Position numbers and translations under genes: made by a program
NCBI GenBank assembly: GCA_964454195.1
Contig: CAYVRD010000002.1
Location: 1-52,935, forward strand
Origin: an uncultured Clostridia bacterium
Lineage (GTDB): Bacteria; Bacillota; Desulfitisporia; Desulfitisporales; JAWSUQ01
Length of the DNA: 52,935 bases
Direction of reading: 5' to 3'
In this document: positions 1 to 52,935 of the stretch, piece after piece
How the letters are laid out: each line of letters starts with the position of its first letter
How positions within the stretch are numbered: position 1 is the stretch's first letter
The notes under the pieces: model-generated
Database searches by the model: none
Seen by the model: only the letters and a program-made list of their open reading frames with translations
What the model was told of the DNA's origin: nothing

Positions 1-2029
1 CAGTATACTTGAAAAAATCAGTATTGATTTGATTAGAAATCTCTGAAGCGCTATTAGATCTATTTTCCTGAAGAATTTTATTAATATTCTCTACACCATA
101 CACTTCCCCATTAATACCAACTTCCTCAATTAATCCATCGGTGGTTAAGAACAGCAGCGATCCCTGAGGCAGATAGGTTTTAACGTTTTCAAACATGGCA
201 ATTTCTGGACTTATAACAGCCGAGATGGGAACTCCTACACAATCTAGCTCAATATTCTCTCCTTCTGGAGAAATTATAATAGGGGCAATCTGCATTCCTG
301 CACTGCAACAAATCAATTCATAGGTCTTTAGGTTCAACACTCCACATGTTAAGCATACAAAGTAGTCATCGGGAAATTCCTCTTGACAGTAGCTTCGATG
401 GAGGTGCTCCAATACCTCCTTTGGTGATAAGTGCTCTTTAGCTCTGATTTTGTCATTTATGTAGCCATCTATTGAGTTTTTAACAAAAATATTGAGTAAA
501 GCTCCATCTAGGCCATGTCCACTTACATCTGACAAATAGAAAAATAGCTTTTCATCTTCTAATTGTTTAATAAAATAAAAATCTCCACCTAGGCTTTTAG
601 CAGGTTGAAAATGGGATGCTATACCGATATTTGGGAAGGTAGGCATCTCCTTAGGCAAAAATTGCTGATGGATTAAGTAAGCTTTATCTATATCTGCTTT
701 TATAGTGTCATAAGCTAGTTCTAGCTGTACATTTTTTTCTTCTATTTGCTTTGAATATTTTTTCAACTCTGCTTCCCATTTTTTCCGCTCAGTAATGTCT
801 CGCATTTCAATTAGGCTAGCATTATGCCCTCTCCAAAATAATTTATTACATTTGATCTCCAAGGTAACAGCATGACTTTCATTGATTAGCTCAATTTCCT
901 TAGCATTATCCCCTAACATATGATCAATTTTTAGCTTAGCTTTAAAATCCTCACCAAATAACTCAATATAATTATGTGCTGAAGGATTTATAAAGAGATA
1001 TTCCCCATTTTCCCCCACCACTATTAAACCATCGGAGCTTTTTTCGATAAGTATGTCCACATTTTCCTCTGCAGCCAACCTTTGGCTTAACTCATATTGC
1101 AATTTTTTTTCTGCTCTTCTTTTTTCACTTATTACAAAATACAAGGCTAAGCTTCCAATAAATGTTATGGATGATAAGCCCATAGTTTGTTTAATATGCA
1201 AAATTCTTGCTAAGGTATCACTGCGATCCTTGACTATTTTAATATAGCCTTTTACCTCCCCAGAGTAATCACTAAAAGGTATTAGCTCAAAGCGGTAGTT
1301 ACTGTCAGCAGATTCTAAAAAGATAGTTTGGCCTTGCTTTACTGGGGATAGAGCTTCTTCATCTAATAGCCATCTATCTTCTGTAGCTGTAGCCGCTATC
1401 AAATTATTCTCCCGCCCATTGTAAGGATAATTTCCAAATATATATAGAAATATTTCTCTGGAAAAGCCAATCTTGTCTTGTAGCTTAAAAATGAAATTTT
1501 CTCCAAAATCCATACCACACTCTACTGATCCAATATGGACTCCTTGGTGGAATATTGGCACTACAACTCTATGACTAAAGCCAGCTATCCCCTCCTCCAG
1601 CCCCTTAGTTATTACCAGTTGCTGATTGGCATGATTGACTGTATGTCTAAATCCCTTCAAGCTGTCACCATACTGGTGGGGTAAGTGCAAGCGCAAAAAA
1701 GATGTTGAGTCAGGTAAATGAAAATGAATGATTGGGATCTCGTTACTGACAACCTCATAGCTGGGAAGCAGCATTTCTAATAATCTCTCCCGATCCCCCT
1801 CGCTAAAGGTGCGCTGGATAGCCCAGTTATTAGCCAGCGTAAGGGCCATTGTGCTGCTAAGATTAATCTGCCTCTGCATTTCAATATCTACTATTTCAAC
1901 TATTTTTTCTGACTCGGCTATTTCCTGGCCTTCTAATTCCTTAATCTGATCATAAAAATAGGCATAACTGATACCTAATAAAAAGAAACAGATAGCTAAT
2001 ATAAAAAATGCGCTATTCTTCTTGGACAT
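1..2029 (-). CDS. Membrane sensor phosphatase with TM, Cache-like extracytoplasmic domain, TM, PAS and PP2C/SpoIIE phosphatase domain. The C-terminus runs off the left edge of the window.
   Basis: This ORF is absent from the track because it has no stop in the window. My own translation from the ATG at 2027-2029 (MSKKNSAFFILAICFFLLGISYAYF...) stays in one frame down to position 2. It contains FHLPDSTSFLRLHLPHQYGDSL (Cache-type), a PAS-like segment, and SLGGDFYFIKQLEDEKLFFYLSDVSGHGLDGALL (SpoIIE/PP2C signature). Confidence 0.8.
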   Translation of the reverse strand, partial: MSKKNSAFFILAICFFLLGISYAYFYDQIKELEGQEIAESEKIVEIVDIEMQRQINLSSTMALTLANNWAIQRTFSEGDRERLLEMLLPSYEVVSNEIPIIHFHLPDSTSFLRLHLPHQYGDSLKGFRHTVNHANQQLVITKGLEEGIAGFSHRVVVPIFHQGVHIGSVECGMDFGENFIFKLQDKIGFSREIFLYIFGNYPYNGRENNLIAATATEDRWLLDEEALSPVKQGQTIFLESADSNYRFELIPFSDYSGEVKGYIKIVKDRSDTLARILHIKQTMGLSSITFIGSLALYFVISEKRRAEKKLQYELSQRLAAEENVDILIEKSSDGLIVVGENGEYLFINPSAHNYIELFGEDFKAKLKIDHMLGDNAKEIELINESHAVTLEIKCNKLFWRGHNASLIEMRDITERKKWEAELKKYSKQIEEKNVQLELAYDTIKADIDKAYLIHQQFLPKEMPTFPNIGIASHFQPAKSLGGDFYFIKQLEDEKLFFYLSDVSGHGLDGALLNIFVKNSIDGYINDKIRAKEHLSPKEVLEHLHRSYCQEEFPDDYFVCLTCGVLNLKTYELICCSAGMQIAPIIISPEGENIELDCVGVPISAVISPEIAMFENVKTYLPQGSLLFLTTDGLIEEVGINGEVYGVENINKILQENRSNSASEISNQINTDFFKYT

Positions 2030-2134
2030 TAAATTGCCCCCAATCTATTTAACACCTTTTTTGCGGTTAACTAATTTTATATTTAAAATAAACTATTTGC
2101 AACTATTTTCTATTATTTCCAAAAATATGTCGCA

Positions 2135-2165
2135 ATAAATAGAACAATCCCCCTTATGGAGGATT
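2135..2165 (-). terminator. Candidate intrinsic terminator downstream of tyrS
   Basis: The arms aatccccc (2146-2153) and ggaggatt (2158-2165) pair at 7 of 8 positions around a 4-nt loop. On the minus strand the hairpin is followed by GTTCTATTTATT. Confidence 0.35.
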
Positions 2166-2179
2166 ATCAAAGGTTATTA

Positions 2180-3412
2180 TTAAATTAGCATTTTCATGGT
2201 TGCCTTGTGGTAGGTTTTCTTTCCCTTGCGGATCTTTACACCATTTTTTAGCTGGTCGGCTGTAACTGCTACATCAATAGAGTCAACCTTTACCTCATCA
2301 ATGAATATGCCACCCTGCTGAATCAAGCGCCTCACTTCACTCTTAGAAGAAGTTATGCCACAGGCCATCATTAGGTCTACTACATTGATTGCGCCATCTA
2401 CCAACTGCTCAGCTAAAATCTCAGTGGTGGGCATGTGGGAATCATCTGAACCCCCGGCAAACAAAGCGTGGGCGGCATTTTTAGACTTTTCCGCTTCCTC
2501 TTCACCGTGGATTAGCTTAGTCAATTCGTAAGCCAGTATTTCTTTCGCTTCGTTTAGCTGACTGCCTTCCCATTTATCCATTTTGTCAATCTCATCTATT
2601 GGTAGAAAGGTCAGCATTCGGATGCACTTAAGCACATCAGCGTCAGCTATGTTGCGCCAATACTGGAAAAAATCAAAGGGTGAGGTTTTATTAGGATCAA
2701 GCCAGACAGCACCTTTTGCTGTTTTCCCCATCTTATTGCCTTCCGAATTCATCAGTAAGGTAATAGTCATAGCGTAGGAATCCTTGCCTAATTTGCGGCG
2801 GATAAGCTCTGTTCCTCCCAGCATATTTGACCATTGGTCGTCGCCACCAAACTGCATATTGCATCCGTAATTTTTAAATAGATGATAAAAATCGTAGGAC
2901 TGCATAATCATATAGTTGAATTCTAAAAAGGATAGGCCCTTTTCCATTCTATTCTTATAGCATTCTGCCCGCAGCATATTGTTTACGGAAAAGTGAGGCC
3001 CTACCTCCCTTAATAGCTCAATGTAGCTTAGGTTTAAGAGCCAATCTGCATTGTTTACCATTATTGCCTTATCTTCACCAAACTCTATGAATCTTTCCAT
3101 TTGTTTTTTAAAGCAGTCACAGTTATACTGAATTGTTTCCGGAGTCATCATAGAGCGCAAGTCAGTACGTCCCGAAGGATCACCTATCATGCCAGTACCT
3201 CCGCCTATAAGAACTATAGGCTTATTTCCTGCCAGCTGCAAGCGCTTCATAAGGCAAAGAGCCATAAAGTGACCTACATGCAGAGAATCGGCTGTTGGGT
3301 CAAAGCCAATATAAAAGGTTGCTTTACCAGCATTAATAAGCTCTTTGATTTCCTCTTCGTCGGTAACTTGGGCAATCAAGCCCCGGGCCACCAATTCTTC
3401 GTAGATTTTCAC
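2180..3412 (-). CDS. tyrS: Tyrosine--tRNA ligase
   Basis: The protein has a HIGH motif (HVGH), a KMSKS-type loop (KMGKT) and a C-terminal S4-like domain. The track start at 3433 is a TTG. AAAGGAG at 3421-3427 is followed after 8 nt by GTG (3410-3412), which gives the canonical N-terminus (M)[12 protein letters not shown], so I place the start at 3412. Confidence 0.93.
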
Positions 3413-3444
3413 TATACCATCTCCTTTGAGCAAAAAGTAATATG

Positions 3445-4611
3445 CTAAATATTTTCTAAAAACAATTTAAAAACGTTGGCACCACCGATCATGGTTCCTA
3501 GGGTGCTACCCAGGTTTGTAAAAACTACAATAAGTAAGATTCTAGTCACTTTGTTTCTCCAAAAGCCTTTTACTGTCAACACATCCTCTGATAAGTTTTC
3601 AAAGTCCTCTACCTTGGGGCGGTGAATATAGGCTTGGACAATTCCCGCAAACCAACCCGCTGCCATCAAGGGATTTAAGGAGCTCAGGGGCGCTACCACA
3701 AAGGCCGTGAGAATAGATAAGGGATGTCCAAAGGCCAGCGCTGCTCCTATAGCTGCTAGAAAACCGTTCCAAAGAATCCAACTGGTGGTTTGATCTATCC
3801 CAGCTGTGGGGTTAGTGTAGAAGGTATAAGCAATAATTGATATGATAAGCACGGGAATAGTCCAAGCAATAAGCTTGGGAATTTTTGAGCCCACAGGAAC
3901 TTGATTCAACGCTCCCAAATCCTGTTCCTTTTTTATTTCCTCTTTAATGCCCGGCACGTGGGCTGCTCCAACTACCGCAACAACTTTTTTCCCTGGCGCA
4001 TCCTTAATTTTCTGAGCCAAATACTGATCCCGTTCATCGATTAGAGGTACCTTTAGCTTGGGAAAAGCCTGGGTGAACTCCTCCAGCATGGCGTTAAGCA
4101 TGTCCTGGGATTTCATCTTCTCCAGCTCTTCCTCAGTTATTTTCTCATCATTAAAAATGCTATAGAGAATCTGCATGAGCAGCTTCATTTTACCCATAAA
4201 ACCTACACTGTTCCATATTCTGGAAAAGGTAACCTGGATGTTCCTATCGGCTAAGACCAGGCTAGCACCAACCTCTTTGGCTGACTCTATCCCCTGGATC
4301 ATCTCTTGACCAGCTTTAATCCCCAGCTGCTTGGCCACCCGCTTTTGGGTTGAGGAGATAACCAAATTCATCAACAGCAAGGACGCTTTTTTCTCTTTAA
4401 CAACCTTAAATATATCCATGTTTTTCCAGGAGTTTTCGTCTGTTACCGATTTATATCTTTGCTCATCCAGCTCCACACAAACCGAATCCGGTCGTTCCAG
4501 CTCTATTATTTCTTTGACCTCTTCTGCACTTTGCTTGGATACATGGGCTGTACCTATGAGAATAATCTCTTTATCGTCATTTAAAAGAATTCTAGTGATG
4601 TTTTGAGACAT
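3445..4611 (-). CDS. TraB/GumN-family (pheromone-shutdown-like) protein with C-terminal membrane segments
   Basis: The 388-aa protein has an N-terminal [17 protein letters not shown] motif typical of the TraB family, and its C-terminal third is hydrophobic. It has an ATG start with an AAGGAAG RBS. Confidence 0.8.
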
Positions 4612-4693
4612 TATTATCTTCCTTTGCTTTTTTTAATAACTATAGTAAAGCACATATTATCCATAAATGCAAAGTATATTATGATGATTTGAT

Positions 4694-5902
4694 TCAAAAA
4701 TCATTTGCAATGGCTAAGGGAGCCAAGTCCTCTAAATGGGCTACCCACCCCAACTGGGGACGGGGCTTGTAAAGGTTTAGCAGCAGACTGTACTGATGAG
4801 TTTGATTTATTGGCTTAGAGTAGGTCACCGTTAGCTTGACCAGCACTTGGGTTTCATTCTTTTGGGAGCTAGTTACTTCTTCAATACCTTCAATTGAGAC
4901 AAACCTTAGCTCTTCTCTTAATCTGTCCCATAGCTGCTGGTTCTGCTCCACCCTACCTTGAGTAATGAGCTGAGTACTCTCCAAATCACCATTAGCCACT
5001 GCAGTTAGGAAAAGCTTGGCCAGTTCCACAGGAGTTGCCTGGATAACTTCTTCCAGCAACTGATTGCTTGCTTTAAGAATCATCAGCTGATGCCCCGGAT
5101 CCACTTGCCTACTTTTGTGAACCTTGCTTTCAGCGAAGTGGATACAAAAGTGCCCTTTAAACAGATTATCCATCACCTGTCCTTGACCATGAGGCATGGC
5201 GTTCATAGATGCAGCCAACTGGACATCTCCTACAGTCACAACTACTGCCCGCCGTTTCCAGCTCCAATCCTGATATATTTGCTGCATCACAGCTGTGTCA
5301 TCAGCGGTCAAAGGCTCCACATCAGCGTGGCAATTTCCGCCAAAGCGAAAAACCTGAAAGGTGTAGCCTGTCTCTAAATCTCTTACCCATGCAGTAGATT
5401 TGCGAGGCCACAGCTCATCAACCTGCTGCCAGGCCATAGGTTTTCCATAAAGCCGCTGGTCAAGTCTACTAGTCAGAAATAATAGCTGCTCCTTTAGCTT
5501 TCTACTGGCTAACCAGCCCCGCTGGGGGTCAAATATTTCCAAGTCTCTATTGGCGTAAAATAGCTTTTCTTCTCCACTGCCATAGGTTAATCTCAACCAG
5601 TATTTTTTTTCACGATAAGTCAAGCTGGTAGCTGGCTCAGTGGGGGAGATCTGGGCTTTATTTAACTCCTGGTCAAATCTTGCTAACCATGCCCCGTTAG
5701 TCATAGTAGCAACTGCACCCTTTTCTATAAAGCAATGACCCACCACAAGCCTCTCTAGCTGCCTTTCCTCTATATTCTCCTGGTGATAATTCCAAATTAT
5801 TGCACTTATCCCACCTATAGTAGCTAAGCATATAACAATCATTACTATAGCTCTAAAGCGAAATAGACCCTTTAGCTTCATCCCGCCACCCCATTCTTCC
5901 AT
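4694..5902 (-). CDS. Hypothetical membrane-anchored protein
   Basis: This is a 402-aa ORF with an N-terminal signal-anchor (FRAIVMIVICLATIGGISAIIW). I recognise no catalytic motif. An alternative start at M8 (5881) is possible. Confidence 0.6.
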   Translation of the reverse strand: MEEWGGGMKLKGLFRFRAIVMIVICLATIGGISAIIWNYHQENIEERQLERLVVGHCFIEKGAVATMTNGAWLARFDQELNKAQISPTEPATSLTYREKKYWLRLTYGSGEEKLFYANRDLEIFDPQRGWLASRKLKEQLLFLTSRLDQRLYGKPMAWQQVDELWPRKSTAWVRDLETGYTFQVFRFGGNCHADVEPLTADDTAVMQQIYQDWSWKRRAVVVTVGDVQLAASMNAMPHGQGQVMDNLFKGHFCIHFAESKVHKSRQVDPGHQLMILKASNQLLEEVIQATPVELAKLFLTAVANGDLESTQLITQGRVEQNQQLWDRLREELRFVSIEGIEEVTSSQKNETQVLVKLTVTYSKPINQTHQYSLLLNLYKPRPQLGWVAHLEDLAPLAIANDF

Positions 5903-5949
5903 TAATAGAGTTATCCTTAAATAAATCTATTAATGGAAGGAATAAAGTA

Positions 5950-6180
5950 TCACTTGGCGCAGGAGATTAGCTCACATATTTTCTTCTCTATTTTCATAGG
6001 AGATGTGGAAGGTGCATATCTACCTACTACATTTCCTGATCCATCAACTAGAAATTTAGTAAAGTTCCACTTTATTGCTTTGCCAAAAATACCCGACTTC
6101 TGCTCAGTAAGGTATTTAAATAGGGGATGGATATTTGCCTCCTTCAAGCTCTTTTCTGTATGTGCTATAATAAAAAGTAT
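5950..6180 (-). pseudogene. Glutathione peroxidase remnant, C-terminal part only
   Basis: The open frame runs only from the TAA at 6181-6183 and has no ATG; the track start is a TTG. The translation ...EANIHPLFKYLTEQKSGIFGKAIKWNFTKFLVDGSGNVVGRYAPSTSP... matches the conserved C-terminal GPx block (IKWNFTKFLV). The N-terminal part that carries the catalytic Cys/Sec region is absent, and the bioB promoter region occupies its place. Confidence 0.6.
6143..6171 (+). promoter_or_regulatory. Candidate sigma-A promoter of bioB
   Basis: TTCAAG (6143-6148) is separated by 17 nt from TGcTATAAT, whose -10 hexamer is at 6166-6171 (extended -10). It lies about 68 nt upstream of the bioB ATG. Confidence 0.4.
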
Positions 6181-6238
6181 TTAAATAAATAGCATAAATA
6201 GCAATATAATTTTATACTAAATTGGAGTAGGATAAAAT

Positions 6239-7207
6239 ATGAACTTTTCCCACAAGTTAAAATTAAGGGTAATAAACGGCTATGAAGTTACTAAAGAAGA
6301 TGCTTTATTATTGGCAAATGAAGATTTAGAGAGCTTATGCAGCGCTGCAAATCAGCTGCGCTTACATTTCTGTGGTCAGGCTTTCGATATTTGTGCAATT
6401 ATTAATGGCAAAAGCGGAAGGTGCTCAGAGGACTGTAAATACTGTGCCCAGTCTTCCTATTATAACACCCAATCGGCAGAATACCCTCTTATGGAAAAGG
6501 AAACTATTCAAAACGATGCAAAACGCAATGCTCAAAATGGAATACTGCGTTATTCTGTTGTAACCTCTGGCAGAAGTCTCTCGAATCAGGAGTTATACAA
6601 TGTGTGTGAAAGCTATCGCAGTATTGTTGAGGAAAAAACTAATATTTCCTTATGTGCATCCCACGGATTGCTGACATTGGAGCAGTTTGTAAAGCTAAAG
6701 GACGCTGGAGTTACTAGATACCACAATAATTTGGAAACCTCTCGAAGATTTTTCCCCCATGTTTGCACAACCCATTCTTATGATGATAAGGTTTCTGCCA
6801 TTAAAAGTGCCCAAATGGCTGGACTAGAGGTTTGTAGCGGTGGCATTATGGGACTTGGAGAAACAATGGAGGATAGAATTGATATGGCTATGGATCTCAG
6901 GTCACTAGGCATTCAATCTGTCCCTATAAACATTTTAAATCCTATTAAAGACACACCTTTTGAACACCTTGCCCTTTTAACACTAGATGAGGTTCGTCGT
7001 ATCGCTGCTATATTTCGATTTATATTACCACAAAGCTCTATTCGACTTGCTGGCGGAAGGGGTCTACTAGCTGATAAAGGAAGAAGTGTTTTTATGTCAG
7101 GTGCCAATGCGGCTATTTCAGGAGAAATGCTTACAACCTCAGGAATCAATGTGTATGATGACATGAAAATGCTTGAAGAGCTAGGTTTTCAGGTTAGAAA
7201 AATATAA
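6239..7207 (+). CDS. bioB: Biotin synthase (radical SAM)
   Basis: The 322-aa protein carries the CSEDCKYCAQS radical-SAM CxxxCxxC motif and BioB-like length and layout. It has an ATG start with an upstream GGAG. Confidence 0.92.
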   Translation: MNFSHKLKLRVINGYEVTKEDALLLANEDLESLCSAANQLRLHFCGQAFDICAIINGKSGRCSEDCKYCAQSSYYNTQSAEYPLMEKETIQNDAKRNAQNGILRYSVVTSGRSLSNQELYNVCESYRSIVEEKTNISLCASHGLLTLEQFVKLKDAGVTRYHNNLETSRRFFPHVCTTHSYDDKVSAIKSAQMAGLEVCSGGIMGLGETMEDRIDMAMDLRSLGIQSVPINILNPIKDTPFEHLALLTLDEVRRIAAIFRFILPQSSIRLAGGRGLLADKGRSVFMSGANAAISGEMLTTSGINVYDDMKMLEELGFQVRKI

Positions 7208-7209
7208 AG

Positions 7210-7235
7210 CCACACTGGTTAAGGTGTGGTTTTAT
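7210..7235 (+). terminator. Intrinsic terminator after bioB, placed between convergent genes
   Basis: ccacac (7210-7215) and gtgtgg (7224-7229) form a stem with an 8-nt loop, followed by TTTTAT. Confidence 0.7.
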
Positions 7236-7248
7236 ATTGCTTAATAGA

Positions 7249-10113
7249 TTATTCATTGATTAACTGGGCTCTAATTAATAAGTTTCTAATTGCAGTCGCT
7301 GCTTCAGCATAAGTAAAGGTGTCCTTTGGGGCAATGGTGTGAGGGGTTTTACCGTTAAAAATCCCTACGCTGACTGCTTTTTGAACATATTCCAAGGCCC
7401 AGTCTGCTATTTGGTCTTTGTCTTGAAAACTGTAAATCCGGTTGGTATCAGCTGCTGTCAGCTGAACCACAGCCATAGCTCGAGCGTACATGGTCATGGC
7501 TTCTTCTCGGCTAATCAGGGCATCAGGCTTAAAGGTTCCATCGGGATAGCCGGAAATAATGCCATAGCTAGATGCTATAGCAATAGCATCAGCTAGCTCA
7601 TGGGTCAAAGGTACGTCGCTGAATTTCACTGTTTTAGCTACTCCGGTACGGTAGAGTCCTAATCCTTTGGCCATGTACTGGGCAAATTCTCCTCTGGTAA
7701 TAAACCCATTTGGTGCGAAGTTTTCTGGGTTTTTGATCACTAGCCGGGAACCCATATCATTTACGCTTTCTCTAGACCAGTGGTTTTCCACTGTTGCCAC
7801 TTGGGCTGGATTCCATATGACTGTGTAGATGGAGTTTGTTTTTGAGTTTAGTCTAGCAAACCACCTGCTACCCTTTTGGTGTACATTTGTGGGGATATGA
7901 CTAAAGGTGCCGTCTTGGTTAAATAATACACCAGTAGTGATTTTGCTGGGGTCTATTCCCGTAGGCATCTCTATTTCCCTTGCTACATAGCTGCTAAATT
8001 GGGTCACTATGGTCTTCTGTACTTCTCCTGCTTTGTTTGTTGTCTTAGCTACTAGCTTAAACTCCACCGGTTGCACCAGCACTTGGTAGCCTTTTTCTTC
8101 ACCTAACTTGTATATTTCTTGGGTTGTGCTTTCGTCGGCAAATAGAATGTGCAATTCCACTTCTATTTGCTCTAGGGCTTCTGGATCTAGATTTAATAGT
8201 GCTGCAATTTTTTCTATTCCTATTTCTTGGGCCGGGATAATGTAATCTATTTTTTCCGTATTAATTACTAAAGTAAACTGGTTATCCTCCATTTTCTTGA
8301 TGATATCTCCCGTCAGAATAACGCGCATGGAGGTTGCATTCTGGGCTGCTATGGGAATTTCCACTAGGTTTTGACTTTGACCATTGACGATGATTGCTGC
8401 ATTAAATTCTGTAGTGGTAGGTGGTGTTGGGTCGTTGCTTGGGCTACCGGTGCTACCGCCTCCAGAACCTCCGCCGGAACCTCCTCCGCCTCCACTTGTT
8501 GCTGTCCAGCGGGCATTTAGAGTGACATCTCCGGTGATGGTAAATGTATCACCAGGGGCAAAGTTTGTGATGCCGTCGCTCCAGCCTTCAAAGCTATGTC
8601 CTGTTCTTGTCAGGTTGCCAGTATTACCCAGGACGGTGACGGTGGATCCACTTGTATAGGAGTTGGAGTCCACCGGAACAGTGCCGCCGGTATTGTTGTT
8701 GCCATTATAGGTTACTGCGTACCTCGGTGGTGCTTTTGGTATTACTGTAACTGGAATGGTCAGCTTCAGATTGCTATTATGCATCTGACTAGTCAGCACA
8801 AGGCTGTATGAACCGACAATTTCGGGATTCATAGTGACTATATTACCAGTATGATTTAGTTGAGGATTTAATTCATTAGATGTTGCAGGATCAAGTACAA
8901 AGCTTAAACCAGGGTCAGCACCCTCTAGGGTTAAATCGTAGCTCCCAGTAGCCTCTATGGTCACAGGTGAAGGGAGTGTGGTAAAAAATGCTTTAGGATT
9001 AAAACCCCCATTCTCAACCGCAAATATACCATTGGTAATCAAAGGACTTGAGGATGAAGATAGGGTGATGCTGACTGTGGCAAATAAAACATAAACGCCA
9101 CCGCCACCTGTTCCCCTGGCTTTAATGACACCGCCGCTGATTTCCGCTGTGCCATCAATAACTAAAACACCGTAGGTATCGCCACTGATTTGGGCATTGT
9201 TGCTGATGCTGGCTCTACCGTTGATATTTTGTACATAAACACCATAACCGCCTGTTCCCGTGGCTTCAATGACACCACCACTGATTTCCGCTGTGCCGCT
9301 AGTGCTAACACCCCTGCCGTTTGTTCCCGTCGCTTTAATTACACCCCCACTAATTTTAGCTGTGCACGATGAAGAAATTAGAAGGCCTATGCCGCCTGTT
9401 CCCGTGGCTTCAATGACACCGTCGCTGATGCTGGCTGTACTGTTGCTATCACGGACAAACATGCCCCAGCCGGAATCTCCCGTGGCACTAATTTCTCCCC
9501 CGCTGATTTCCACTTTGCCACCACTTGTGATAAAAACGCCCCTGCCCGTCGTTCCCGTTGCTTCAATGACACCGTCGCTGATTTTAACTGTGCCACCTTC
9601 ATTAAAAACGCTTATGCTGCCAGACCCAGTTGCTTTAATGACACCACCACTAATTACCACTCTACCACTTGAGCCTGAGACAAAAACACCCCTGCCCGTC
9701 GTTCCCGTTGCTTCAATGACACCGCTGCTGATGCTAACTGCGCCGCCGTTTACCCTAATGGTTGGATTTGCACTGCCACCACTACCGGTCACCTTGATAT
9801 CTCCACTGATGGTGACATCCCCACCATTTTCAATGATGATGGAATTGCTGTTTGTGGTGATGGTAGATTTTGTGGTTGATGTGATTTCTACTTTTCTGGT
9901 GATGGTTACGTTGCTTGTCAGATCAAAATCATCCGTTATATTGATGATGTTCACATCTTGATTTCCGATGGCTGTTTTAAACTGTGCCTCATTGTAAACG
10001 TAATTGGTGACGGTTTCATCCGCCGCCAGAGCTGTACCCCCTACAAAACACATCATACCAAGGACTACAATCATTCCTGCTATCAGCATGGGAATTTTTT
10101 TGCTTATTTTCAT
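7249..10113 (-). CDS. Large cell-surface protein: signal peptide, about 12 beta-helix-type repeats, Listeria-Bacteroides (Flg_new)-type repeat domain, Gly/Ser-Pro/Thr linker, and C-terminal SLH domains
   Basis: The 954-aa protein has an N-terminal signal sequence ending in ALA-ADE. It carries repeated ISGGVIEATGTGGxGVxV units and a YAVTYNGNNNTGGTVP...GHSFEGWSDG...TLNARWT domain. A GGGGGSGGGSGGGS linker follows. The C-terminus has SLH-like FSDVP...SGYPDGTFKPDALISREEA. The RBS is a strong AAAGGAGG. Confidence 0.85.
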   Translation of the reverse strand: MKISKKIPMLIAGMIVVLGMMCFVGGTALAADETVTNYVYNEAQFKTAIGNQDVNIINITDDFDLTSNVTITRKVEITSTTKSTITTNSNSIIIENGGDVTISGDIKVTGSGGSANPTIRVNGGAVSISSGVIEATGTTGRGVFVSGSSGRVVISGGVIKATGSGSISVFNEGGTVKISDGVIEATGTTGRGVFITSGGKVEISGGEISATGDSGWGMFVRDSNSTASISDGVIEATGTGGIGLLISSSCTAKISGGVIKATGTNGRGVSTSGTAEISGGVIEATGTGGYGVYVQNINGRASISNNAQISGDTYGVLVIDGTAEISGGVIKARGTGGGGVYVLFATVSITLSSSSSPLITNGIFAVENGGFNPKAFFTTLPSPVTIEATGSYDLTLEGADPGLSFVLDPATSNELNPQLNHTGNIVTMNPEIVGSYSLVLTSQMHNSNLKLTIPVTVIPKAPPRYAVTYNGNNNTGGTVPVDSNSYTSGSTVTVLGNTGNLTRTGHSFEGWSDGITNFAPGDTFTITGDVTLNARWTATSGGGGGSGGGSGGGSTGSPSNDPTPPTTTEFNAAIIVNGQSQNLVEIPIAAQNATSMRVILTGDIIKKMEDNQFTLVINTEKIDYIIPAQEIGIEKIAALLNLDPEALEQIEVELHILFADESTTQEIYKLGEEKGYQVLVQPVEFKLVAKTTNKAGEVQKTIVTQFSSYVAREIEMPTGIDPSKITTGVLFNQDGTFSHIPTNVHQKGSRWFARLNSKTNSIYTVIWNPAQVATVENHWSRESVNDMGSRLVIKNPENFAPNGFITRGEFAQYMAKGLGLYRTGVAKTVKFSDVPLTHELADAIAIASSYGIISGYPDGTFKPDALISREEAMTMYARAMAVVQLTAADTNRIYSFQDKDQIADWALEYVQKAVSVGIFNGKTPHTIAPKDTFTYAEAATAIRNLLIRAQLINE
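9085..9828 (-). repeat. Coding tandem repeats of about 19-25 codons (beta-helix repeat array inside the surface protein gene)
   Basis: Residues 96 to about 343 are built of reiterated (I/V)SGGVI(E/K)ATG(T/S)xGxGV units. The DNA is correspondingly reiterated and generates a long antisense shadow ORF (9260-9961). Confidence 0.7.
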
Positions 10114-10167
10114 GATTTTCTAACCTCCTTTTTCTCCAAAAGTTTCATTGTATAGATATCATCATTT

Positions 10168-10200
10168 ATTATAGCAAAGGATTCTAACAGGATTCTGACA
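10168..10200 (-). promoter_or_regulatory. Promoter with tandem 11-nt direct-repeat operator upstream of the surface protein gene
   Basis: The minus strand reads TGTCAGAATCC-TGTTAGAATCC-TTTGC-TATAAT. The repeats are at 10179-10200 and the -10 hexamer at 10168-10173, 54 nt upstream of the ATG at 10113. A near-identical block lies at 11349-11381. Confidence 0.55.
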
Positions 10201-10218
10201 AATCTCGTATGTTAATAG

Positions 10219-11313
10219 TCAACAGGATAAATCTTTTATTCTCTCTGAAGGGGTGGTATCATACTCTTCTTCTAATATCCGTTCTAACCACTGATAATGG
10301 TTAAAGGCTGCTATTGTATCGCCTGCTTTCTGATATATTTCCATAAGGGTATAGTTTAGTTCTTCATCAAAGGGAGCCAGCTTTGTGATACCCTTTAAAA
10401 CCCTTACGGTCTCATCTTGACAACCTTTGTTATTATAAGCATTGATAATCTCTTTCAAGGCGATCAAAAGGTCTTCTCGCAGCTGTTGATCCTTTCCTAG
10501 GGCCCATAAATACCCTTCCTCTGCTAAAAAGCCCTTAGCAAACAGTATTCCCGCCTTTTCAACTGCAGTATAGGTGGCAGGATCCCCCTTATTGAAGCTG
10601 GTTAAAGCTTCTGTAACCTTGAAATAATCACTGACTCCCTCTGCTACCCATAGACAGTAGCTGTTATTACTATAGTTTAGCTGCACTAGATTTTTGGTTT
10701 GAGAGAATAGATTTCTTATTTTACAAACTGATGTTTGTAATATCTGCAGTGCTTTTTCCTGATTATGATCGGGCCAGATATCCTCAATTATTTTTTCTTT
10801 ATGGATATAGCTACCCTGCTCCATCAACAGATAGGCGAAGAGCTCCTTAGCCTTGGTCCTTTGCCATTTGACAGGCTTATCACCCATGGTAACCTTCAGC
10901 CTACCAAAGACCTTAATATTAAGGCTTGTGGCTGACTCCTGTATTGTAAAGCCGATTTCATTTTTAATCTTTTCTACCATCCGCTGAAATCTTTCCGCTT
11001 TAATCGGTTTTAGAATATAGTCCATAGCATTTAAATCAAAGGCTTGGACTGCGTATTGATTATAGCTGGTTATAAAGACGATAATCAGGGCAGAATCTAT
11101 TTCTAACAGCTTTTCAGCCAAGGTAATACCATCCATCTCAGGCAATTCAATATCTATAAATGCCACTCGAGGATTGGTAAGCTCGATTTCCTCCAGAGCC
11201 TTTAAAGGGTTTTGATATTTACCTACAACATGAAACGAACCAGTCTTGTCAAGGAATTCGCTGGTTTCCTCTAGATTGTACCATTCATCGTCTACAACTA
11301 TGGCTTTAATCAT
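10219..11313 (-). CDS. Response regulator with receiver domain plus SARP-type winged-helix and BTAD domain
   Basis: The 364-aa protein has a REC domain (IVVDDE..., DIELPEMDG). It continues with FGRLKVTMGDKPVKWQRTKAKELFAYLL...IWPD (OmpR/SARP wHTH) and a TPR-like BTAD tail (...YLWALGKDQQLRED...). Confidence 0.85.
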   Translation of the reverse strand: MIKAIVVDDEWYNLEETSEFLDKTGSFHVVGKYQNPLKALEEIELTNPRVAFIDIELPEMDGITLAEKLLEIDSALIIVFITSYNQYAVQAFDLNAMDYILKPIKAERFQRMVEKIKNEIGFTIQESATSLNIKVFGRLKVTMGDKPVKWQRTKAKELFAYLLMEQGSYIHKEKIIEDIWPDHNQEKALQILQTSVCKIRNLFSQTKNLVQLNYSNNSYCLWVAEGVSDYFKVTEALTSFNKGDPATYTAVEKAGILFAKGFLAEEGYLWALGKDQQLREDLLIALKEIINAYNNKGCQDETVRVLKGITKLAPFDEELNYTLMEIYQKAGDTIAAFNHYQWLERILEEEYDTTPSERIKDLSC

Positions 11314-11348
11314 AAGAGCGTCAACTCCGTTTATATAATAATGACTTA

Positions 11349-11381
11349 ATTATAGCAAAGGACTCTGACAGGATTCTGACA
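11349..11381 (-). promoter_or_regulatory. Promoter with tandem 11-nt direct-repeat operator upstream of the response-regulator gene
   Basis: The minus strand reads TGTCAGAATCC-TGTCAGAGTCC-TTTGC-TATAAT. The repeats are at 11360-11381 and the -10 hexamer at 11349-11354, 35 nt upstream of the ATG at 11313. Confidence 0.55.
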
Positions 11382-11405
11382 AATAGCTAATAGGCCTATA
11401 GCAAG

Positions 11406-13094
11406 CTATGATTGATAGGGAATAGAAAATTTTACTGAGGTACCTTTACCTAGCTCACTTTCAATTTTCAATCCTTCTCCATAGTATTTTAGTAGTCTAC
11501 TGTGAATATTATATAGCCCTATTCCTTGTCTTTCATTTTCCTTCCAGGTTAGTCCAAGCATCTTTGCCGGTGCTATTCCCACTCCGTCGTCCTTTATTTC
11601 AAAGGAAACCCTCATATCTTCTTCAGAAATAATTAGCCAGACATTTCCGCCCTCGGCCTTCCTTAAAATTCCATGTCGTATAGAATTCTCTATCAAAGGC
11701 TGCAGTATAAGCCTAGGCACATTTATATTAGGAATATGCTGCCATACAGTATGGTACTTCAGTCTCTCTCCAAACCTCTTATTTTCAATGAATATATAGG
11801 TATTTACTGTTTCAAGCTCATCTTCTAATAAAACCATAGGAGAGGTATTGTCAAAATAACAGCTGTTTGCTAGATACTCCCCCAGATTACCAATTAGCTC
11901 CTTTGCCCCATCGGGATCCCTCTTAATCATTGCCCCAATAACACTTAGGGTGTTGTTTAAAAAATGGGGATTGATTTGAGCTTGCAAAAAAGAAATCTCA
12001 TTTGTCTCTGCTTTGTCTATGGCGATCACGGCAATTTGCTCTAGTGTTTTCTTGCTTTCTACAAACAGGGTAATATTATTTACAGTAAGTATCTTACCTA
12101 TAGTTAAATTATCCTCCAAAACTATTCTAGTAATTTCAGCAGAATAGTATCTCTCCTCCCCCTTTTTACCAAAACTAAATTCCAGGATAGGGCTATTTTC
12201 TTCAAGCCCTTCCAGCTCAGGATGCTGTTTGAGGAAGGAGGAAAGGGTGTATTTATGTCGAGGATTTTTTAACAAGGAGGATGTCTCTGGATATATTTTT
12301 AAAAAAGCATCATTAGCATCTATCAGATGGTCAGTCACATCAATTAGTGCCACCCCCTCCTTTGCTTGCCTATAAACTATTTCCGTCGCTATGGGAATGG
12401 TATTGAAAACTCTAAAATAAAAGATTCCTAAGACATAGAGAATGCCAGAAAAGATTGATACTACTGGAAAATAATCTATACCCAGGTATCCAGTATTGGT
12501 TGCATTTAAATACACTGTTACCCAGGGTATCAAGGAGGCTATTATCATTATTAAATAACCGTATTTATGAAATCTTGAAGAGTTAATTAAGCCTCTAAGA
12601 TAAAAGAACAGCGCAATAACTCCTAAGAGGGTTCCCGACATAACCATCAACCCATATAAGGGTCCTTTTACCGAGGTAATGACAAAGAAATGCCCGTTGC
12701 TTTCAAAGCTGTATGCGGAAATATAGAGATGGTGAAAATCATTTGTAAAAAAAATCAACATATATATGATAGGATGGTAAAGACCAACGTATTTTGCTAT
12801 ATTTAAATACTTCTGAGGAACTCTTGAATACTCAAGGCTCATCATGAGCCAAAGATAATGCTGGATAGGAATTGGAATATGTTGAACATAAAACCAAAAC
12901 ATTGCCGTAGTAAAATCCGTTGCAGTTATTTCTCCAATATAAGCTCCGCTATATGCAATAGCCGAAAATAGGAGCATAATAAAATATTTGGCCCCAGGCA
13001 TTGTCCTTCTTTTATATGCGTAGACAATTAGTAGCAGGGCGCATATTATCGTCGCTAAAAGCACTAAAACTATTGTTAATTTGACCATGTTCAT
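11406..13094 (-). CDS. Sensor histidine kinase, LytS/YesM-type (His_kinase + HATPase_c), with N-terminal 7TM sensor module
   Basis: The 562-aa protein has about seven N-terminal hydrophobic helices. It carries FLQAQINPHFLNNTLSVI (the H-box of the LytS/YehU/YesM family) and a C-terminal GHKL ATPase (DDGVGI...GIGLYNIHSRL). It has a GGAGG RBS. Confidence 0.85.
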   Translation of the reverse strand: MNMVKLTIVLVLLATIICALLLIVYAYKRRTMPGAKYFIMLLFSAIAYSGAYIGEITATDFTTAMFWFYVQHIPIPIQHYLWLMMSLEYSRVPQKYLNIAKYVGLYHPIIYMLIFFTNDFHHLYISAYSFESNGHFFVITSVKGPLYGLMVMSGTLLGVIALFFYLRGLINSSRFHKYGYLIMIIASLIPWVTVYLNATNTGYLGIDYFPVVSIFSGILYVLGIFYFRVFNTIPIATEIVYRQAKEGVALIDVTDHLIDANDAFLKIYPETSSLLKNPRHKYTLSSFLKQHPELEGLEENSPILEFSFGKKGEERYYSAEITRIVLEDNLTIGKILTVNNITLFVESKKTLEQIAVIAIDKAETNEISFLQAQINPHFLNNTLSVIGAMIKRDPDGAKELIGNLGEYLANSCYFDNTSPMVLLEDELETVNTYIFIENKRFGERLKYHTVWQHIPNINVPRLILQPLIENSIRHGILRKAEGGNVWLIISEEDMRVSFEIKDDGVGIAPAKMLGLTWKENERQGIGLYNIHSRLLKYYGEGLKIESELGKGTSVKFSIPYQS

Positions 13095-13158
13095 AGGTTA
13101 TTTCCTCCACATCAAAACCCGTTCATTATTATTCCTTATATTAGTAATCGTTTTAAAG

Positions 13159-13211
13159 GCAAAAAAAATAAGCTCTTTTCACCATCTCTATTTTGATGGT
13201 GAAAAGAGCTT
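13159..13211 (-). terminator. Intrinsic terminator of katG
   Basis: A 17-bp perfect stem forms between aagctcttttcaccatc (13170-13186) and gatggtgaaaagagctt (13195-13211). On the minus strand it is followed by an 8-T run (13162-13169 on the plus strand are A). Confidence 0.85.
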
Positions 13212-13224
13212 TTGAGTAAGCATT

Positions 13225-15429
<2,205 letters not shown>

Positions 15430-15591
15430 TTAAAATTATTGTAGTACTATATTCAATACCTAAAGCTTTAGATTAGGTATAAAACAGGCTGACAAATACT
15501 CTATTTATAATTTCAACACAATACCTTCATTCCCTTTTATTTTTTTAAAAATATTATAATTCCACCTCAAAATAATATGTCCTACCATAGT

Positions 15592-16653
15592 TTAAATTTT
15601 ATCAATAATAACCCCAAAGGAAGATGCCCTAATAAAGGGTAGTTCCCTTATCTCCATCATACTATCTATGTCACCGGTAATTACTACACCTAGGACTCTA
15701 AGATTCTCTCTCCTCATTTCTCCATTTTCATCGGCTAGGGTATTATAAAGCTGATCAAATTGCCATTGGTATCTACTTTTCTTTGTTCGGCCTTGATCAA
15801 TAGCTCTAAAAAACTGCTCTTCGGGAAAATCATAAAATTGTCCATGTTGGTCGTAGGCCTTTATCCCATAAGCAGTTCTTTCGGACCTTACCTTAGCTGG
15901 ATAATGCATAATGTAAGTTTCTCCATTACTGTGACTTTGTTCTCTGACATGGGCTTGTAGTTCTTCTCGCTTAACCAAGGGAATATCATCTATCCAATAC
16001 CAAGCCAAGGTTACATCTTGGGGAATAAGCTCTTTTACTTGATCTATAGTGTACTCTTGGTCAAAGGAGAGAGCCACCTCTATGTATTTATCCTGGCTAA
16101 TCCTATCTAAAAGAGACAAGTCATTAAATGTCTTATTGTAGTTTACATAGGGGTAAAAGAAAACCATTTCTCTTTGCCCAAGCTCATTAAACCTTCTTTG
16201 TTTTAAATCCTCTTCATCCCAACTTTCACCAAGAATTGATGGTGATTCTGTTCCGATCAGATTTCCATAATGATTTGAAAAAACTCCATAATGATATTCT
16301 TGCTGCCCAGTGTACACTACCTTTCCTTCTATGATTTTATAAGTGGTAAATGTACTTCTACCACTTAAATAGTCATGATAACGAGCTACTTTTCCAATAT
16401 AGTTGTTGGGAGAAGAAATATTGTTAAATTGTTTAATAGATATTTGCACCGCACCTTCCATCTTATACACCAGTTCACTAAAGATAACATTGCTACCTAT
16501 AAATAAAACCGCAAACACAAGAGCTGATACAATTATGTTCCTTACAATAGATTGTCTCTTGGCTCGTTTTATGGTTTTTGCCAGCTTTGTATCATTAGAA
16601 AAAATATCATCTAACTCTTTTTCGTCATTACTAGATTTTTGTTTATTATTCAT
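15592..16653 (-). CDS. Putative anti-sigma factor / sigma-factor regulator (single-pass membrane protein)
   Basis: The 353-aa protein has one TM helix (IIVSALVFAVLFIGSNVIF) after a short cytoplasmic N-terminus. Its start overlaps the ECF sigma stop by 8 nt (ATGAATAA), which indicates translational coupling. Confidence 0.55.
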   Translation of the reverse strand: MNNKQKSSNDEKELDDIFSNDTKLAKTIKRAKRQSIVRNIIVSALVFAVLFIGSNVIFSELVYKMEGAVQISIKQFNNISSPNNYIGKVARYHDYLSGRSTFTTYKIIEGKVVYTGQQEYHYGVFSNHYGNLIGTESPSILGESWDEEDLKQRRFNELGQREMVFFYPYVNYNKTFNDLSLLDRISQDKYIEVALSFDQEYTIDQVKELIPQDVTLAWYWIDDIPLVKREELQAHVREQSHSNGETYIMHYPAKVRSERTAYGIKAYDQHGQFYDFPEEQFFRAIDQGRTKKSRYQWQFDQLYNTLADENGEMRRENLRVLGVVITGDIDSMMEIRELPFIRASSFGVIIDKI

Positions 16654-17149
16654 GATTTAATCCCTCCCAAATGTTTTTAAAGCTGTTTCTAGCTCGATAA
16701 AGATAAGTTTTAACCTGGCATTCTGATAACTCTAAAATGTCTCCTATTTCCCTGTAGGATAAGTCCATTAGATATTTGAGAACTAATAAATTTTTATAAG
16801 ACGGTTTCAATAACTTCAAGACTCCATGTACACTTTGTTTGCTTTCCTCAGTGACAATAATGTCATCCATGCTCTTTGCAAGAAACATGATGCTATCTAC
16901 TTCTTCAAGGGAGTAGGGTTGCTGAGCTTTTTTACGATTATATAGATTGTAGTAGCTATTTATGGAAACCTTAAATAACCAAGCCCTTACTTTGCCATCT
17001 TGAATTGAGTTTACGTTTTTAATAGTCTTATATAAGGTATCTTGTGTTATATCTTCTGCATCTTCTTTTGAGGCACCTATTTTCAACAGGTACTTAAAAA
17101 CTGTTTTCATCTCTTTCAAAAGCACTTGCTCAAAATATTCGTCTTCCAT
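16646..17149 (-). CDS. ECF-type RNA polymerase sigma-70 family factor
   Basis: The 167-aa protein has a region 2 (DAEDITQDTLYK) and a region 4 HTH (LSYREIGDILELSECQVKTYLYRARNSF). Confidence 0.85.
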   Translation of the reverse strand: MEDEYFEQVLLKEMKTVFKYLLKIGASKEDAEDITQDTLYKTIKNVNSIQDGKVRAWLFKVSINSYYNLYNRKKAQQPYSLEEVDSIMFLAKSMDDIIVTEESKQSVHGVLKLLKPSYKNLLVLKYLMDLSYREIGDILELSECQVKTYLYRARNSFKNIWEGLNHE

Positions 17150-17359
17150 AGTTCACCGCCTTAATACTGAACAATTTTAACCGGTCTAAAATTGTTTCTA
17201 TAGTATAAGACAACTGATAAGCAGTTTTGTATACACAAAAACAAAAAACTTTTTTCTATTTTATTCTTGCTAATTTGTTTAAGTTATTTAAAATCTCCAG
17301 TAACCGTAGGGATCGCTTTCAAAAACGCTCTCTGAGAAGAAGACCTGTCTAGTATGTTT

Positions 17360-17388
17360 AAAGGGAGTTGCCCACGGCAACTCCCTTT
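17360..17388 (-). terminator. Strong hairpin directly after the SNF2 helicase gene (candidate terminator, no clear U-tract)
   Basis: A 13-bp perfect stem forms between aaagggagttgcc (17360-17372) and ggcaactcccttt (17376-17388) with a 3-nt loop. It abuts or overlaps the stop codon at 17387-17389. Confidence 0.45.
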
Positions 17389-20300
17389 AAAGCTCTAGCA
17401 GCTGCCTTATCTCCTTTTCACTAAGAGAAGTAAGCAACGTCTCTTCCGGCTTGATTACCTGATCTATCAGCTCTCGCTTCTGTTGCTGAAGAGCATAGAT
17501 CTTTTCTTCAATAGTGCCCATTGAAATCATTCTTGTAACATGTACTATCCTACTTTGCCCGATTCGATGAGCTCGATCGGATGCCTGATCCTCAACAGCT
17601 GGATTCCACCATAGGTCAAAGTGAATTACCTTGTCTGCCCCAATTAGATTTAGGCCCGTTCCCCCAGCTTTTAGAGATACTAAAAATACTTGTCTTTCGC
17701 CCGAGTTAAAGGAAGCTGCCATTTCCAAGCGCTTAGCTGCTGGAGTTGCTCCATCTAGATAGAAATAGCTTTTATTGGACAATGTGAGCATCTTACTAAT
17801 TAGCTCCAGCATACCGGTAAACTGGGAAAATATCAGAATTCTGTGGCCGCTGGCCAAAGAGTCCTCGACTACTTCAGCTAATTGCTCTAATTTGCCGCTA
17901 CCCCCTTGATAATCTTCCAGAAACAGGCCAGGATGGCAGCATATCTGGCGCAGACGCATGATGCCTGTCAATATCTTCAGCTTTGCTTTTTCAAATCCCT
18001 GCTCCTCTAGCTCCTGTCGAACTTGTCCACGAAACTGATTCCAGTAGGCTAAGTAAATTTTTTCCTGATCCTCTGTTAGTGGCGACAGTAGCTTGTCCTC
18101 TATTTTATCAGGTAGCTCCTTGAGAACATCCTTTTTTAGGCGGCGCAATATAAAGGGGCTAATCCGTTTTGCCAACGTTTTAGCAGCTTTCTTGTCCCCA
18201 TCCTGTTGTATTGGCTTGCCGTATCGCTTGGCAAACTCTTGAAAGGAATGTAGGTAGCCCGGTAGTATAAAATCAAAAATAGACCATAGCTCGGCAAGGG
18301 AGTTTTCCACCGGTGTTCCTGTTAGGGCAAAGGTTTGGGAAGCTACTATAGACTTAGATACTATTGCTGTTTGGGAATGAGCGTTTTTAATGTACTGAGC
18401 CTCGTCTAGAATAAGTAGGCTAAAGACTTTGTCTTGATAAAGCTCCTCATCTCGACGAAGTAGTGCATAGGAGGTGATTAATACCTTTGCAGGCATGTCT
18501 GGCCATTGAGCCATAATGCTCTGGCGCTCAACCCGGGTTCCGGCCAATATTATACTGGTAAGATGGGGCGCAAATTTTGCCAATTCAGCCTGCCAGTTGT
18601 AAACAACTGAGGTAGGTGCGACCACCAAGGCAACTCCGCCTTTTTCCTGTAGCTCTGAATCTATCAAGGCAATGGCCTGTAATGTCTTACCCAACCCCAT
18701 ATCATCTGCCAAAATGCCACCAAAGCCACATTTGGCTAGGGTTTTCAGCCAGTGAAATCCCTGCTTTTGGTATTCCCTCATTAGCTTATCCATAGCTTCT
18801 GGAATAATTACTGGCTCTGCATTTGGATTTTTTACCCTATCTATGAGAGCTTGAAAAGCTGTTTCCTTAACAAAATTCGATCCCAAATTGCTTTGCAGTG
18901 CTTGATCAAGATTAAAAGCTCGGTATTTGGGTAGATGGAGTACTGGTTTCTTTAAATCCTTATCCTTAATTGCCAGCTCGTCCAGCACTGTGGCAAGCTC
19001 TTGTAGCTCCTGGTCTTCAGTTAACGAGAAAAACCCTCCGTTTTTCAAGCGATAGTACCGGCGTTTTTCCCGTAAAGCCTTAAATAATCCTGTCAGCTCC
19101 GCATGATCAATTCCCTCCCACTGCAGTCCTATTTCCAGCAGGTCGCCCTTTGGCGTCAAGCCTAGTCTTCCCTTTACCTTGGGACGTTGTACTGACAGAT
19201 TTTTTAGACGTTCACTGTAATAAATCTCTGCCTGTTCTTGTAGTTTGGGAAGCTGGAGAACGATAAAGCTGTATATATATTCTTCGTCTTTTAAGTGCAA
19301 ACCACCTGTCCCAACCTCAAAATTAGCCTGCTCTAGCTGATCCATTATAAAGCTCTCTTTTTGGCTGTCTCTAATTAGCAAAGAAGAAGAAAAGGACTCC
19401 TGCTGTTGGCTGTTTATTTGAGCCTTGCTAAAGGGGTCAATCTCCCTCTCGCCATAGCAAAACAGCACTCGAGCCAACAGCTTTTTTCCCTCTTCATCAA
19501 GGTAAATCTTAACCTTAAGCGGTTCTTGTATAAAGGCCTTAGCTACCTCTTCTGTCAGCTTAACCTTCCCAACCTGCCCTAATAGGGGATAGAGCTGCGT
19601 GGCAAATTCCTCCTGATACTGGGGTGGAATAATAATTGGATTCATGTGTGCTAGCCCTGCCAGCACTGATAGCAAGCCATGCTTTTGTTCACTGCTTATG
19701 GCATATATTTCAGATTTGTAAAATAGATAATTTTTTTCCGGATCTATGGCTATAACGTTTCCCTTAATATTTGTTTCCAGCTTAAGTCCATGTTCCTCCC
19801 TAGATAAATTCATTTTGATAGGAAAATCCTTTTTAATACTAGAAATTGGGTAGACTTTCCCATTTAACTCAAAATCAAAGCATCTGTTCTTTAAAATATC
19901 TAATAGTCTTTTCACCATAGAGTATGGAATAATAGCATTTTTACCATTAAACAATCTTTGGCGATTATCATACATATAGCCTGCCCGTTGTCGCAAGGAG
20001 CTGTTTAAGCTATTCAGCTCCAACAAAAAATCTATTAGCTGCTTGTCTTGCTCATCAAACCAATGCTCCTTTGTTGAATAGGTAAGCTTTTTGCCAAAGG
20101 TGAGAGCTCCACCGTTGTCCTGAATATCTAAAAATTCCTCCATATTCTTTACTACATACAATTGACTTAAGCCCATCTTCATTGACAGTCTATGCTCCCA
20201 GTACTTCTCCCAGCTGTGTTGTGCTATTGTTAAGGTGGGACGCAGCAATATTTTATTGGCATCTAATCCCATGTTTTTTTGTGTTTCTTTTGGTTGCTCC

Positions 20301-20761
20301 GCTAAACCCAGCATATTTTGTACGGCTATTAATTGGGCTTGCTTAAATTGTCTCATTTTTTCTACTTCTTCTTTCTTCTGCTTTTCTTCCGCAGCCTGTT
20401 TAGGTGCAGCATCCCTCTGGGCAGAGCTGATGGCAATGCCACTATTTATTTCCCTTTGCTCTTGGTAAATTGAAAGGAATACTGCCACAATATGCTTACA
20501 TATGTTATACATACTACTGTAGGCTGGGCAGGAGCAATAGGCTTCATAATAGCCTTCGTAAACATCATCGCTGTTTTCGTCATAAAAAATGATATCCACA
20601 TCATACATTTTAGTGCCCTTGACCCTGGCATTATAGATTTGCTCTTTCTTATCAAATGTCAGGTTTTTCACTAAGCCCCCCTTAAAATATTCCATCCCCC
20701 TAGAAAACACAACAGCTGTATCACATTGCTCCCTAATCCAATCTAGCGTCAATCTCTCCAA
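17387..20761 (-). CDS. SWIM zinc-finger / SNF2-family helicase (SNF2_N + helicase C)
   Basis: The 1124-aa protein has a SWIM motif CSCPAYSSMYNICKH (20492-20536). Its helicase motifs are LADDMGLGKT (motif I), LILDEAQYIKN (DEAQ box) and the C-terminal DLWWNPAVEDQASDRAHRIGQ. The start codon is TTG (20759-20761), preceded by GGGAG. Confidence 0.9.
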   Translation of the reverse strand: MERLTLDWIREQCDTAVVFSRGMEYFKGGLVKNLTFDKKEQIYNARVKGTKMYDVDIIFYDENSDDVYEGYYEAYCSCPAYSSMYNICKHIVAVFLSIYQEQREINSGIAISSAQRDAAPKQAAEEKQKKEEVEKMRQFKQAQLIAVQNMLGLAEQPKETQKNMGLDANKILLRPTLTIAQHSWEKYWEHRLSMKMGLSQLYVVKNMEEFLDIQDNGGALTFGKKLTYSTKEHWFDEQDKQLIDFLLELNSLNSSLRQRAGYMYDNRQRLFNGKNAIIPYSMVKRLLDILKNRCFDFELNGKVYPISSIKKDFPIKMNLSREEHGLKLETNIKGNVIAIDPEKNYLFYKSEIYAISSEQKHGLLSVLAGLAHMNPIIIPPQYQEEFATQLYPLLGQVGKVKLTEEVAKAFIQEPLKVKIYLDEEGKKLLARVLFCYGEREIDPFSKAQINSQQQESFSSSLLIRDSQKESFIMDQLEQANFEVGTGGLHLKDEEYIYSFIVLQLPKLQEQAEIYYSERLKNLSVQRPKVKGRLGLTPKGDLLEIGLQWEGIDHAELTGLFKALREKRRYYRLKNGGFFSLTEDQELQELATVLDELAIKDKDLKKPVLHLPKYRAFNLDQALQSNLGSNFVKETAFQALIDRVKNPNAEPVIIPEAMDKLMREYQKQGFHWLKTLAKCGFGGILADDMGLGKTLQAIALIDSELQEKGGVALVVAPTSVVYNWQAELAKFAPHLTSIILAGTRVERQSIMAQWPDMPAKVLITSYALLRRDEELYQDKVFSLLILDEAQYIKNAHSQTAIVSKSIVASQTFALTGTPVENSLAELWSIFDFILPGYLHSFQEFAKRYGKPIQQDGDKKAAKTLAKRISPFILRRLKKDVLKELPDKIEDKLLSPLTEDQEKIYLAYWNQFRGQVRQELEEQGFEKAKLKILTGIMRLRQICCHPGLFLEDYQGGSGKLEQLAEVVEDSLASGHRILIFSQFTGMLELISKMLTLSNKSYFYLDGATPAAKRLEMAASFNSGERQVFLVSLKAGGTGLNLIGADKVIHFDLWWNPAVEDQASDRAHRIGQSRIVHVTRMISMGTIEEKIYALQQQKRELIDQVIKPEETLLTSLSEKEIRQLLEL

Positions 20762-20818
20762 TGCTACTCACACTCCCATATGTATCCTAAGCTATGTTTT
20801 AAACAACAGACATGCTCG

Positions 20819-23800
20819 TTAAAATATAGTAATCTGTTGCTCATTTATTGTAAAATCCGAAAGCTCTAGTGTTTCCTCGTTCCCAGCTTTAAAGGAGACG
20901 TTTTCTTTATTTCTAAATCTATCTTCTATAACCTTAGCCACATAAATTTTATCAAATCTATTGTAGACGGCACTTCCTCCAATGCCAGAAAAGCACAGGA
21001 GCTGAATGTTGTATTTTTCGGCTATCTGGAACATGGGCTCTAATAGATGCTCTGCATTTGTTTTGGCAAAGGGGTTGTCCATAATTAAAATTTTCTTTTC
21101 TTCCTTATTATCAATATCCGATTCTCGTCTACGCATATATGACATTAGACTTGAGAGCAGAATAAACATGGACACAAATTTTTCTCCGCCAGAATTTTGG
21201 GTAAGGGCTTCTCGCCAGCTTTTCTTTACTAATCTGCTCTTCTCAATTTTCTTGATATCAACTCTTATTCTACTAACGTTGCCGATTAGCTTGCTTAAGA
21301 GCTCTGCACTGTTAATGTCATTGTCCAGGTAGCTATCGTAGTGCTCTGCAGAGCTGGCATAAAAGTTAACTCTTTCTTTAATGTACTCCTTTAATGCCTC
21401 TTCCTCTTTGTCTTCAGGTATACTGATCTCCAAAAGCTTTTGGGTCTTATCCAGATGTTTGATGCTTGATTTCTTGTCAATAGACTTAAGCTCCTGAAGA
21501 ACATTGTTGGCGTACCTTAAGACGTCGTTTAAAACCACCTCTTCTTCAGATTTAATGTATTTTAGATCTAATTCTAAGGCGTTTATTCTCCGGTCTACTA
21601 TTTCCAGAAGAGATTCTACATCGTTATGACTGGCTAGCTTTCTTTCCTTGTTCAAGTAGTGGTTTAGGCGCTCTTTAATAAATCGACTACTATCTCGGTA
21701 TTTCTCATAAATGGTGCGAATTACACTGGTAAGCTTGCCCTCCAGATTATAAATTTCTCTTTTAATCGCCTCATAAGCTTCTATGTAATCATTTACCCCT
21801 TTGATAGCAGCTGTTAGATCCTTAAAATCTAACGGAGCAATGTCTGAACTGCTAGGGCTAGAATAGCCCTTGAAGGAATCCAACTTTTGGACAAGAAAGT
21901 TAAGCTCTGTAATCTGACTTAGGTAGCCCTTGATAATATCTTCGTTTTGCCTTAAGTCCTCTTTAATTTTCTTTTTCCTAGCGATAAAGCTAGTATCTTT
22001 AATATTTTCCTTAGCTATTGGCTGGCTAAAGCCAAGCTCAATAATATCCTGCTGCTCCCGCTGTTTTTTAGTTGAGATGATATTTATAGCTTTATCTAGC
22101 TGATGAATTTGCTCTGTTAGCTGTTTTATCTGCTCCTCAAACTCTTGGATTTGACCCTTCAGCTCTTCCCAACGCATATCAGAAAAATTAACGGCTATAT
22201 ATTCTTCTTTAGCTATATTGCCTTCATTCGTCTTTCTTTTTAGCTTATCCTTGCCTTTGGCCAGGCTAGCACTTAGCCTTTTCTCTTCTTCCTTATCCCG
22301 CTTTATATTGCTATCTAGCCTTTGCTCACAAGCGGAGAGCTTAGCTTCGAGACTGCTTAAATCCTCCTGAATCAAGACTCCTGATTGGGTATTTTTGTAT
22401 AGCTCCAGCCTTTCCGTGCACCTAGAAATGCTCTGTCTAGTCTCGTAAATATTAATAGCCAGCCTATTTAGAAGTTCATGAGCTGTTGATTTTTCATTAG
22501 CTAATAGGTCTTCCTCTTTCTTTAGGTCTGCCATAATATTTTCTAGCTTATGATGCTCTTGGATATGCTTCTTATATTCTTGATGCTCCAGGATAAATCG
22601 GTTAAAGCTATCCCTTTTTTCCTCCTGGATTAGAAGTTCTTTTTCTAGCTCCTGAAGCCTTTTGTTGATAGCATCCTTTCGGGCCTCATTTTTATTTATT
22701 TCCTCTCGGTGTTGCTCCAATTGTGCCTCTAGCCCCTGGATATCCTGCTCTAGCTGGGCTATTTCTGTATTGATAGCAAGATCCTCATCCCCCTTATAAG
22801 GGTATTGGGCAATAGTCTGCGCATAGGCATTATTTCTGCTGATAGCATTTTTCAACTTACTAATGGTGGAAACATAATTCTCTATTTGCTGCCTTAATCC
22901 ATTTAATAGCTGAGTTCTTTCCTCTTCATCGATAAGCATGTAATTAAAGGCTACCAGGAAATCTTGGTTTTGAATAGTTAGCACATGGCTGTTCTTTGCC
23001 AAGGCTACAGCTTTATCTAGCTCACTTATATTTATGATAGGTATGGGAACAGAGGTAAACACATCTAGGCTCTCCTGCTTTAAAAGCATGATATCCTTAG
23101 GATTCAATAAAATGCCATAGGGAAAAAAGGGATTGTTATTAATTAAGCCTTCTTTTTCCTCTTTACTTCCTTTAAAGTTTTGTAGCCACTTAAGGGCATA
23201 TTGAAATTGAATACCCTTATTTTCAAAGCTTTTTAATACCTCTTTAGGCAGTTGAATCAGTCCTGTTTCATATCGGTGGACATCCTCTTCTAATTCCCTC
23301 AGGGTAGCTTCTTCTCTGTGCAGGGCATCCTGCAGCTTAATATTTTCTGTCTGTATAGCTTGAGAAAGCATAGACAGGTGAGTAGCTGGGCTAAGGGGGA
23401 GCGCTTTTATTCTCAATATTTCCATTATTTTTGCTGTTTCTTTGTTAAATTGGGCTAACTCATTATTCTTATTTGCCAAATCCAGCTTTCTTTCAATCAG
23501 ACTACTATTGGCACTGATAGCCTTCATTTCTAGCTCTAGCTTAGTCTCTATCAGAGAATTGAGCCCACTATTTAGCTCCTGCTGCAAATGGCTAATAGAG
23601 CTAAGACTACCCTCAATACTTACTCGGTAGTCATTTAGCTCCTTTTCATCATATTCATTTAATAACACATTTTTTAGCAGCATAAAGTCACTATGCTTTT
23701 TCTTGAACTGCACCTCTAGCTTTTCAAAGCTTTTGATTAGGCTACGCAGGGCCTCTTCTGCCCTAATAGTATCCTTTTGCAGCCGGTCATTAGCTTTAAG

Positions 23801-25153
23801 CTTTTGCTCCTTTTGCGCCACTTCCTCCTTAGCTTTTAGCTGCTGATTTAGTAGCTCCTCAAGATTTAGCTCTAGCTCCTGCAACTGAATTGTATAGAGG
23901 TTTTTTAAGGTAAATTTATAGTTGTTGATACTCTGGGCTATTTCCGAATCAGCTCTTTCGTAGTTAGCTATCCGCTCTCTTATTTCGGTGAGATTGCTCT
24001 CTATGGCATTGAGCTCTTCATATATCTCTGCACACTCCTGAATGTACTTTTCTTTTATAAGGCTTTGCTTTTGCTGAACCTTTGTAAGGTGCTCTTCCTT
24101 TAAATCCTCCAGCCTTTTTGTTTCCTTTTCCTCTTGAGCTTCCAGGCTGTAGTAGCCTAGGGAATGCTCTTCATAAGCTACAGTGATAAGCTCATTGTTT
24201 AGCTCTGTCCTAAGCTCTTCATGCCGGAGCTTTTCTGTAGTTCTTTTTACTAGCTCATCCTGACAGGATAGGGCTGTGCTGGAAAGCTGCTTGTACAGTG
24301 CCTTTCTGCTATCCTCTTTAACAATTCCCTGCCTTAAGAGCTGATTTGCTGGGAGCATGTCCCCCTGAAATTCCTTCAGTAGCTTTACCTCAAAAAAGGC
24401 TTCCTTGCTTCCCTTGTAGCTTTCAACATAATTTTTTAAGTTTTTTCTAATAGAATCAACCATATTTTTCTCGCCGTTAATTTTACTTTCAATTAAGGGC
24501 ACAATCACATTTTTTATTAGTGCCTCATCGGTTTTATGCTTGTCGTATAGGTTTGATAGTCCCGATTCATCGTTATTAATGCTTCGGATGATATCCTCCC
24601 ATTCCTTATAATCTATTCTGTAGGCTTTTAAGTCCTCATAATACTCTGCCTTTTTACTGTTGTCATTAAAGTTGTAGTATTTGAAATGGAGCTTGCCAGC
24701 TTTAAATTTCTTTATCCTGTCTTCACCTTCGGAGAAGCTTAGAATTTTTTTATCTTCTACAAATGGGGCATTTACAATGTCAAAGCTGTTAGGCTTAGAG
24801 TACTTATGTTGAAAGGCTAAAATTCTCAGTCTGTTTCGCTCGTCATCGGTGGCTTCTTTTTTTATAAGCATACCTACTAGCAGCTTTTCTTCACTGTCTA
24901 GAAGCACCTCATGCATTATATAGGTAGGGGTATTGCCTACAAAGTAATCATCGAATTTCCTGCCCTGCAGCTCCCTTTTATTTCTGATAAAGGGCTGGAG
25001 AAAAAACTGAATAAGCACTGTTTTCCCAATACCATTATCCATGGAAAAAAGAGTGTCCTTACCGTTGCCATAGTCAAATAGCTCATTGTAGATAGTTCTT
25101 TTGCCGTCATTGTAATTTAAATTAATTATTCTTGTTTTACACAGCTTAGGCAT
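20819..25153 (-). CDS. SMC-like coiled-coil ATPase (JetC/MksB-type architecture) with an atypical Walker B
   Basis: The N-terminal head carries SMDNGIGKT (Walker A, 25019-25042). About 1100 aa of heptad-rich coiled coil are interrupted by a non-coil hinge-like segment (...NNNPFFPYGILLNPKDIMLLKQESLDVFTSVPIPIINISELDK...). The C-terminal head carries the signature QNSGGEK and ILIMDN-PF (Walker B, 21074-21091). The track start at 25213 overlaps the upstream gene by 68 nt. An ATG at 25153 behind GAGGAGGAG gives MPKLCKTRIINLNY... and an 8-nt ATGCCTAA overlap, so I use 25153. Confidence 0.75.
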   Translation of the reverse strand: MPKLCKTRIINLNYNDGKRTIYNELFDYGNGKDTLFSMDNGIGKTVLIQFFLQPFIRNKRELQGRKFDDYFVGNTPTYIMHEVLLDSEEKLLVGMLIKKEATDDERNRLRILAFQHKYSKPNSFDIVNAPFVEDKKILSFSEGEDRIKKFKAGKLHFKYYNFNDNSKKAEYYEDLKAYRIDYKEWEDIIRSINNDESGLSNLYDKHKTDEALIKNVIVPLIESKINGEKNMVDSIRKNLKNYVESYKGSKEAFFEVKLLKEFQGDMLPANQLLRQGIVKEDSRKALYKQLSSTALSCQDELVKRTTEKLRHEELRTELNNELITVAYEEHSLGYYSLEAQEEKETKRLEDLKEEHLTKVQQKQSLIKEKYIQECAEIYEELNAIESNLTEIRERIANYERADSEIAQSINNYKFTLKNLYTIQLQELELNLEELLNQQLKAKEEVAQKEQKLKANDRLQKDTIRAEEALRSLIKSFEKLEVQFKKKHSDFMLLKNVLLNEYDEKELNDYRVSIEGSLSSISHLQQELNSGLNSLIETKLELEMKAISANSSLIERKLDLANKNNELAQFNKETAKIMEILRIKALPLSPATHLSMLSQAIQTENIKLQDALHREEATLRELEEDVHRYETGLIQLPKEVLKSFENKGIQFQYALKWLQNFKGSKEEKEGLINNNPFFPYGILLNPKDIMLLKQESLDVFTSVPIPIINISELDKAVALAKNSHVLTIQNQDFLVAFNYMLIDEEERTQLLNGLRQQIENYVSTISKLKNAISRNNAYAQTIAQYPYKGDEDLAINTEIAQLEQDIQGLEAQLEQHREEINKNEARKDAINKRLQELEKELLIQEEKRDSFNRFILEHQEYKKHIQEHHKLENIMADLKKEEDLLANEKSTAHELLNRLAINIYETRQSISRCTERLELYKNTQSGVLIQEDLSSLEAKLSACEQRLDSNIKRDKEEEKRLSASLAKGKDKLKRKTNEGNIAKEEYIAVNFSDMRWEELKGQIQEFEEQIKQLTEQIHQLDKAINIISTKKQREQQDIIELGFSQPIAKENIKDTSFIARKKKIKEDLRQNEDIIKGYLSQITELNFLVQKLDSFKGYSSPSSSDIAPLDFKDLTAAIKGVNDYIEAYEAIKREIYNLEGKLTSVIRTIYEKYRDSSRFIKERLNHYLNKERKLASHNDVESLLEIVDRRINALELDLKYIKSEEEVVLNDVLRYANNVLQELKSIDKKSSIKHLDKTQKLLEISIPEDKEEEALKEYIKERVNFYASSAEHYDSYLDNDINSAELLSKLIGNVSRIRVDIKKIEKSRLVKKSWREALTQNSGGEKFVSMFILLSSLMSYMRRRESDIDNKEEKKILIMDNPFAKTNAEHLLEPMFQIAEKYNIQLLCFSGIGGSAVYNRFDKIYVAKVIEDRFRNKENVSFKAGNEETLELSDFTINEQQITIF

Positions 25154-25868
25154 GGGACTCCTCCTCATTACTTTTTTCCCCAAGGATTCTGTTGATGTCC
25201 TCAAGCCTTTCATAGTCTAAAAAGTAATTGGCGGCTAGACGGTTAAACTTGGATGTAGGTATAATTACAGTTTCATCTTGAATATTAATGAGGCTCTCTT
25301 TTTTCAGAAAGCTCATCACCTGACTAATATACCATCTTCTAGTTTTGAAGACAGTGGCATCGTCTTCATTAGTTAAGGTAAACCAGTACTTGGCTATGTC
25401 AGTAATGACCAATCCTGTCTGTTCGTCTGCTGATTTATCCTCAGTACTTGAAAATAGCTCCAGTCTCTCTGTTATTTTTTCGTCTAGCTCACCAAGCTGA
25501 ATCAAATCCCTTATCTTTACATTACTCCCTTTGCCGCTGTAAAATTCCATGGTCAGCTGGAGCATGATGTAGATAGCTAGAAAGAGATCTAGGTTGCGCA
25601 TCTCTCCCCTAGGAAAGATTTCTTTTTTAAGCTCCCATCGTTTGTAGCCTAAAAAGTCATTGTCCACATCGGGAATTAGGTAGATGGTGTCATCGTACCT
25701 TTTGATGCTGACCCTGCTTTCTTCCTCCATGGCTTGCAGGATTTCCCTTACCTTGGCGTTAGTAAAGAACTGATACAGCTCCTTATCCTCCTTGGCAGTT
25801 AGCTCTCCATGGGCTAATAGGTAGTTATATATCCGCATAGCTCTTCTAATATCCTCTAATGTATACAT
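25146..25868 (-). CDS. Hypothetical 240-aa acidic protein, occupying the position of the KITE subunit (JetB/MksE) between the putative kleisin and the SMC ATPase
   Basis: This complete ORF is tightly coupled to both neighbours. Its size and position match JetB/MksE, but I cannot recognise a diagnostic motif by eye. Confidence 0.45.
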   Translation of the reverse strand: MYTLEDIRRAMRIYNYLLAHGELTAKEDKELYQFFTNAKVREILQAMEEESRVSIKRYDDTIYLIPDVDNDFLGYKRWELKKEIFPRGEMRNLDLFLAIYIMLQLTMEFYSGKGSNVKIRDLIQLGELDEKITERLELFSSTEDKSADEQTGLVITDIAKYWFTLTNEDDATVFKTRRWYISQVMSFLKKESLINIQDETVIIPTSKFNRLAANYFLDYERLEDINRILGEKSNEEESHA

Positions 25869-25876
25869 ATGGCTAT

Positions 25877-27472
25877 CTACTCCAATTTCATTATTATATT
25901 AGGGCAGCTTAATGTCTGGGCGGTGATAAATTCTTGTTCTAAGTCCCCTTGTCTTTTTTCAGCTATGGTAATTCTATCTTCATCCTGTGCCTTTACAAAG
26001 ACAAGAGACTTGAGGGCTAGAAATCTATACTTGTCATTTATTTCGTCAACCAGCAGCTTTCTTAGGTCAAACTCTATCTCATCGTTTTCGTAGGCCTTCT
26101 CTTGCTCTCTCATCATATCCTCTATATTAATGGTGCCTATGCGAAGAAACTCAATAAAAACCTCAGAAAGCTTTCGCACTGTTGGCACCAGCTTAGAATA
26201 GGTGTCTACATTACTGCGCTCATAATAATTAATCATTGCTTTTAGATTGGTGTTCCTATGATCTACTAGAAAGGCAAAGATGGAGCAGACAATATCTCTA
26301 TATTGCTCTTTGTTCCGTTGCCTCATGAGCAGCTCTAGATCTTGTCCTTCCTCGTCACTGATGAAAACCTCATCCCCATCATCTTCTCTATAATAGAGCT
26401 TTTGTTCAGTAAACATATAGTTGATGTTAAAGCTTTTTGGCAGACTAGCTCTAAACAGGGGGTTAAACAGCTTGTAGGCTGAGCCTAAGCTGGAGGCATT
26501 CTTTTCTATGGGCTTAAGCAGGTCTTCTTTAATGTTGATCCTTTTGTTGTTATAATAGTAGCTAGACTCTTCCAGGGCTCTCTTGTACTCCTCTTTAAAA
26601 TGGAAATGGCAGTTTATCAGCTCGCCTGCCTTAAAGGATATGGCGGTCAAAAGCTCCTTGATCTTACCTAGCTGCTTTAAGGATTCATAATTTTCCTTAG
26701 TAATTTCCCCTTCAGTTTTACTAAGCCTATCCTCCTCAATTATGATTACTTCTTTTAATTCATCAAATTTTTTATTTTGCTCCTTCAGTACCTCTATGTT
26801 TTTCAAGAAGTTGTCCTCAAAGGACTGTTGATCAATAGAAAAAATATTCTCCCTGGTCCGATAGATAAAATTATTTATCACATTAATTTGGGCAGTTATT
26901 AGGTTATTTAGATTTTCTACTGCTAATAGGCCTTGGGAAAAGTTCTTCTTCTTTAAGCTAAGCTCTAAAATCATTTGATTGATATCGATTTGGGTTTTTT
27001 CATCTACCTCTAAGGCGCCTAAAAGTAGTCTGTACCCCTCTTGGGTAAGCATAAAGGTGCTTTTGTTGTTGTCTAGTTTAGATGTCTTTTGCTGCAGCAG
27101 GTGGAAGTCAATGCTCTTTTTTTCTCCCGATACATAATCTATAGTTGTAAAAACAAAGGGTCTTCCATCGTTTCTAAGGATCTTATACACTATGAAATGG
27201 GTAATCTCATAGGCTTCCTGTTCTGTCAAGGATTTGTCAAAGTATTTATTGGCTAACTCCTCTAGCAGGGTTGTCATATTATTCAAGGTACATTCTTCAT
27301 CCTTTAGGGAACGGTCTAGCACGAAGCACATTAGGCTATAGACTAAGTTTATCAGCTCAAGGCTATTAAAATAGTCCTTGTAGGTGGTCAGCGTAGAGAC
27401 CTTGTTATCGACTAAAAAGGAATAGGATAGCTTTTCCATCCGCTTATGAAAGTTTTTTAAGAAATCATACAT
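25877..27472 (-). CDS. Hypothetical 531-aa largely helical protein, occupying the position of the kleisin-like subunit (JetA/MksF)
   Basis: This complete ORF starts 5 nt after the upstream stop, behind a GAGAGGAA RBS. Its size and position match JetA/MksF, but I recognise no motif by eye. Confidence 0.45.
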   Translation of the reverse strand: MYDFLKNFHKRMEKLSYSFLVDNKVSTLTTYKDYFNSLELINLVYSLMCFVLDRSLKDEECTLNNMTTLLEELANKYFDKSLTEQEAYEITHFIVYKILRNDGRPFVFTTIDYVSGEKKSIDFHLLQQKTSKLDNNKSTFMLTQEGYRLLLGALEVDEKTQIDINQMILELSLKKKNFSQGLLAVENLNNLITAQINVINNFIYRTRENIFSIDQQSFEDNFLKNIEVLKEQNKKFDELKEVIIIEEDRLSKTEGEITKENYESLKQLGKIKELLTAISFKAGELINCHFHFKEEYKRALEESSYYYNNKRINIKEDLLKPIEKNASSLGSAYKLFNPLFRASLPKSFNINYMFTEQKLYYREDDGDEVFISDEEGQDLELLMRQRNKEQYRDIVCSIFAFLVDHRNTNLKAMINYYERSNVDTYSKLVPTVRKLSEVFIEFLRIGTINIEDMMREQEKAYENDEIEFDLRKLLVDEINDKYRFLALKSLVFVKAQDEDRITIAEKRQGDLEQEFITAQTLSCPNIIMKLE

Positions 27473-27477
27473 AAAGC

Positions 27478-28491
27478 TTATTCCTCTCTAAGTAAGCCAT
27501 AATTTATAATCTCCTGGGGGATATAGCTCCCCTTTTGGAGTAGATGCGCAATTTTCTCACTATAAGTCAGCAGCTCCTGTAGGAAAATCCCTTTAGTGTT
27601 TTTATTTTGCTTGTCACTATATCTAGGTAGCTCTTTTCCTTCTTTTTGCTTCAGCATAGCAATGTAAGCATTTTTAAAAAGCTCTATGTTAAATTTTCTT
27701 GCATACCTATTCTTCAGCCTTTCGTAGATAGCAATGCCTTCATAATCTATGTCTCCCCAGTATAGTACCTGCGCTGGGTTAAGCAGATAATCCTCAACAG
27801 TATGCTCATAGTCCTCTAGCGACCGCTCGATATTCTTACCGCTACCGTAGATAATGGTATCAATAGGTTGTCCTAAAAATATGGTTTGCCCATTAATCAT
27901 TAGCTTTCTCAGGGTATACCAGGTGTCTTTATTTTCGATAATAAGCACCTTCTGCTTTCTCATTTTACTATTGGAAAAATAGACAAAAGGCTCTGGTGTA
28001 ATATAGATATTTAAATCTACCAAAGAAAGGCCCAAATTTTTTAGGATACTTTGTCCGCCACCATCCTTAAGGTATTTCTCTTGGCCCCATATTTCAAAGC
28101 TTCGCTCATTAATGGCCATAGGTACTATCAATTCGCTTTTATGATTGCGGAAGTAGTGGGCTAGCCTTCGGATATTTTCCTTATCTGCTTGGTATTTGAC
28201 CAGGTTGTTTAAGTAATATCCTCTACTAAAGCTGGAGGGAAAGCTATAGTTTATTTCATCTACTAAATAAGAAAGGTCTTGCACCTTGGGGTTTACCCGA
28301 TACTTGTTATACAGTGGCGGAAGCATCCCATTTGATTTGCTGGCTTTGACCTCCTGTAAGGCTCCATCAGCTACAAGTCTTTTAACTAGCTCCACCAGCT
28401 TAGGGTAGCTATCTATTTTAAAGTAGTCTTGTATTTCTGCTATGGTTAATATTTTCTTATTTAAGTCATAGATTGTTTTAATCTTAACCAT
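27478..28491 (-). CDS. JetD/MksG-like Toprim (DUF2220-type) protein with N-terminal wHTH-like region
   Basis: The 337-aa protein has KVLIIENKDTW (E186), YGSGKN, YWGDIDYEGIAIYERL (D247-x-D249) and a C-terminal YIPQEIIN. This is the E...DxD Toprim pattern and block order seen in the C-terminal domains of Wadjet JetD. Confidence 0.65.
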   Translation of the reverse strand: MVKIKTIYDLNKKILTIAEIQDYFKIDSYPKLVELVKRLVADGALQEVKASKSNGMLPPLYNKYRVNPKVQDLSYLVDEINYSFPSSFSRGYYLNNLVKYQADKENIRRLAHYFRNHKSELIVPMAINERSFEIWGQEKYLKDGGGQSILKNLGLSLVDLNIYITPEPFVYFSNSKMRKQKVLIIENKDTWYTLRKLMINGQTIFLGQPIDTIIYGSGKNIERSLEDYEHTVEDYLLNPAQVLYWGDIDYEGIAIYERLKNRYARKFNIELFKNAYIAMLKQKEGKELPRYSDKQNKNTKGIFLQELLTYSEKIAHLLQKGSYIPQEIINYGLLREE

Positions 28492-28504
28492 CTCCAGTTC
28501 AAGG

Positions 28505-28531
28505 GTGACAAAGGGACGGGGCTATTGTCAC
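28505..28531. repeat. Left inverted repeat, itself a REP-like hairpin
   Basis: In GTGACAA-aggga cggggcta-TTGTCAC, 7-bp arms close a 13-nt loop. The repeat ends 1 nt before the transposase stop codon (28533-28535), and its other edge lies 13 nt upstream of the JetD-like ATG (28491). Confidence 0.8.
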
Positions 28532-28532
28532 G

Positions 28533-29309
28533 TTACACTCTTTGAATTATCCCCCTGCCAATTCCTGTTATTCTCTCAATCTGTCTAATTGATAATCCAT
28601 ATCTTTTCTTAAGGGTTTTTATGTATATATTTCTTTGGTTTATGTCTAACTTTTGTAGATCTATAGCTTGATCAAGCTTACAGTGCTCCTTGATTATTTT
28701 TCTAGCATCATCATCTGTTAATCTCCGCTTTTCAGGTATATCCATACATTCATCATCACTCCCAGTGTTTACGTACTCAACAAAGTACCTTACTGCTTGT
28801 ATTCTATCTTTACTAAAAATATCAAGGGCAAAGTCAATATCACTCTTTTTGCTGTTACTTATTTCAGAATAGTCATTGTAATTAGTCCATTTATAATCTG
28901 AAATTTTAGTTGCTATTCCAGCCTTTATAGGGTTTTGAAATATATAACGAAGTGCTGTAAGAAAGTATGCATCATCCTCTACAGGTTCGCTTTTATAGCG
29001 ATCTTGAAATAAGTACCCTACTCTGTCATATTTTTTGTTATACCATAAAACATAGCTACTGCATATCCTTCTCATTACAATTTCTAATGGTTCCTTACCT
29101 TCCATTAATAGTAAATGTAAATGATTACCCATTAGACAATAGGCATATATCTTATAGCCACTAATCTCCTTGTATTTTTGCAAGGTCTGAACAAACCTAG
29201 CGTAATCTTCCTTATCCTCAAAAAGAGATTGACGATTTATTCCTCTCATAATAATATGATATATTCCACTTTTACTTTTTATCCTTGCTGTTCTTGGCAA
29301 TACAATCAC
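28533..29309 (-). CDS. REP-associated tyrosine transposase-like (IS200/IS605 Y1 HUH family) protein with a C-terminal DnaA-C-like HTH
   Basis: The protein has the HUH motif GNHLHLLL and the catalytic Tyr context LFQDRYKSEPV. Its N-terminus PRTARIKSKSGIYHIIMRGINRQ is typical, and the C-terminal end reads LSIRQIERITGIGRGIIQRV. The track start is a GTG at 29309. A TTG at 29298-29300 behind GGGGTGA would give the typical (M)PRTARIK N-terminus. Confidence 0.85.
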   Translation of the reverse strand: MIVLPRTARIKSKSGIYHIIMRGINRQSLFEDKEDYARFVQTLQKYKEISGYKIYAYCLMGNHLHLLLMEGKEPLEIVMRRICSSYVLWYNKKYDRVGYLFQDRYKSEPVEDDAYFLTALRYIFQNPIKAGIATKISDYKWTNYNDYSEISNSKKSDIDFALDIFSKDRIQAVRYFVEYVNTGSDDECMDIPEKRRLTDDDARKIIKEHCKLDQAIDLQKLDINQRNIYIKTLKKRYGLSIRQIERITGIGRGIIQRV

Positions 29310-29320
29310 CCCTATGGTAA

Positions 29321-29348
29321 ACTATACCACAGTGATGGTTTATGTCAA
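29321..29348 (-). promoter_or_regulatory. Near-consensus sigma-A promoter driving the RAYT gene and possibly the downstream array
   Basis: The minus strand reads TTGACA (29343-29348), then 16 nt, then TGgTATAGT with the -10 hexamer at 29321-29326. The -35 hexamer is partly contributed by the right inverted repeat. Confidence 0.5.
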
Positions 29349-29368
29349 TAGCCCCGTCCCTTTGTCAC
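29346..29368. repeat. Right inverted repeat of the RAYT unit
   Basis: This is the exact reverse complement of 28505-28527. Confidence 0.8.
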
Positions 29369-29401
29369 TTATCTGAATACTGTATTTCACAAGAAACTAT
29401 A

Positions 29402-29430
29402 TTGACCGTCCAGCTTGGGTATGATATATT
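29402..29430 (+). promoter_or_regulatory. Candidate sigma-A promoter of the amine-utilisation operon
   Basis: TTGACC (29402-29407) is separated by 17 nt from TATATT (29425-29430). Confidence 0.5.
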
Positions 29431-29492
29431 TTAGTTATTATTAGTTCAAACAGCATATATGTTTTGGGCAAAGATGTTCAAAAGTAAAAAGC

Positions 29493-29541
29493 AACGACGC
29501 TTTGAAAAGTATTTATACTTTTTGGAGCGTCGTTTTTTTTT
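29493..29541 (+). terminator. Intrinsic terminator inside the operon leader (candidate attenuator)
   Basis: A 19-bp stem pairs 29493-29511 with 29516-29534 (16 Watson-Crick and 3 G-U pairs) around a 4-nt loop. A run of 9 T's at 29533-29541 begins with the last two stem positions. The structure lies 39 nt upstream of the ATG at 29581, and no upstream plus-strand gene exists for it to terminate. Confidence 0.7.
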
Positions 29542-29580
29542 ATACTTTCATTAAAAAACATTTTCAAAGGAGTGATAACC

Positions 29581-30960
29581 ATGAAAAACCCAGCAACTAT
29601 GGATCAAACAACGGGCTACAACAAGCTGACAAAGGAGGATGTAAAGCGCTTAATAGTCGAGCACCAAATTGAGACGATTCGCTTGGAATATGTAGATTTG
29701 AACGGTGTCAATAGAGGAAAGCTATTGCCTGCTGATATGATTGACGTAATCTTTGATGATGGCATTGCCTTTGCCGCAGCAGTAATGGCTATTTGCTTTG
29801 ACAACAATGTGGCCCAAGTCAAAGGGCTTACCGAGTACAATTACGATGATATGAAGGTTATCGCCGATCCGTCTACCTTCTTAATAATGCCTTATATAGA
29901 AAAGACTGCTCTATTGCTGGGAGATCTCTATTATCACAAAAAACCAATGAACCAGTCTCCCCGTTGGTTTTTGAAGAAAATGATAAAAGAGTATAACGAT
30001 TTAGGGTTAAATCCTATTGCTGCCAGTGAGCTGGAGTTTTTCCTATTTAAAAAGACGCCCCAGGGGGACTATCCTCCCTACACTAATCAGACGGGCAATG
30101 TCTATACCAGCAATATCCGCATCGACCCCCAGGGCTTTCTTTACAAGCTAACTAAGACCCTTAAGACCATGGATTTTCAAGTGCTCTATATGAACCACGA
30201 GTTTTATCCTGGGCAGTACGAGTACAATTGGAGTCATGGACCGGTACTGCGAAACGCTGATGAAACAAGTCTTTTTAAAGGCGTGTGCAAAGAAATAGCA
30301 GAGCAAAACGATCTTTTTGCCACCTTTATGGCTAGACCAAAAAACGAGAATGGCGGCAGCGGAGCCCATTACCACTTATCTCTTAATGATTTGTTCACTG
30401 GAGAAAATCTATTTTATGATAAAAACGACTCCCATCAAATGTCTCCTTTGATGTATAGCTTTGTGGCTGGAGTATTAAAGCATGCCAAAGCTTTAACTGC
30501 CTTTTTGGCACCAACAGTTAACTGCTACAAGCGTTTTTTACCTAACTCCTTTGCCCCATGTCATGTGGGCTGGGGTTATGACAACCGCACCACCTACATT
30601 AGAATTCCTGAGGATCGGGGCAAAGGTACCCGAGTTGAGGTGCGAGCCGGCAGCGCTGCCTCTAACCCCTATTTAGCTTTAGCAGGCATTTTAGCAGCAG
30701 GCTTAGATGGTATAAAAAATAATCTGACACCTCCGGATATAATCACCACTGACCTTTATAACGACGCTACTGTTCAAAAAGAAATCATTCCAAAAAGCTT
30801 GTTTAGAGCCTTACAGGAGCTGTCTAATGACGAATGGCTGTGTGAGTGCGCTGGGGAGGATTTGATTAATAACTTTGTGGAAATTAAGACTATTGAGGTA
30901 GATACATTTACCACTACTGTTACCGATTGGGAATGGAAGAATTATTCGTACCATATATAG
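29581..30960 (+). CDS. Glutamine synthetase-family gamma-glutamyl-amine ligase (GmaS/PuuA-like)
   Basis: The protein has a GS catalytic-domain layout (ELEFFLF, NHEFYPGQYEYN, GSGAHYHLSL, NCYKRF, DNRTTYIRIP). The track start is a GTG at 29572. AAAGGAG at 29566-29572 plus an 8-nt spacer favours the ATG at 29581. Confidence 0.8.
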   Translation: MKNPATMDQTTGYNKLTKEDVKRLIVEHQIETIRLEYVDLNGVNRGKLLPADMIDVIFDDGIAFAAAVMAICFDNNVAQVKGLTEYNYDDMKVIADPSTFLIMPYIEKTALLLGDLYYHKKPMNQSPRWFLKKMIKEYNDLGLNPIAASELEFFLFKKTPQGDYPPYTNQTGNVYTSNIRIDPQGFLYKLTKTLKTMDFQVLYMNHEFYPGQYEYNWSHGPVLRNADETSLFKGVCKEIAEQNDLFATFMARPKNENGGSGAHYHLSLNDLFTGENLFYDKNDSHQMSPLMYSFVAGVLKHAKALTAFLAPTVNCYKRFLPNSFAPCHVGWGYDNRTTYIRIPEDRGKGTRVEVRAGSAASNPYLALAGILAAGLDGIKNNLTPPDIITTDLYNDATVQKEIIPKSLFRALQELSNDEWLCECAGEDLINNFVEIKTIEVDTFTTTVTDWEWKNYSYHI

Positions 30961-30996
30961 TACCCCTTAATCGTATACTGGGAAGGAGATAAACAC

Positions 30997-31899
30997 ATGT
31001 GTGGGATAGCTGGAATAATCAATAAACAGGGTATGGAGATATCCACTAAGCTATTAGAAATGCTTTCTTTAATACAGCATCGGGGAATGGATGCCACTGG
31101 AATAGCTGTATATTATCAGAAGGATGATTCTTTGATCGATTTACGGGTGGCAGAAACAAAGAAAGATATGCATTCTACCCTGCTAAAGGTCTTAGGGCAG
31201 TATAGCTCGGTGCTGGAAGAAAAATCCTATGTAAAAAACCTTCTAGTTTCTTTTACTGAGGCTCGTCTAAAAATGGCAGAGGAGGATCTTCCCCAGCTCC
31301 ACGCAGCCATTAATCGGATCGATGGTCTCTATGTTCACTCCCTGGGCAGGGGAATTAAGGTCTACAAGGACGGGGGCACTACTAAAGATCTGCTGGCAGT
31401 CCACCAAATCGGTCAGTCCATAGCTACCCACGGTATGGGACACGTGCGCTTGGCCACTGAAAGCGCAGAGGACATCAATGCTGCTCATCCCTTTGTATCA
31501 CCTTTTTATCCCCAGCTGTCCATCGTCCACAATGGGCAGTTTACCAACTATTTTAATGTTAGAAGATATTTAGAAAGCAAAGGAGCCATCTTTAAGACCA
31601 TGAATGATTCTGAGGCAGCTAGTCACCTTATCGCTTATGCAATGGCCAACAACGGTGGCGACTTAGAAAGTGCCCTAAGCTTTGCTTTAAATGAGCTTGA
31701 CGGCATCTTCTGTATTATGGCCTCCACTGACAATCAGTTTGGCTTTGTTAAGGATAAGCTAGGCATCAAGCCTTTATTAGTTTTTGAAACAGAGGACATT
31801 ATCATGTTTGGCTCAGAGCAAATTGAGTTTACGGCCTTACACCCTGATGTGTTTGCCGAAGAAATGGAACCGGGGGAGATGCGGGTATGGAGTATATAA
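30997..31899 (+). CDS. Class-II (Ntn) glutamine amidotransferase domain protein (GlxA/MgsA-like)
   Basis: The N-terminal MCGIAGI carries the nucleophile Cys2. The protein is 300 aa and has a GGAAGGAG RBS. Confidence 0.85.
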   Translation: MCGIAGIINKQGMEISTKLLEMLSLIQHRGMDATGIAVYYQKDDSLIDLRVAETKKDMHSTLLKVLGQYSSVLEEKSYVKNLLVSFTEARLKMAEEDLPQLHAAINRIDGLYVHSLGRGIKVYKDGGTTKDLLAVHQIGQSIATHGMGHVRLATESAEDINAAHPFVSPFYPQLSIVHNGQFTNYFNVRRYLESKGAIFKTMNDSEAASHLIAYAMANNGGDLESALSFALNELDGIFCIMASTDNQFGFVKDKLGIKPLLVFETEDIIMFGSEQIEFTALHPDVFAEEMEPGEMRVWSI

Positions 31900-32612
31900 A
31901 TGCTAAAGCTATGGATACTAGAACACTAAACAAAGCTATAGCCCTCTCTTTAAAAGCCTCAGGTAGAGCAGTGGTAACAAACCCCCACTCTATGCACAAC
32001 ATTGCTGCAGGCTTAACAGATGCAGGTCAAATAATCATTCAGGGCAGTACCGGATTCTACACTGGAGGCTTTCTAGAAGGTCCTAGTATTTTAGTTGAAG
32101 GCAATGCCGGTTGGTATGCAGGAGACAACATGATGGATGGTCAACTAATAATCTCCAAAAACGCCGGCTGCAATGCGGGAACCTATCTTTGCGGCGGCAC
32201 TATCCTTATTCGGGGCAATGCCGGCAGCAGAACTGGTTATGCCATGAAAGGCGGCACTATCCTAGTCTGCGGTTCTGTAGGACGTTGGTCCGGTCAGATG
32301 ACCATGGGCGGGCAACTGGTGGTTTTAGGTGAGGTGGGCAAGCAAATAGGCGAATCCATGTATAAGGGTGTTATTTATGTCCGGGATCAGCAGGCTGCAG
32401 AAAAGCTGGGGGGAAATGTCTATCTTGATAGCATCACAGTGGAAGAGGTTAATCAGCTGCAGCAGCTTTTTGATAAGTACCAGCTGGAGGCTACTCCCAA
32501 GGAGTTTAAGGCAATCCGCCCCTGCCGAGAAGAGCGCCACAGCTATAGCCTGTTTACTCCCCAACTAAAGCCTCATTTGGCCAGAAAATTCAATGTGAGA
32601 GGAGATGCTTAA
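31887..32612 (+). CDS. GXGXG-repeat protein (glutamate synthase alpha-subunit C-terminal domain type; GlxC/MgsB-like)
   Basis: The protein has reiterated G-x-G beta-helix turns (GNAGWYAGDNMMDGQLIISKNAGCNAGTYLCGGTILIRGNAGSRTGYAMKGGTILVCG). It overlaps the upstream gene by 13 nt. Confidence 0.85.
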   Translation: MEYINAKAMDTRTLNKAIALSLKASGRAVVTNPHSMHNIAAGLTDAGQIIIQGSTGFYTGGFLEGPSILVEGNAGWYAGDNMMDGQLIISKNAGCNAGTYLCGGTILIRGNAGSRTGYAMKGGTILVCGSVGRWSGQMTMGGQLVVLGEVGKQIGESMYKGVIYVRDQQAAEKLGGNVYLDSITVEEVNQLQQLFDKYQLEATPKEFKAIRPCREERHSYSLFTPQLKPHLARKFNVRGDA

Positions 32613-32614
32613 TC

Positions 32615-33931
32615 ATGACCACAGCTAAGATATCAGAGCCAAAAGATGTGCAAAGGGGCGTTTGGAATCAAGAGACAGTGGCAGAAATCCAATACAAGGC
32701 CACCAACGGCAAGCACCGCATCCGAGGCTGCGGCTCGGTACGCTCCATGCCCACCTTCGACGATATTATGATTCTCCCCTCCCAGCTCAGCCGAATGTCC
32801 TTGGATACCTATAGAGAGCATTGCGATACCACTACTGTATTAGGTCAACGCTTTGCCTCAAAACCGTTGGAAATAGAAACCCCTATAATGATAGCTGGTA
32901 TGTCCTATGGAGCTTTGAGCAAGGAGGCTAAAATAGCCTTAGCCAAGGCTACAGCCTTAACAGGTACAGTAATTAGCAACGGTGAGGGAGGGCTATTGCC
33001 TGAAGAGCTGGAAAACTCCTACCGACAATCAATCCAAATTTTACCTAGCCGCTTTGGCTTAAATAAACGCAGCATAGAAGTGGCTGACATGCTGGAGTTT
33101 CTGGTGGGTATCGGCGCAAAACCCGGTCTGTCTGGCCACCTCATGGGTAGCAAAATTTCACCTGAAATAGCCCAGTTCAGGCAAATTCCTGTTGGTATTG
33201 ATTTGCATAGCCATCCTCGCCACGGTGATTGCTTTGGAGCAGATGACATGGTGGTAAAAGTGGAGCAAATTCGAGAATTGACCAACGGGGAGGTTCCAAT
33301 TTTCCTAAAAATTGCTGCGGGCAGAGTTAAGGAGGATGTGAAGATAGCCTTCAAGGTTGGAGTAGATGGCATCATCATTGATGGAGCTCAAGGGGGAACA
33401 GGGGCTGCTCCAGTAATGGCGACAGACCACCTGGGTATTCCCACCATGCCCGCCTTGGTACAGGCCGTGCGAACCTTAGAGGAAATGGGTATCAAAGATC
33501 AGTTTAGCATTATCATCTCTGGGGGCATCAAAGACGGTGCTGACCTGGCAAAGGCTCTAGCCATGGGAGCTGACGCTGTGGCCATTGGTACCGGTGCCAT
33601 GGTGGCCATGGGTTGCCGAGTCTGTCTAAGGTGTCATACAGGCATCTGCCCCTACGGCATTGGCACTCAAAAGCCAGAGCTACGAGAAAGACTAGATATA
33701 GACTTGGCTGCTGAGAGAGTAGCCAATTATATCAAAGCCATAACCTGCGAGGCTGTGCTCCTAGCAAAGGCTGCAGGAAAAACAAAGCTAAAAAACTTAG
33801 AACGGGAAGACTTGCGAGCTTTAACTATTGAAGCCTCCGCCATGACCGGCATTCCCTTAGTGGGAACAGATTTAGTATTTGGTCAACGTTACGGCTTTGG
33901 AGAAAGTCATAAAGGGGGCTGTTGTATATGA
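32615..33931 (+). CDS. FMN-binding glutamate synthase-family protein (GlxD/MgsC-like)
   Basis: The 438-aa protein has the blocks GMSYGALS, IIIDGAQGGTGAAP and ISGGIKDGADLAKALAMGADAV, which are typical of the GltB FMN domain. Confidence 0.85.
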   Translation: MTTAKISEPKDVQRGVWNQETVAEIQYKATNGKHRIRGCGSVRSMPTFDDIMILPSQLSRMSLDTYREHCDTTTVLGQRFASKPLEIETPIMIAGMSYGALSKEAKIALAKATALTGTVISNGEGGLLPEELENSYRQSIQILPSRFGLNKRSIEVADMLEFLVGIGAKPGLSGHLMGSKISPEIAQFRQIPVGIDLHSHPRHGDCFGADDMVVKVEQIRELTNGEVPIFLKIAAGRVKEDVKIAFKVGVDGIIIDGAQGGTGAAPVMATDHLGIPTMPALVQAVRTLEEMGIKDQFSIIISGGIKDGADLAKALAMGADAVAIGTGAMVAMGCRVCLRCHTGICPYGIGTQKPELRERLDIDLAAERVANYIKAITCEAVLLAKAAGKTKLKNLEREDLRALTIEASAMTGIPLVGTDLVFGQRYGFGESHKGGCCI

Positions 33932-34248
33932 GAATAGCTCATCACCCGGTCTTAGGATTAATTGATAAGGGGCGAAGGGTCAGCTTTTACCACGATGGCA
34001 AGCTGTTAGAAGGCTTTGAAGGAGAACCAATCTCTGTGGCGCTAAAGGCTAACGGCATTATTACCCATAGATATACCGCTGTGCGTCAAGAGCCTAGAGG
34101 CGTTTTTTGCGCCATTGGCCGCTGCACTGACTGCGTTATGGTAGTAGACGGCAAGCCCAACGTTCGTACTTGTGTCACCCCCCTTGAAGAAGGCATGCAG
34201 GTTCAGACCCAATACGGGATAAAATCGAATAAGGATGAGGCCATATGA
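33928..34248 (+). CDS. Small (2Fe-2S)-binding subunit (sarcosine-oxidase-alpha N-terminal / HcnA-like)
   Basis: The protein carries the FCAIGRCTDCVMVVDGKPNVRTC motif. The track start is a TTG at 33922. An ATG at 33928 overlaps the upstream stop (ATATGA). Confidence 0.7.
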   Translation: MRIAHHPVLGLIDKGRRVSFYHDGKLLEGFEGEPISVALKANGIITHRYTAVRQEPRGVFCAIGRCTDCVMVVDGKPNVRTCVTPLEEGMQVQTQYGIKSNKDEAI

Positions 34249-35852
34249 AAAGATATGATGTTATTGTCATAGGTGCAGGACCCGCTGGCCTCTCAGCTGC
34301 CATTGTTGCCGCCTCAAAGGGCATGAGCACTCTGGTGTTCGATGAAAATGATCGGCCGGGAGGACAGCTGTTTAAACAGATTCATAAGTTTTTTGGCTCA
34401 AAAGAACACAAGGCAAAAATCAGAGGCTTTAAAATCGGCCAGATGCTGTTGGCAGAAGCTCAACAGCTAGGAGTTCAGGTAGAGCTAAATGCCACAGTAA
34501 TTGGCTTGTTTCCAAATAAAGAAATATCTGTAATGCAAAATGATACCATCCTCCACTACCGGGCTAATAGCATTGTCATAGCTACGGGAGCATCTGAAAA
34601 CATGATTCCCTTTCCTGGTTGGACTTTGCCGGGAGTGATGGGAGCAGGAGCAGCTCAGACCATGATGAATATCCACGGTATTAAGCCTGGGCAAAACATC
34701 CTCATGGTAGGCTCAGGCAACGTAGGTGTAGTGGTGGGCTATCAGCTTTTACAAGCAGGTTGTCAGCTAGCAGGAGTAATAGATGCTGCCCCTGTCATAG
34801 GTGGCTACGGAGTACATGCAGCCAAAATAGCCCGAATGGGAGTTCCTTTCTATTTATCCCACACTATAGTGGGTGCTTACGGCACTGAGAAAGTGGAAAA
34901 AGCTGTTATTGCTAAAGTTGATAAAAACTGGTCTGTCTTGCCTGGCACTGAGCAAGAGCTAGCTGTAGACACGGTTTGCTTAGCTGTGGGATTGACTCCT
35001 TCAGTACAGTTGGCCAAAATGGCTGGCTGCCTGGTGGAAGATGTATCTTGTAAAGGCGGTCTAGTTCCTGCAACCAATGAATATGGAGAAACCTCTGTAT
35101 CTGGCATCTATGTGGCAGGAGATGTGGCGGGTATTGAAGAAGCCAGCTCTGCTATGATTCAAGGAAAAATTGCGGGAATAGCCATTGCCCGAGCCCAGGG
35201 CTATCTTCAGGAATCCGAGTTTACAGCTACCTTTGAACAATTGGGCCACTCCCTATCTCAGCTAAGAGCAGGACAGTTCTGTCATGAAAATAAAGGTCGA
35301 ACCGATTTAGCTGCCACCGATGAGGGATACTCCCTATCCCATAGCCTAATGGTAAATGGCTATTTACTGGAGCAGGAGCTAGCCATGTTTCCAGGAGCAT
35401 CTATTTCTACTGATGCCAATGGGGTATTTCCAGTAGTAGAATGTACTCAAAATATTCCCTGCGATCCTTGCCAAGATGTGTGCAAAAAAGGCTGCATCCA
35501 AGTGGGCCAACGGATTACTAATTTACCCGTGGTAAACCAAGCTAGCTCTTGTAACGGATGTGGCATGTGCGTAGCCTCCTGCCCCGGTCAAGCTATTTTT
35601 TTGGTAGATAGAGGACATGATGCCCACTTGGCAGCAATCTCAATTCCTTATGAAGAGTATCCCCTACCCCAGCCAGGTCACAAGGGAAAAGCATTAGACA
35701 GGGGAGGTCAGGTAGTGGGAGAGGCTCAGGTAGTTAAGGTCAAAACAGCAAAGGCCATGGATCAAACAGCCATCGTTACAATTCAAGTGCCTCAGTCACT
35801 GGCTATGACAGTCCGCTATTTTATTCCTTGGACAGAGGAAGGAGTATGTTGA
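34245..35852 (+). CDS. FAD/NAD(P)-binding oxidoreductase subunit with a C-terminal 4Fe-4S motif (opine-oxidase A / HcnB-like)
   Basis: The protein has VIVIGAGPAGLSAA, a second dinucleotide fold (MVGSGNVGVV) and CNGCGMCVASCP. Its start forms an ATGA overlap with the upstream gene. Confidence 0.8.
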   Translation: MKRYDVIVIGAGPAGLSAAIVAASKGMSTLVFDENDRPGGQLFKQIHKFFGSKEHKAKIRGFKIGQMLLAEAQQLGVQVELNATVIGLFPNKEISVMQNDTILHYRANSIVIATGASENMIPFPGWTLPGVMGAGAAQTMMNIHGIKPGQNILMVGSGNVGVVVGYQLLQAGCQLAGVIDAAPVIGGYGVHAAKIARMGVPFYLSHTIVGAYGTEKVEKAVIAKVDKNWSVLPGTEQELAVDTVCLAVGLTPSVQLAKMAGCLVEDVSCKGGLVPATNEYGETSVSGIYVAGDVAGIEEASSAMIQGKIAGIAIARAQGYLQESEFTATFEQLGHSLSQLRAGQFCHENKGRTDLAATDEGYSLSHSLMVNGYLLEQELAMFPGASISTDANGVFPVVECTQNIPCDPCQDVCKKGCIQVGQRITNLPVVNQASSCNGCGMCVASCPGQAIFLVDRGHDAHLAAISIPYEEYPLPQPGHKGKALDRGGQVVGEAQVVKVKTAKAMDQTAIVTIQVPQSLAMTVRYFIPWTEEGVC

Positions 35853-35853
35853 G

Positions 35854-36204
35854 ATGAGTAGATTAGACAGAACCTTAGCAAAAAATAATCCGCCTTTTAT
35901 CTCTCAGCCTGACGACCATCTACTAATCTGCAGGTGTGAGGAAATAACTAAAGGTCAAATTAGAGCAGCCATCCATGCGGGCATGCACACCATGAACGAA
36001 TTAAGAAAATATTTGCGAACGGGTATGGGCCTATGTCAAGGCCAGACTTGCCACAGATTAGTGCGAGGTATTTTGGCCAGAGAGCTAGGACTTTCTCCAG
36101 GAGATATTGCTTTGCCAACCTCTCGACCACCTAACCGTCCTATTCCTATGGCTGTTTACGCCAGTGACAGCATCAGCTCCAGCAAAGGTGGTGAAACCAA
36201 GTGA
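35854..36204 (+). CDS. BFD-like (2Fe-2S)-binding protein
   Basis: The 116-aa protein carries the CRCEEIT...GMGLCQGQTC cysteine pattern. Confidence 0.7.
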   Translation: MSRLDRTLAKNNPPFISQPDDHLLICRCEEITKGQIRAAIHAGMHTMNELRKYLRTGMGLCQGQTCHRLVRGILARELGLSPGDIALPTSRPPNRPIPMAVYASDSISSSKGGETK

Positions 36205-37322
36205 AAACGGCAGACGTAATAATTATCGGTGGCGGCATTATTGGATGTGCTACTGCCTACTATCTGGCCAAACAGGGCATTATTTCCTTGGTGTTAGAAA
36301 AGGAAGACATTGGCTGGGGCGCTTCCAGTCGCAACGGTGGGGGAATTCGGCAGTCTGCCCGGGATTTACGGGAGCTACCTTTAGCCATGGATGCAGTAAA
36401 AAACCTATGGCCAAGCCTATCTGAGGAACTGGGGGTAGACGTTGAGTACGTACAAAAAGGCAACCTGCGCCTGGGTAAAACTGAGGCTCATAAAGCCACC
36501 CTGGAAAAAATAGTTGATCAAGGTCAGGCAGCTGGCTTAGACCTAAGGATGATTGGGCCAGAGGAGATACGTGAAATATGTCCCCAAGTATCAGAAGAAG
36601 TGATTACAGCCAGCTATTGCCCTACCGACGGCCATGGAAATCCTATGCGATCTACCCTGGCTTATTACAAGCGGGCTAGAGAACTGGGGGTATCCTTTGT
36701 CACTGGTGAAGAGGTTCTATCAATTAATCTCATCAAAGGTAAGGTCAGTGGTGTGCAAACAGACAAGGCCCAATATTGGAGTGACCAGGTACTGCTGGCA
36801 GCAGGCTTAAGCTCTCGCCCTCTAGCCCAAACAGTAGGGTTAGATATTCCCATGCTGAGCGTTCTCACAGAGACCCTGGTAACCGACCAACAGCCCCCCA
36901 TGTTTCCGCAGATGATAGGCACAGCAGCATCAGATTTTTACGGTCACCAAACTACTCATGGTTCCTTTGTGTTTGGCGGCATGACCGGACTAGAGCCCTT
37001 TGCAGCAGAAAAAACAAACCCGGTCAGCACTCCTATTACAGTTCCACACATCTGTCGAGCCATCCTCAAGTATTTCCCTACTTTAGCTCAGACAGCAGTG
37101 ATTAGAACCTGGTCTGGATTTATCGATGATACAGCAGATCATGTGCCTGTATTAAGTAGAGTAGATGAGGTGCCTGGTTTAACCTTGGCCTGTGGTTTTA
37201 GTGGCCACGGCTATGGCATAGCTCCTTCAGTGGGCAGGCTGTTGGCTCAACTGATAACAGACCAACAGCCCTACCTATCCCTGGATGCCTTTAGGTATAA
37301 TCGATTTGGTCCCAAAGGATAA
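36201..37322 (+). CDS. FAD-dependent oxidoreductase, DAO family (sarcosine-oxidase-beta / opine-oxidase B / HcnC-like)
   Basis: The N-terminal VIIIGGGIIGCATAYYLAK is a dinucleotide fold and the protein is 373 aa. The GTG start overlaps the upstream stop (GTGA). Confidence 0.85.
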   Translation: MKTADVIIIGGGIIGCATAYYLAKQGIISLVLEKEDIGWGASSRNGGGIRQSARDLRELPLAMDAVKNLWPSLSEELGVDVEYVQKGNLRLGKTEAHKATLEKIVDQGQAAGLDLRMIGPEEIREICPQVSEEVITASYCPTDGHGNPMRSTLAYYKRARELGVSFVTGEEVLSINLIKGKVSGVQTDKAQYWSDQVLLAAGLSSRPLAQTVGLDIPMLSVLTETLVTDQQPPMFPQMIGTAASDFYGHQTTHGSFVFGGMTGLEPFAAEKTNPVSTPITVPHICRAILKYFPTLAQTAVIRTWSGFIDDTADHVPVLSRVDEVPGLTLACGFSGHGYGIAPSVGRLLAQLITDQQPYLSLDAFRYNRFGPKG

Positions 37323-37352
37323 AAAAACTTAGTTACGAAAGGATGAAAATTT

Positions 37353-37748
37353 ATGGACTTGAAAAGAAGCAGCTATTCCTCAGGTGCGCCACTGGAAGAA
37401 AAGGTGGGCTATAGTCGTGTTGTCAAGGTGGGCCCCTTTGTCTATGTGGGCGGCACCACCTCAGTTCTACCCGACGGAAGCGTATACGGAGAGGGAGACG
37501 GATATGCCCAAACAAAATTTATTCTAGAAAAAATGCTTGGGTTTTTAAACGACGCTGGCGCCCAGAGGGAGGAGGTCATCAAGGTAAAAATCTATGCCAC
37601 AGACATGAGCCGCACTAAGGAGTACATCCAAGCCTACTCAGAAATTTTCAAAGATATTAAGCCCCTGTGCACCTTAGTAGGAATCTCGGCCCTAAACCGA
37701 CCCAGCCAGCTGGTGGAAATAGAGATAGATGCAGTCATCGGCTCGTAA
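37353..37748 (+). CDS. RidA/YjgF-family enamine-imine deaminase-like protein
   Basis: The 131-aa protein shows a family-typical pattern (VKVGPFVYVGGTT..., ...KIYATDM..., ...LVEIEIDAV). Confidence 0.8.
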   Translation: MDLKRSSYSSGAPLEEKVGYSRVVKVGPFVYVGGTTSVLPDGSVYGEGDGYAQTKFILEKMLGFLNDAGAQREEVIKVKIYATDMSRTKEYIQAYSEIFKDIKPLCTLVGISALNRPSQLVEIEIDAVIGS

Positions 37749-37775
37749 AGCTATATTACTTATAAACACATTTCA

Positions 37776-37812
37776 AGTCTCTTTCGTTTAACGAAAGAGA
37801 CTACTTTTATTT
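37776..37812. terminator. Bidirectional intrinsic terminator between the convergent amine operon and the ABC transporter genes
   Basis: An 11-bp perfect stem forms between agtctctttcg (37776-37786) and cgaaagagact (37792-37802), followed by acTTTTATTT. It overlaps the stop of the ABC ATPase gene. Confidence 0.75.
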
Positions 37813-38529
37813 ATCTAATTTTTTTAACCATTCTTCTAATTCCCTTTGGCGATCTGCCCCCACTTTAAATTCCTTACAGGCAGCAAGCTGTCCATCCCTA
37901 ATATAGAGTACTGATTTTGCTCTACTTGCCACATAGGGATCATGAGTGACGGTCATTATGGTCATTCCATCGCGGTTTAAATCCTCTAGAATAGCTAATA
38001 CTTGATCTGTGGCACCGGAATTCAGCGCTCCTGTGGGTTCATCCAAAAACAGAATTTCAGGGTTATTAATCATTGCCCGGCAAATGGAAGCCCGTTGCAG
38101 CTGTCCACCCGAAACTTCCCGGACATCCCGCCCTTCTATTCCTTGAATATCCATCCTGCTAATTAAATCTGATGCCCGCTTTCTTATTTTATCAGCAGCT
38201 TCTCTTTTGGCTACAAGACCGGGTAAGATAATGTTGTCATAGATAGTTAGATTTTTTAGCAGCTGGGGTCTCTGAAAAACAAAGCCCATTTTAGTCAATC
38301 GAAGACTGGCTAATTCATCTTCCTGCAGTTCAGATATATTTATTCCTTCAAACAGTACTCTACCGCTACTAATCCTATCCATACCACTAATGCTATATAG
38401 CAGGCTTGATTTACCGGAACCAGAAGGCCCCATAACTGCAACGAAATCTCCTTTTTTTATTTCAAAAGACACGTCATGTAATATCTGAGATTTTTTAATT
38501 AGCTTACTAATATGTTCAACTTTTATCAT
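37807..38529 (-). CDS. ABC transporter ATP-binding protein (MacB/LolD/FtsE-type)
   Basis: The protein has Walker A GPSGSGKSS, the signature SGGQLQR and Walker B ILFLDEPT. Confidence 0.9.
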   Translation of the reverse strand: MIKVEHISKLIKKSQILHDVSFEIKKGDFVAVMGPSGSGKSSLLYSISGMDRISSGRVLFEGINISELQEDELASLRLTKMGFVFQRPQLLKNLTIYDNIILPGLVAKREAADKIRKRASDLISRMDIQGIEGRDVREVSGGQLQRASICRAMINNPEILFLDEPTGALNSGATDQVLAILEDLNRDGMTIMTVTHDPYVASRAKSVLYIRDGQLAACKEFKVGADRQRELEEWLKKLDK

Positions 38530-38539
38530 GGCTCTACTC

Positions 38540-40891
38540 CTATTCCATTATTTGATCTCTGATATGATAGCTTCTGACAGCCTTTGTGCCAAAAAGCACC
38601 GTTATAAAGGCTACAAATAGCTGGGCTGCCGGGGAAAGAAGATAGGCTGTAACCGGATTCACCAGCATAGTTATTTTTGATGCACCCATAGAAGAAAGTA
38701 TCCCTCCAAAAATAACTTCTCCCAAAAAGTTGGCTAGGATCGTCCCCACAATGATTGCCACAAACTGAATCGCAAGGATCCGTAATCCCAGCTGTATCCG
38801 GATATCCCGGTTGGAAAAACCAATTGCCTTTTTAATTGCGATTGCACTATGCTCCCTGGCTGTAATAAGCTGCAAAATCATGGCGGTAATCAGGATGATC
38901 AACAGCAATGAAATCAGGGTGGCTGCACCTCCCACCAGACTCATATTATCGGTAATACCGCCAAGAGTCTGGGAAACGAACTGGCTTACGGGAGTTATTT
39001 TACTGCCTGTCAGAATACTTCTCAGCTCCTCCGTTTTATCCCCAATGGCTACACCCGGGTAGACATTTAAATAAATTATATAGACTTCCACGTCATTTTC
39101 GGCAAAATCAATAGCTGCTTTGGCAGTCTTACCACCGTAAGTAATATCCTGATAAATGCCGCAGACGTTAAAGAATAGCTCTTCACCTTGGTAGATAACC
39201 GCTAGGGACTGGCCAACTTCCTTTCCTAGTTCTGAAGCAATTAGATAAGATAGCGCTATTTCATTGTTGTCAATGGGTGCCCTTCCCTCAAGATACTCCA
39301 ATGGGAAAACAGACTGATCACCATTCTCCACCCGTAGATACTCCCATTTTCCGTCTCCATGCTGAAGCTGTACATATCCGTTACGGTAAATTACAAACTT
39401 CTCAATTTCCGAATCATTTTCTAGATAGGAAACAACCGCATCTCTTTGCTCATGAAGCTTTTCGCTGTACTGGATATCAATACGAATATCAGATTTTCCC
39501 ACTCCCATATAAGTGATGAAAGATGGATTTTCAATTGTATTCTTCATATTTATTGGCAGGAGAATCAAAAAGGAGGAAAATACGAATACAAAAAAGATCA
39601 GGGAGTATTCCTTCCATTTGCATTTCAGCTCACCCAATGCTATCGTAAGATTGGGATACCTCAATCCTGTAGAAGGTAGATTATAATGCCCTTCTTTCTT
39701 TACGTTCTCTTTCCCGTGCATCAGCTCTACAACAGTACTTTGCAGATTCTCATGAATGATTTTGCCACATTGCAGCATTACAGCCAGGCTGAGTAGGAGT
39801 ACCCCGATTAAAGGAAAGACCCATTTCATCCACTCACCAGTACCATATCCACAGTACAGGACAACCGAGGAGGAAAAGAAGTCTCCTAATGGAATGGCTG
39901 CCAGATAACCCACCACTGCAGCTAGCAGCATAAGTATTAAATATTTAACCAGATATAACCTCTCAATTGCTTTACCTGGAAATCCAATTGCTTTCATTTC
40001 ACCGATGGTGTAATTCTCTTCTGCCATGGTTGCCCGAATAATATAAGATAAGCACAGGGCCGCTATCATTATTAAAAATATGCTTATAGCAATGATTATA
40101 AATGCTACTAATCCATGAGAAAAAGCATTTATAAGAGTCAGAATGCTACCCGTTATGGCAACACCGTTAGCTGGCATTCCCGCATCCAGATAGTCCTTCT
40201 GCAAAATTGCCGTAGACGCACCTTCCTCTAACAGAAACTGAAAGCTGTATTCCCATTCTCCCATGTGCTGACTTATCTCATCAAGATCTGCCTGACTAAT
40301 TAAGAATCGCTTTGAAGATGCCAGTGCCGCATTCATTGACGGGTCCCGAATAATTGTTGAGACAGTAAGCTCCTTTCGGAAATCCCCTTCAAGTAATGTA
40401 ATCACATCTCCAACCTGAATACCAAGCTCCTGACCATAATAAACGGGAACCCCGATTTCCCCTTCCCTAACAACAGCAATTTCATTATCCATATCAAGGA
40501 GTAAATCAAATCTCTCATTCTGAGTAATGAATCCATTATCCATCAAGGTCTTTTCCAGCGTTTCACCCTGGTGTATAATCTTTGCATTACTGATATTTAG
40601 CATCTTGACTATCAGCGAATCTTTAATATAATCATGTTTTTCCACAAAGCTCTCAAAGGCTTTCTCATCATAGGTTCCTTTATGCATCTGTAGATAGTCA
40701 GGGGGCACAGCCAGTTCATTTAGCCCATTCAGTGAAGATATCATTGTAACAGTGGTTCTTAATCCACCTGCCATCAAAAGGACTGCCAGGATAAGGAATA
40801 CCGCTAGGGCAATTGTGATAACCCTATTTCTCTTAAAATCCTTCCAGACAAGGTTTAGTAATATGTTCATGCTCTCTTGCTCTCCCTCCAA
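38540..40891 (-). CDS. ABC transporter permease with two FtsX-type modules
   Basis: This is a 783-aa polytopic protein with large extracytoplasmic segments after TM1 and mid-protein. The real start may be the ATG at 40870 (MNILLNLVWKDFKRN), because the first ATG lies inside the GGAGGGAG RBS-like string. Confidence 0.8.
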   Translation of the reverse strand: MEGEQESMNILLNLVWKDFKRNRVITIALAVFLILAVLLMAGGLRTTVTMISSLNGLNELAVPPDYLQMHKGTYDEKAFESFVEKHDYIKDSLIVKMLNISNAKIIHQGETLEKTLMDNGFITQNERFDLLLDMDNEIAVVREGEIGVPVYYGQELGIQVGDVITLLEGDFRKELTVSTIIRDPSMNAALASSKRFLISQADLDEISQHMGEWEYSFQFLLEEGASTAILQKDYLDAGMPANGVAITGSILTLINAFSHGLVAFIIIAISIFLIMIAALCLSYIIRATMAEENYTIGEMKAIGFPGKAIERLYLVKYLILMLLAAVVGYLAAIPLGDFFSSSVVLYCGYGTGEWMKWVFPLIGVLLLSLAVMLQCGKIIHENLQSTVVELMHGKENVKKEGHYNLPSTGLRYPNLTIALGELKCKWKEYSLIFFVFVFSSFLILLPINMKNTIENPSFITYMGVGKSDIRIDIQYSEKLHEQRDAVVSYLENDSEIEKFVIYRNGYVQLQHGDGKWEYLRVENGDQSVFPLEYLEGRAPIDNNEIALSYLIASELGKEVGQSLAVIYQGEELFFNVCGIYQDITYGGKTAKAAIDFAENDVEVYIIYLNVYPGVAIGDKTEELRSILTGSKITPVSQFVSQTLGGITDNMSLVGGAATLISLLLIILITAMILQLITAREHSAIAIKKAIGFSNRDIRIQLGLRILAIQFVAIIVGTILANFLGEVIFGGILSSMGASKITMLVNPVTAYLLSPAAQLFVAFITVLFGTKAVRSYHIRDQIME

Positions 40892-41029
40892 GGCTTTACA
40901 CTCTCTTAGCTATATCTTACTTTAACTTTCCCTAATCACATAGTCTTTTTTTATTTTAAAGATTGAAAAGATAAACAGTAAACAGGTTAAAACAAAAACA
41001 CAAGAGAGCTGGGGACTTATTTTAACTTG

Positions 41030-41064
41030 CAACAAAAAAAGAAAATCAACCTTTGGGTTGATTT
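41030..41064 (-). terminator. Intrinsic terminator after the alpha/beta-hydrolase gene
   Basis: A 9-bp stem forms between aaatcaacc (41043-41051) and ggttgattt (41056-41064). On the minus strand it is followed by TTCTTTTTTTG. Confidence 0.65.
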
Positions 41065-41074
41065 AGAGGTTGAT

Positions 41075-41953
41075 TTAAGGTTTTAAAATATGCTGACGCA
41101 GGAGATCGTATGCTAATGCTCCTGTTGTATGACCCTTATCTATAGTTGCTATTTCTAAGCCGTTATAGGAATTTTTTTGGATGTCATAGCGAATAATGCC
41201 ATCCTGTTTTGCTAGCAAAGGAAAGACATTTTCGTTGTTTTGCTTGGCAAAGTCTCTTTGAAAATCAAAAAGCTTACTCATTAAAATAGGTTGCGCCAAG
41301 GCTGCTTTAGCTACACTTCTACTATAGACAGAGTTAAGAAAAGCATCATGCATTGCCGTTCCTGCTAATAGTGGCCTGTATTTATCTGCACTGTTGTAAT
41401 GAATATGGTGCAAGTTGGTAATAAATCCTCCAAGACTAGTCCCACTTACTGTAATTGAGCTAGCTTCACTACCTTGTTTTGCAGTGCTATCTCCAACCTG
41501 TTGGATAATCCCTTCGATTATTTTCACAGAGTTAGCCATCATCACTAACCAGTTTTCCGTTTTGGACATGCCGCTCATGAAGCTTTTTCTATTGTCATGA
41601 TAAGCTGCTCTAATTAAAAACAAGTTAGCAGCTATATGCTCTTTGTCTAGCGGAAATATTCTTTTAAACCCATAATCAAAGGGTATCTCACTAGCTCCAT
41701 GATGATAAATGATTGTAGGAAATTCCTTCCCCAACCACTGAGCCAAGCGAAAGCCTGCAGATATTTCGCCAATTTTTGTTGATGAAGTTAAGCTGTACTC
41801 ACTTTTTTCAAAATTAAGCTTTGGTACATTCATTTTAATGGCTTGTAAATGCTCTTGAAAAATTACACTCTCTACACCATCACGAAAATATTTAGGAAAA
41901 AATAACGACCCAACTGTAATTGCTACCTTGTCAATCATGTAGTGCTTATTCAT
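41075..41953 (-). CDS. Putative alpha/beta-fold hydrolase
   Basis: The 292-aa protein has a nucleophile-elbow-like GTSLGG (GxSxG). I see no other diagnostic motif. Confidence 0.55.
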   Translation of the reverse strand: MNKHYMIDKVAITVGSLFFPKYFRDGVESVIFQEHLQAIKMNVPKLNFEKSEYSLTSSTKIGEISAGFRLAQWLGKEFPTIIYHHGASEIPFDYGFKRIFPLDKEHIAANLFLIRAAYHDNRKSFMSGMSKTENWLVMMANSVKIIEGIIQQVGDSTAKQGSEASSITVSGTSLGGFITNLHHIHYNSADKYRPLLAGTAMHDAFLNSVYSRSVAKAALAQPILMSKLFDFQRDFAKQNNENVFPLLAKQDGIIRYDIQKNSYNGLEIATIDKGHTTGALAYDLLRQHILKP

Positions 41954-41990
41954 TATCTAGAATCTCCTTTGCAAATAAAATGCTACCCTG

Positions 41991-43934
41991 CTAAATCAAA
42001 TTCCAAAAATAGAATATCCATGCTAACGCTGCCGAAAACATGGCGAAAATAGTATAGTGAATTCTGCCTGCTAGCTGCCCATAGCTCTTCAACCATAAAA
42101 TCACTGTAAATGCTACTACTCCCACGGACATGAAAACTATAGCATTGTGCAGTATTAAATCAAGCCACATAGTGAATGCAGAAGGTGGTGTATATGCTGA
42201 CACTGGAAAACCGTATACAGGGTCTACTTCACTGCCTGCAATAAGCCCTATTAGAAAAGCTAGGGTTAGCATTCCTAGTAGTACTGCTACTCTTTTAGCC
42301 CATTTCAACTCCCTTGACTCTTCACGCCTGAAGATCATTTGAACAGCCCAATAGAGCATACTTCCAATTATGAATAGCATTGAGGAAATGATCATCAAGA
42401 ATGTCAGGCCTCTACTCTCATACCATGCGGCCCTGGAGTAGCTCATAGGGCCATCGGACATAAGCATAGTTTTCCCCAGGGGGTCGGTACCAAAGACAAT
42501 GGTTCTAAAGTCTCCCCCGTAATCAATGCTTCGTCCTTCCCGCAGATTAAAGTAAACTCCTGGTTCTACCTCCACGAATCTATTTGTTTCACCTAAGTGA
42601 GTAACAAGTAAATACCCCTCATTATCTGCTTCAACTTGAATTACGCCAATTAAAATACCTAACAGAGCATCCATGGTAGTGAAGGACCTTCTATTTTGAT
42701 AGTATTCTCCCACAAATTCCTTAGACCGTTCAGACATCCCTTTAGTAGGAGCAGGTGCCGCTATTGCCTCAGCTGGAAAATATCGGTCTAAAAAATCCTG
42801 AAATATCTCTGTGTTCACCAGATAATTTCCCCCACTATGGGAGATAAAGAATCCTAAATCCTTATCGGGTATCAAATAAAGTCCGGTGTCATAAAGCATA
42901 GTTCCTCCAGGGTGGTGAAAGGTTTCTAGGCCATTGAAAGTAGTTTTAATAAATCCATGGGCCATACCATTTAGGCGGGGATGCTGGGTGAATCTCTCAG
43001 CAAACATTCTCTGCACGGTTTCTTCTTCTAGAATTCTAGCTTCTTTATATTGTCCCCCTTGAAGATAGGCCAGCATAAACTTAGCCATATCTAAGGCACT
43101 ACTGCTCATGCTGCCTGCTGGCTCAGAAAGGAACTCAAACTTGGCTTCCCTAAATACTCCGTTCACATAGCGATAGGGCTTAGACATATTATCAGCCAAT
43201 CCTCTAGGAGGTGGCTGACGAAATGTACTATTAGTCATACCCAAGGGTGTAAATATATTTTCCTCAATATATTGGGCAAAGGGTACCCCCGACATCAACT
43301 CCACAATATAGCCAGCTAGTGACGTCCCATAATTTGAGTAGGCAGTAACCTCACCAGGGGGGAAAACCCTGGCAGGCCTATTTTCTCGAACTTGCTGGGC
43401 TAGAGGAATTAGGCTATCCTCAGAAATTGAAAAAACATCGGACATATAATCTTCAAATCCTGGGGTATGGGACATTAAATGTCTAATGGTAATAGGCTCA
43501 AGCTTAGATTGTCCTCTTCTGGTTTCAAGTCTGTCAGGAATCTCAAAGTCTAGATACTGATTAATATCCTTATCTAAATCTAGCTTCCCTTGCTCTACCA
43601 GCTGCATAACAGCTGTCCAAGTAAATAGCTTTGACGTGGACCCAATTCTAAATAGTGTCTGCTCTGGATCTACAGGTATTTTTGCTTCATAGTCCGCATA
43701 TCCAAAGCCTTTTGCCACTAGTATCTCTCCACCATATACGATTGAAACTGTCAGGTTAGGTATATTATGCTTCTCCATCTGCTGAACGATTATAGTATCC
43801 AAAAAAAGCTCCACGTCACTGGCGTTAAGCTTTGGAGTAGTAGCGAATGCCGGTTTTATGCACATGCCTGGAAACAATACCAATGCAAAGCATAGAAGCA
43901 AAATATATGCTAATGTTCTTCTCAGTTTGTTCAT
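41991..43934 (-). CDS. Serine hydrolase of the beta-lactamase / PBP4*-like family with a C-terminal multi-TM anchor
   Basis: The protein has a signal peptide, the SxxK motif (RIGSTSKLFTW) and a YSNYG (YxN) block. Several hydrophobic helices occupy the last ~150 aa. Confidence 0.85.
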   Translation of the reverse strand: MNKLRRTLAYILLLCFALVLFPGMCIKPAFATTPKLNASDVELFLDTIIVQQMEKHNIPNLTVSIVYGGEILVAKGFGYADYEAKIPVDPEQTLFRIGSTSKLFTWTAVMQLVEQGKLDLDKDINQYLDFEIPDRLETRRGQSKLEPITIRHLMSHTPGFEDYMSDVFSISEDSLIPLAQQVRENRPARVFPPGEVTAYSNYGTSLAGYIVELMSGVPFAQYIEENIFTPLGMTNSTFRQPPPRGLADNMSKPYRYVNGVFREAKFEFLSEPAGSMSSSALDMAKFMLAYLQGGQYKEARILEEETVQRMFAERFTQHPRLNGMAHGFIKTTFNGLETFHHPGGTMLYDTGLYLIPDKDLGFFISHSGGNYLVNTEIFQDFLDRYFPAEAIAAPAPTKGMSERSKEFVGEYYQNRRSFTTMDALLGILIGVIQVEADNEGYLLVTHLGETNRFVEVEPGVYFNLREGRSIDYGGDFRTIVFGTDPLGKTMLMSDGPMSYSRAAWYESRGLTFLMIISSMLFIIGSMLYWAVQMIFRREESRELKWAKRVAVLLGMLTLAFLIGLIAGSEVDPVYGFPVSAYTPPSAFTMWLDLILHNAIVFMSVGVVAFTVILWLKSYGQLAGRIHYTIFAMFSAALAWIFYFWNLI

Positions 43935-43952
43935 CTTCTCACTCCCACTTAC

Positions 43953-44603
43953 TCAGTTTATACATTCCACATTAATCCTGCTTCTTTTGTCTTTAAACAT
44001 ATGGTAGACAGTTAGCTCTCCTCCCTGACGCTCCTCCATCAGCTCATAGCCTGAAAGCTCATACAGCAGCTTGTTTTTCAAATCCCCAGTATAGAGATAC
44101 ACACCGTCAATAGCTTGGTCCCGTTCGCTAATTAGCTCCACTTCCTTAAGCAGCATTTTCCCTATCCCTTGCCCTTGGTGCTCAGGATGGACCGCCAATC
44201 CAGCCAGAGTCAAATAAGGCTGACTAATCTTTTGTGAAGGAGTAAAGGCTTTCCTTGCTTGCCAGATTCTCAAAAAATTCATTCTTGCAAGCAAGGGCAA
44301 AGCGTAATAAAGCCTCTTAAATGTTTTGTTAAATTTACGCAGTATTGATTCTCTTATGCTCTTTTTAAGAAGGGCAAACCCCACAACTTTGTCACCTTTT
44401 ACGGCTGCTATAATTTGCTCCTGGGATTCCATACTCAGCCTTGCCTCCATTGAAATTGAACGCTGCAAACGCTCTTTAGTGTCCTCTCGAGAAAAGTCAT
44501 AAATATATTTGTTGATGCTTTCATCCTTAAAGGCTTCTGCAAATACATAAGCAATGTCACTGATCATTTTTTCATTAGCTTGGATAATTTTAATTTCACC
44601 CAT
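43953..44603 (-). CDS. GNAT-family N-acetyltransferase
   Basis: The protein has an acetyl-CoA-binding block LAVHPEHQGQGIGKMLL and a GGAGG RBS. Confidence 0.8.
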   Translation of the reverse strand: MGEIKIIQANEKMISDIAYVFAEAFKDESINKYIYDFSREDTKERLQRSISMEARLSMESQEQIIAAVKGDKVVGFALLKKSIRESILRKFNKTFKRLYYALPLLARMNFLRIWQARKAFTPSQKISQPYLTLAGLAVHPEHQGQGIGKMLLKEVELISERDQAIDGVYLYTGDLKNKLLYELSGYELMEERQGGELTVYHMFKDKRSRINVECIN

Positions 44604-44660
44604 TTTATTTTCCTCCTAAAGCTTTCTTTGAGTCTATTTTAGCTTTAGCAGGCAAATAAT

Positions 44661-44697
44661 AAATCAACCTAGAGGTTGAATTATTGAGGTTGATTTA
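44661..44697 (-). repeat. Repeat/terminator module after the LuxR-type gene; sister copy at 41043-41077
   Basis: The module aaatcaacct..ggttga..gaggttgattta starts (on the minus strand) at the stop codon TAA. It shares the 10-nt, 6-nt and 12-nt blocks with 41043-41077, in the same order and orientation. Confidence 0.5.
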
Positions 44698-47274
44698 TGG
44701 GATGAGTCCAAGACTTTTAGCTTTTTCAATGGCTTCCACCCTATTAGATGCCTGAAGCTTGGAGTAAATATTTATAATATGGGTTTTGACAGTGGCGATG
44801 GAAATTATTAGGGTATCTGCAATTGCTTTATTGCTAGCTCCCGTAGCCAAAACCAACAATACCTCTAGCTCACGCTGGCTTAAAAGCCGCCGCTCCTCTC
44901 TATCACCAACAATATCTGACAATTGGCAGATAAAGCTCTTCTCACCAATACTTAATTCGGTTATTCTCTCTTTTCTGAGTTTTTCTAGGTATTTACTGAC
45001 CAACTTTTTTTCAAATACATAGGGTGAGACAATATGGTTTTCCCAGCTATGGCTAATTGCTTCCTTTAATAAATTGAGCAACTGTTCTTCCTCCACCTGC
45101 TCTTGGGACTCCAACCCAACCATTTTTAGAAGCAAGCCTTGAATTAAATACAGCTTTATTCCATGCAGCCTAGAAAACCCCAGAGCACTGTTGATGAGTC
45201 CCAGTCCCTCTTCAGTTTTTTCTCGCAGCAGCAGTATCCGCCCGAACAAAAGCTTTTCTTCTAATCGCAAGTTGTTTTGATCCAGAAGGTTGTAGCAAAT
45301 GTCTATAAACTGCTCAAGCCTCTGTTGATTAGCTTTAAGATAAACCAGCTGCTTAAGAATGATAGGGAAAAACAAATTGTATTGTTGTAGCTCTGTCAGC
45401 TTAAGATTTAGTAGCTCTTTGGCCTTTTCTGTTTCTCCCGCCAGACATTTCAACTCAATCAGACTTAAATTATAGTACATGCCTATAATAGGATTGCTTT
45501 CACTAATTAACTCCCTGGCCTTTGTTAGATAGCGCTCTGCCATGCCTAAGCTATAGCTCTTCATATAGATACCAGATATATGAATATAATTATTGGCAGC
45601 TATCGAGCCTAGTATGGGATTATCCTTAATTAGCCGAAATATTTCTTCATAATCTATAAGCAACTGGTTTATGTCGCCTAATTCCTCTTTATTTTGGACC
45701 TGCAACGTAAGAGCTGAAAGCCTTAAAAAATGATTATTTAGCTTTTTTTCCAGCTCTAAAACTTTTGCTGTGAGTGCCAAAGAGCTTTTATGCTTGTTCT
45801 GTATTGCTAATAATGCGGCAATTTTCAAGTAGACAATAGCCTTAGTTACATCGCCAAAATTTAGCTCCGCCATATCGATCAGAAAATCTAAATCATCCTC
45901 TAATTGACGTTGCTCCAGCACTGCCTCAGCAAAGCAAGCTAGTTGCTGAGCAAAAAGATTTTCTGGTTCCTGGCTTAAATAATTAATTGTCTCGCGGCAC
46001 TGGTCCAGTTGGCTATTACAGTAATGGTAAAAAAAGCGTTGGACCAGAAGTTCCTTATTTTGCCCTAACAAGGGCAAGGGAATTTGGCTCAAATAAACCC
46101 ATCCACTGGGGTTTTGGCCCATTTTGCCGATTACTTCAAGTGCATCAGAGAATTGCTCTACAGTAAAGTAATGAGCAATACATTGGCTTAAATCTCCTGC
46201 TTGTTCATAGGCTTTGGCAGCTCTAAGGTGAATAGTCTTTTTTTGTTCAGTACTAAAATTTGAAAATTTCAGCTTCAAAAATTCCCCAAACAAAGGGTGA
46301 TACCGATATGCCTGGCCATCATTAACTGCTATGATAAATAGGTTTTTTTCCTGCAGTCTATCAATTAAGTGCTGCGTATGCTCTGCTTCCAGCACCATAT
46401 TGCAAATAGGCTCATTAAAATAGCTTAAGATAGATGTTTTAACAATAAAGTCTCTTTCCTCAGGATGCAGCCCTGAGTAAATCTCGTGAGAAAGATAATC
46501 TACTACATATTTGTTAAGCACCTTGATATCCTGAAGGTCATTATTATGTTTGTTGCCCATAGCCAAGGCTAAAAGCTGCAGTCCTCCTACCCAGCCTGAA
46601 GCTAAATCACTAAATATAGTAAGCCGCTGACTATCTAATTGGAGGTTTAATGTTTTTGTTAAAAAATCCAATGATTCAGCCTGGGAAAACTTTAAGTCAT
46701 CGTCACTTAGCTCCAACAGCTGACCGGACATCTGCAAATATCCTAAATAAATAGTAGGCTTTTCCCTGGTTATAATAACCAGATGTACGTTTTCAGGAGC
46801 ATTCTTGATAAAAAATTCTATTGTCCCCAGCAAAACTTGATCAGTGACATGATGAAAGTCGTCTAGAACTATGAAAACTTCATCTGCAATATTCAATTGA
46901 TTAATCAGCATGACTAGGAATTCTCCCATGTCCTCTTTTGAGCCCATGGTTGAAAATAAAGTGTCTAGAAATTCATTTTTATTTCTCAAAAAACCTTTAA
47001 TACCTTCTATAAAGTAATGCCAGAAGGCCATAGCAGCAGTGCCTGGATCAATTGTAAGCCAGCTGTAGTTTGCTATATCCCTTTCTTTGATGAATGACGA
47101 CACCAAAGTTGTCTTGCCACTCCCTGCCGCTCCTTGAATTAGTGTAACCCTATGCTCTATTATAGCCTCTAGCTTACTCAATAAGGCTTTCCGCACAACA
47201 TAGTTTTTTCTAGGTATAGGCATTTTTAGCTTGGTAGATAGAAAGCTAATGTTGCTCTCATTTTTCATCACCAA
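44695..47274 (-). CDS. MalT-like LuxR-family transcriptional regulator (STAND NTPase + TPR-like repeats + C-terminal LuxR HTH)
   Basis: The protein has Walker A GAAGSGKTT, Walker B IVLDDFH, a long helical repeat region, and the C-terminal LSQRELEVLLVLATGASNKAIADTLIISIATVKTHIINIYSKL. The start is ambiguous between TTG 47274, GTG 47271 and ATG 47268. Confidence 0.85.
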   Translation of the reverse strand: MVMKNESNISFLSTKLKMPIPRKNYVVRKALLSKLEAIIEHRVTLIQGAAGSGKTTLVSSFIKERDIANYSWLTIDPGTAAMAFWHYFIEGIKGFLRNKNEFLDTLFSTMGSKEDMGEFLVMLINQLNIADEVFIVLDDFHHVTDQVLLGTIEFFIKNAPENVHLVIITREKPTIYLGYLQMSGQLLELSDDDLKFSQAESLDFLTKTLNLQLDSQRLTIFSDLASGWVGGLQLLALAMGNKHNNDLQDIKVLNKYVVDYLSHEIYSGLHPEERDFIVKTSILSYFNEPICNMVLEAEHTQHLIDRLQEKNLFIIAVNDGQAYRYHPLFGEFLKLKFSNFSTEQKKTIHLRAAKAYEQAGDLSQCIAHYFTVEQFSDALEVIGKMGQNPSGWVYLSQIPLPLLGQNKELLVQRFFYHYCNSQLDQCRETINYLSQEPENLFAQQLACFAEAVLEQRQLEDDLDFLIDMAELNFGDVTKAIVYLKIAALLAIQNKHKSSLALTAKVLELEKKLNNHFLRLSALTLQVQNKEELGDINQLLIDYEEIFRLIKDNPILGSIAANNYIHISGIYMKSYSLGMAERYLTKARELISESNPIIGMYYNLSLIELKCLAGETEKAKELLNLKLTELQQYNLFFPIILKQLVYLKANQQRLEQFIDICYNLLDQNNLRLEEKLLFGRILLLREKTEEGLGLINSALGFSRLHGIKLYLIQGLLLKMVGLESQEQVEEEQLLNLLKEAISHSWENHIVSPYVFEKKLVSKYLEKLRKERITELSIGEKSFICQLSDIVGDREERRLLSQRELEVLLVLATGASNKAIADTLIISIATVKTHIINIYSKLQASNRVEAIEKAKSLGLIP

Positions 47275-47442
47275 ATCAGCCCCTTGTTTTGAAAGTATCT
47301 TTGAGTTATATCTTCTTTGCAGTATTCTTCATCCCTGCCTAGTATAAAAAAAAGTACCCCATAAGCAGCTAAATCTGAATAATAATACGACCCACCCTGG
47401 GACACAAGAAAAAGACACCCGAAACGTCCCTAGGTCCTGTCA

Positions 47443-47476
47443 TAAAAAAACTCCCTCAAACCGAAGTCTGAGGGAC
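47443..47476 (-). terminator. Intrinsic terminator of zupT
   Basis: A stem forms between tccctca (47452-47458) and tgaggga (47469-47475) and can be extended. On the minus strand it is followed by a run of 7 T's. Confidence 0.7.
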
Positions 47477-47490
47477 ATTAAAACATAATA

Positions 47491-48303
47491 CTAAGCAAAC
47501 AACAGCAGACTAATGGCCATTACTGCCATGCCCAGAATTAGTCCGTAAATGGAGATATGGTGCTCACCATATTTTGCTGCAGTTGGCAATAATTCGTCCA
47601 AAGATATATAAACCATAATGCCCGCCACACTAGCAAAGACAATGCCAAGCATTGCATCGCTAAAAAAGTTCATCAAAAGGAAGAATCCCACAATTGCCCC
47701 TAATGGTTCTGATAGGCCAGATAGAAAGGAAAAAGTAAAGGCTTTCTTGCGGTCTCCAGTAGCATAATAGATAGGGACAGCCACGGCAATTCCCTCGGGA
47801 ATATTGTGTATGGCAATAGCTACTGCAATGCTGATTCCCAGAACTGGATCATGAAGAGCAGCGATAAAGGTGGCTAACCCTTCAGGAAAGTTATGAATGG
47901 CAATAGCTAGGGCAGAAAACATGCCCATCCTCATTAAAGCTGGATCTTTTACCTTGGCACTTTTCATATCCGATACATCTCGTATTTCGTGGGGATTTTC
48001 ACCCGAGGGCACCAGTTTGTCAATCAGGGCTATCAAAGCTATCCCCCCAAAGAAGGCTATGGTGGTAACCCAATAGCCTTGGCTAGGACCATAAACCACT
48101 TCTAATGACTCTTTAGCTTTGGGAATAATCTCCATGAAGGATACATAAATCATCACTCCCGCAGAAAAACCTAATGCTCCAGACAAAAAACGCTGATCTG
48201 TCTGCTTAGTGAAAAAAGCAAAAGCACTGCCAATGCCAGTGGATAAGCCAGCTAACAAGGTAAGACTAAAAGCAAACAGCAAATCACTTTGGGAAAACTC
48301 CAT
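47491..48303 (-). CDS. zupT: ZIP-family zinc transporter
   Basis: This polytopic protein has the ZupT-type blocks [12 protein letters not shown] and [16 protein letters not shown]. The track start at 48309 is a TTG. GGAGG at 48310-48314 plus a 6-nt spacer favours the ATG at 48303. Confidence 0.88.
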
Positions 48304-48407
48304 ACTCAACCTCCTGATTATTAAATCCGGTTTCTATATGCCAGTATTCGACCTCATAACAAAATAATCCTTTTAGCCACTTTGTAGGTATAGGATTATG
48401 ACAAACA

Positions 48408-48444
48408 TAAACAAAAATAATCCCCCAAACCGTAGTTTGAGGGA
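48408..48444 (-). terminator. Intrinsic terminator after the enolase-superfamily gene
   Basis: A stem forms from tcccccaaac (48421-48430) and gtttgaggga (48435-48444), with one mismatch. On the minus strand it is followed by TTATTTTTGTTT. Confidence 0.65.
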
Positions 48445-48491
48445 CTAAAACAGGATTGATTATTCTCCGTTTTTAGGTGCTCTGTATTCCT

Positions 48492-49694
48492 TTAAAAATT
48501 GTTGCCTAAATCGTCCTTCCAAGGGTCGCCAGCAGCCCAGTGGCTGCCACCACTAATTTTTTCTGAACGCTCTCTTATAATGTCTGCTCGCGATAAAACC
48601 TCTGGCTTTAATTCAGCACCAATTCCAACTCCCTCAGGTAGCTGCATTTGTCCGTTCTTAATTTGGATTGGCTGAGTTACTAGCTTTTCAAAGTAGGTGT
48701 TATAAAATGCCCGTACTGTTTCACAAATAAAGAGGTTTGGGATATTGGCACATATATGGGCATTTGCTAAGCTCATAATAGGTCCACCACAATTATGGGG
48801 GGCTATTGGCAATTGAAAGGCAGAGGCTAATATAGCAATCTTCTTCACTTCTGAAATACCACCAGTCCAAGTTATGTCTGGCATTATAATGTCTGCAGCC
48901 TTTTTCTCCATCAAAGGCAAAAATTGAAATCTAGAAAACAGTCTCTCACTTGCGCAGATGGGTGTTTTGGTAGCTTGCCGCAATTGTACCAGACTGTCAG
49001 TATGATCAGCTTGAACCATATCTTCCAGCCACATAATATTGTACTCCTCTAATGCATGGGCTATTTTAATAGCAGCTGGAACATTCCAACAGCAATGTCC
49101 TTCCATAGCTATTTCAATCTCATTTCCAACCGCTTGTCTAATTTCTCTGACGATCTTTATCCCTTGTTCTAATAACTGATTAGATATGGATTGACCTAAT
49201 GTTGGTACGCTTAACTCATCAAAGGGCCATATTTTCATTGCCTTAATGCCATCTTTTAGCAAGTCTTCTGCCAGCTTTCCTGGACTTTCTAAAAACATCT
49301 CCCTGTCTTTATAAGCTCCGTGGCTTACACAAGTATTATAGATTGGTATTTCATCTCGGCATTTTCCACCAAGTAGGTTATAGATTGGCTGGTTAGTAAC
49401 TTTGCCTAAAATGTCCCATAAGGCAATATCAACAGCACTCAAGGCTCGCATTTCTGCTCCTGCATAGCCATGATAGTGAATAGCTTGAAAAATATCTTGA
49501 TAGATTCTTTCAATTTCTAACGGACTTCTCCCAATAACAATGTCGGCAATTACATCGTGAATTATTCTCCGGGAAGATGCTGGCCGGGGAAAGGTCTCTC
49601 CTAATCCTGTAATTCCTTGATCTGTGTGTACTTGCACCCAGAGTAAATGGGGATGCTCAGGAACTTGAATAGTTTCAATAGAGGTAATTTTCAA
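48492..49694 (-). CDS. Enolase-superfamily (mandelate racemase / muconate lactonizing enzyme family) sugar-acid dehydratase-like protein
   Basis: The 400-aa protein has the typical N-terminus (M)KITSIETIQV...VHTDQGITGLGET and a barrel-domain metal-ligand layout. It has a TTG start behind AAGGA. Confidence 0.85.
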   Translation of the reverse strand: MKITSIETIQVPEHPHLLWVQVHTDQGITGLGETFPRPASSRRIIHDVIADIVIGRSPLEIERIYQDIFQAIHYHGYAGAEMRALSAVDIALWDILGKVTNQPIYNLLGGKCRDEIPIYNTCVSHGAYKDREMFLESPGKLAEDLLKDGIKAMKIWPFDELSVPTLGQSISNQLLEQGIKIVREIRQAVGNEIEIAMEGHCCWNVPAAIKIAHALEEYNIMWLEDMVQADHTDSLVQLRQATKTPICASERLFSRFQFLPLMEKKAADIIMPDITWTGGISEVKKIAILASAFQLPIAPHNCGGPIMSLANAHICANIPNLFICETVRAFYNTYFEKLVTQPIQIKNGQMQLPEGVGIGAELKPEVLSRADIIRERSEKISGGSHWAAGDPWKDDLGNNF

Positions 49695-49753
49695 TGGTCT
49701 TCATCCTTTCTCTCTTCTAATTTTTTATAATTTTAAGTTTCTTATAAAAGCTA

Positions 49754-50266
49754 TTATCTAGGAAGTCCTTGATTCTCCGTCTTTAAGTTATGAGGATTAA
49801 TAAGAAGGGTATTAGCTATATTGTCATCGGTTATTACTCGGGCCACAATTGCTGTCACTATAATGGCAATAATCAGCCTCGTTATTATCAGCATAGTGCC
49901 GCTTGCGCCAACTACCATAAATAGAAGGGTATCTTCTACTAATGCGTGGCATAGGGCTAAAAAGGTGTTAATTATTATTAACTCCCGTGCATTTAAATGA
50001 CCTTCTTTTACGTATTGAATTATAACTCCTGCCCCGTAGGTTAACCCAAAGACTATTCCTACTAACAGGGGAAAGCTGGCTTTACCAGACAGCTTAAAAA
50101 AGCTGGTTACTGGCTGAAAAATATCGCTTATTTTGTCTAGTAGCTTTAAGTCCTTTGTTATTTCAATGAAAATCATCAAGGGAAATACAATTTTAGCGAT
50201 AGCTAGCAGCTGACTTAAGCTTCCTCCTATTCCTTCCTTTAACACCTCTATGATAAAGTCAAGCAT
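49754..50266 (-). CDS. Small membrane protein with a nucleoside-recognition (Gate) domain, YjiG/SpmB-like
   Basis: This 170-aa hydrophobic protein is paired with a second Gate-type ORF immediately upstream. Confidence 0.55.
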   Translation of the reverse strand: MLDFIIEVLKEGIGGSLSQLLAIAKIVFPLMIFIEITKDLKLLDKISDIFQPVTSFFKLSGKASFPLLVGIVFGLTYGAGVIIQYVKEGHLNARELIIINTFLALCHALVEDTLLFMVVGASGTMLIITRLIIAIIVTAIVARVITDDNIANTLLINPHNLKTENQGLPR

Positions 50267-50281
50267 TATCTCATCCCCAAT

Positions 50282-50710
50282 TTAAAGAATCAAGTTCATG
50301 ACTATTCCAGTTATAAAAGCTACTCCTAGGCGCAGACTGCTTAAATACCAGCCTCTAATACCAGTTCTCACTCCTACGGCTGTCTCAACAAGCAAGCTAT
50401 GGGAGATAGTGAGCATTATAGCGATTATAGCGATCTCTTTTGCATTAAAGGATAGCGATAATATGGCTCCTATGGCTGCATAGATGTTGAGTACTTTCCC
50501 AATAACTAAGACCAAGGCAGCCTCTCCCGGGAGACCTACTATCTTAGTAATAGGCTTCATTAACTCAGCTATCCATTCTAAAATACCTGTATGGCTTAAA
50601 AATACTACTAGAGTATAAACTGGCACAATTACCTTTCCTAGTAGCCACATTGTGTTGAGGCCGTTTTTGCCCCCTCTTATAAACGTATCTCTAGTTATCA
50701 ATTCATTCAC
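50282..50710 (-). CDS. Small membrane protein with a nucleoside-recognition (Gate) domain, YjiH/SpmA-like
   Basis: This 142-aa hydrophobic protein has an uncertain start. The GTG at 50710 is only 1 nt from GGAG. Confidence 0.5.
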   Translation of the reverse strand: MNELITRDTFIRGGKNGLNTMWLLGKVIVPVYTLVVFLSHTGILEWIAELMKPITKIVGLPGEAALVLVIGKVLNIYAAIGAILSLSFNAKEIAIIAIMLTISHSLLVETAVGVRTGIRGWYLSSLRLGVAFITGIVMNLIL

Positions 50711-50725
50711 ACTCCTAATTTACTA

Positions 50726-51694
50726 CTAGAGAGTTTTGATTCCGCCCCGACTTAATTCCTCTTTATTCTTCTGTTTGTAATTTACAATTAAAATACCAAT
50801 AATAACTAAGATTAAGGCAAATAGACTATTTAGGTGAGGAACTTCTCCCAGCAATACAGTAGAAAGGGTTACCCCAGTTACAGGAATAAAAAACAGATAG
50901 GGAGACACTTTTCCTACATAGTTGTACTTTATCACTTTATTCCAAAGAATAAATCCACAGGCTGAAAGAAATCCTAAGTATAGTAACACTAATAAAGCTT
51001 TTCCGCTGTAAATGAAGGGCAGCACTCCTACTTTAACACTACCTAATACTAATAGCCCTAGAGAGCCGAATAGCATTTGATAGCCACAAAGGTAAACTAA
51101 GTCCATGGTTGGAGCGTATTGCTTAGATAAGACATTTCCCAGCGCTCCTAAAAACATGGCCATCAATATAAATAGCTCGCCTATTCCAAAATCAAGCTGT
51201 AAATCGCCCCGGCTAAGATTTACAAGTATGACCCCAGTAAAACCAACTAATAAGCCAATCACTTTTCTCCAATTTAGGCTGTCATTAGCTAGCATAAAGT
51301 GGGCTAGTATAACCTGAAAGAAGGTTAGGGTTCCTGAGATAATTGATCCTTGAATTCCAGTGCTGTAAGCGATGCCAATGGGAAAGAAGAAATACTGCAA
51401 GAATGTGAGTATAAAGCCTACCTTAAATAAGGCCTTTAAGTCTTTTTTCTCCACAGGGGTATATCCCTTAGTCAAAAATAAATAGCCAATAATTAAGAGC
51501 GACGCTAACAAGAATCTGTGACTAGAAAATACTAGCTGCTCAAAAATATCCTTCTCCTGTATATCCAAAATAGCATAGGCAAGCTTCATGAAGGGAAAAG
51601 CACTGCCCCAGAGAGATGCTGCTGTTACAGCACCTATTACTACACCTACCTTGCTGGTAAAAAACTTTTCTTCTCTACTTATCAAGGCCACCAC
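50726..51694 (-). CDS. DMT-superfamily (EamA) transporter
   Basis: The 322-aa protein has about 10 TM helices in two EamA-like halves. Confidence 0.8.
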   Translation of the reverse strand: MVALISREEKFFTSKVGVVIGAVTAASLWGSAFPFMKLAYAILDIQEKDIFEQLVFSSHRFLLASLLIIGYLFLTKGYTPVEKKDLKALFKVGFILTFLQYFFFPIGIAYSTGIQGSIISGTLTFFQVILAHFMLANDSLNWRKVIGLLVGFTGVILVNLSRGDLQLDFGIGELFILMAMFLGALGNVLSKQYAPTMDLVYLCGYQMLFGSLGLLVLGSVKVGVLPFIYSGKALLVLLYLGFLSACGFILWNKVIKYNYVGKVSPYLFFIPVTGVTLSTVLLGEVPHLNSLFALILVIIGILIVNYKQKNKEELSRGGIKTL

Positions 51695-51721
51695 TTCTTT
51701 TTATTTAGTCATAATATCAGG

Positions 51722-52636
51722 TTAAAGGAGAAAAAGGATGAAGGGGATAGTAACTATACATAAAAAAGTAGTAATAAAAACAACAGAGGCTGAAAAATCG
51801 GCATTTCCAACATATCTCTGATATAACAGAGGTGCTCCCACCATAGAAGGAGTTGCTGCCTCTAATAGAATTACTCCTGACAATAGCTCATTATAACCTA
51901 GTAGCTTTAGTAGGAACAAAATACATAACGGCAGTATAAATAACTTAATAGCGATGACACTAATTATCCTTTTATCCCATAGCTTTATTTTTCCTTTAAT
52001 TTGAGATAACAAGCCTCCTACAAAAAGCATAGCTAAAGGTGTTGCCATTCCGCTAACCATCCTTATACCATCAACAGCTAGTTTGGGTAAATCAATATTT
52101 AATAAGCTTATACCTAAGCCAACGAATAATGCTATAATAGGCGGACTAATCATATTTCTTAGCAAATCATCTCTGTTGCTCCGGCCGCCTAACATGATCG
52201 CTATACCTAAGGTAAAGAGAATAAAGGTATGTCCGAAATCTATTACTGATGCTAGGAGAGCTCCCTGTCCACCAAATATAGCTAAGGCTACTGGTATGCC
52301 GATAAACCCAGTATTACCATACGCCCCTGTCAAGTAAAATTCTGCTCTTTTTCCCTGCTCCAATTTAATTATTCTTATAGCCAAATAGCATATTACATAG
52401 CCTATAAAAATTATCACTGCCGAAAAAATCAGGGCAATATACATATCCTTTAAAAGACTAATATCAAAACCGATGATAAAGCTATAGAGTATTAAAGCGG
52501 GTATTGCATAATCAACCACTATTTTAGCAATATCGTCTAAGCTTTCTTTTTTTAATTTTGCTATATAGCCTAATAAAATCATAGCAAACATTAATAATAA
52601 ATTGCTGCTTAGGTCTATTATTAGATCCATATGCAT
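51722..52636 (-). CDS. AEC-family (auxin efflux carrier / malate-permease-like) transporter
   Basis: This 304-aa polytopic protein has an AEC-like organisation and a GGAGG RBS. Confidence 0.75.
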   Translation of the reverse strand: MHMDLIIDLSSNLLLMFAMILLGYIAKLKKESLDDIAKIVVDYAIPALILYSFIIGFDISLLKDMYIALIFSAVIIFIGYVICYLAIRIIKLEQGKRAEFYLTGAYGNTGFIGIPVALAIFGGQGALLASVIDFGHTFILFTLGIAIMLGGRSNRDDLLRNMISPPIIALFVGLGISLLNIDLPKLAVDGIRMVSGMATPLAMLFVGGLLSQIKGKIKLWDKRIISVIAIKLFILPLCILFLLKLLGYNELLSGVILLEAATPSMVGAPLLYQRYVGNADFSASVVFITTFLCIVTIPFILFLL

Positions 52637-52671
52637 ATGTTTTCCTCCACCATCACTTATCTTTATGATTA

Positions 52672-52935
52672 CTAGCTCTTATCTCCTCGCCCCCGGTTAC
52701 TTTCTACATTTTGCAAATGAACATGACAGCCTACAGAAATAGGACAAGAAGCTATCCCTATGACAGCACCGTATTTAACTACTTCATCACCTGGGGAAAG
52801 GTCTGCTAAGGAAAATTTGTGACCAGCTTCAACAGCTTCACGGAGTACTATCTTTACCTGCTCTCCCTCTAAGATAATTTCCGTAGTCTTTCTGAGGGTT
52901 AGTGGTAGCAGAAGTGCTTAATTCAATTCCTGTCT
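52672..52935 (-). CDS. UxaA-family (altronate dehydratase-type) N-terminal SAF-domain protein, partial or short subunit
   Basis: My own translation ends ...VKIVLREAVEAGHKFSLADLSPGDEVVKYGAVIGIASCPISVGCHVHLQNVESNRGRGDKS* with the stop at 52672-52674. The GHKF(A/S)L...G..V.KYG..IG.A...I..G.HVH block is the UxaA SAF signature. The N-terminus at the window edge is unresolved. Confidence 0.55.

Follow-up and report, generated by a model that had tools for sequence, protein, structure and literature searches.

Background

Wadjet systems of type I (JetABCD, MksBEFG or EptABCD, from E. coli GF4-3, P. aeruginosa and C. glutamicum) and of type II (Neobacillus vireti) share one component logic, in which an SMC ATPase, a kleisin and a KITE subunit are combined with a Toprim nuclease. 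The type I genes stand in the order A-B-C-D, as the naming jetABCD implies (PMC12287153), and the type I ATPase has a Walker B glutamate that has been mutated as E1022Q to kill ATPase activity (bioRxiv 10.1101/2022.10.04.510915). According to reviews, the three Wadjet types are told apart by operon organisation (PMC10586767; bioRxiv 10.1101/2025.03.10.642339). Restriction of small circular plasmids has been shown for a type III operon of B. thuringiensis placed in B. subtilis (bioRxiv 10.1101/2022.10.04.510915), while no type III complex is known to have had biochemical or structural characterisation, and the literature calls the type III mechanism largely uncharacterised.

In this study, we analysed a window of 52,935 nucleotides (53 kb) from an uncultured Clostridia bacterium. 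We propose, at a probability of about 0.9, that it carries an anti-plasmid cassette of Wadjet type III, complete with JetD3, JetA3, JetB3 and JetC3, which was probably acquired horizontally and which a SWIM-SNF2 helicase gene merely abuts. The locus is an already known system, and an ordinary one.

A complete type III cassette

Four open reading frames are packed on the minus strand: jetD (27478..28491, 337 aa) for the Toprim nuclease effector, jetA (25877..27472, 531 aa) for the presumed kleisin, jetB (25146..25868, 240 aa) for the presumed KITE subunit and jetC (20819..25153, 1444 aa) for an SMC-like ATPase. Their coordinates confirm the spacings given in the preliminary description, with 5 nt between jetD and jetA, 8 nt between jetA and jetB, an 8-nt overlap of the jetB stop and the jetC start (ATGCCTAA) and a spacer of 57 nt between jetC and the helicase gene that follows on the same strand (17387..20761, 1124 aa, TTG start). 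The jetC frame is open up to 25213, and its start was put at 25153 because the ATG there has a AGGAGGAG ribosome-binding site and agrees with the profile start.

All four proteins match the PADLOC type III models (PDLC00592/00561/00576/00583; reference operon from Bacillus thuringiensis) end to end, namely JetD3 (E=2.3e-95, residues 5-335), JetA3 (E=1.7e-72, residues 2-530), JetB3 (E=2.1e-45, near full length) and JetC3 (E=2.1e-212, residues 1-1444). The earlier reading, an SMC system of the Wadjet/Mks type that includes a Toprim nuclease and in which the 531-, 240- and 1444-aa proteins are JetA, JetB and JetC, is borne out by these matches, and because the whole array matches a named subtype from end to end, the suggestion that it is an undescribed variant fails. 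The C-terminal domain of JetD also weakly matches PADLOC JetD1 (E=1.7e-10) and JetD2 (5e-6), and JetA, JetB and JetC have zero matches to the type I and type II PADLOC models. Membership in type I or type II was rejected on these type III-only matches of JetA, JetB and JetC and on the gene order D-A-B-C; JetD3 is also shorter, at 337 aa, than the JetD models of those types (about 380-430 aa).

While the nuclease gene comes first here and last in type I, the permutation that had been read into this order is the norm of the family: D-A-B-C was found in 69/69 complete homologous loci from other genomes, with jetA second in every one, and likewise on two plasmids annotated in RefSeq, pJFP838A and B. 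cereus A01, the type III order as given here resting on this locus survey and on the two reviews that mention 'operon organisation'. In the homologous loci the junctions have medians of 12, 12 and -8 nt and the proteins medians of 335/538/238/1465 aa, with which the window agrees, and the 8-nt jetB/jetC overlap equals the family median. No conserved fifth gene was found on either flank, the largest flanking gene cluster being common to 5 loci. Set against type III as a whole, the locus has in common the four full-length genes, their order, tight junctions, overlap and sizes, and we found no difference in architecture. What differs is that the sequences are new (top JetD identity 72%), that JetD is only about 28% identical to the JetD3 of Bacillus cereus-group plasmids, and that a RAYT-like unit stands directly upstream.

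Subunits and conserved residues

JetD matches Pfam JetD_C (E=6e-15), and the Toprim acidic pattern proposed for it, E186 and D247-x-D249, is upheld by 81 homologues, in which E186 and D249 never vary and D247 has a conservation of 90% or more. The fold looked for in JetD was that of topoisomerase VI subunit A, a winged-helix/CAP-like N-terminal part followed by a Toprim domain. The AF2 model (pLDDT 91.3) had as its top PDB match the M. mazei topoisomerase VI chain 9o8p_A (E=5e-4 over 363 columns, but with a global TM of only 0.27 and an rmsd of 20.6), behind which came type IIA topoisomerase cores along with MarR/HxlR winged helices; no solved JetD was among the 50 PDB fold matches listed.

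JetB matches Pfam DUF6063 (E=4e-44), and JetA has no Pfam match and no PDB sequence match. Searches of Pfam and of PDB sequences matched neither protein to MukF/MukE or to the JetA/JetB of types I and II, and when 33 homologues of JetA3 and 33 of JetB3 were scanned against Pfam in relaxed mode, MukF, MukE, DUF3375 and DUF4194 were not found, the JetB homologues giving only weak winged-helix matches (PadR in 8/33). The single-sequence AF2 model of JetB (pLDDT 48.5) was too low in confidence for fold searching, and PDB sequence and profile searches with all four subunits returned coiled-coil noise only. JetA3, JetB3 and JetC3 differ from types I and II in matching neither Pfam MukE/MukF-type families nor solved Wadjet structures, and the assignment of JetA as kleisin and of JetB as KITE subunit is presumed.

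In JetC, the N-head Walker A and the C-head signature and Walker B of the preliminary description were all found. Walker A reads DNGIGKT at residues 39-45 (GIGKT at 41-45), the signature SGGE lies at 1321-1324, and Walker B is ILIMD with D1359. Residues 301-600 and 801-1100 are almost without Pro or Gly, a conserved central segment at about 631-740, a candidate for the hinge-like part of the preliminary description, contains Pro/Gly together with invariant residues, and a profile search with JetC matches coiled coils only (SMC2, myosin, tropomyosin). The usual Walker B glutamate is replaced by N1360, and Asn stands at this position in each of the 63 homologues as well as in the two plasmid copies; the D-N Walker B is a family trait and not a defect of this locus. 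Together with the Toprim E...DxD, the Walker A and the SGGE, it is common to the locus and type III. The glutamate mutated in type I is absent from JetC3, and given D-N for the canonical D-E, the ATPase chemistry of JetC3 may differ from that of type I.

Flanking genes

Downstream, the helicase has the domains SWIM (Pfam, 7e-7), SNF2_assoc (PF08455, 2.7e-90), SNF2-rel_dom (2.2e-67) and Helicase_C (3.1e-25), as YwqA-type helicases of Bacillota do, and its motifs I and II are intact (GLGKT at residue 689, DEAQ at 786). We take this set of SWIM, SNF2_assoc and SNF2 to be the architecture of B. subtilis YwqA. YwqA is poorly characterised and has been reported as an RNA-polymerase-interacting Swi2/Snf2 translocase (PMC7385302). 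The homologues of the present helicase stand alone, in variable genomic contexts. The protein aligns full length (residues 21-1123) to NCBIfam NF053675, 'pilus expression-regulating Snf2 family helicase', while scoring 643 against a cutoff of 1100 bits. In PADLOC it resembles DpdE of Dpd (1e-138), ZorD of Zorya (1e-109) and DrmD of DISARM (4e-41), but this similarity is confined to the generic helicase core at residues about 560-1120 and the NCBIfam scores lie far under their cutoffs (ZorD 235/1500, DrmD 100/950, DpdE 63/500). Membership in DISARM, Zorya or Dpd was rejected on these scores and on the Pfam scans of window genes, in which no partner domain of DrmABC, ZorABC or a Dpd cluster was seen.

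The only strong hairpin was correctly placed after the helicase by the preliminary description: a terminator-like 16-bp stem-loop without U tract overlaps the helicase stop codon on the minus strand (17357..17391; -28.8 kcal/mol, z = -4.3), while folding of the 57-nt spacer gave no significant hairpin (z = +0.9). The helicase gene may be co-transcribed with jetDABC by read-through.

Upstream, the transposase-like neighbour that had been described does adjoin jetD. It is a RAYT/IS200-like Y1 transposase unit on the minus strand (28505..29368), ending 13 nt upstream of jetD, with a 258-aa gene at 28533-29309 and an inverted repeat of 26 nt (28505-28530/29343-29368, 96% complementary), a 23-mer of which is confined, within the window, to these two places, with no further copies. 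The protein matches Pfam Y1_Tnp (E=9e-14) and scores 72.9 bits with NCBIfam REP_Tyr_transpos, below the 80-bit cutoff. Six relatives (L001, L004-L007 and L009) have TATAAT-like boxes 25-40 nt upstream of jetD, presumed to be the jetD promoter, and in the window the right repeat of the unit occupies the place of that -10-like box, its GGAG directly against the ATG. Since the unit fills the place of the presumed promoter, expression of jetDABC probably depends on promoters within the unit or at its edge. The best sigma-70-like promoter match on the minus strand lies at the left repeat's inner edge (29321..29348; TTGACA-16-TATAGT with TG, 11/12 consensus matches) and, as judged from its sequence, may drive the RAYT gene and, through read-through, jetDABC as well. 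A second promoter-like site lies inside the unit, and from the RAYT stop to jetD folding gave no hairpin resembling a terminator.

Genomic setting and origin

The host genome is deep-branching and Bacillota/Clostridia-like. The block had been described as AT-richer than its neighbours, but the jet genes (GC 0.376-0.408, GC3 0.415-0.481) fall within the range of the other 26 window genes (GC 0.32-0.49) and their codon usage is indistinguishable from that of the rest of the window; an island defined by base composition was rejected. A defence-island setting was not found either: three flanking genes (RAYT-like, sigma and anti-sigma) had no match in PADLOC, and the Pfam domains of the other scanned window genes are housekeeping ones. 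Rfam and tRNA scans of the window found nothing.

jetDABC is patchily distributed, and close relatives turn up in lineages far apart. The Jet proteins are 57-80% identical to those of Clostridiaceae MAG cassettes, while the neighbouring, conserved glutamine synthetase peaks at 74% (Desulfoscipio) and the SNF2 helicase is at most 41% identical to any database protein, and this contrast fits transfer of the four-gene cassette alone; the cassette probably arrived by horizontal transfer in a chromosomal region that is otherwise ordinary. Desulfoscipio and one metagenome contig show synteny for the glutamine synthetase/glutamate synthase operon, with differing upstream regions, and the contexts of SNF2 homologues are not syntenic. 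A synteny search found no empty site, because the databases contain no close relative of the host genome.

Alternative explanations

The preliminary description had taken the helicase for a linked partner, and a five-gene system, in which it would be co-transcribed with jetDABC and serve a Wadjet variant as a functional accessory, for instance by remodelling target DNA or translocating along it, has to be weighed against a chance neighbour. The 57-nt same-strand spacer without hairpin, the sole strong hairpin behind the helicase, and the use of SNF2 helicases by other defence systems, to whose DpdE, ZorD and DrmD ours is similar, all speak for such an accessory, but the similarity covers the generic core only, and no SNF2 homologue lies downstream of jetC in any of the 52 loci with at least 3 kb of downstream sequence (0/52). 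Nor was one present in the sequence examined around the 12 closest cassettes, whose proteins are 57-80% identical to ours as against 41% for the nearest relative of the helicase, and the seven closest SNF2 homologues (39-41% identity) are 7/7 in unrelated housekeeping contexts without Wadjet. In 3/80 other loci an SNF2_assoc helicase does lie upstream of jetD at a distance of no more than 10 kb, at 509 bp in L033 and at about 6 kb in L053 and L063, but in the latter two, tRNA synthetase and transporter genes lie between helicase and jetD. We thus regard the five-gene system as very improbable and the helicase as most likely an unrelated chromosomal neighbour and not a system component. The 3/80 neighbours exceed the chance expectation of roughly 0.2-0.7 loci, a rough personal estimate made without matched controls. 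A looser link, in which the helicase would be co-transcribed and modulate restriction in this lineage, or in which its neighbourhood would be a preferred landing site of the cassette, deserves equally little credence; its support consists of the terminator-less 57-nt junction and these 3/80 loci. The helicase beside jetC in B. cereus plasmid A01 was ruled out as a relative of the SNF2 helicase in the window, being of the ResIII/PF18766 type (BLASTP E=0.78).

Insertion of the RAYT-like unit 13 nt upstream might also have cut jetD from its native promoter and left a cassette whose sequence is intact but whose transcription is silenced, or which is decaying. The replacement of the relatives' TATAAT-like boxes by the right repeat fits this, and the operon could be poorly expressed for that reason; the four full-length reading frames with intact invariant residues argue against it, as do the near-consensus promoter at the inner left edge, the second site inside and the lack of a terminator-like hairpin before jetD, and we consider silencing or decay unlikely, though it is the least improbable of the rivals. 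A chromosome-organising condensin of the MksBEF/MukBEF type in place of a defence system would also have an SMC-kleisin-KITE core and could be expected among housekeeping genes like those around the locus, but it hardly accounts for a JetD Toprim nuclease gene that stands first in the unit with its catalytic residues intact, for matches to Wadjet type III models only, or for the patchy distribution across lineages far apart, and we give it next to no weight. The type III anti-plasmid cassette with an adjacent, unrelated helicase is the reading we retain.

Proposed mechanism and significance

By homology with the characterised type I and II systems, which presumably work by the same extrusion and cleavage, JetC would form an SMC dimer that the JetA kleisin closes and that carries JetB KITE subunits; this dimer would load on DNA and extrude loops using ATP. 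On a small circular DNA, both motor units of the dimeric complex would meet once the whole circle had been extruded, and the stalled complex would recruit or activate the JetD Toprim nuclease, which would cut the plasmid, while chromosomes and linear DNA would escape cutting. The SWIM-SNF2 helicase would take no part in this, being a stand-alone chromosomal translocase that abuts the cassette.

The locus is a further example of a defence system of the kind that PADLOC, and probably DefenseFinder, would call automatically, and the organism is predicted to be resistant when small circular plasmids are used to transform it. The useful by-products of the analysis concern the type III family and not the locus itself. 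In the sampled loci, the four genes of type III Wadjet form a cassette complete in itself, always in the order D-A-B-C and with an overlap of 8 nt between jetB and jetC. At the level of sequence, JetA3, JetB3 and JetC3 can no longer be recognised from their counterparts in types I and II. The Asn that replaces the Walker B glutamate in every JetC3 copy examined may merit the attention of those working on the mechanism of type III Wadjet.

Identity and gene order of the cassette

The locus is a Wadjet type III cassette, an already known system, and its genes have the layout usual for that type. Five minus-strand open reading frames lie where the preliminary description had placed them: jetD (27478-28491, 337 aa), jetA (25877-27472, 531 aa), jetB (25146-25868, 240 aa), jetC (20819-25153, 1444 aa) and a SNF2 helicase gene (17387-20761, 1124 aa, TTG start). 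The junctions in that order are 5 nt, 8 nt, an 8-nt overlap (ATGCCTAA) and 57 nt, again as described. The reading frame of jetC stays open upstream as far as 25213; its ATG at 25153 is preceded by a ribosome-binding site, AGGAGGAG, and aligns with the first position of the family profile. When the four Jet proteins were compared with PADLOC models, each was matched over essentially its whole length, with JetD3 (E=2.3e-95), JetA3 (E=1.7e-72), JetB3 (E=2.1e-45) and JetC3 (E=2.1e-212) as the respective best models. No type I or type II PADLOC model was matched by JetA, JetB or JetC, and the C-terminal domain of JetD gave weak additional matches to JetD1 and JetD2. Pfam searches placed JetD_C in the nuclease and DUF6063 in JetB. 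The Toprim residues proposed for JetD were borne out among 81 homologues, E186 and D249 being invariant and D247 nearly so, and the JetC head carries the expected Walker A (GIGKT), signature (SGGE) and Walker B (ILIMD) motifs. The four model matches uphold the reading of a Wadjet-type SMC system, but not that of an undescribed variant, as the PADLOC search proposed in the preliminary description, run on the jet proteins, matched the array to an already named subtype.

The nuclease-first order had been taken as a permutation. Mapping of the window proteins onto 80 loci of other genomes with a JetD3 homologue showed D, A, B and C on one strand in all 69 loci containing the four genes, with median junctions of 12, 12 and -8 nt and median sizes of 335, 538, 238 and 1465 aa (D, A, B and C), thus the spacing in the window, including the 8-nt jetB/jetC overlap, is typical of the family. 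At least 505 JetD3 loci are present in the genome collection. The RefSeq-annotated copies on the Clostridium perfringens plasmid pJFP838A and a Bacillus cereus megaplasmid share the identical four-gene order with the JetD-domain protein first. According to reviews, the three Wadjet types differ in sequence and in how their operons are organised (PMC10586767; bioRxiv 10.1101/2025.03.10.642339), and the supposed permutation is therefore the layout already known for type III. Between jetB and jetC of the B. cereus A01 megaplasmid a 58-aa ORF is also annotated (L087 15294-15470); it has no Pfam match, and the window contains no equivalent.

The SNF2 helicase gene

The helicase combines SWIM, SNF2_assoc, SNF2 and Helicase_C domains, and its GLGKT and DEAQ motifs are intact; we take this domain set to be that of YwqA from B. 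subtilis. YwqA, a Swi2/Snf2 translocase that has been little characterised, is listed as one of the reported RNA polymerase interactors (PMC7385302). The window protein aligned end to end with the NCBIfam family "pilus expression-regulating Snf2 family helicase", scoring below the cutoff, and only its helicase core resembles DpdE, ZorD and DrmD. The 57-nt spacer after jetC indeed lacks a significant hairpin, its folding being no better than that of shuffled sequence (z = +0.9). Overlapping the stop codon of the helicase gene is a 16-bp stem-loop (17357-17391, -28.8 kcal/mol, z = -4.3).

A linked SNF2 partner, as had been suggested from this close spacing, found no counterpart downstream of jetC in other genomes. 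No SNF2 homologue followed jetC in any of the 52 loci whose sequence extends 3 kb or more beyond that gene, or lay in the sequence examined around the 12 closest cassettes, and the 7 closest helicase homologues (39-41% identity) have metabolic and regulatory genes as neighbours, none being near Wadjet. These observations argue against a functional link, and the helicase is most likely an unrelated neighbour of the Wadjet cassette. No flanking gene family recurred in more than 5 loci on either side of the cassette. On the other hand, 3 of the 80 other type III loci carry an SNF2_assoc helicase less than 10 kb upstream of jetD, in one case with a 509 bp gap to jetD (L033 2626-5823) and in two at about 6 kb (L053 879-4136; L063 471-3758), with tRNA synthetase, transporter and other genes between. 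Their position and orientation are unlike those in the window and their positions vary among the three, and their number, somewhat above chance by a rough estimate without matched controls, is a weak lead.

Origin and surroundings of the cassette

The closest relatives of the Jet proteins (57-80% identity) are in Clostridiaceae MAGs, as against best identities of 74% (Desulfoscipio) for the neighbouring, highly conserved glutamine synthetase and 41% for the helicase, a pattern consistent with the four-gene cassette having arrived by horizontal transfer beside a resident helicase gene. Contrary to the preliminary description, the block is not AT-richer than its neighbours: GC (0.376-0.408) and GC3 (0.415-0.481) of the jet genes fall within the spread of other genes in the window, and their codon usage is indistinguishable from the rest. 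Nor could a defence island be recognised, as PADLOC was blank in the three flanking genes scanned and the surrounding Pfam domains are housekeeping ones, including tyrosyl-tRNA synthetase, biotin synthase, an S-layer protein, a two-component system, a catalase-peroxidase-like member of the peroxidase family, an ECF sigma/anti-sigma pair, an ABC transporter and a glutamine synthetase/glutamate synthase operon. The gene string at 29581-37748 (glutamine synthetase, GATase, GXGXG, glutamate synthase, Fer2_4, pyridine-nucleotide oxidoreductase, SO_alpha_A3, DAO and RidA-like) has syntenic counterparts in Desulfoscipio gibsoniae and in a metagenome contig (L088, L089), at a top protein identity of 74%, which suggests that the window derives from a Clostridia/Desulfotomaculia-like lineage without a close sequenced relative.

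Only 13 nt upstream of jetD ends a RAYT-like (RAYT/IS200-like) Y1-transposase unit (28505-29368; gene of 258 aa, GC 0.32), flanked by 26-nt inverted repeats that are 96% complementary (23 nt perfect; 28505-28530 and 29343-29368), with no further copies of the repeat elsewhere in the window. In several close relatives, TATAAT-like boxes lie 25-40 nt ahead of jetD, a space filled by the repeat in the window. Judging from sequence, transcription of the jet genes is probably driven either by a promoter close to consensus at 29348-29321 or by a promoter-like site within the RAYT-like element. The glutamine synthetase gene diverges from this unit, and the interval between them holds an imperfect palindrome with 28-nt arms (29485-29542) about 40 nt ahead of the likely ATG of that gene (29581); the palindrome is terminator-like on both strands and has no Rfam match.

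Subunits and putative mechanism

An AlphaFold2 model of JetD built with 81 homologues (pLDDT 91.3) had as its top PDB match a topoisomerase VI chain (363 columns, E=5e-4), followed by type IIA topoisomerase cores and small winged-helix regulators; because the global TM-score was only 0.27, the model lends no more than modest support to the expected winged-helix plus Toprim design. JetA3 and JetB3 showed no matches to solved structures or to Muk and Jet type I families by sequence or profile, and the predicted structure of JetB was of too low confidence, thus their kleisin and KITE roles are presumed. Weak matches to the CARD death-fold (PF00619) occurred in 20 of 33 JetB3 (DUF6063) homologues (e.g. 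L014-L076; best E=3.6e-5), and none in the window JetB.

In type III JetC, the Walker B sequence is hhhhD-N-P-F (residues 1355-1362 in the window, with the asparagine at 1360), asparagine replacing the catalytic glutamate in all 63 homologues examined and both plasmid copies; by manual alignment, the D-loop aspartate position apparently is asparagine too in the window and consensus JetC. No paper mentioning this was found in a full-text search of the accessible literature. In type I, a Walker B E-to-Q substitution abolished ATP hydrolysis and cleavage (bioRxiv 10.1101/2022.10.04.510915), whereas type III JetC natively has asparagine there.

The Bacillus thuringiensis operon, the type III representative (bioRxiv 10.1101/2025.03.10.642339), blocks plasmid transformation of B. 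subtilis (bioRxiv 10.1101/2022.10.04.510915). Type II has extrusion-cleavage behaviour in common with type I, and this has been extended as a likelihood to type III, termed largely uncharacterised (bioRxiv 10.1101/2025.03.10.642339). By homology with other Wadjet systems, we propose that JetC dimers of the window cassette, with JetA as their bridge and JetB bound to them, would extrude DNA in an ATP-driven manner, that the dimeric complex would stall once a small circle is fully extruded, and that the stalled complex would activate JetD to cleave it.

Follow-up and report, generated by a model that had tools for sequence, protein, structure and literature searches.

The nine genes (G1 to G9) at positions 29581-37748 of the window, a stretch of 52,935 nucleotides from an uncultured Clostridia bacterium, most likely form an operon for an anaerobic, gamma-glutamylation-dependent route of amine catabolism, with methylamine not favoured as the substrate. 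Sequence comparisons make it slightly better than an even bet that strict anaerobes use this accessory operon for catabolism or nitrogen harvesting, following the logic of the N-methylglutamate pathway with different parts. If this is true, the operon would represent an iron-sulfur version of the methylamine pathway of aerobic bacteria, housed in anaerobes. No description of the nine-gene operon was found in the literature searched.

All nine open reading frames lie on the plus strand. The genes overlap at four of the eight junctions (13 nt at G2/G3, ATGA at G4/G5 and G5/G6, GTGA at G7/G8), and the remaining gaps do not exceed 36 nt: 36 nt at G1/G2, with GGAGA ahead of the ATG, 2 nt at G3/G4, 1 nt at G6/G7, and 30 nt at G8/G9. 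The junction sequences thus confirm the tight packing given in a preliminary description of this DNA. Because of the ATGA overlap with G4, the start of G5 is placed at ATG 33928 (106 amino acids [aa]) and not at TTG 33922. The operon is bracketed by a promoter-like site and terminator-like hairpins, all of them predicted. The sigma-70-like promoter (plus strand, 29402-29430) reads TTGACC-17 nt-TATATT with a TG extension and matches the consensus at 10 of 12 positions; no plus-strand gene lies upstream of it. A leader hairpin of 19 pairs (29493-29534), detected in a terminator scan and followed by a T-run up to 29543, is a candidate attenuator ending 38 nt ahead of the ATG of G1. The fold z-score of the region from 29400 to 29585 is -3.9, and none of the Rfam families matches the leader at or above its gathering score. 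The same type of scan places a 12-pair hairpin with a T-rich tail at the operon end (plus strand, 37776-37802), and the gene that follows is convergent. Pfam and NCBIfam searches bear out the domains previously assigned to the nine genes, RidA activity excepted.

G1 (29581-30960, 459 aa; Gln-synt_C, 334 bits) is an ATP-dependent ligase of the glutamine synthetase (GS) family and a predicted gamma-glutamyl-amine ligase. All metal, ATP, and glutamate positions are retained (E129, E131, E212, E220, H269, H271, R321, R339, R344, E357, and R359). The residues to which an ammonium-site role has been assigned in GS (PMC7948447), D50, S53, Y179, and the flap residue E327, are replaced by A, V, V, and F. 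The corresponding residues are A, A, C, and W in GmaS and P, V, V, and Y in PuuA. Orthologues of G1 show comparable replacements, with F at position 327 in 10 of 10 and S or T still present at position 53 in 5. Inspection of these positions, which had been proposed as a check, shows that the canonical set is not retained and agrees with the earlier view that the ligase is not an ammonium-dependent GS. Four GS paralogs elsewhere in the genome keep the ammonium site intact, and a separate split glutamate synthase (GOGAT) is encoded on contig C12; the nine-gene set is therefore dispensable for ammonium assimilation. The proposed match of the ligase to gmaS does not hold. G1 falls under the cut-off of every curated equivalog model and reaches 318 bits on TIGR03105 (cut-off, 469.6), compared to 640 to 686 bits for true GmaS proteins. 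It carries Asn in place of Asp177, which is catalytic and strictly conserved in GmaS (PMC7948447), and F/Y at the position after Glu where GmaS has Asp. The G1 group also forms its own clade in the tree, separate from GmaS and GS. G1 as a GmaS orthologue was rejected on these grounds and, because it fails these tests, the pathway analogy rests on architecture.

The following three genes encode a split GltB: the class II (Ntn) amidotransferase subunit G2 (30997-31899, 300 aa; GATase_6/7, with the N terminus MCGIAGI), the GXGXG subunit G3 (31887-32612, 241 aa; PF01493, 81 bits), and the flavin mononucleotide (FMN) glutamate-synthase-domain subunit G4 (32615-33931, 438 aa; PF01645 [Glu_synthase], 343 bits). 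They show 32, 35, and 46% identity to MgsA, MgsB, and MgsC of the two canonical N-methylglutamate clusters compared, those of Rhizobium phaseoli pRphaN841c and the Acidithiobacillus caldus megaplasmid (the MgsA and MgsB values refer to Rhizobium), versus 22, 29, and 36% to their counterparts in the split GOGAT of this genome, in line with the resemblance to mgsABC noted before. G4 contains a predicted four-cysteine Fe-S site (C334, C337, C340, and C345), invariant in 14 orthologues. G4 has these cysteines but not the 26-residue insertion of MgsC, and in this it resembles the genome's own GltB-type protein.

G5 to G8 encode a predicted dehydrogenase of the PDH1/opine-oxidase type, comparable to a split N-terminal half of SoxA plus SoxB, minus the folate domain. 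G5 (33928-34248, 106 aa; PF13510 [Fer2_4], 97 bits) is a small 2Fe-2S subunit similar to HcnA and the N terminus of SoxA and aligns to positions 10 to 101 of the soxA model. The FAD/NAD(P) subunit G6 (34245-35852, 535 aa; Pyr_redox_2, 126 bits), with two Rossmann domains, aligns to positions 170 to 488, matches the PDB entries 2GAG_A and 1Y56_A, and shows weak NCBIfam matches to GltD-type FAD/NAD(P) Fe-S proteins. It ends in a ferredoxin-like Cys-rich domain with the motif CNGCGMCVASCP, located within a weak match to a 4Fe-4S dicluster domain (residues 400 to 460). G7 (35854-36204, 116 aa; PF04324 [Fer2_BFD] and PF17806 [SO_alpha_A3]) is a BFD-like 2Fe-2S subunit resembling the A3 domain of SoxA and aligns to positions 523 to 599. 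The DAO-family FAD beta subunit G8 (36201-37322, 373 aa; DAO, 252 bits) is predicted to oxidize the substrate. Its best solved relative is the PDH1 beta subunit 1Y56_B (157 bits), ahead of SoxB (129 bits) and PuuB (77 bits), with identities of 28% to MgdA/SoxB and 26% to PuuB. The beta and alpha subunits of the dye-linked L-proline dehydrogenase PDH1 from Pyrococcus horikoshii (1Y56), together with SoxAB, are thus the best solved relatives of the whole dehydrogenase, and the Pfam and NCBIfam scan reveals no folate (GcvT) domain. The subunit architecture of opine oxidases and HcnABC suggested earlier is upheld. The further suggestion that the enzyme is not the MgdABCD tetramer stands only in part: the folate domain is absent, but the two are related after all, with G5 to G7 corresponding to consecutive parts of SoxA/MgdC (residues 10 to 600) and G8 to SoxB/MgdA.

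PDH1 is a heterooligomer of a DAO-type beta subunit, a Pyr_redox_2 alpha subunit, and small 2Fe-2S subunits like those of the operon. Relatives of this type include the Thermococcus alpha-beta-gamma-delta proline dehydrogenase, OoxAB, HcnABC, and the D-hydroxyproline dehydrogenase LhpBEF. Unlike PDH1, the nine-gene dehydrogenase is genetically attached to a front end of glutamyl ligase and MgsABC-like trio, and its alpha subunit carries the added ferredoxin-like domain. The DUF1667-bearing polyol-phosphate dehydrogenase system, found mainly in anaerobes, likewise combines a DAO-type FAD protein, a BFD 2Fe-2S domain, and a 4Fe-4S module with an FAD/NAD subunit of the "cyanogenesis, opine oxidation, G3P dehydrogenation" family. 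The operon differs from it in having no DUF1667 subunit, a separate BFD protein, an extra Fer2_4 subunit, and a predicted amine instead of a polyol-phosphate substrate. G6 itself does not belong to DUF1667.

G9 (37353-37748, 131 aa; PF01042 [Ribonuc_L-PSP], 78 bits) belongs to the Rid (YjgF/L-PSP) family, as described before, but lacks the arginine that defines an active RidA. It scores 52.7 bits on TIGR00004 (cut-off, 106), and Arg105 of RidA is replaced by Cys, with Cys, Phe, Leu, or Asn in orthologues. Because of this loss, the sequence of G9 does not predict the proposed quenching of 2-imino acids. The absence of the arginine needed for the known imine hydrolysis is an observation against the favored reading of the operon.

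The complete operon occurs in the cultured anaerobes Desulfoscipio gibsoniae, Halanaerobium hydrogeniformans, Anaeromicropila populeti, and Fusibacter paucivorans, where a GGACT-family gene lies just downstream, and in one further metagenome-assembled genome (MAG); a Clostridia MAG contig contains the first eight genes and then ends. Of 80 loci retrieved with G6, 11 preserve the gene order, which persists at G1 identities down to 49%. The operon is rare: a sample of 400 genomes from the phylum contained it in 3. An APC permease adjoins it in most loci; in the window, no transporter or regulator lies beside it, and a tblastn search of the 90%-complete genome found no homologues of these. The G1 clade remains tied to a dehydrogenase of the G5-G8 type even without the trio, as in a proteobacterial relative with ligase, dehydrogenase, and aldehyde:ferredoxin oxidoreductase, the last of which fits an aldehyde product. 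Sister operons, for which no description was found in the literature searched, occur in gut and rumen Clostridia (many of the gut ones), Bacteroidota, and Treponema. In these, an NAD(P)-type OCD-family enzyme similar to SbnB (NF004848; SbnB is the second-best model match) replaces ligase and trio. Their dehydrogenase subunits are 43 to 71% identical to those of the nine-gene operon, and both types share an APC permease cluster, a Rid protein, and a 490-aa HTH protein and are interleaved in beta-subunit trees. Sister operons also carry APC or PotABCD-like transport, AraC, P-II, and Fe-ADH genes. The context speaks weakly for a cationic organic amine taken up from outside (diamine, polyamine, amino alcohol, or basic amino acid) rather than for methylamine.

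In the proposed multistep mechanism, G1 would couple glutamate, through its gamma-carboxyl group and at the expense of ATP, to a primary amine that is not ammonium, as the active-site residues of G1 suggest. By homology to MgsABC, G2-G4 would then split the gamma-glutamyl amide at the Cys1 amidotransferase site and hand the released amine on to the FMN site; joining to 2-oxoglutarate and reduction there would yield an N-substituted glutamate. The relationship to PDH1, SoxAB, and opine oxidases suggests that G5-G8 oxidize the alkyl side of the newly formed C-N bond; hydrolysis of the resulting imine, the step to which the arginine-less G9 would belong, would release glutamate and an aldehyde. 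Through the Fe-S chain, electrons may pass to G6, the NAD(P)-type flavoprotein, or to ferredoxin, or may return to the G4 Fe-S site. In sum, amine nitrogen would enter glutamate without O2 or pyridoxal phosphate. Against this mechanism, the intramolecular tunnel of GltB-type enzymes is known to carry ammonia or methylamine, which conflicts with the transporter hints, as these would call for a larger amine to pass. One variant lacks the trio, so the gamma-glutamyl amide itself may be the substrate of G5-G8.

Gamma-glutamylation of amines is also known from GlnA2/3/4 of Streptomyces and IpuC of Pseudomonas. A reaction order like that of Escherichia coli PuuABCD is doubtful: G1 would mask one amino group of a di- or polyamine, G5-G8 would oxidize the resulting amide to an aldehyde, at its distal amine or at a different C-N bond, as PuuB does, and the trio would act last, taking off the glutamyl tag and salvaging its nitrogen. 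PuuA is likewise an ATP-dependent tagging ligase without an ammonium site (29% identity to G1), and an 11-residue insertion in the D50 loop is common to both and missing in GmaS and GS. The trio-less proteobacterial set, the GGACT-family gene of F. paucivorans, and the PotD-like binding proteins (240 bits) and basic amino acid/polyamine-type APC permeases of sister operons point the same way. Yet G8 is of another dehydrogenase type, closer to PDH1 beta and SoxB than to PuuB, PuuC- and PuuD-type genes are missing from the window, none of the inspected loci combines the nine-gene form with an aldehyde dehydrogenase, and the FMN and GXGXG subunits would be left without an obvious task.

A true N-methylglutamate pathway for methylamine, moved into anaerobes with a folate-independent dehydrogenase, is unlikely. 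The pathway of aerobic methylotrophs (GmaS, MgsABC, and MgdABCD) shares with the operon a clustered GS-fold ligase without an ammonium site, a three-subunit GltB (with the FMN subunit as the closest match), and a SoxB-like flavoprotein with homologues of the first 600 residues of SoxA, and GltB-type tunnels suit small amines. Against methylamine stand the ligase outside the GmaS equivalog and the missing folate domain. The purU and folD genes present at both canonical clusters are absent near the operon. Other differences from the methylotroph pathway are the lack of gamma and delta subunits, an alpha subunit split over three proteins, and strict anaerobes as carriers. The usual neighbors are APC permeases, for which methylamine is an atypical substrate.

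An unconventional GS-GOGAT system, in which G5-G8 deaminate an amino acid and give two electrons to GOGAT while ligase and trio assimilate ammonium, is quite improbable. The GOGAT-like Fe-S site of G4, the GltD-type matches of G6, and the P-II gene of sister operons would suit it, but the residues for binding and deprotonating ammonium are missing from G1 in all 16 orthologues examined, the genome already has intact GS genes and a GOGAT, and the trio is closer to MgsABC. Biosynthesis by ligase and trio of an N-substituted glutamate, serving as an opine-like solute or as the precursor of a metallophore, with tailoring by the dehydrogenase, is very improbable: SbnB does act biosynthetically on N-(2-amino-2-carboxyethyl)-glutamate, but synthetase, exporter, and tailoring genes are absent beside the operon, the neighbors are uptake permeases and regulators, and the patchy accessory distribution fits catabolism of an occasional nutrient.

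The Firmicute origin assumed for the host agrees with its RecA, which is 85% identical to proteins of Clostridia/Bacillota MAGs. DNA of the window is present in activated-sludge and wastewater sequencing runs.

The region from 29581 to 37748 is filled by nine called ORFs on the plus strand, and the domain that the preliminary description had named for each of them is confirmed by Pfam and NCBIfam. The genes encode a glutamine synthetase (GS)-family ligase (G1), a GltB-like trio comprising an amidotransferase, a GXGXG protein, and an FMN subunit (G2 to G4), a dehydrogenase set of Fer2_4, Pyr_redox_2 alpha, BFD-like, and DAO beta proteins (G5 to G8), and a Rid protein (G9). As read from the plus-strand sequence, the junctions are gaps of 36 nt (G1/G2), 2 nt (G3/G4), 1 nt (G6/G7), and 30 nt (G8/G9) or overlaps of 13 nt (G2/G3), of ATGA (G4/G5, with the G5 start at the ATG at 33928, and G5/G6), and of GTGA (G7/G8). 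The operon may well encode an anaerobic, gamma-glutamylation-dependent route of amine catabolism that follows the logic of the N-methylglutamate (NMG) pathway. Judged by homology and active-site residues, the amine would be ligated to glutamate and then moved to 2-oxoglutarate to yield an N-substituted glutamate, which would undergo oxidative cleavage to glutamate and an aldehyde. Routes for the anaerobic breakdown of biogenic amines are poorly known, and no description of this operon was found in the literature searched on Clostridia and anaerobes. If the proposal is true, gamma-glutamyl tagging and N-alkylglutamate chemistry would extend from aerobic methylotrophs to strict anaerobes, and a very widespread family of Fe-S flavoenzymes of gut and rumen bacteria would receive its first function.

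The ligase belongs to the superfamily of ATP-dependent glutamate ligases with the GS fold, with a Gln-synt_C score of 334 bits. It was aligned with 10 orthologues, GlnA and PuuA of Escherichia coli, GmaS from two canonical NMG clusters, and four GS paralogs from its own genome. G1 and its orthologues keep the metal, ATP, and glutamate ligands E129, E131, E212, E220, H269, H271, R321, R339, R344, E357, and R359. The residues of the canonical ammonium site are not retained: Asp50', Ser53', Tyr179, and the flap residue Glu327 (E. coli/Salmonella numbering) are replaced by A/V/V/F, so that the finding named beforehand as speaking against an amine ligase did not materialize. All 10 aligned orthologues contain Phe at position 327 and Cys at position 179 and never Asp at position 50. 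The same four sites read A/A/C/W in GmaS, P/V/V/Y in PuuA, and D, S/N, Y, and E in the four GS paralogs. The structural study of GmaS accounts for the defining role of Asp50' and the flap Glu in the use of ammonium (PMC7948447). A glutamine synthetase proper (GlnA) is rejected, as the ammonium site is missing and G1 reaches 314.2 bits against a TIGR00653 cut-off of 429.15.

The assignment of G1 as a match to gmaS cannot be upheld either. G1 scores 318.3 bits on TIGR03105, compared to a cut-off of 469.6 and to 686 and 640 bits for the GmaS proteins of the two canonical NMG clusters used as positive controls. The catalytic Asp177 (RhGmaS numbering) is strictly conserved among GmaS homologues (PMC7948447). 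G1 and all of its orthologues carry N-H-E-F/Y instead of the GmaS motif D-H-E-D, with Asn at the position of Asp177. In a quick maximum-likelihood tree, the G1 clade lies outside GmaS and is split from GmaS plus GS by a branch with 96% SH-aLRT support. An 11-residue insertion in the D50 loop of G1 is common to PuuA only. The model for gamma-glutamylputrescine synthetase, NF045547, was uninformative for G1, as E. coli PuuA itself falls far below its cut-off. A match on the Aminobacter aminovorans plasmid pAA03 (L092:4297-13938) was dropped as a GmaS reference because it belongs to a different GS-like system. This plasmid region represents another glutamyl-tagging amine locus, in which the ligase gene is accompanied by genes for an N-formylglutamate amidohydrolase, aldehyde and alcohol dehydrogenases, and an opine-oxidase-like trio.

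The description of G2 to G4 as an mgsABC-like trio stands. According to Pfam, a separate class-II amidotransferase, a GXGXG protein, and an FMN Glu_synthase protein occur beside a GS-like ligase that does not have an ammonium site, and the amidotransferase starts with MCGIAGI, which provides the N-terminal cysteine. The three proteins show 32, 35, and 46% identity to MgsA, MgsB, and MgsC, compared to 22, 29, and 36% to the split glutamate synthase (GOGAT) of the same genome. The latter is a separate archaeal-type enzyme with an N-terminal ferredoxin domain, encoded on contig C12. Four cysteines of G4 (C334, C337, C340, and C345) are invariant in 14 orthologues and match the Fe-S cluster-binding site of GltB in position; the same four are present in the GltB-type protein of this genome. 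These conserved cysteines suggest that G4 can probably exchange electrons with a partner. A complex prediction for G4 and G6 with alignments as input, for which controls were not run, gave a score of 0.00 and has no bearing either way. N-methylglutamate synthases themselves differ in their ability to hold an Fe-S cluster: MgsC of Acidithiobacillus caldus (L094:8001-9359) keeps the four cysteines around a 26-residue insertion, whereas MgsC of Rhizobium phaseoli (L093:8959-10287) has lost all four.

The dehydrogenase had been described as an opine-oxidase-type enzyme and not MgdABCD. The subunit composition agrees with this: as in PDH1, opine oxidase, and HcnABC, a beta subunit of the DAO family is encoded together with a Pyr_redox_2 alpha subunit and small 2Fe-2S subunits. 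The gene context is unlike that of all characterized members of this type. MgdABCD has a SoxA-type alpha subunit of ∼980 amino acids with a C-terminal folate domain as well as gamma and delta subunits, and canonical NMG clusters encode all four subunits. G5 to G8 contain no such large alpha subunit, and Pfam and NCBIfam find no GcvT, SoxD, or SoxG domain in the operon proteins, so that the folate domain and the gamma and delta subunits are absent. The separation from sarcosine-oxidase-like enzymes is less sharp than stated. The best solved relative of G8 is the PDH1 beta subunit of Pyrococcus horikoshii (1Y56_B, 157 bits), followed by SoxB, and G6 matches both SoxA (2GAG_A) and PH1363 (1Y56_A). 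As G5, G6, and G7 align consecutively to positions 10 to 101, 170 to 488, and 523 to 599 of the 996-position SoxA model, the set corresponds to SoxB together with the N-terminal 60% of SoxA, the latter distributed over three proteins. About 80 loci retain the gene order Fer2_4, alpha, BFD, and beta. A similar layout is found in FngABC, an electron-bifurcating oxidoreductase described in 2026 (PMC13689815). In contrast to FngABC, the FngC-type 4Fe-4S subunit with a DUF1667 domain is absent, with no match to PF07892 across the genome, operon included; instead, G6 carries an extra Cys-rich, ferredoxin-like tail. If amine oxidation is correct, the recently described redox architecture of the FngABC type might gain an amine-oxidizing member through this operon.

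Of the 80 loci fetched with G6, the ∼69 that do not have the full nine-gene order retain the four dehydrogenase genes, with identities mostly of 43 to 71% (35% for one beta subunit, in L047). They belong to sister operons in which the ligase and the trio are replaced by one or two OCD-family genes. The products score above the cut-off of NF004848, with SbnB as the second match. Sister operons (L011 to L080, e.g., L014:1952-13100 and L029:9600-17200) are very widespread in gut and rumen anaerobes and apparently uncharacterized; they also contain genes for AraC, P-II, Rid, and Fe-ADH proteins and for transporters of the APC or PotABCD-like type (240 bits for the PotD-like binding protein). In the tree of beta subunits, the nine-gene type does not form a single clade and requires two to three changes, which indicates swapping of front ends among closely related dehydrogenases. 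Anaeromicropila populeti carries both operon types (L008 and L025). SbnB cleaves its substrate, N-(2-amino-2-carboxyethyl)-glutamate, oxidatively to 2-oxoglutarate, and by analogy this substrate suggests that an N-substituted glutamate may be the product of both front ends.

A more far-reaching scheme is conceivable but rather unlikely. Here, the ATP-driven ligase with its MgsABC-like trio and the NAD(P)-dependent SbnB-like enzyme would be interchangeable front ends that parallel, for amines, GS-GOGAT and GDH; each would produce the same kind of N-substituted glutamate from amine and 2-oxoglutarate. The shared Fe-S flavoenzyme would cleave the other side of the nitrogen, and together they would constitute a PLP- and O2-independent amine:2-oxoglutarate "transaminase" of anaerobes. 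The electrons would have two possible destinations: a return to the Fe-S site on the FMN subunit, or FngABC-like confurcation with ferredoxin onto NAD.

Returning to the gamma-glutamylation route, methylamine is not favored as the substrate because Asp177 is missing, the folate domain, purU, and folD are absent, and related loci have APC permease genes as neighbors. A larger amine would in turn fit uneasily with a GltB-type tunnel. The imine-quenching role proposed for G9 under the label RidA is unsupported as stated, because Arg105 is missing: the position is occupied by Cys in G9 and by Cys, Phe, Leu, or Asn in 24 orthologues. Arg105 is essential for imine hydrolysis by RidA, and Rid proteins without it are not expected to hydrolyze 2-imino acids (PMC4433059). 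G9 is a member of the Rid family that keeps the equivalents of Glu120 and Tyr17 and scores 52.7 on TIGR00004 against a cut-off of 106.25.

The nine-gene operon is accessory and patchily distributed. The full gene order occurs in 11 of the 80 loci fetched with G6, including those of Syntrophomonas, Desulfosporosinus, Anaeromicropila, Acetobacterium, and Intestinibacillus. Exact-protein look-ups, whose loci reach down to 49% G1 identity, add all nine genes in Desulfoscipio gibsoniae, Halanaerobium hydrogeniformans, Fusibacter paucivorans, and one further metagenome-assembled genome (MAG), and a contig of a Clostridia MAG contains eight of the nine before it ends. In a sample of 400 other genomes from across the phylum, G1 orthologues turned up in only 3; the one searched genome from the same family had none. 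Conservation in several cultured, genome-sequenced anaerobes makes the hypothesis directly testable.

Frequent neighbors elsewhere are genes for an APC permease and a ∼490-residue protein with a weak HTH. The group of Syntrophomonas and D. gibsoniae has additional DUF3156 and WD40 genes, and Syntrophomonas loci also have a class-I amidotransferase-like gene. At L095:6620-9911 and, upstream of the ligase, in L003, L004, and L007, the space between the APC permease and ligase genes is occupied by the DUF3156 and WD40 beta-propeller genes, joined in Syntrophomonas by the class-I amidotransferase-like gene. In Fusibacter paucivorans, a gene of the GGACT family (gamma-glutamyl cyclotransferase-like) directly follows the Rid gene (L097:18335-19327). 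None of the APC permease, 490-residue HTH, DUF3156, WD40, and class-I amidotransferase-like neighbors is present in the window, and tblastn of the 90% complete genome detected no homologue of the APC permease, the 490-residue HTH protein, the SbnB-like enzyme, or the PotD-like protein. A marine proteobacterial variant (L099:9001-15714) combines a G1-type ligase with Fer2_4, an alpha-BFD fusion, and a DAO-ferredoxin fusion but does not contain the GltB-like trio; downstream are genes for an aldehyde:ferredoxin oxidoreductase and for a branched-chain-type ABC transporter. This arrangement would fit an aldehyde product, yet it would also allow a Puu-like order of steps.

A promoter-like site (29402 to 29430) precedes the first ATG, as does a strong hairpin of 19 pairs with a T-run (29493 to 29543) inside the 5' leader. 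This hairpin is a possible attenuator, since there is no plus-strand gene upstream for it to terminate. A second terminator-like hairpin (37776 to 37802) marks the operon end, followed by a convergent ABC-transporter gene. Terminator-like hairpins also occur upstream of the operon in some other loci; no defensible leader motif common to the loci was found. Rfam yields no family at gathering score in the window, with only chance-level miRNA and sRNA matches for the leader. A TnrA/GlnR box (TGTNA-N7-TNACA, up to one mismatch) is absent from the leader, and its counts across the window are at chance.

The host genome is a 2.3-Mb MAG with five GS-family genes, i.e., G1 and those on contigs C133, C23 (two copies), and C158. 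Its RecA shares 85% identity with proteins of uncultured Clostridia/Bacillota. Runs containing the DNA of the window are activated-sludge and wastewater metagenomes, with no RNA sequencing runs listed. The GC content of the operon is 0.467, compared to 0.399 for the remaining window; the GC3 values of its genes (0.40 to 0.56) overlap those of the other genes in the window (0.35 to 0.47), so that composition is not decisive for transfer. A Wadjet-like defense operon is located upstream of G1 to G9 on the other strand. Also upstream, on the minus strand, lies a gene for a RAYT-like IS200/Y1-type transposase (28533 to 29309) surrounded by perfect 23-bp inverted repeats (28505 to 28527 and 29346 to 29368), which occupies the position taken in related loci by the operon's permease and regulator genes.
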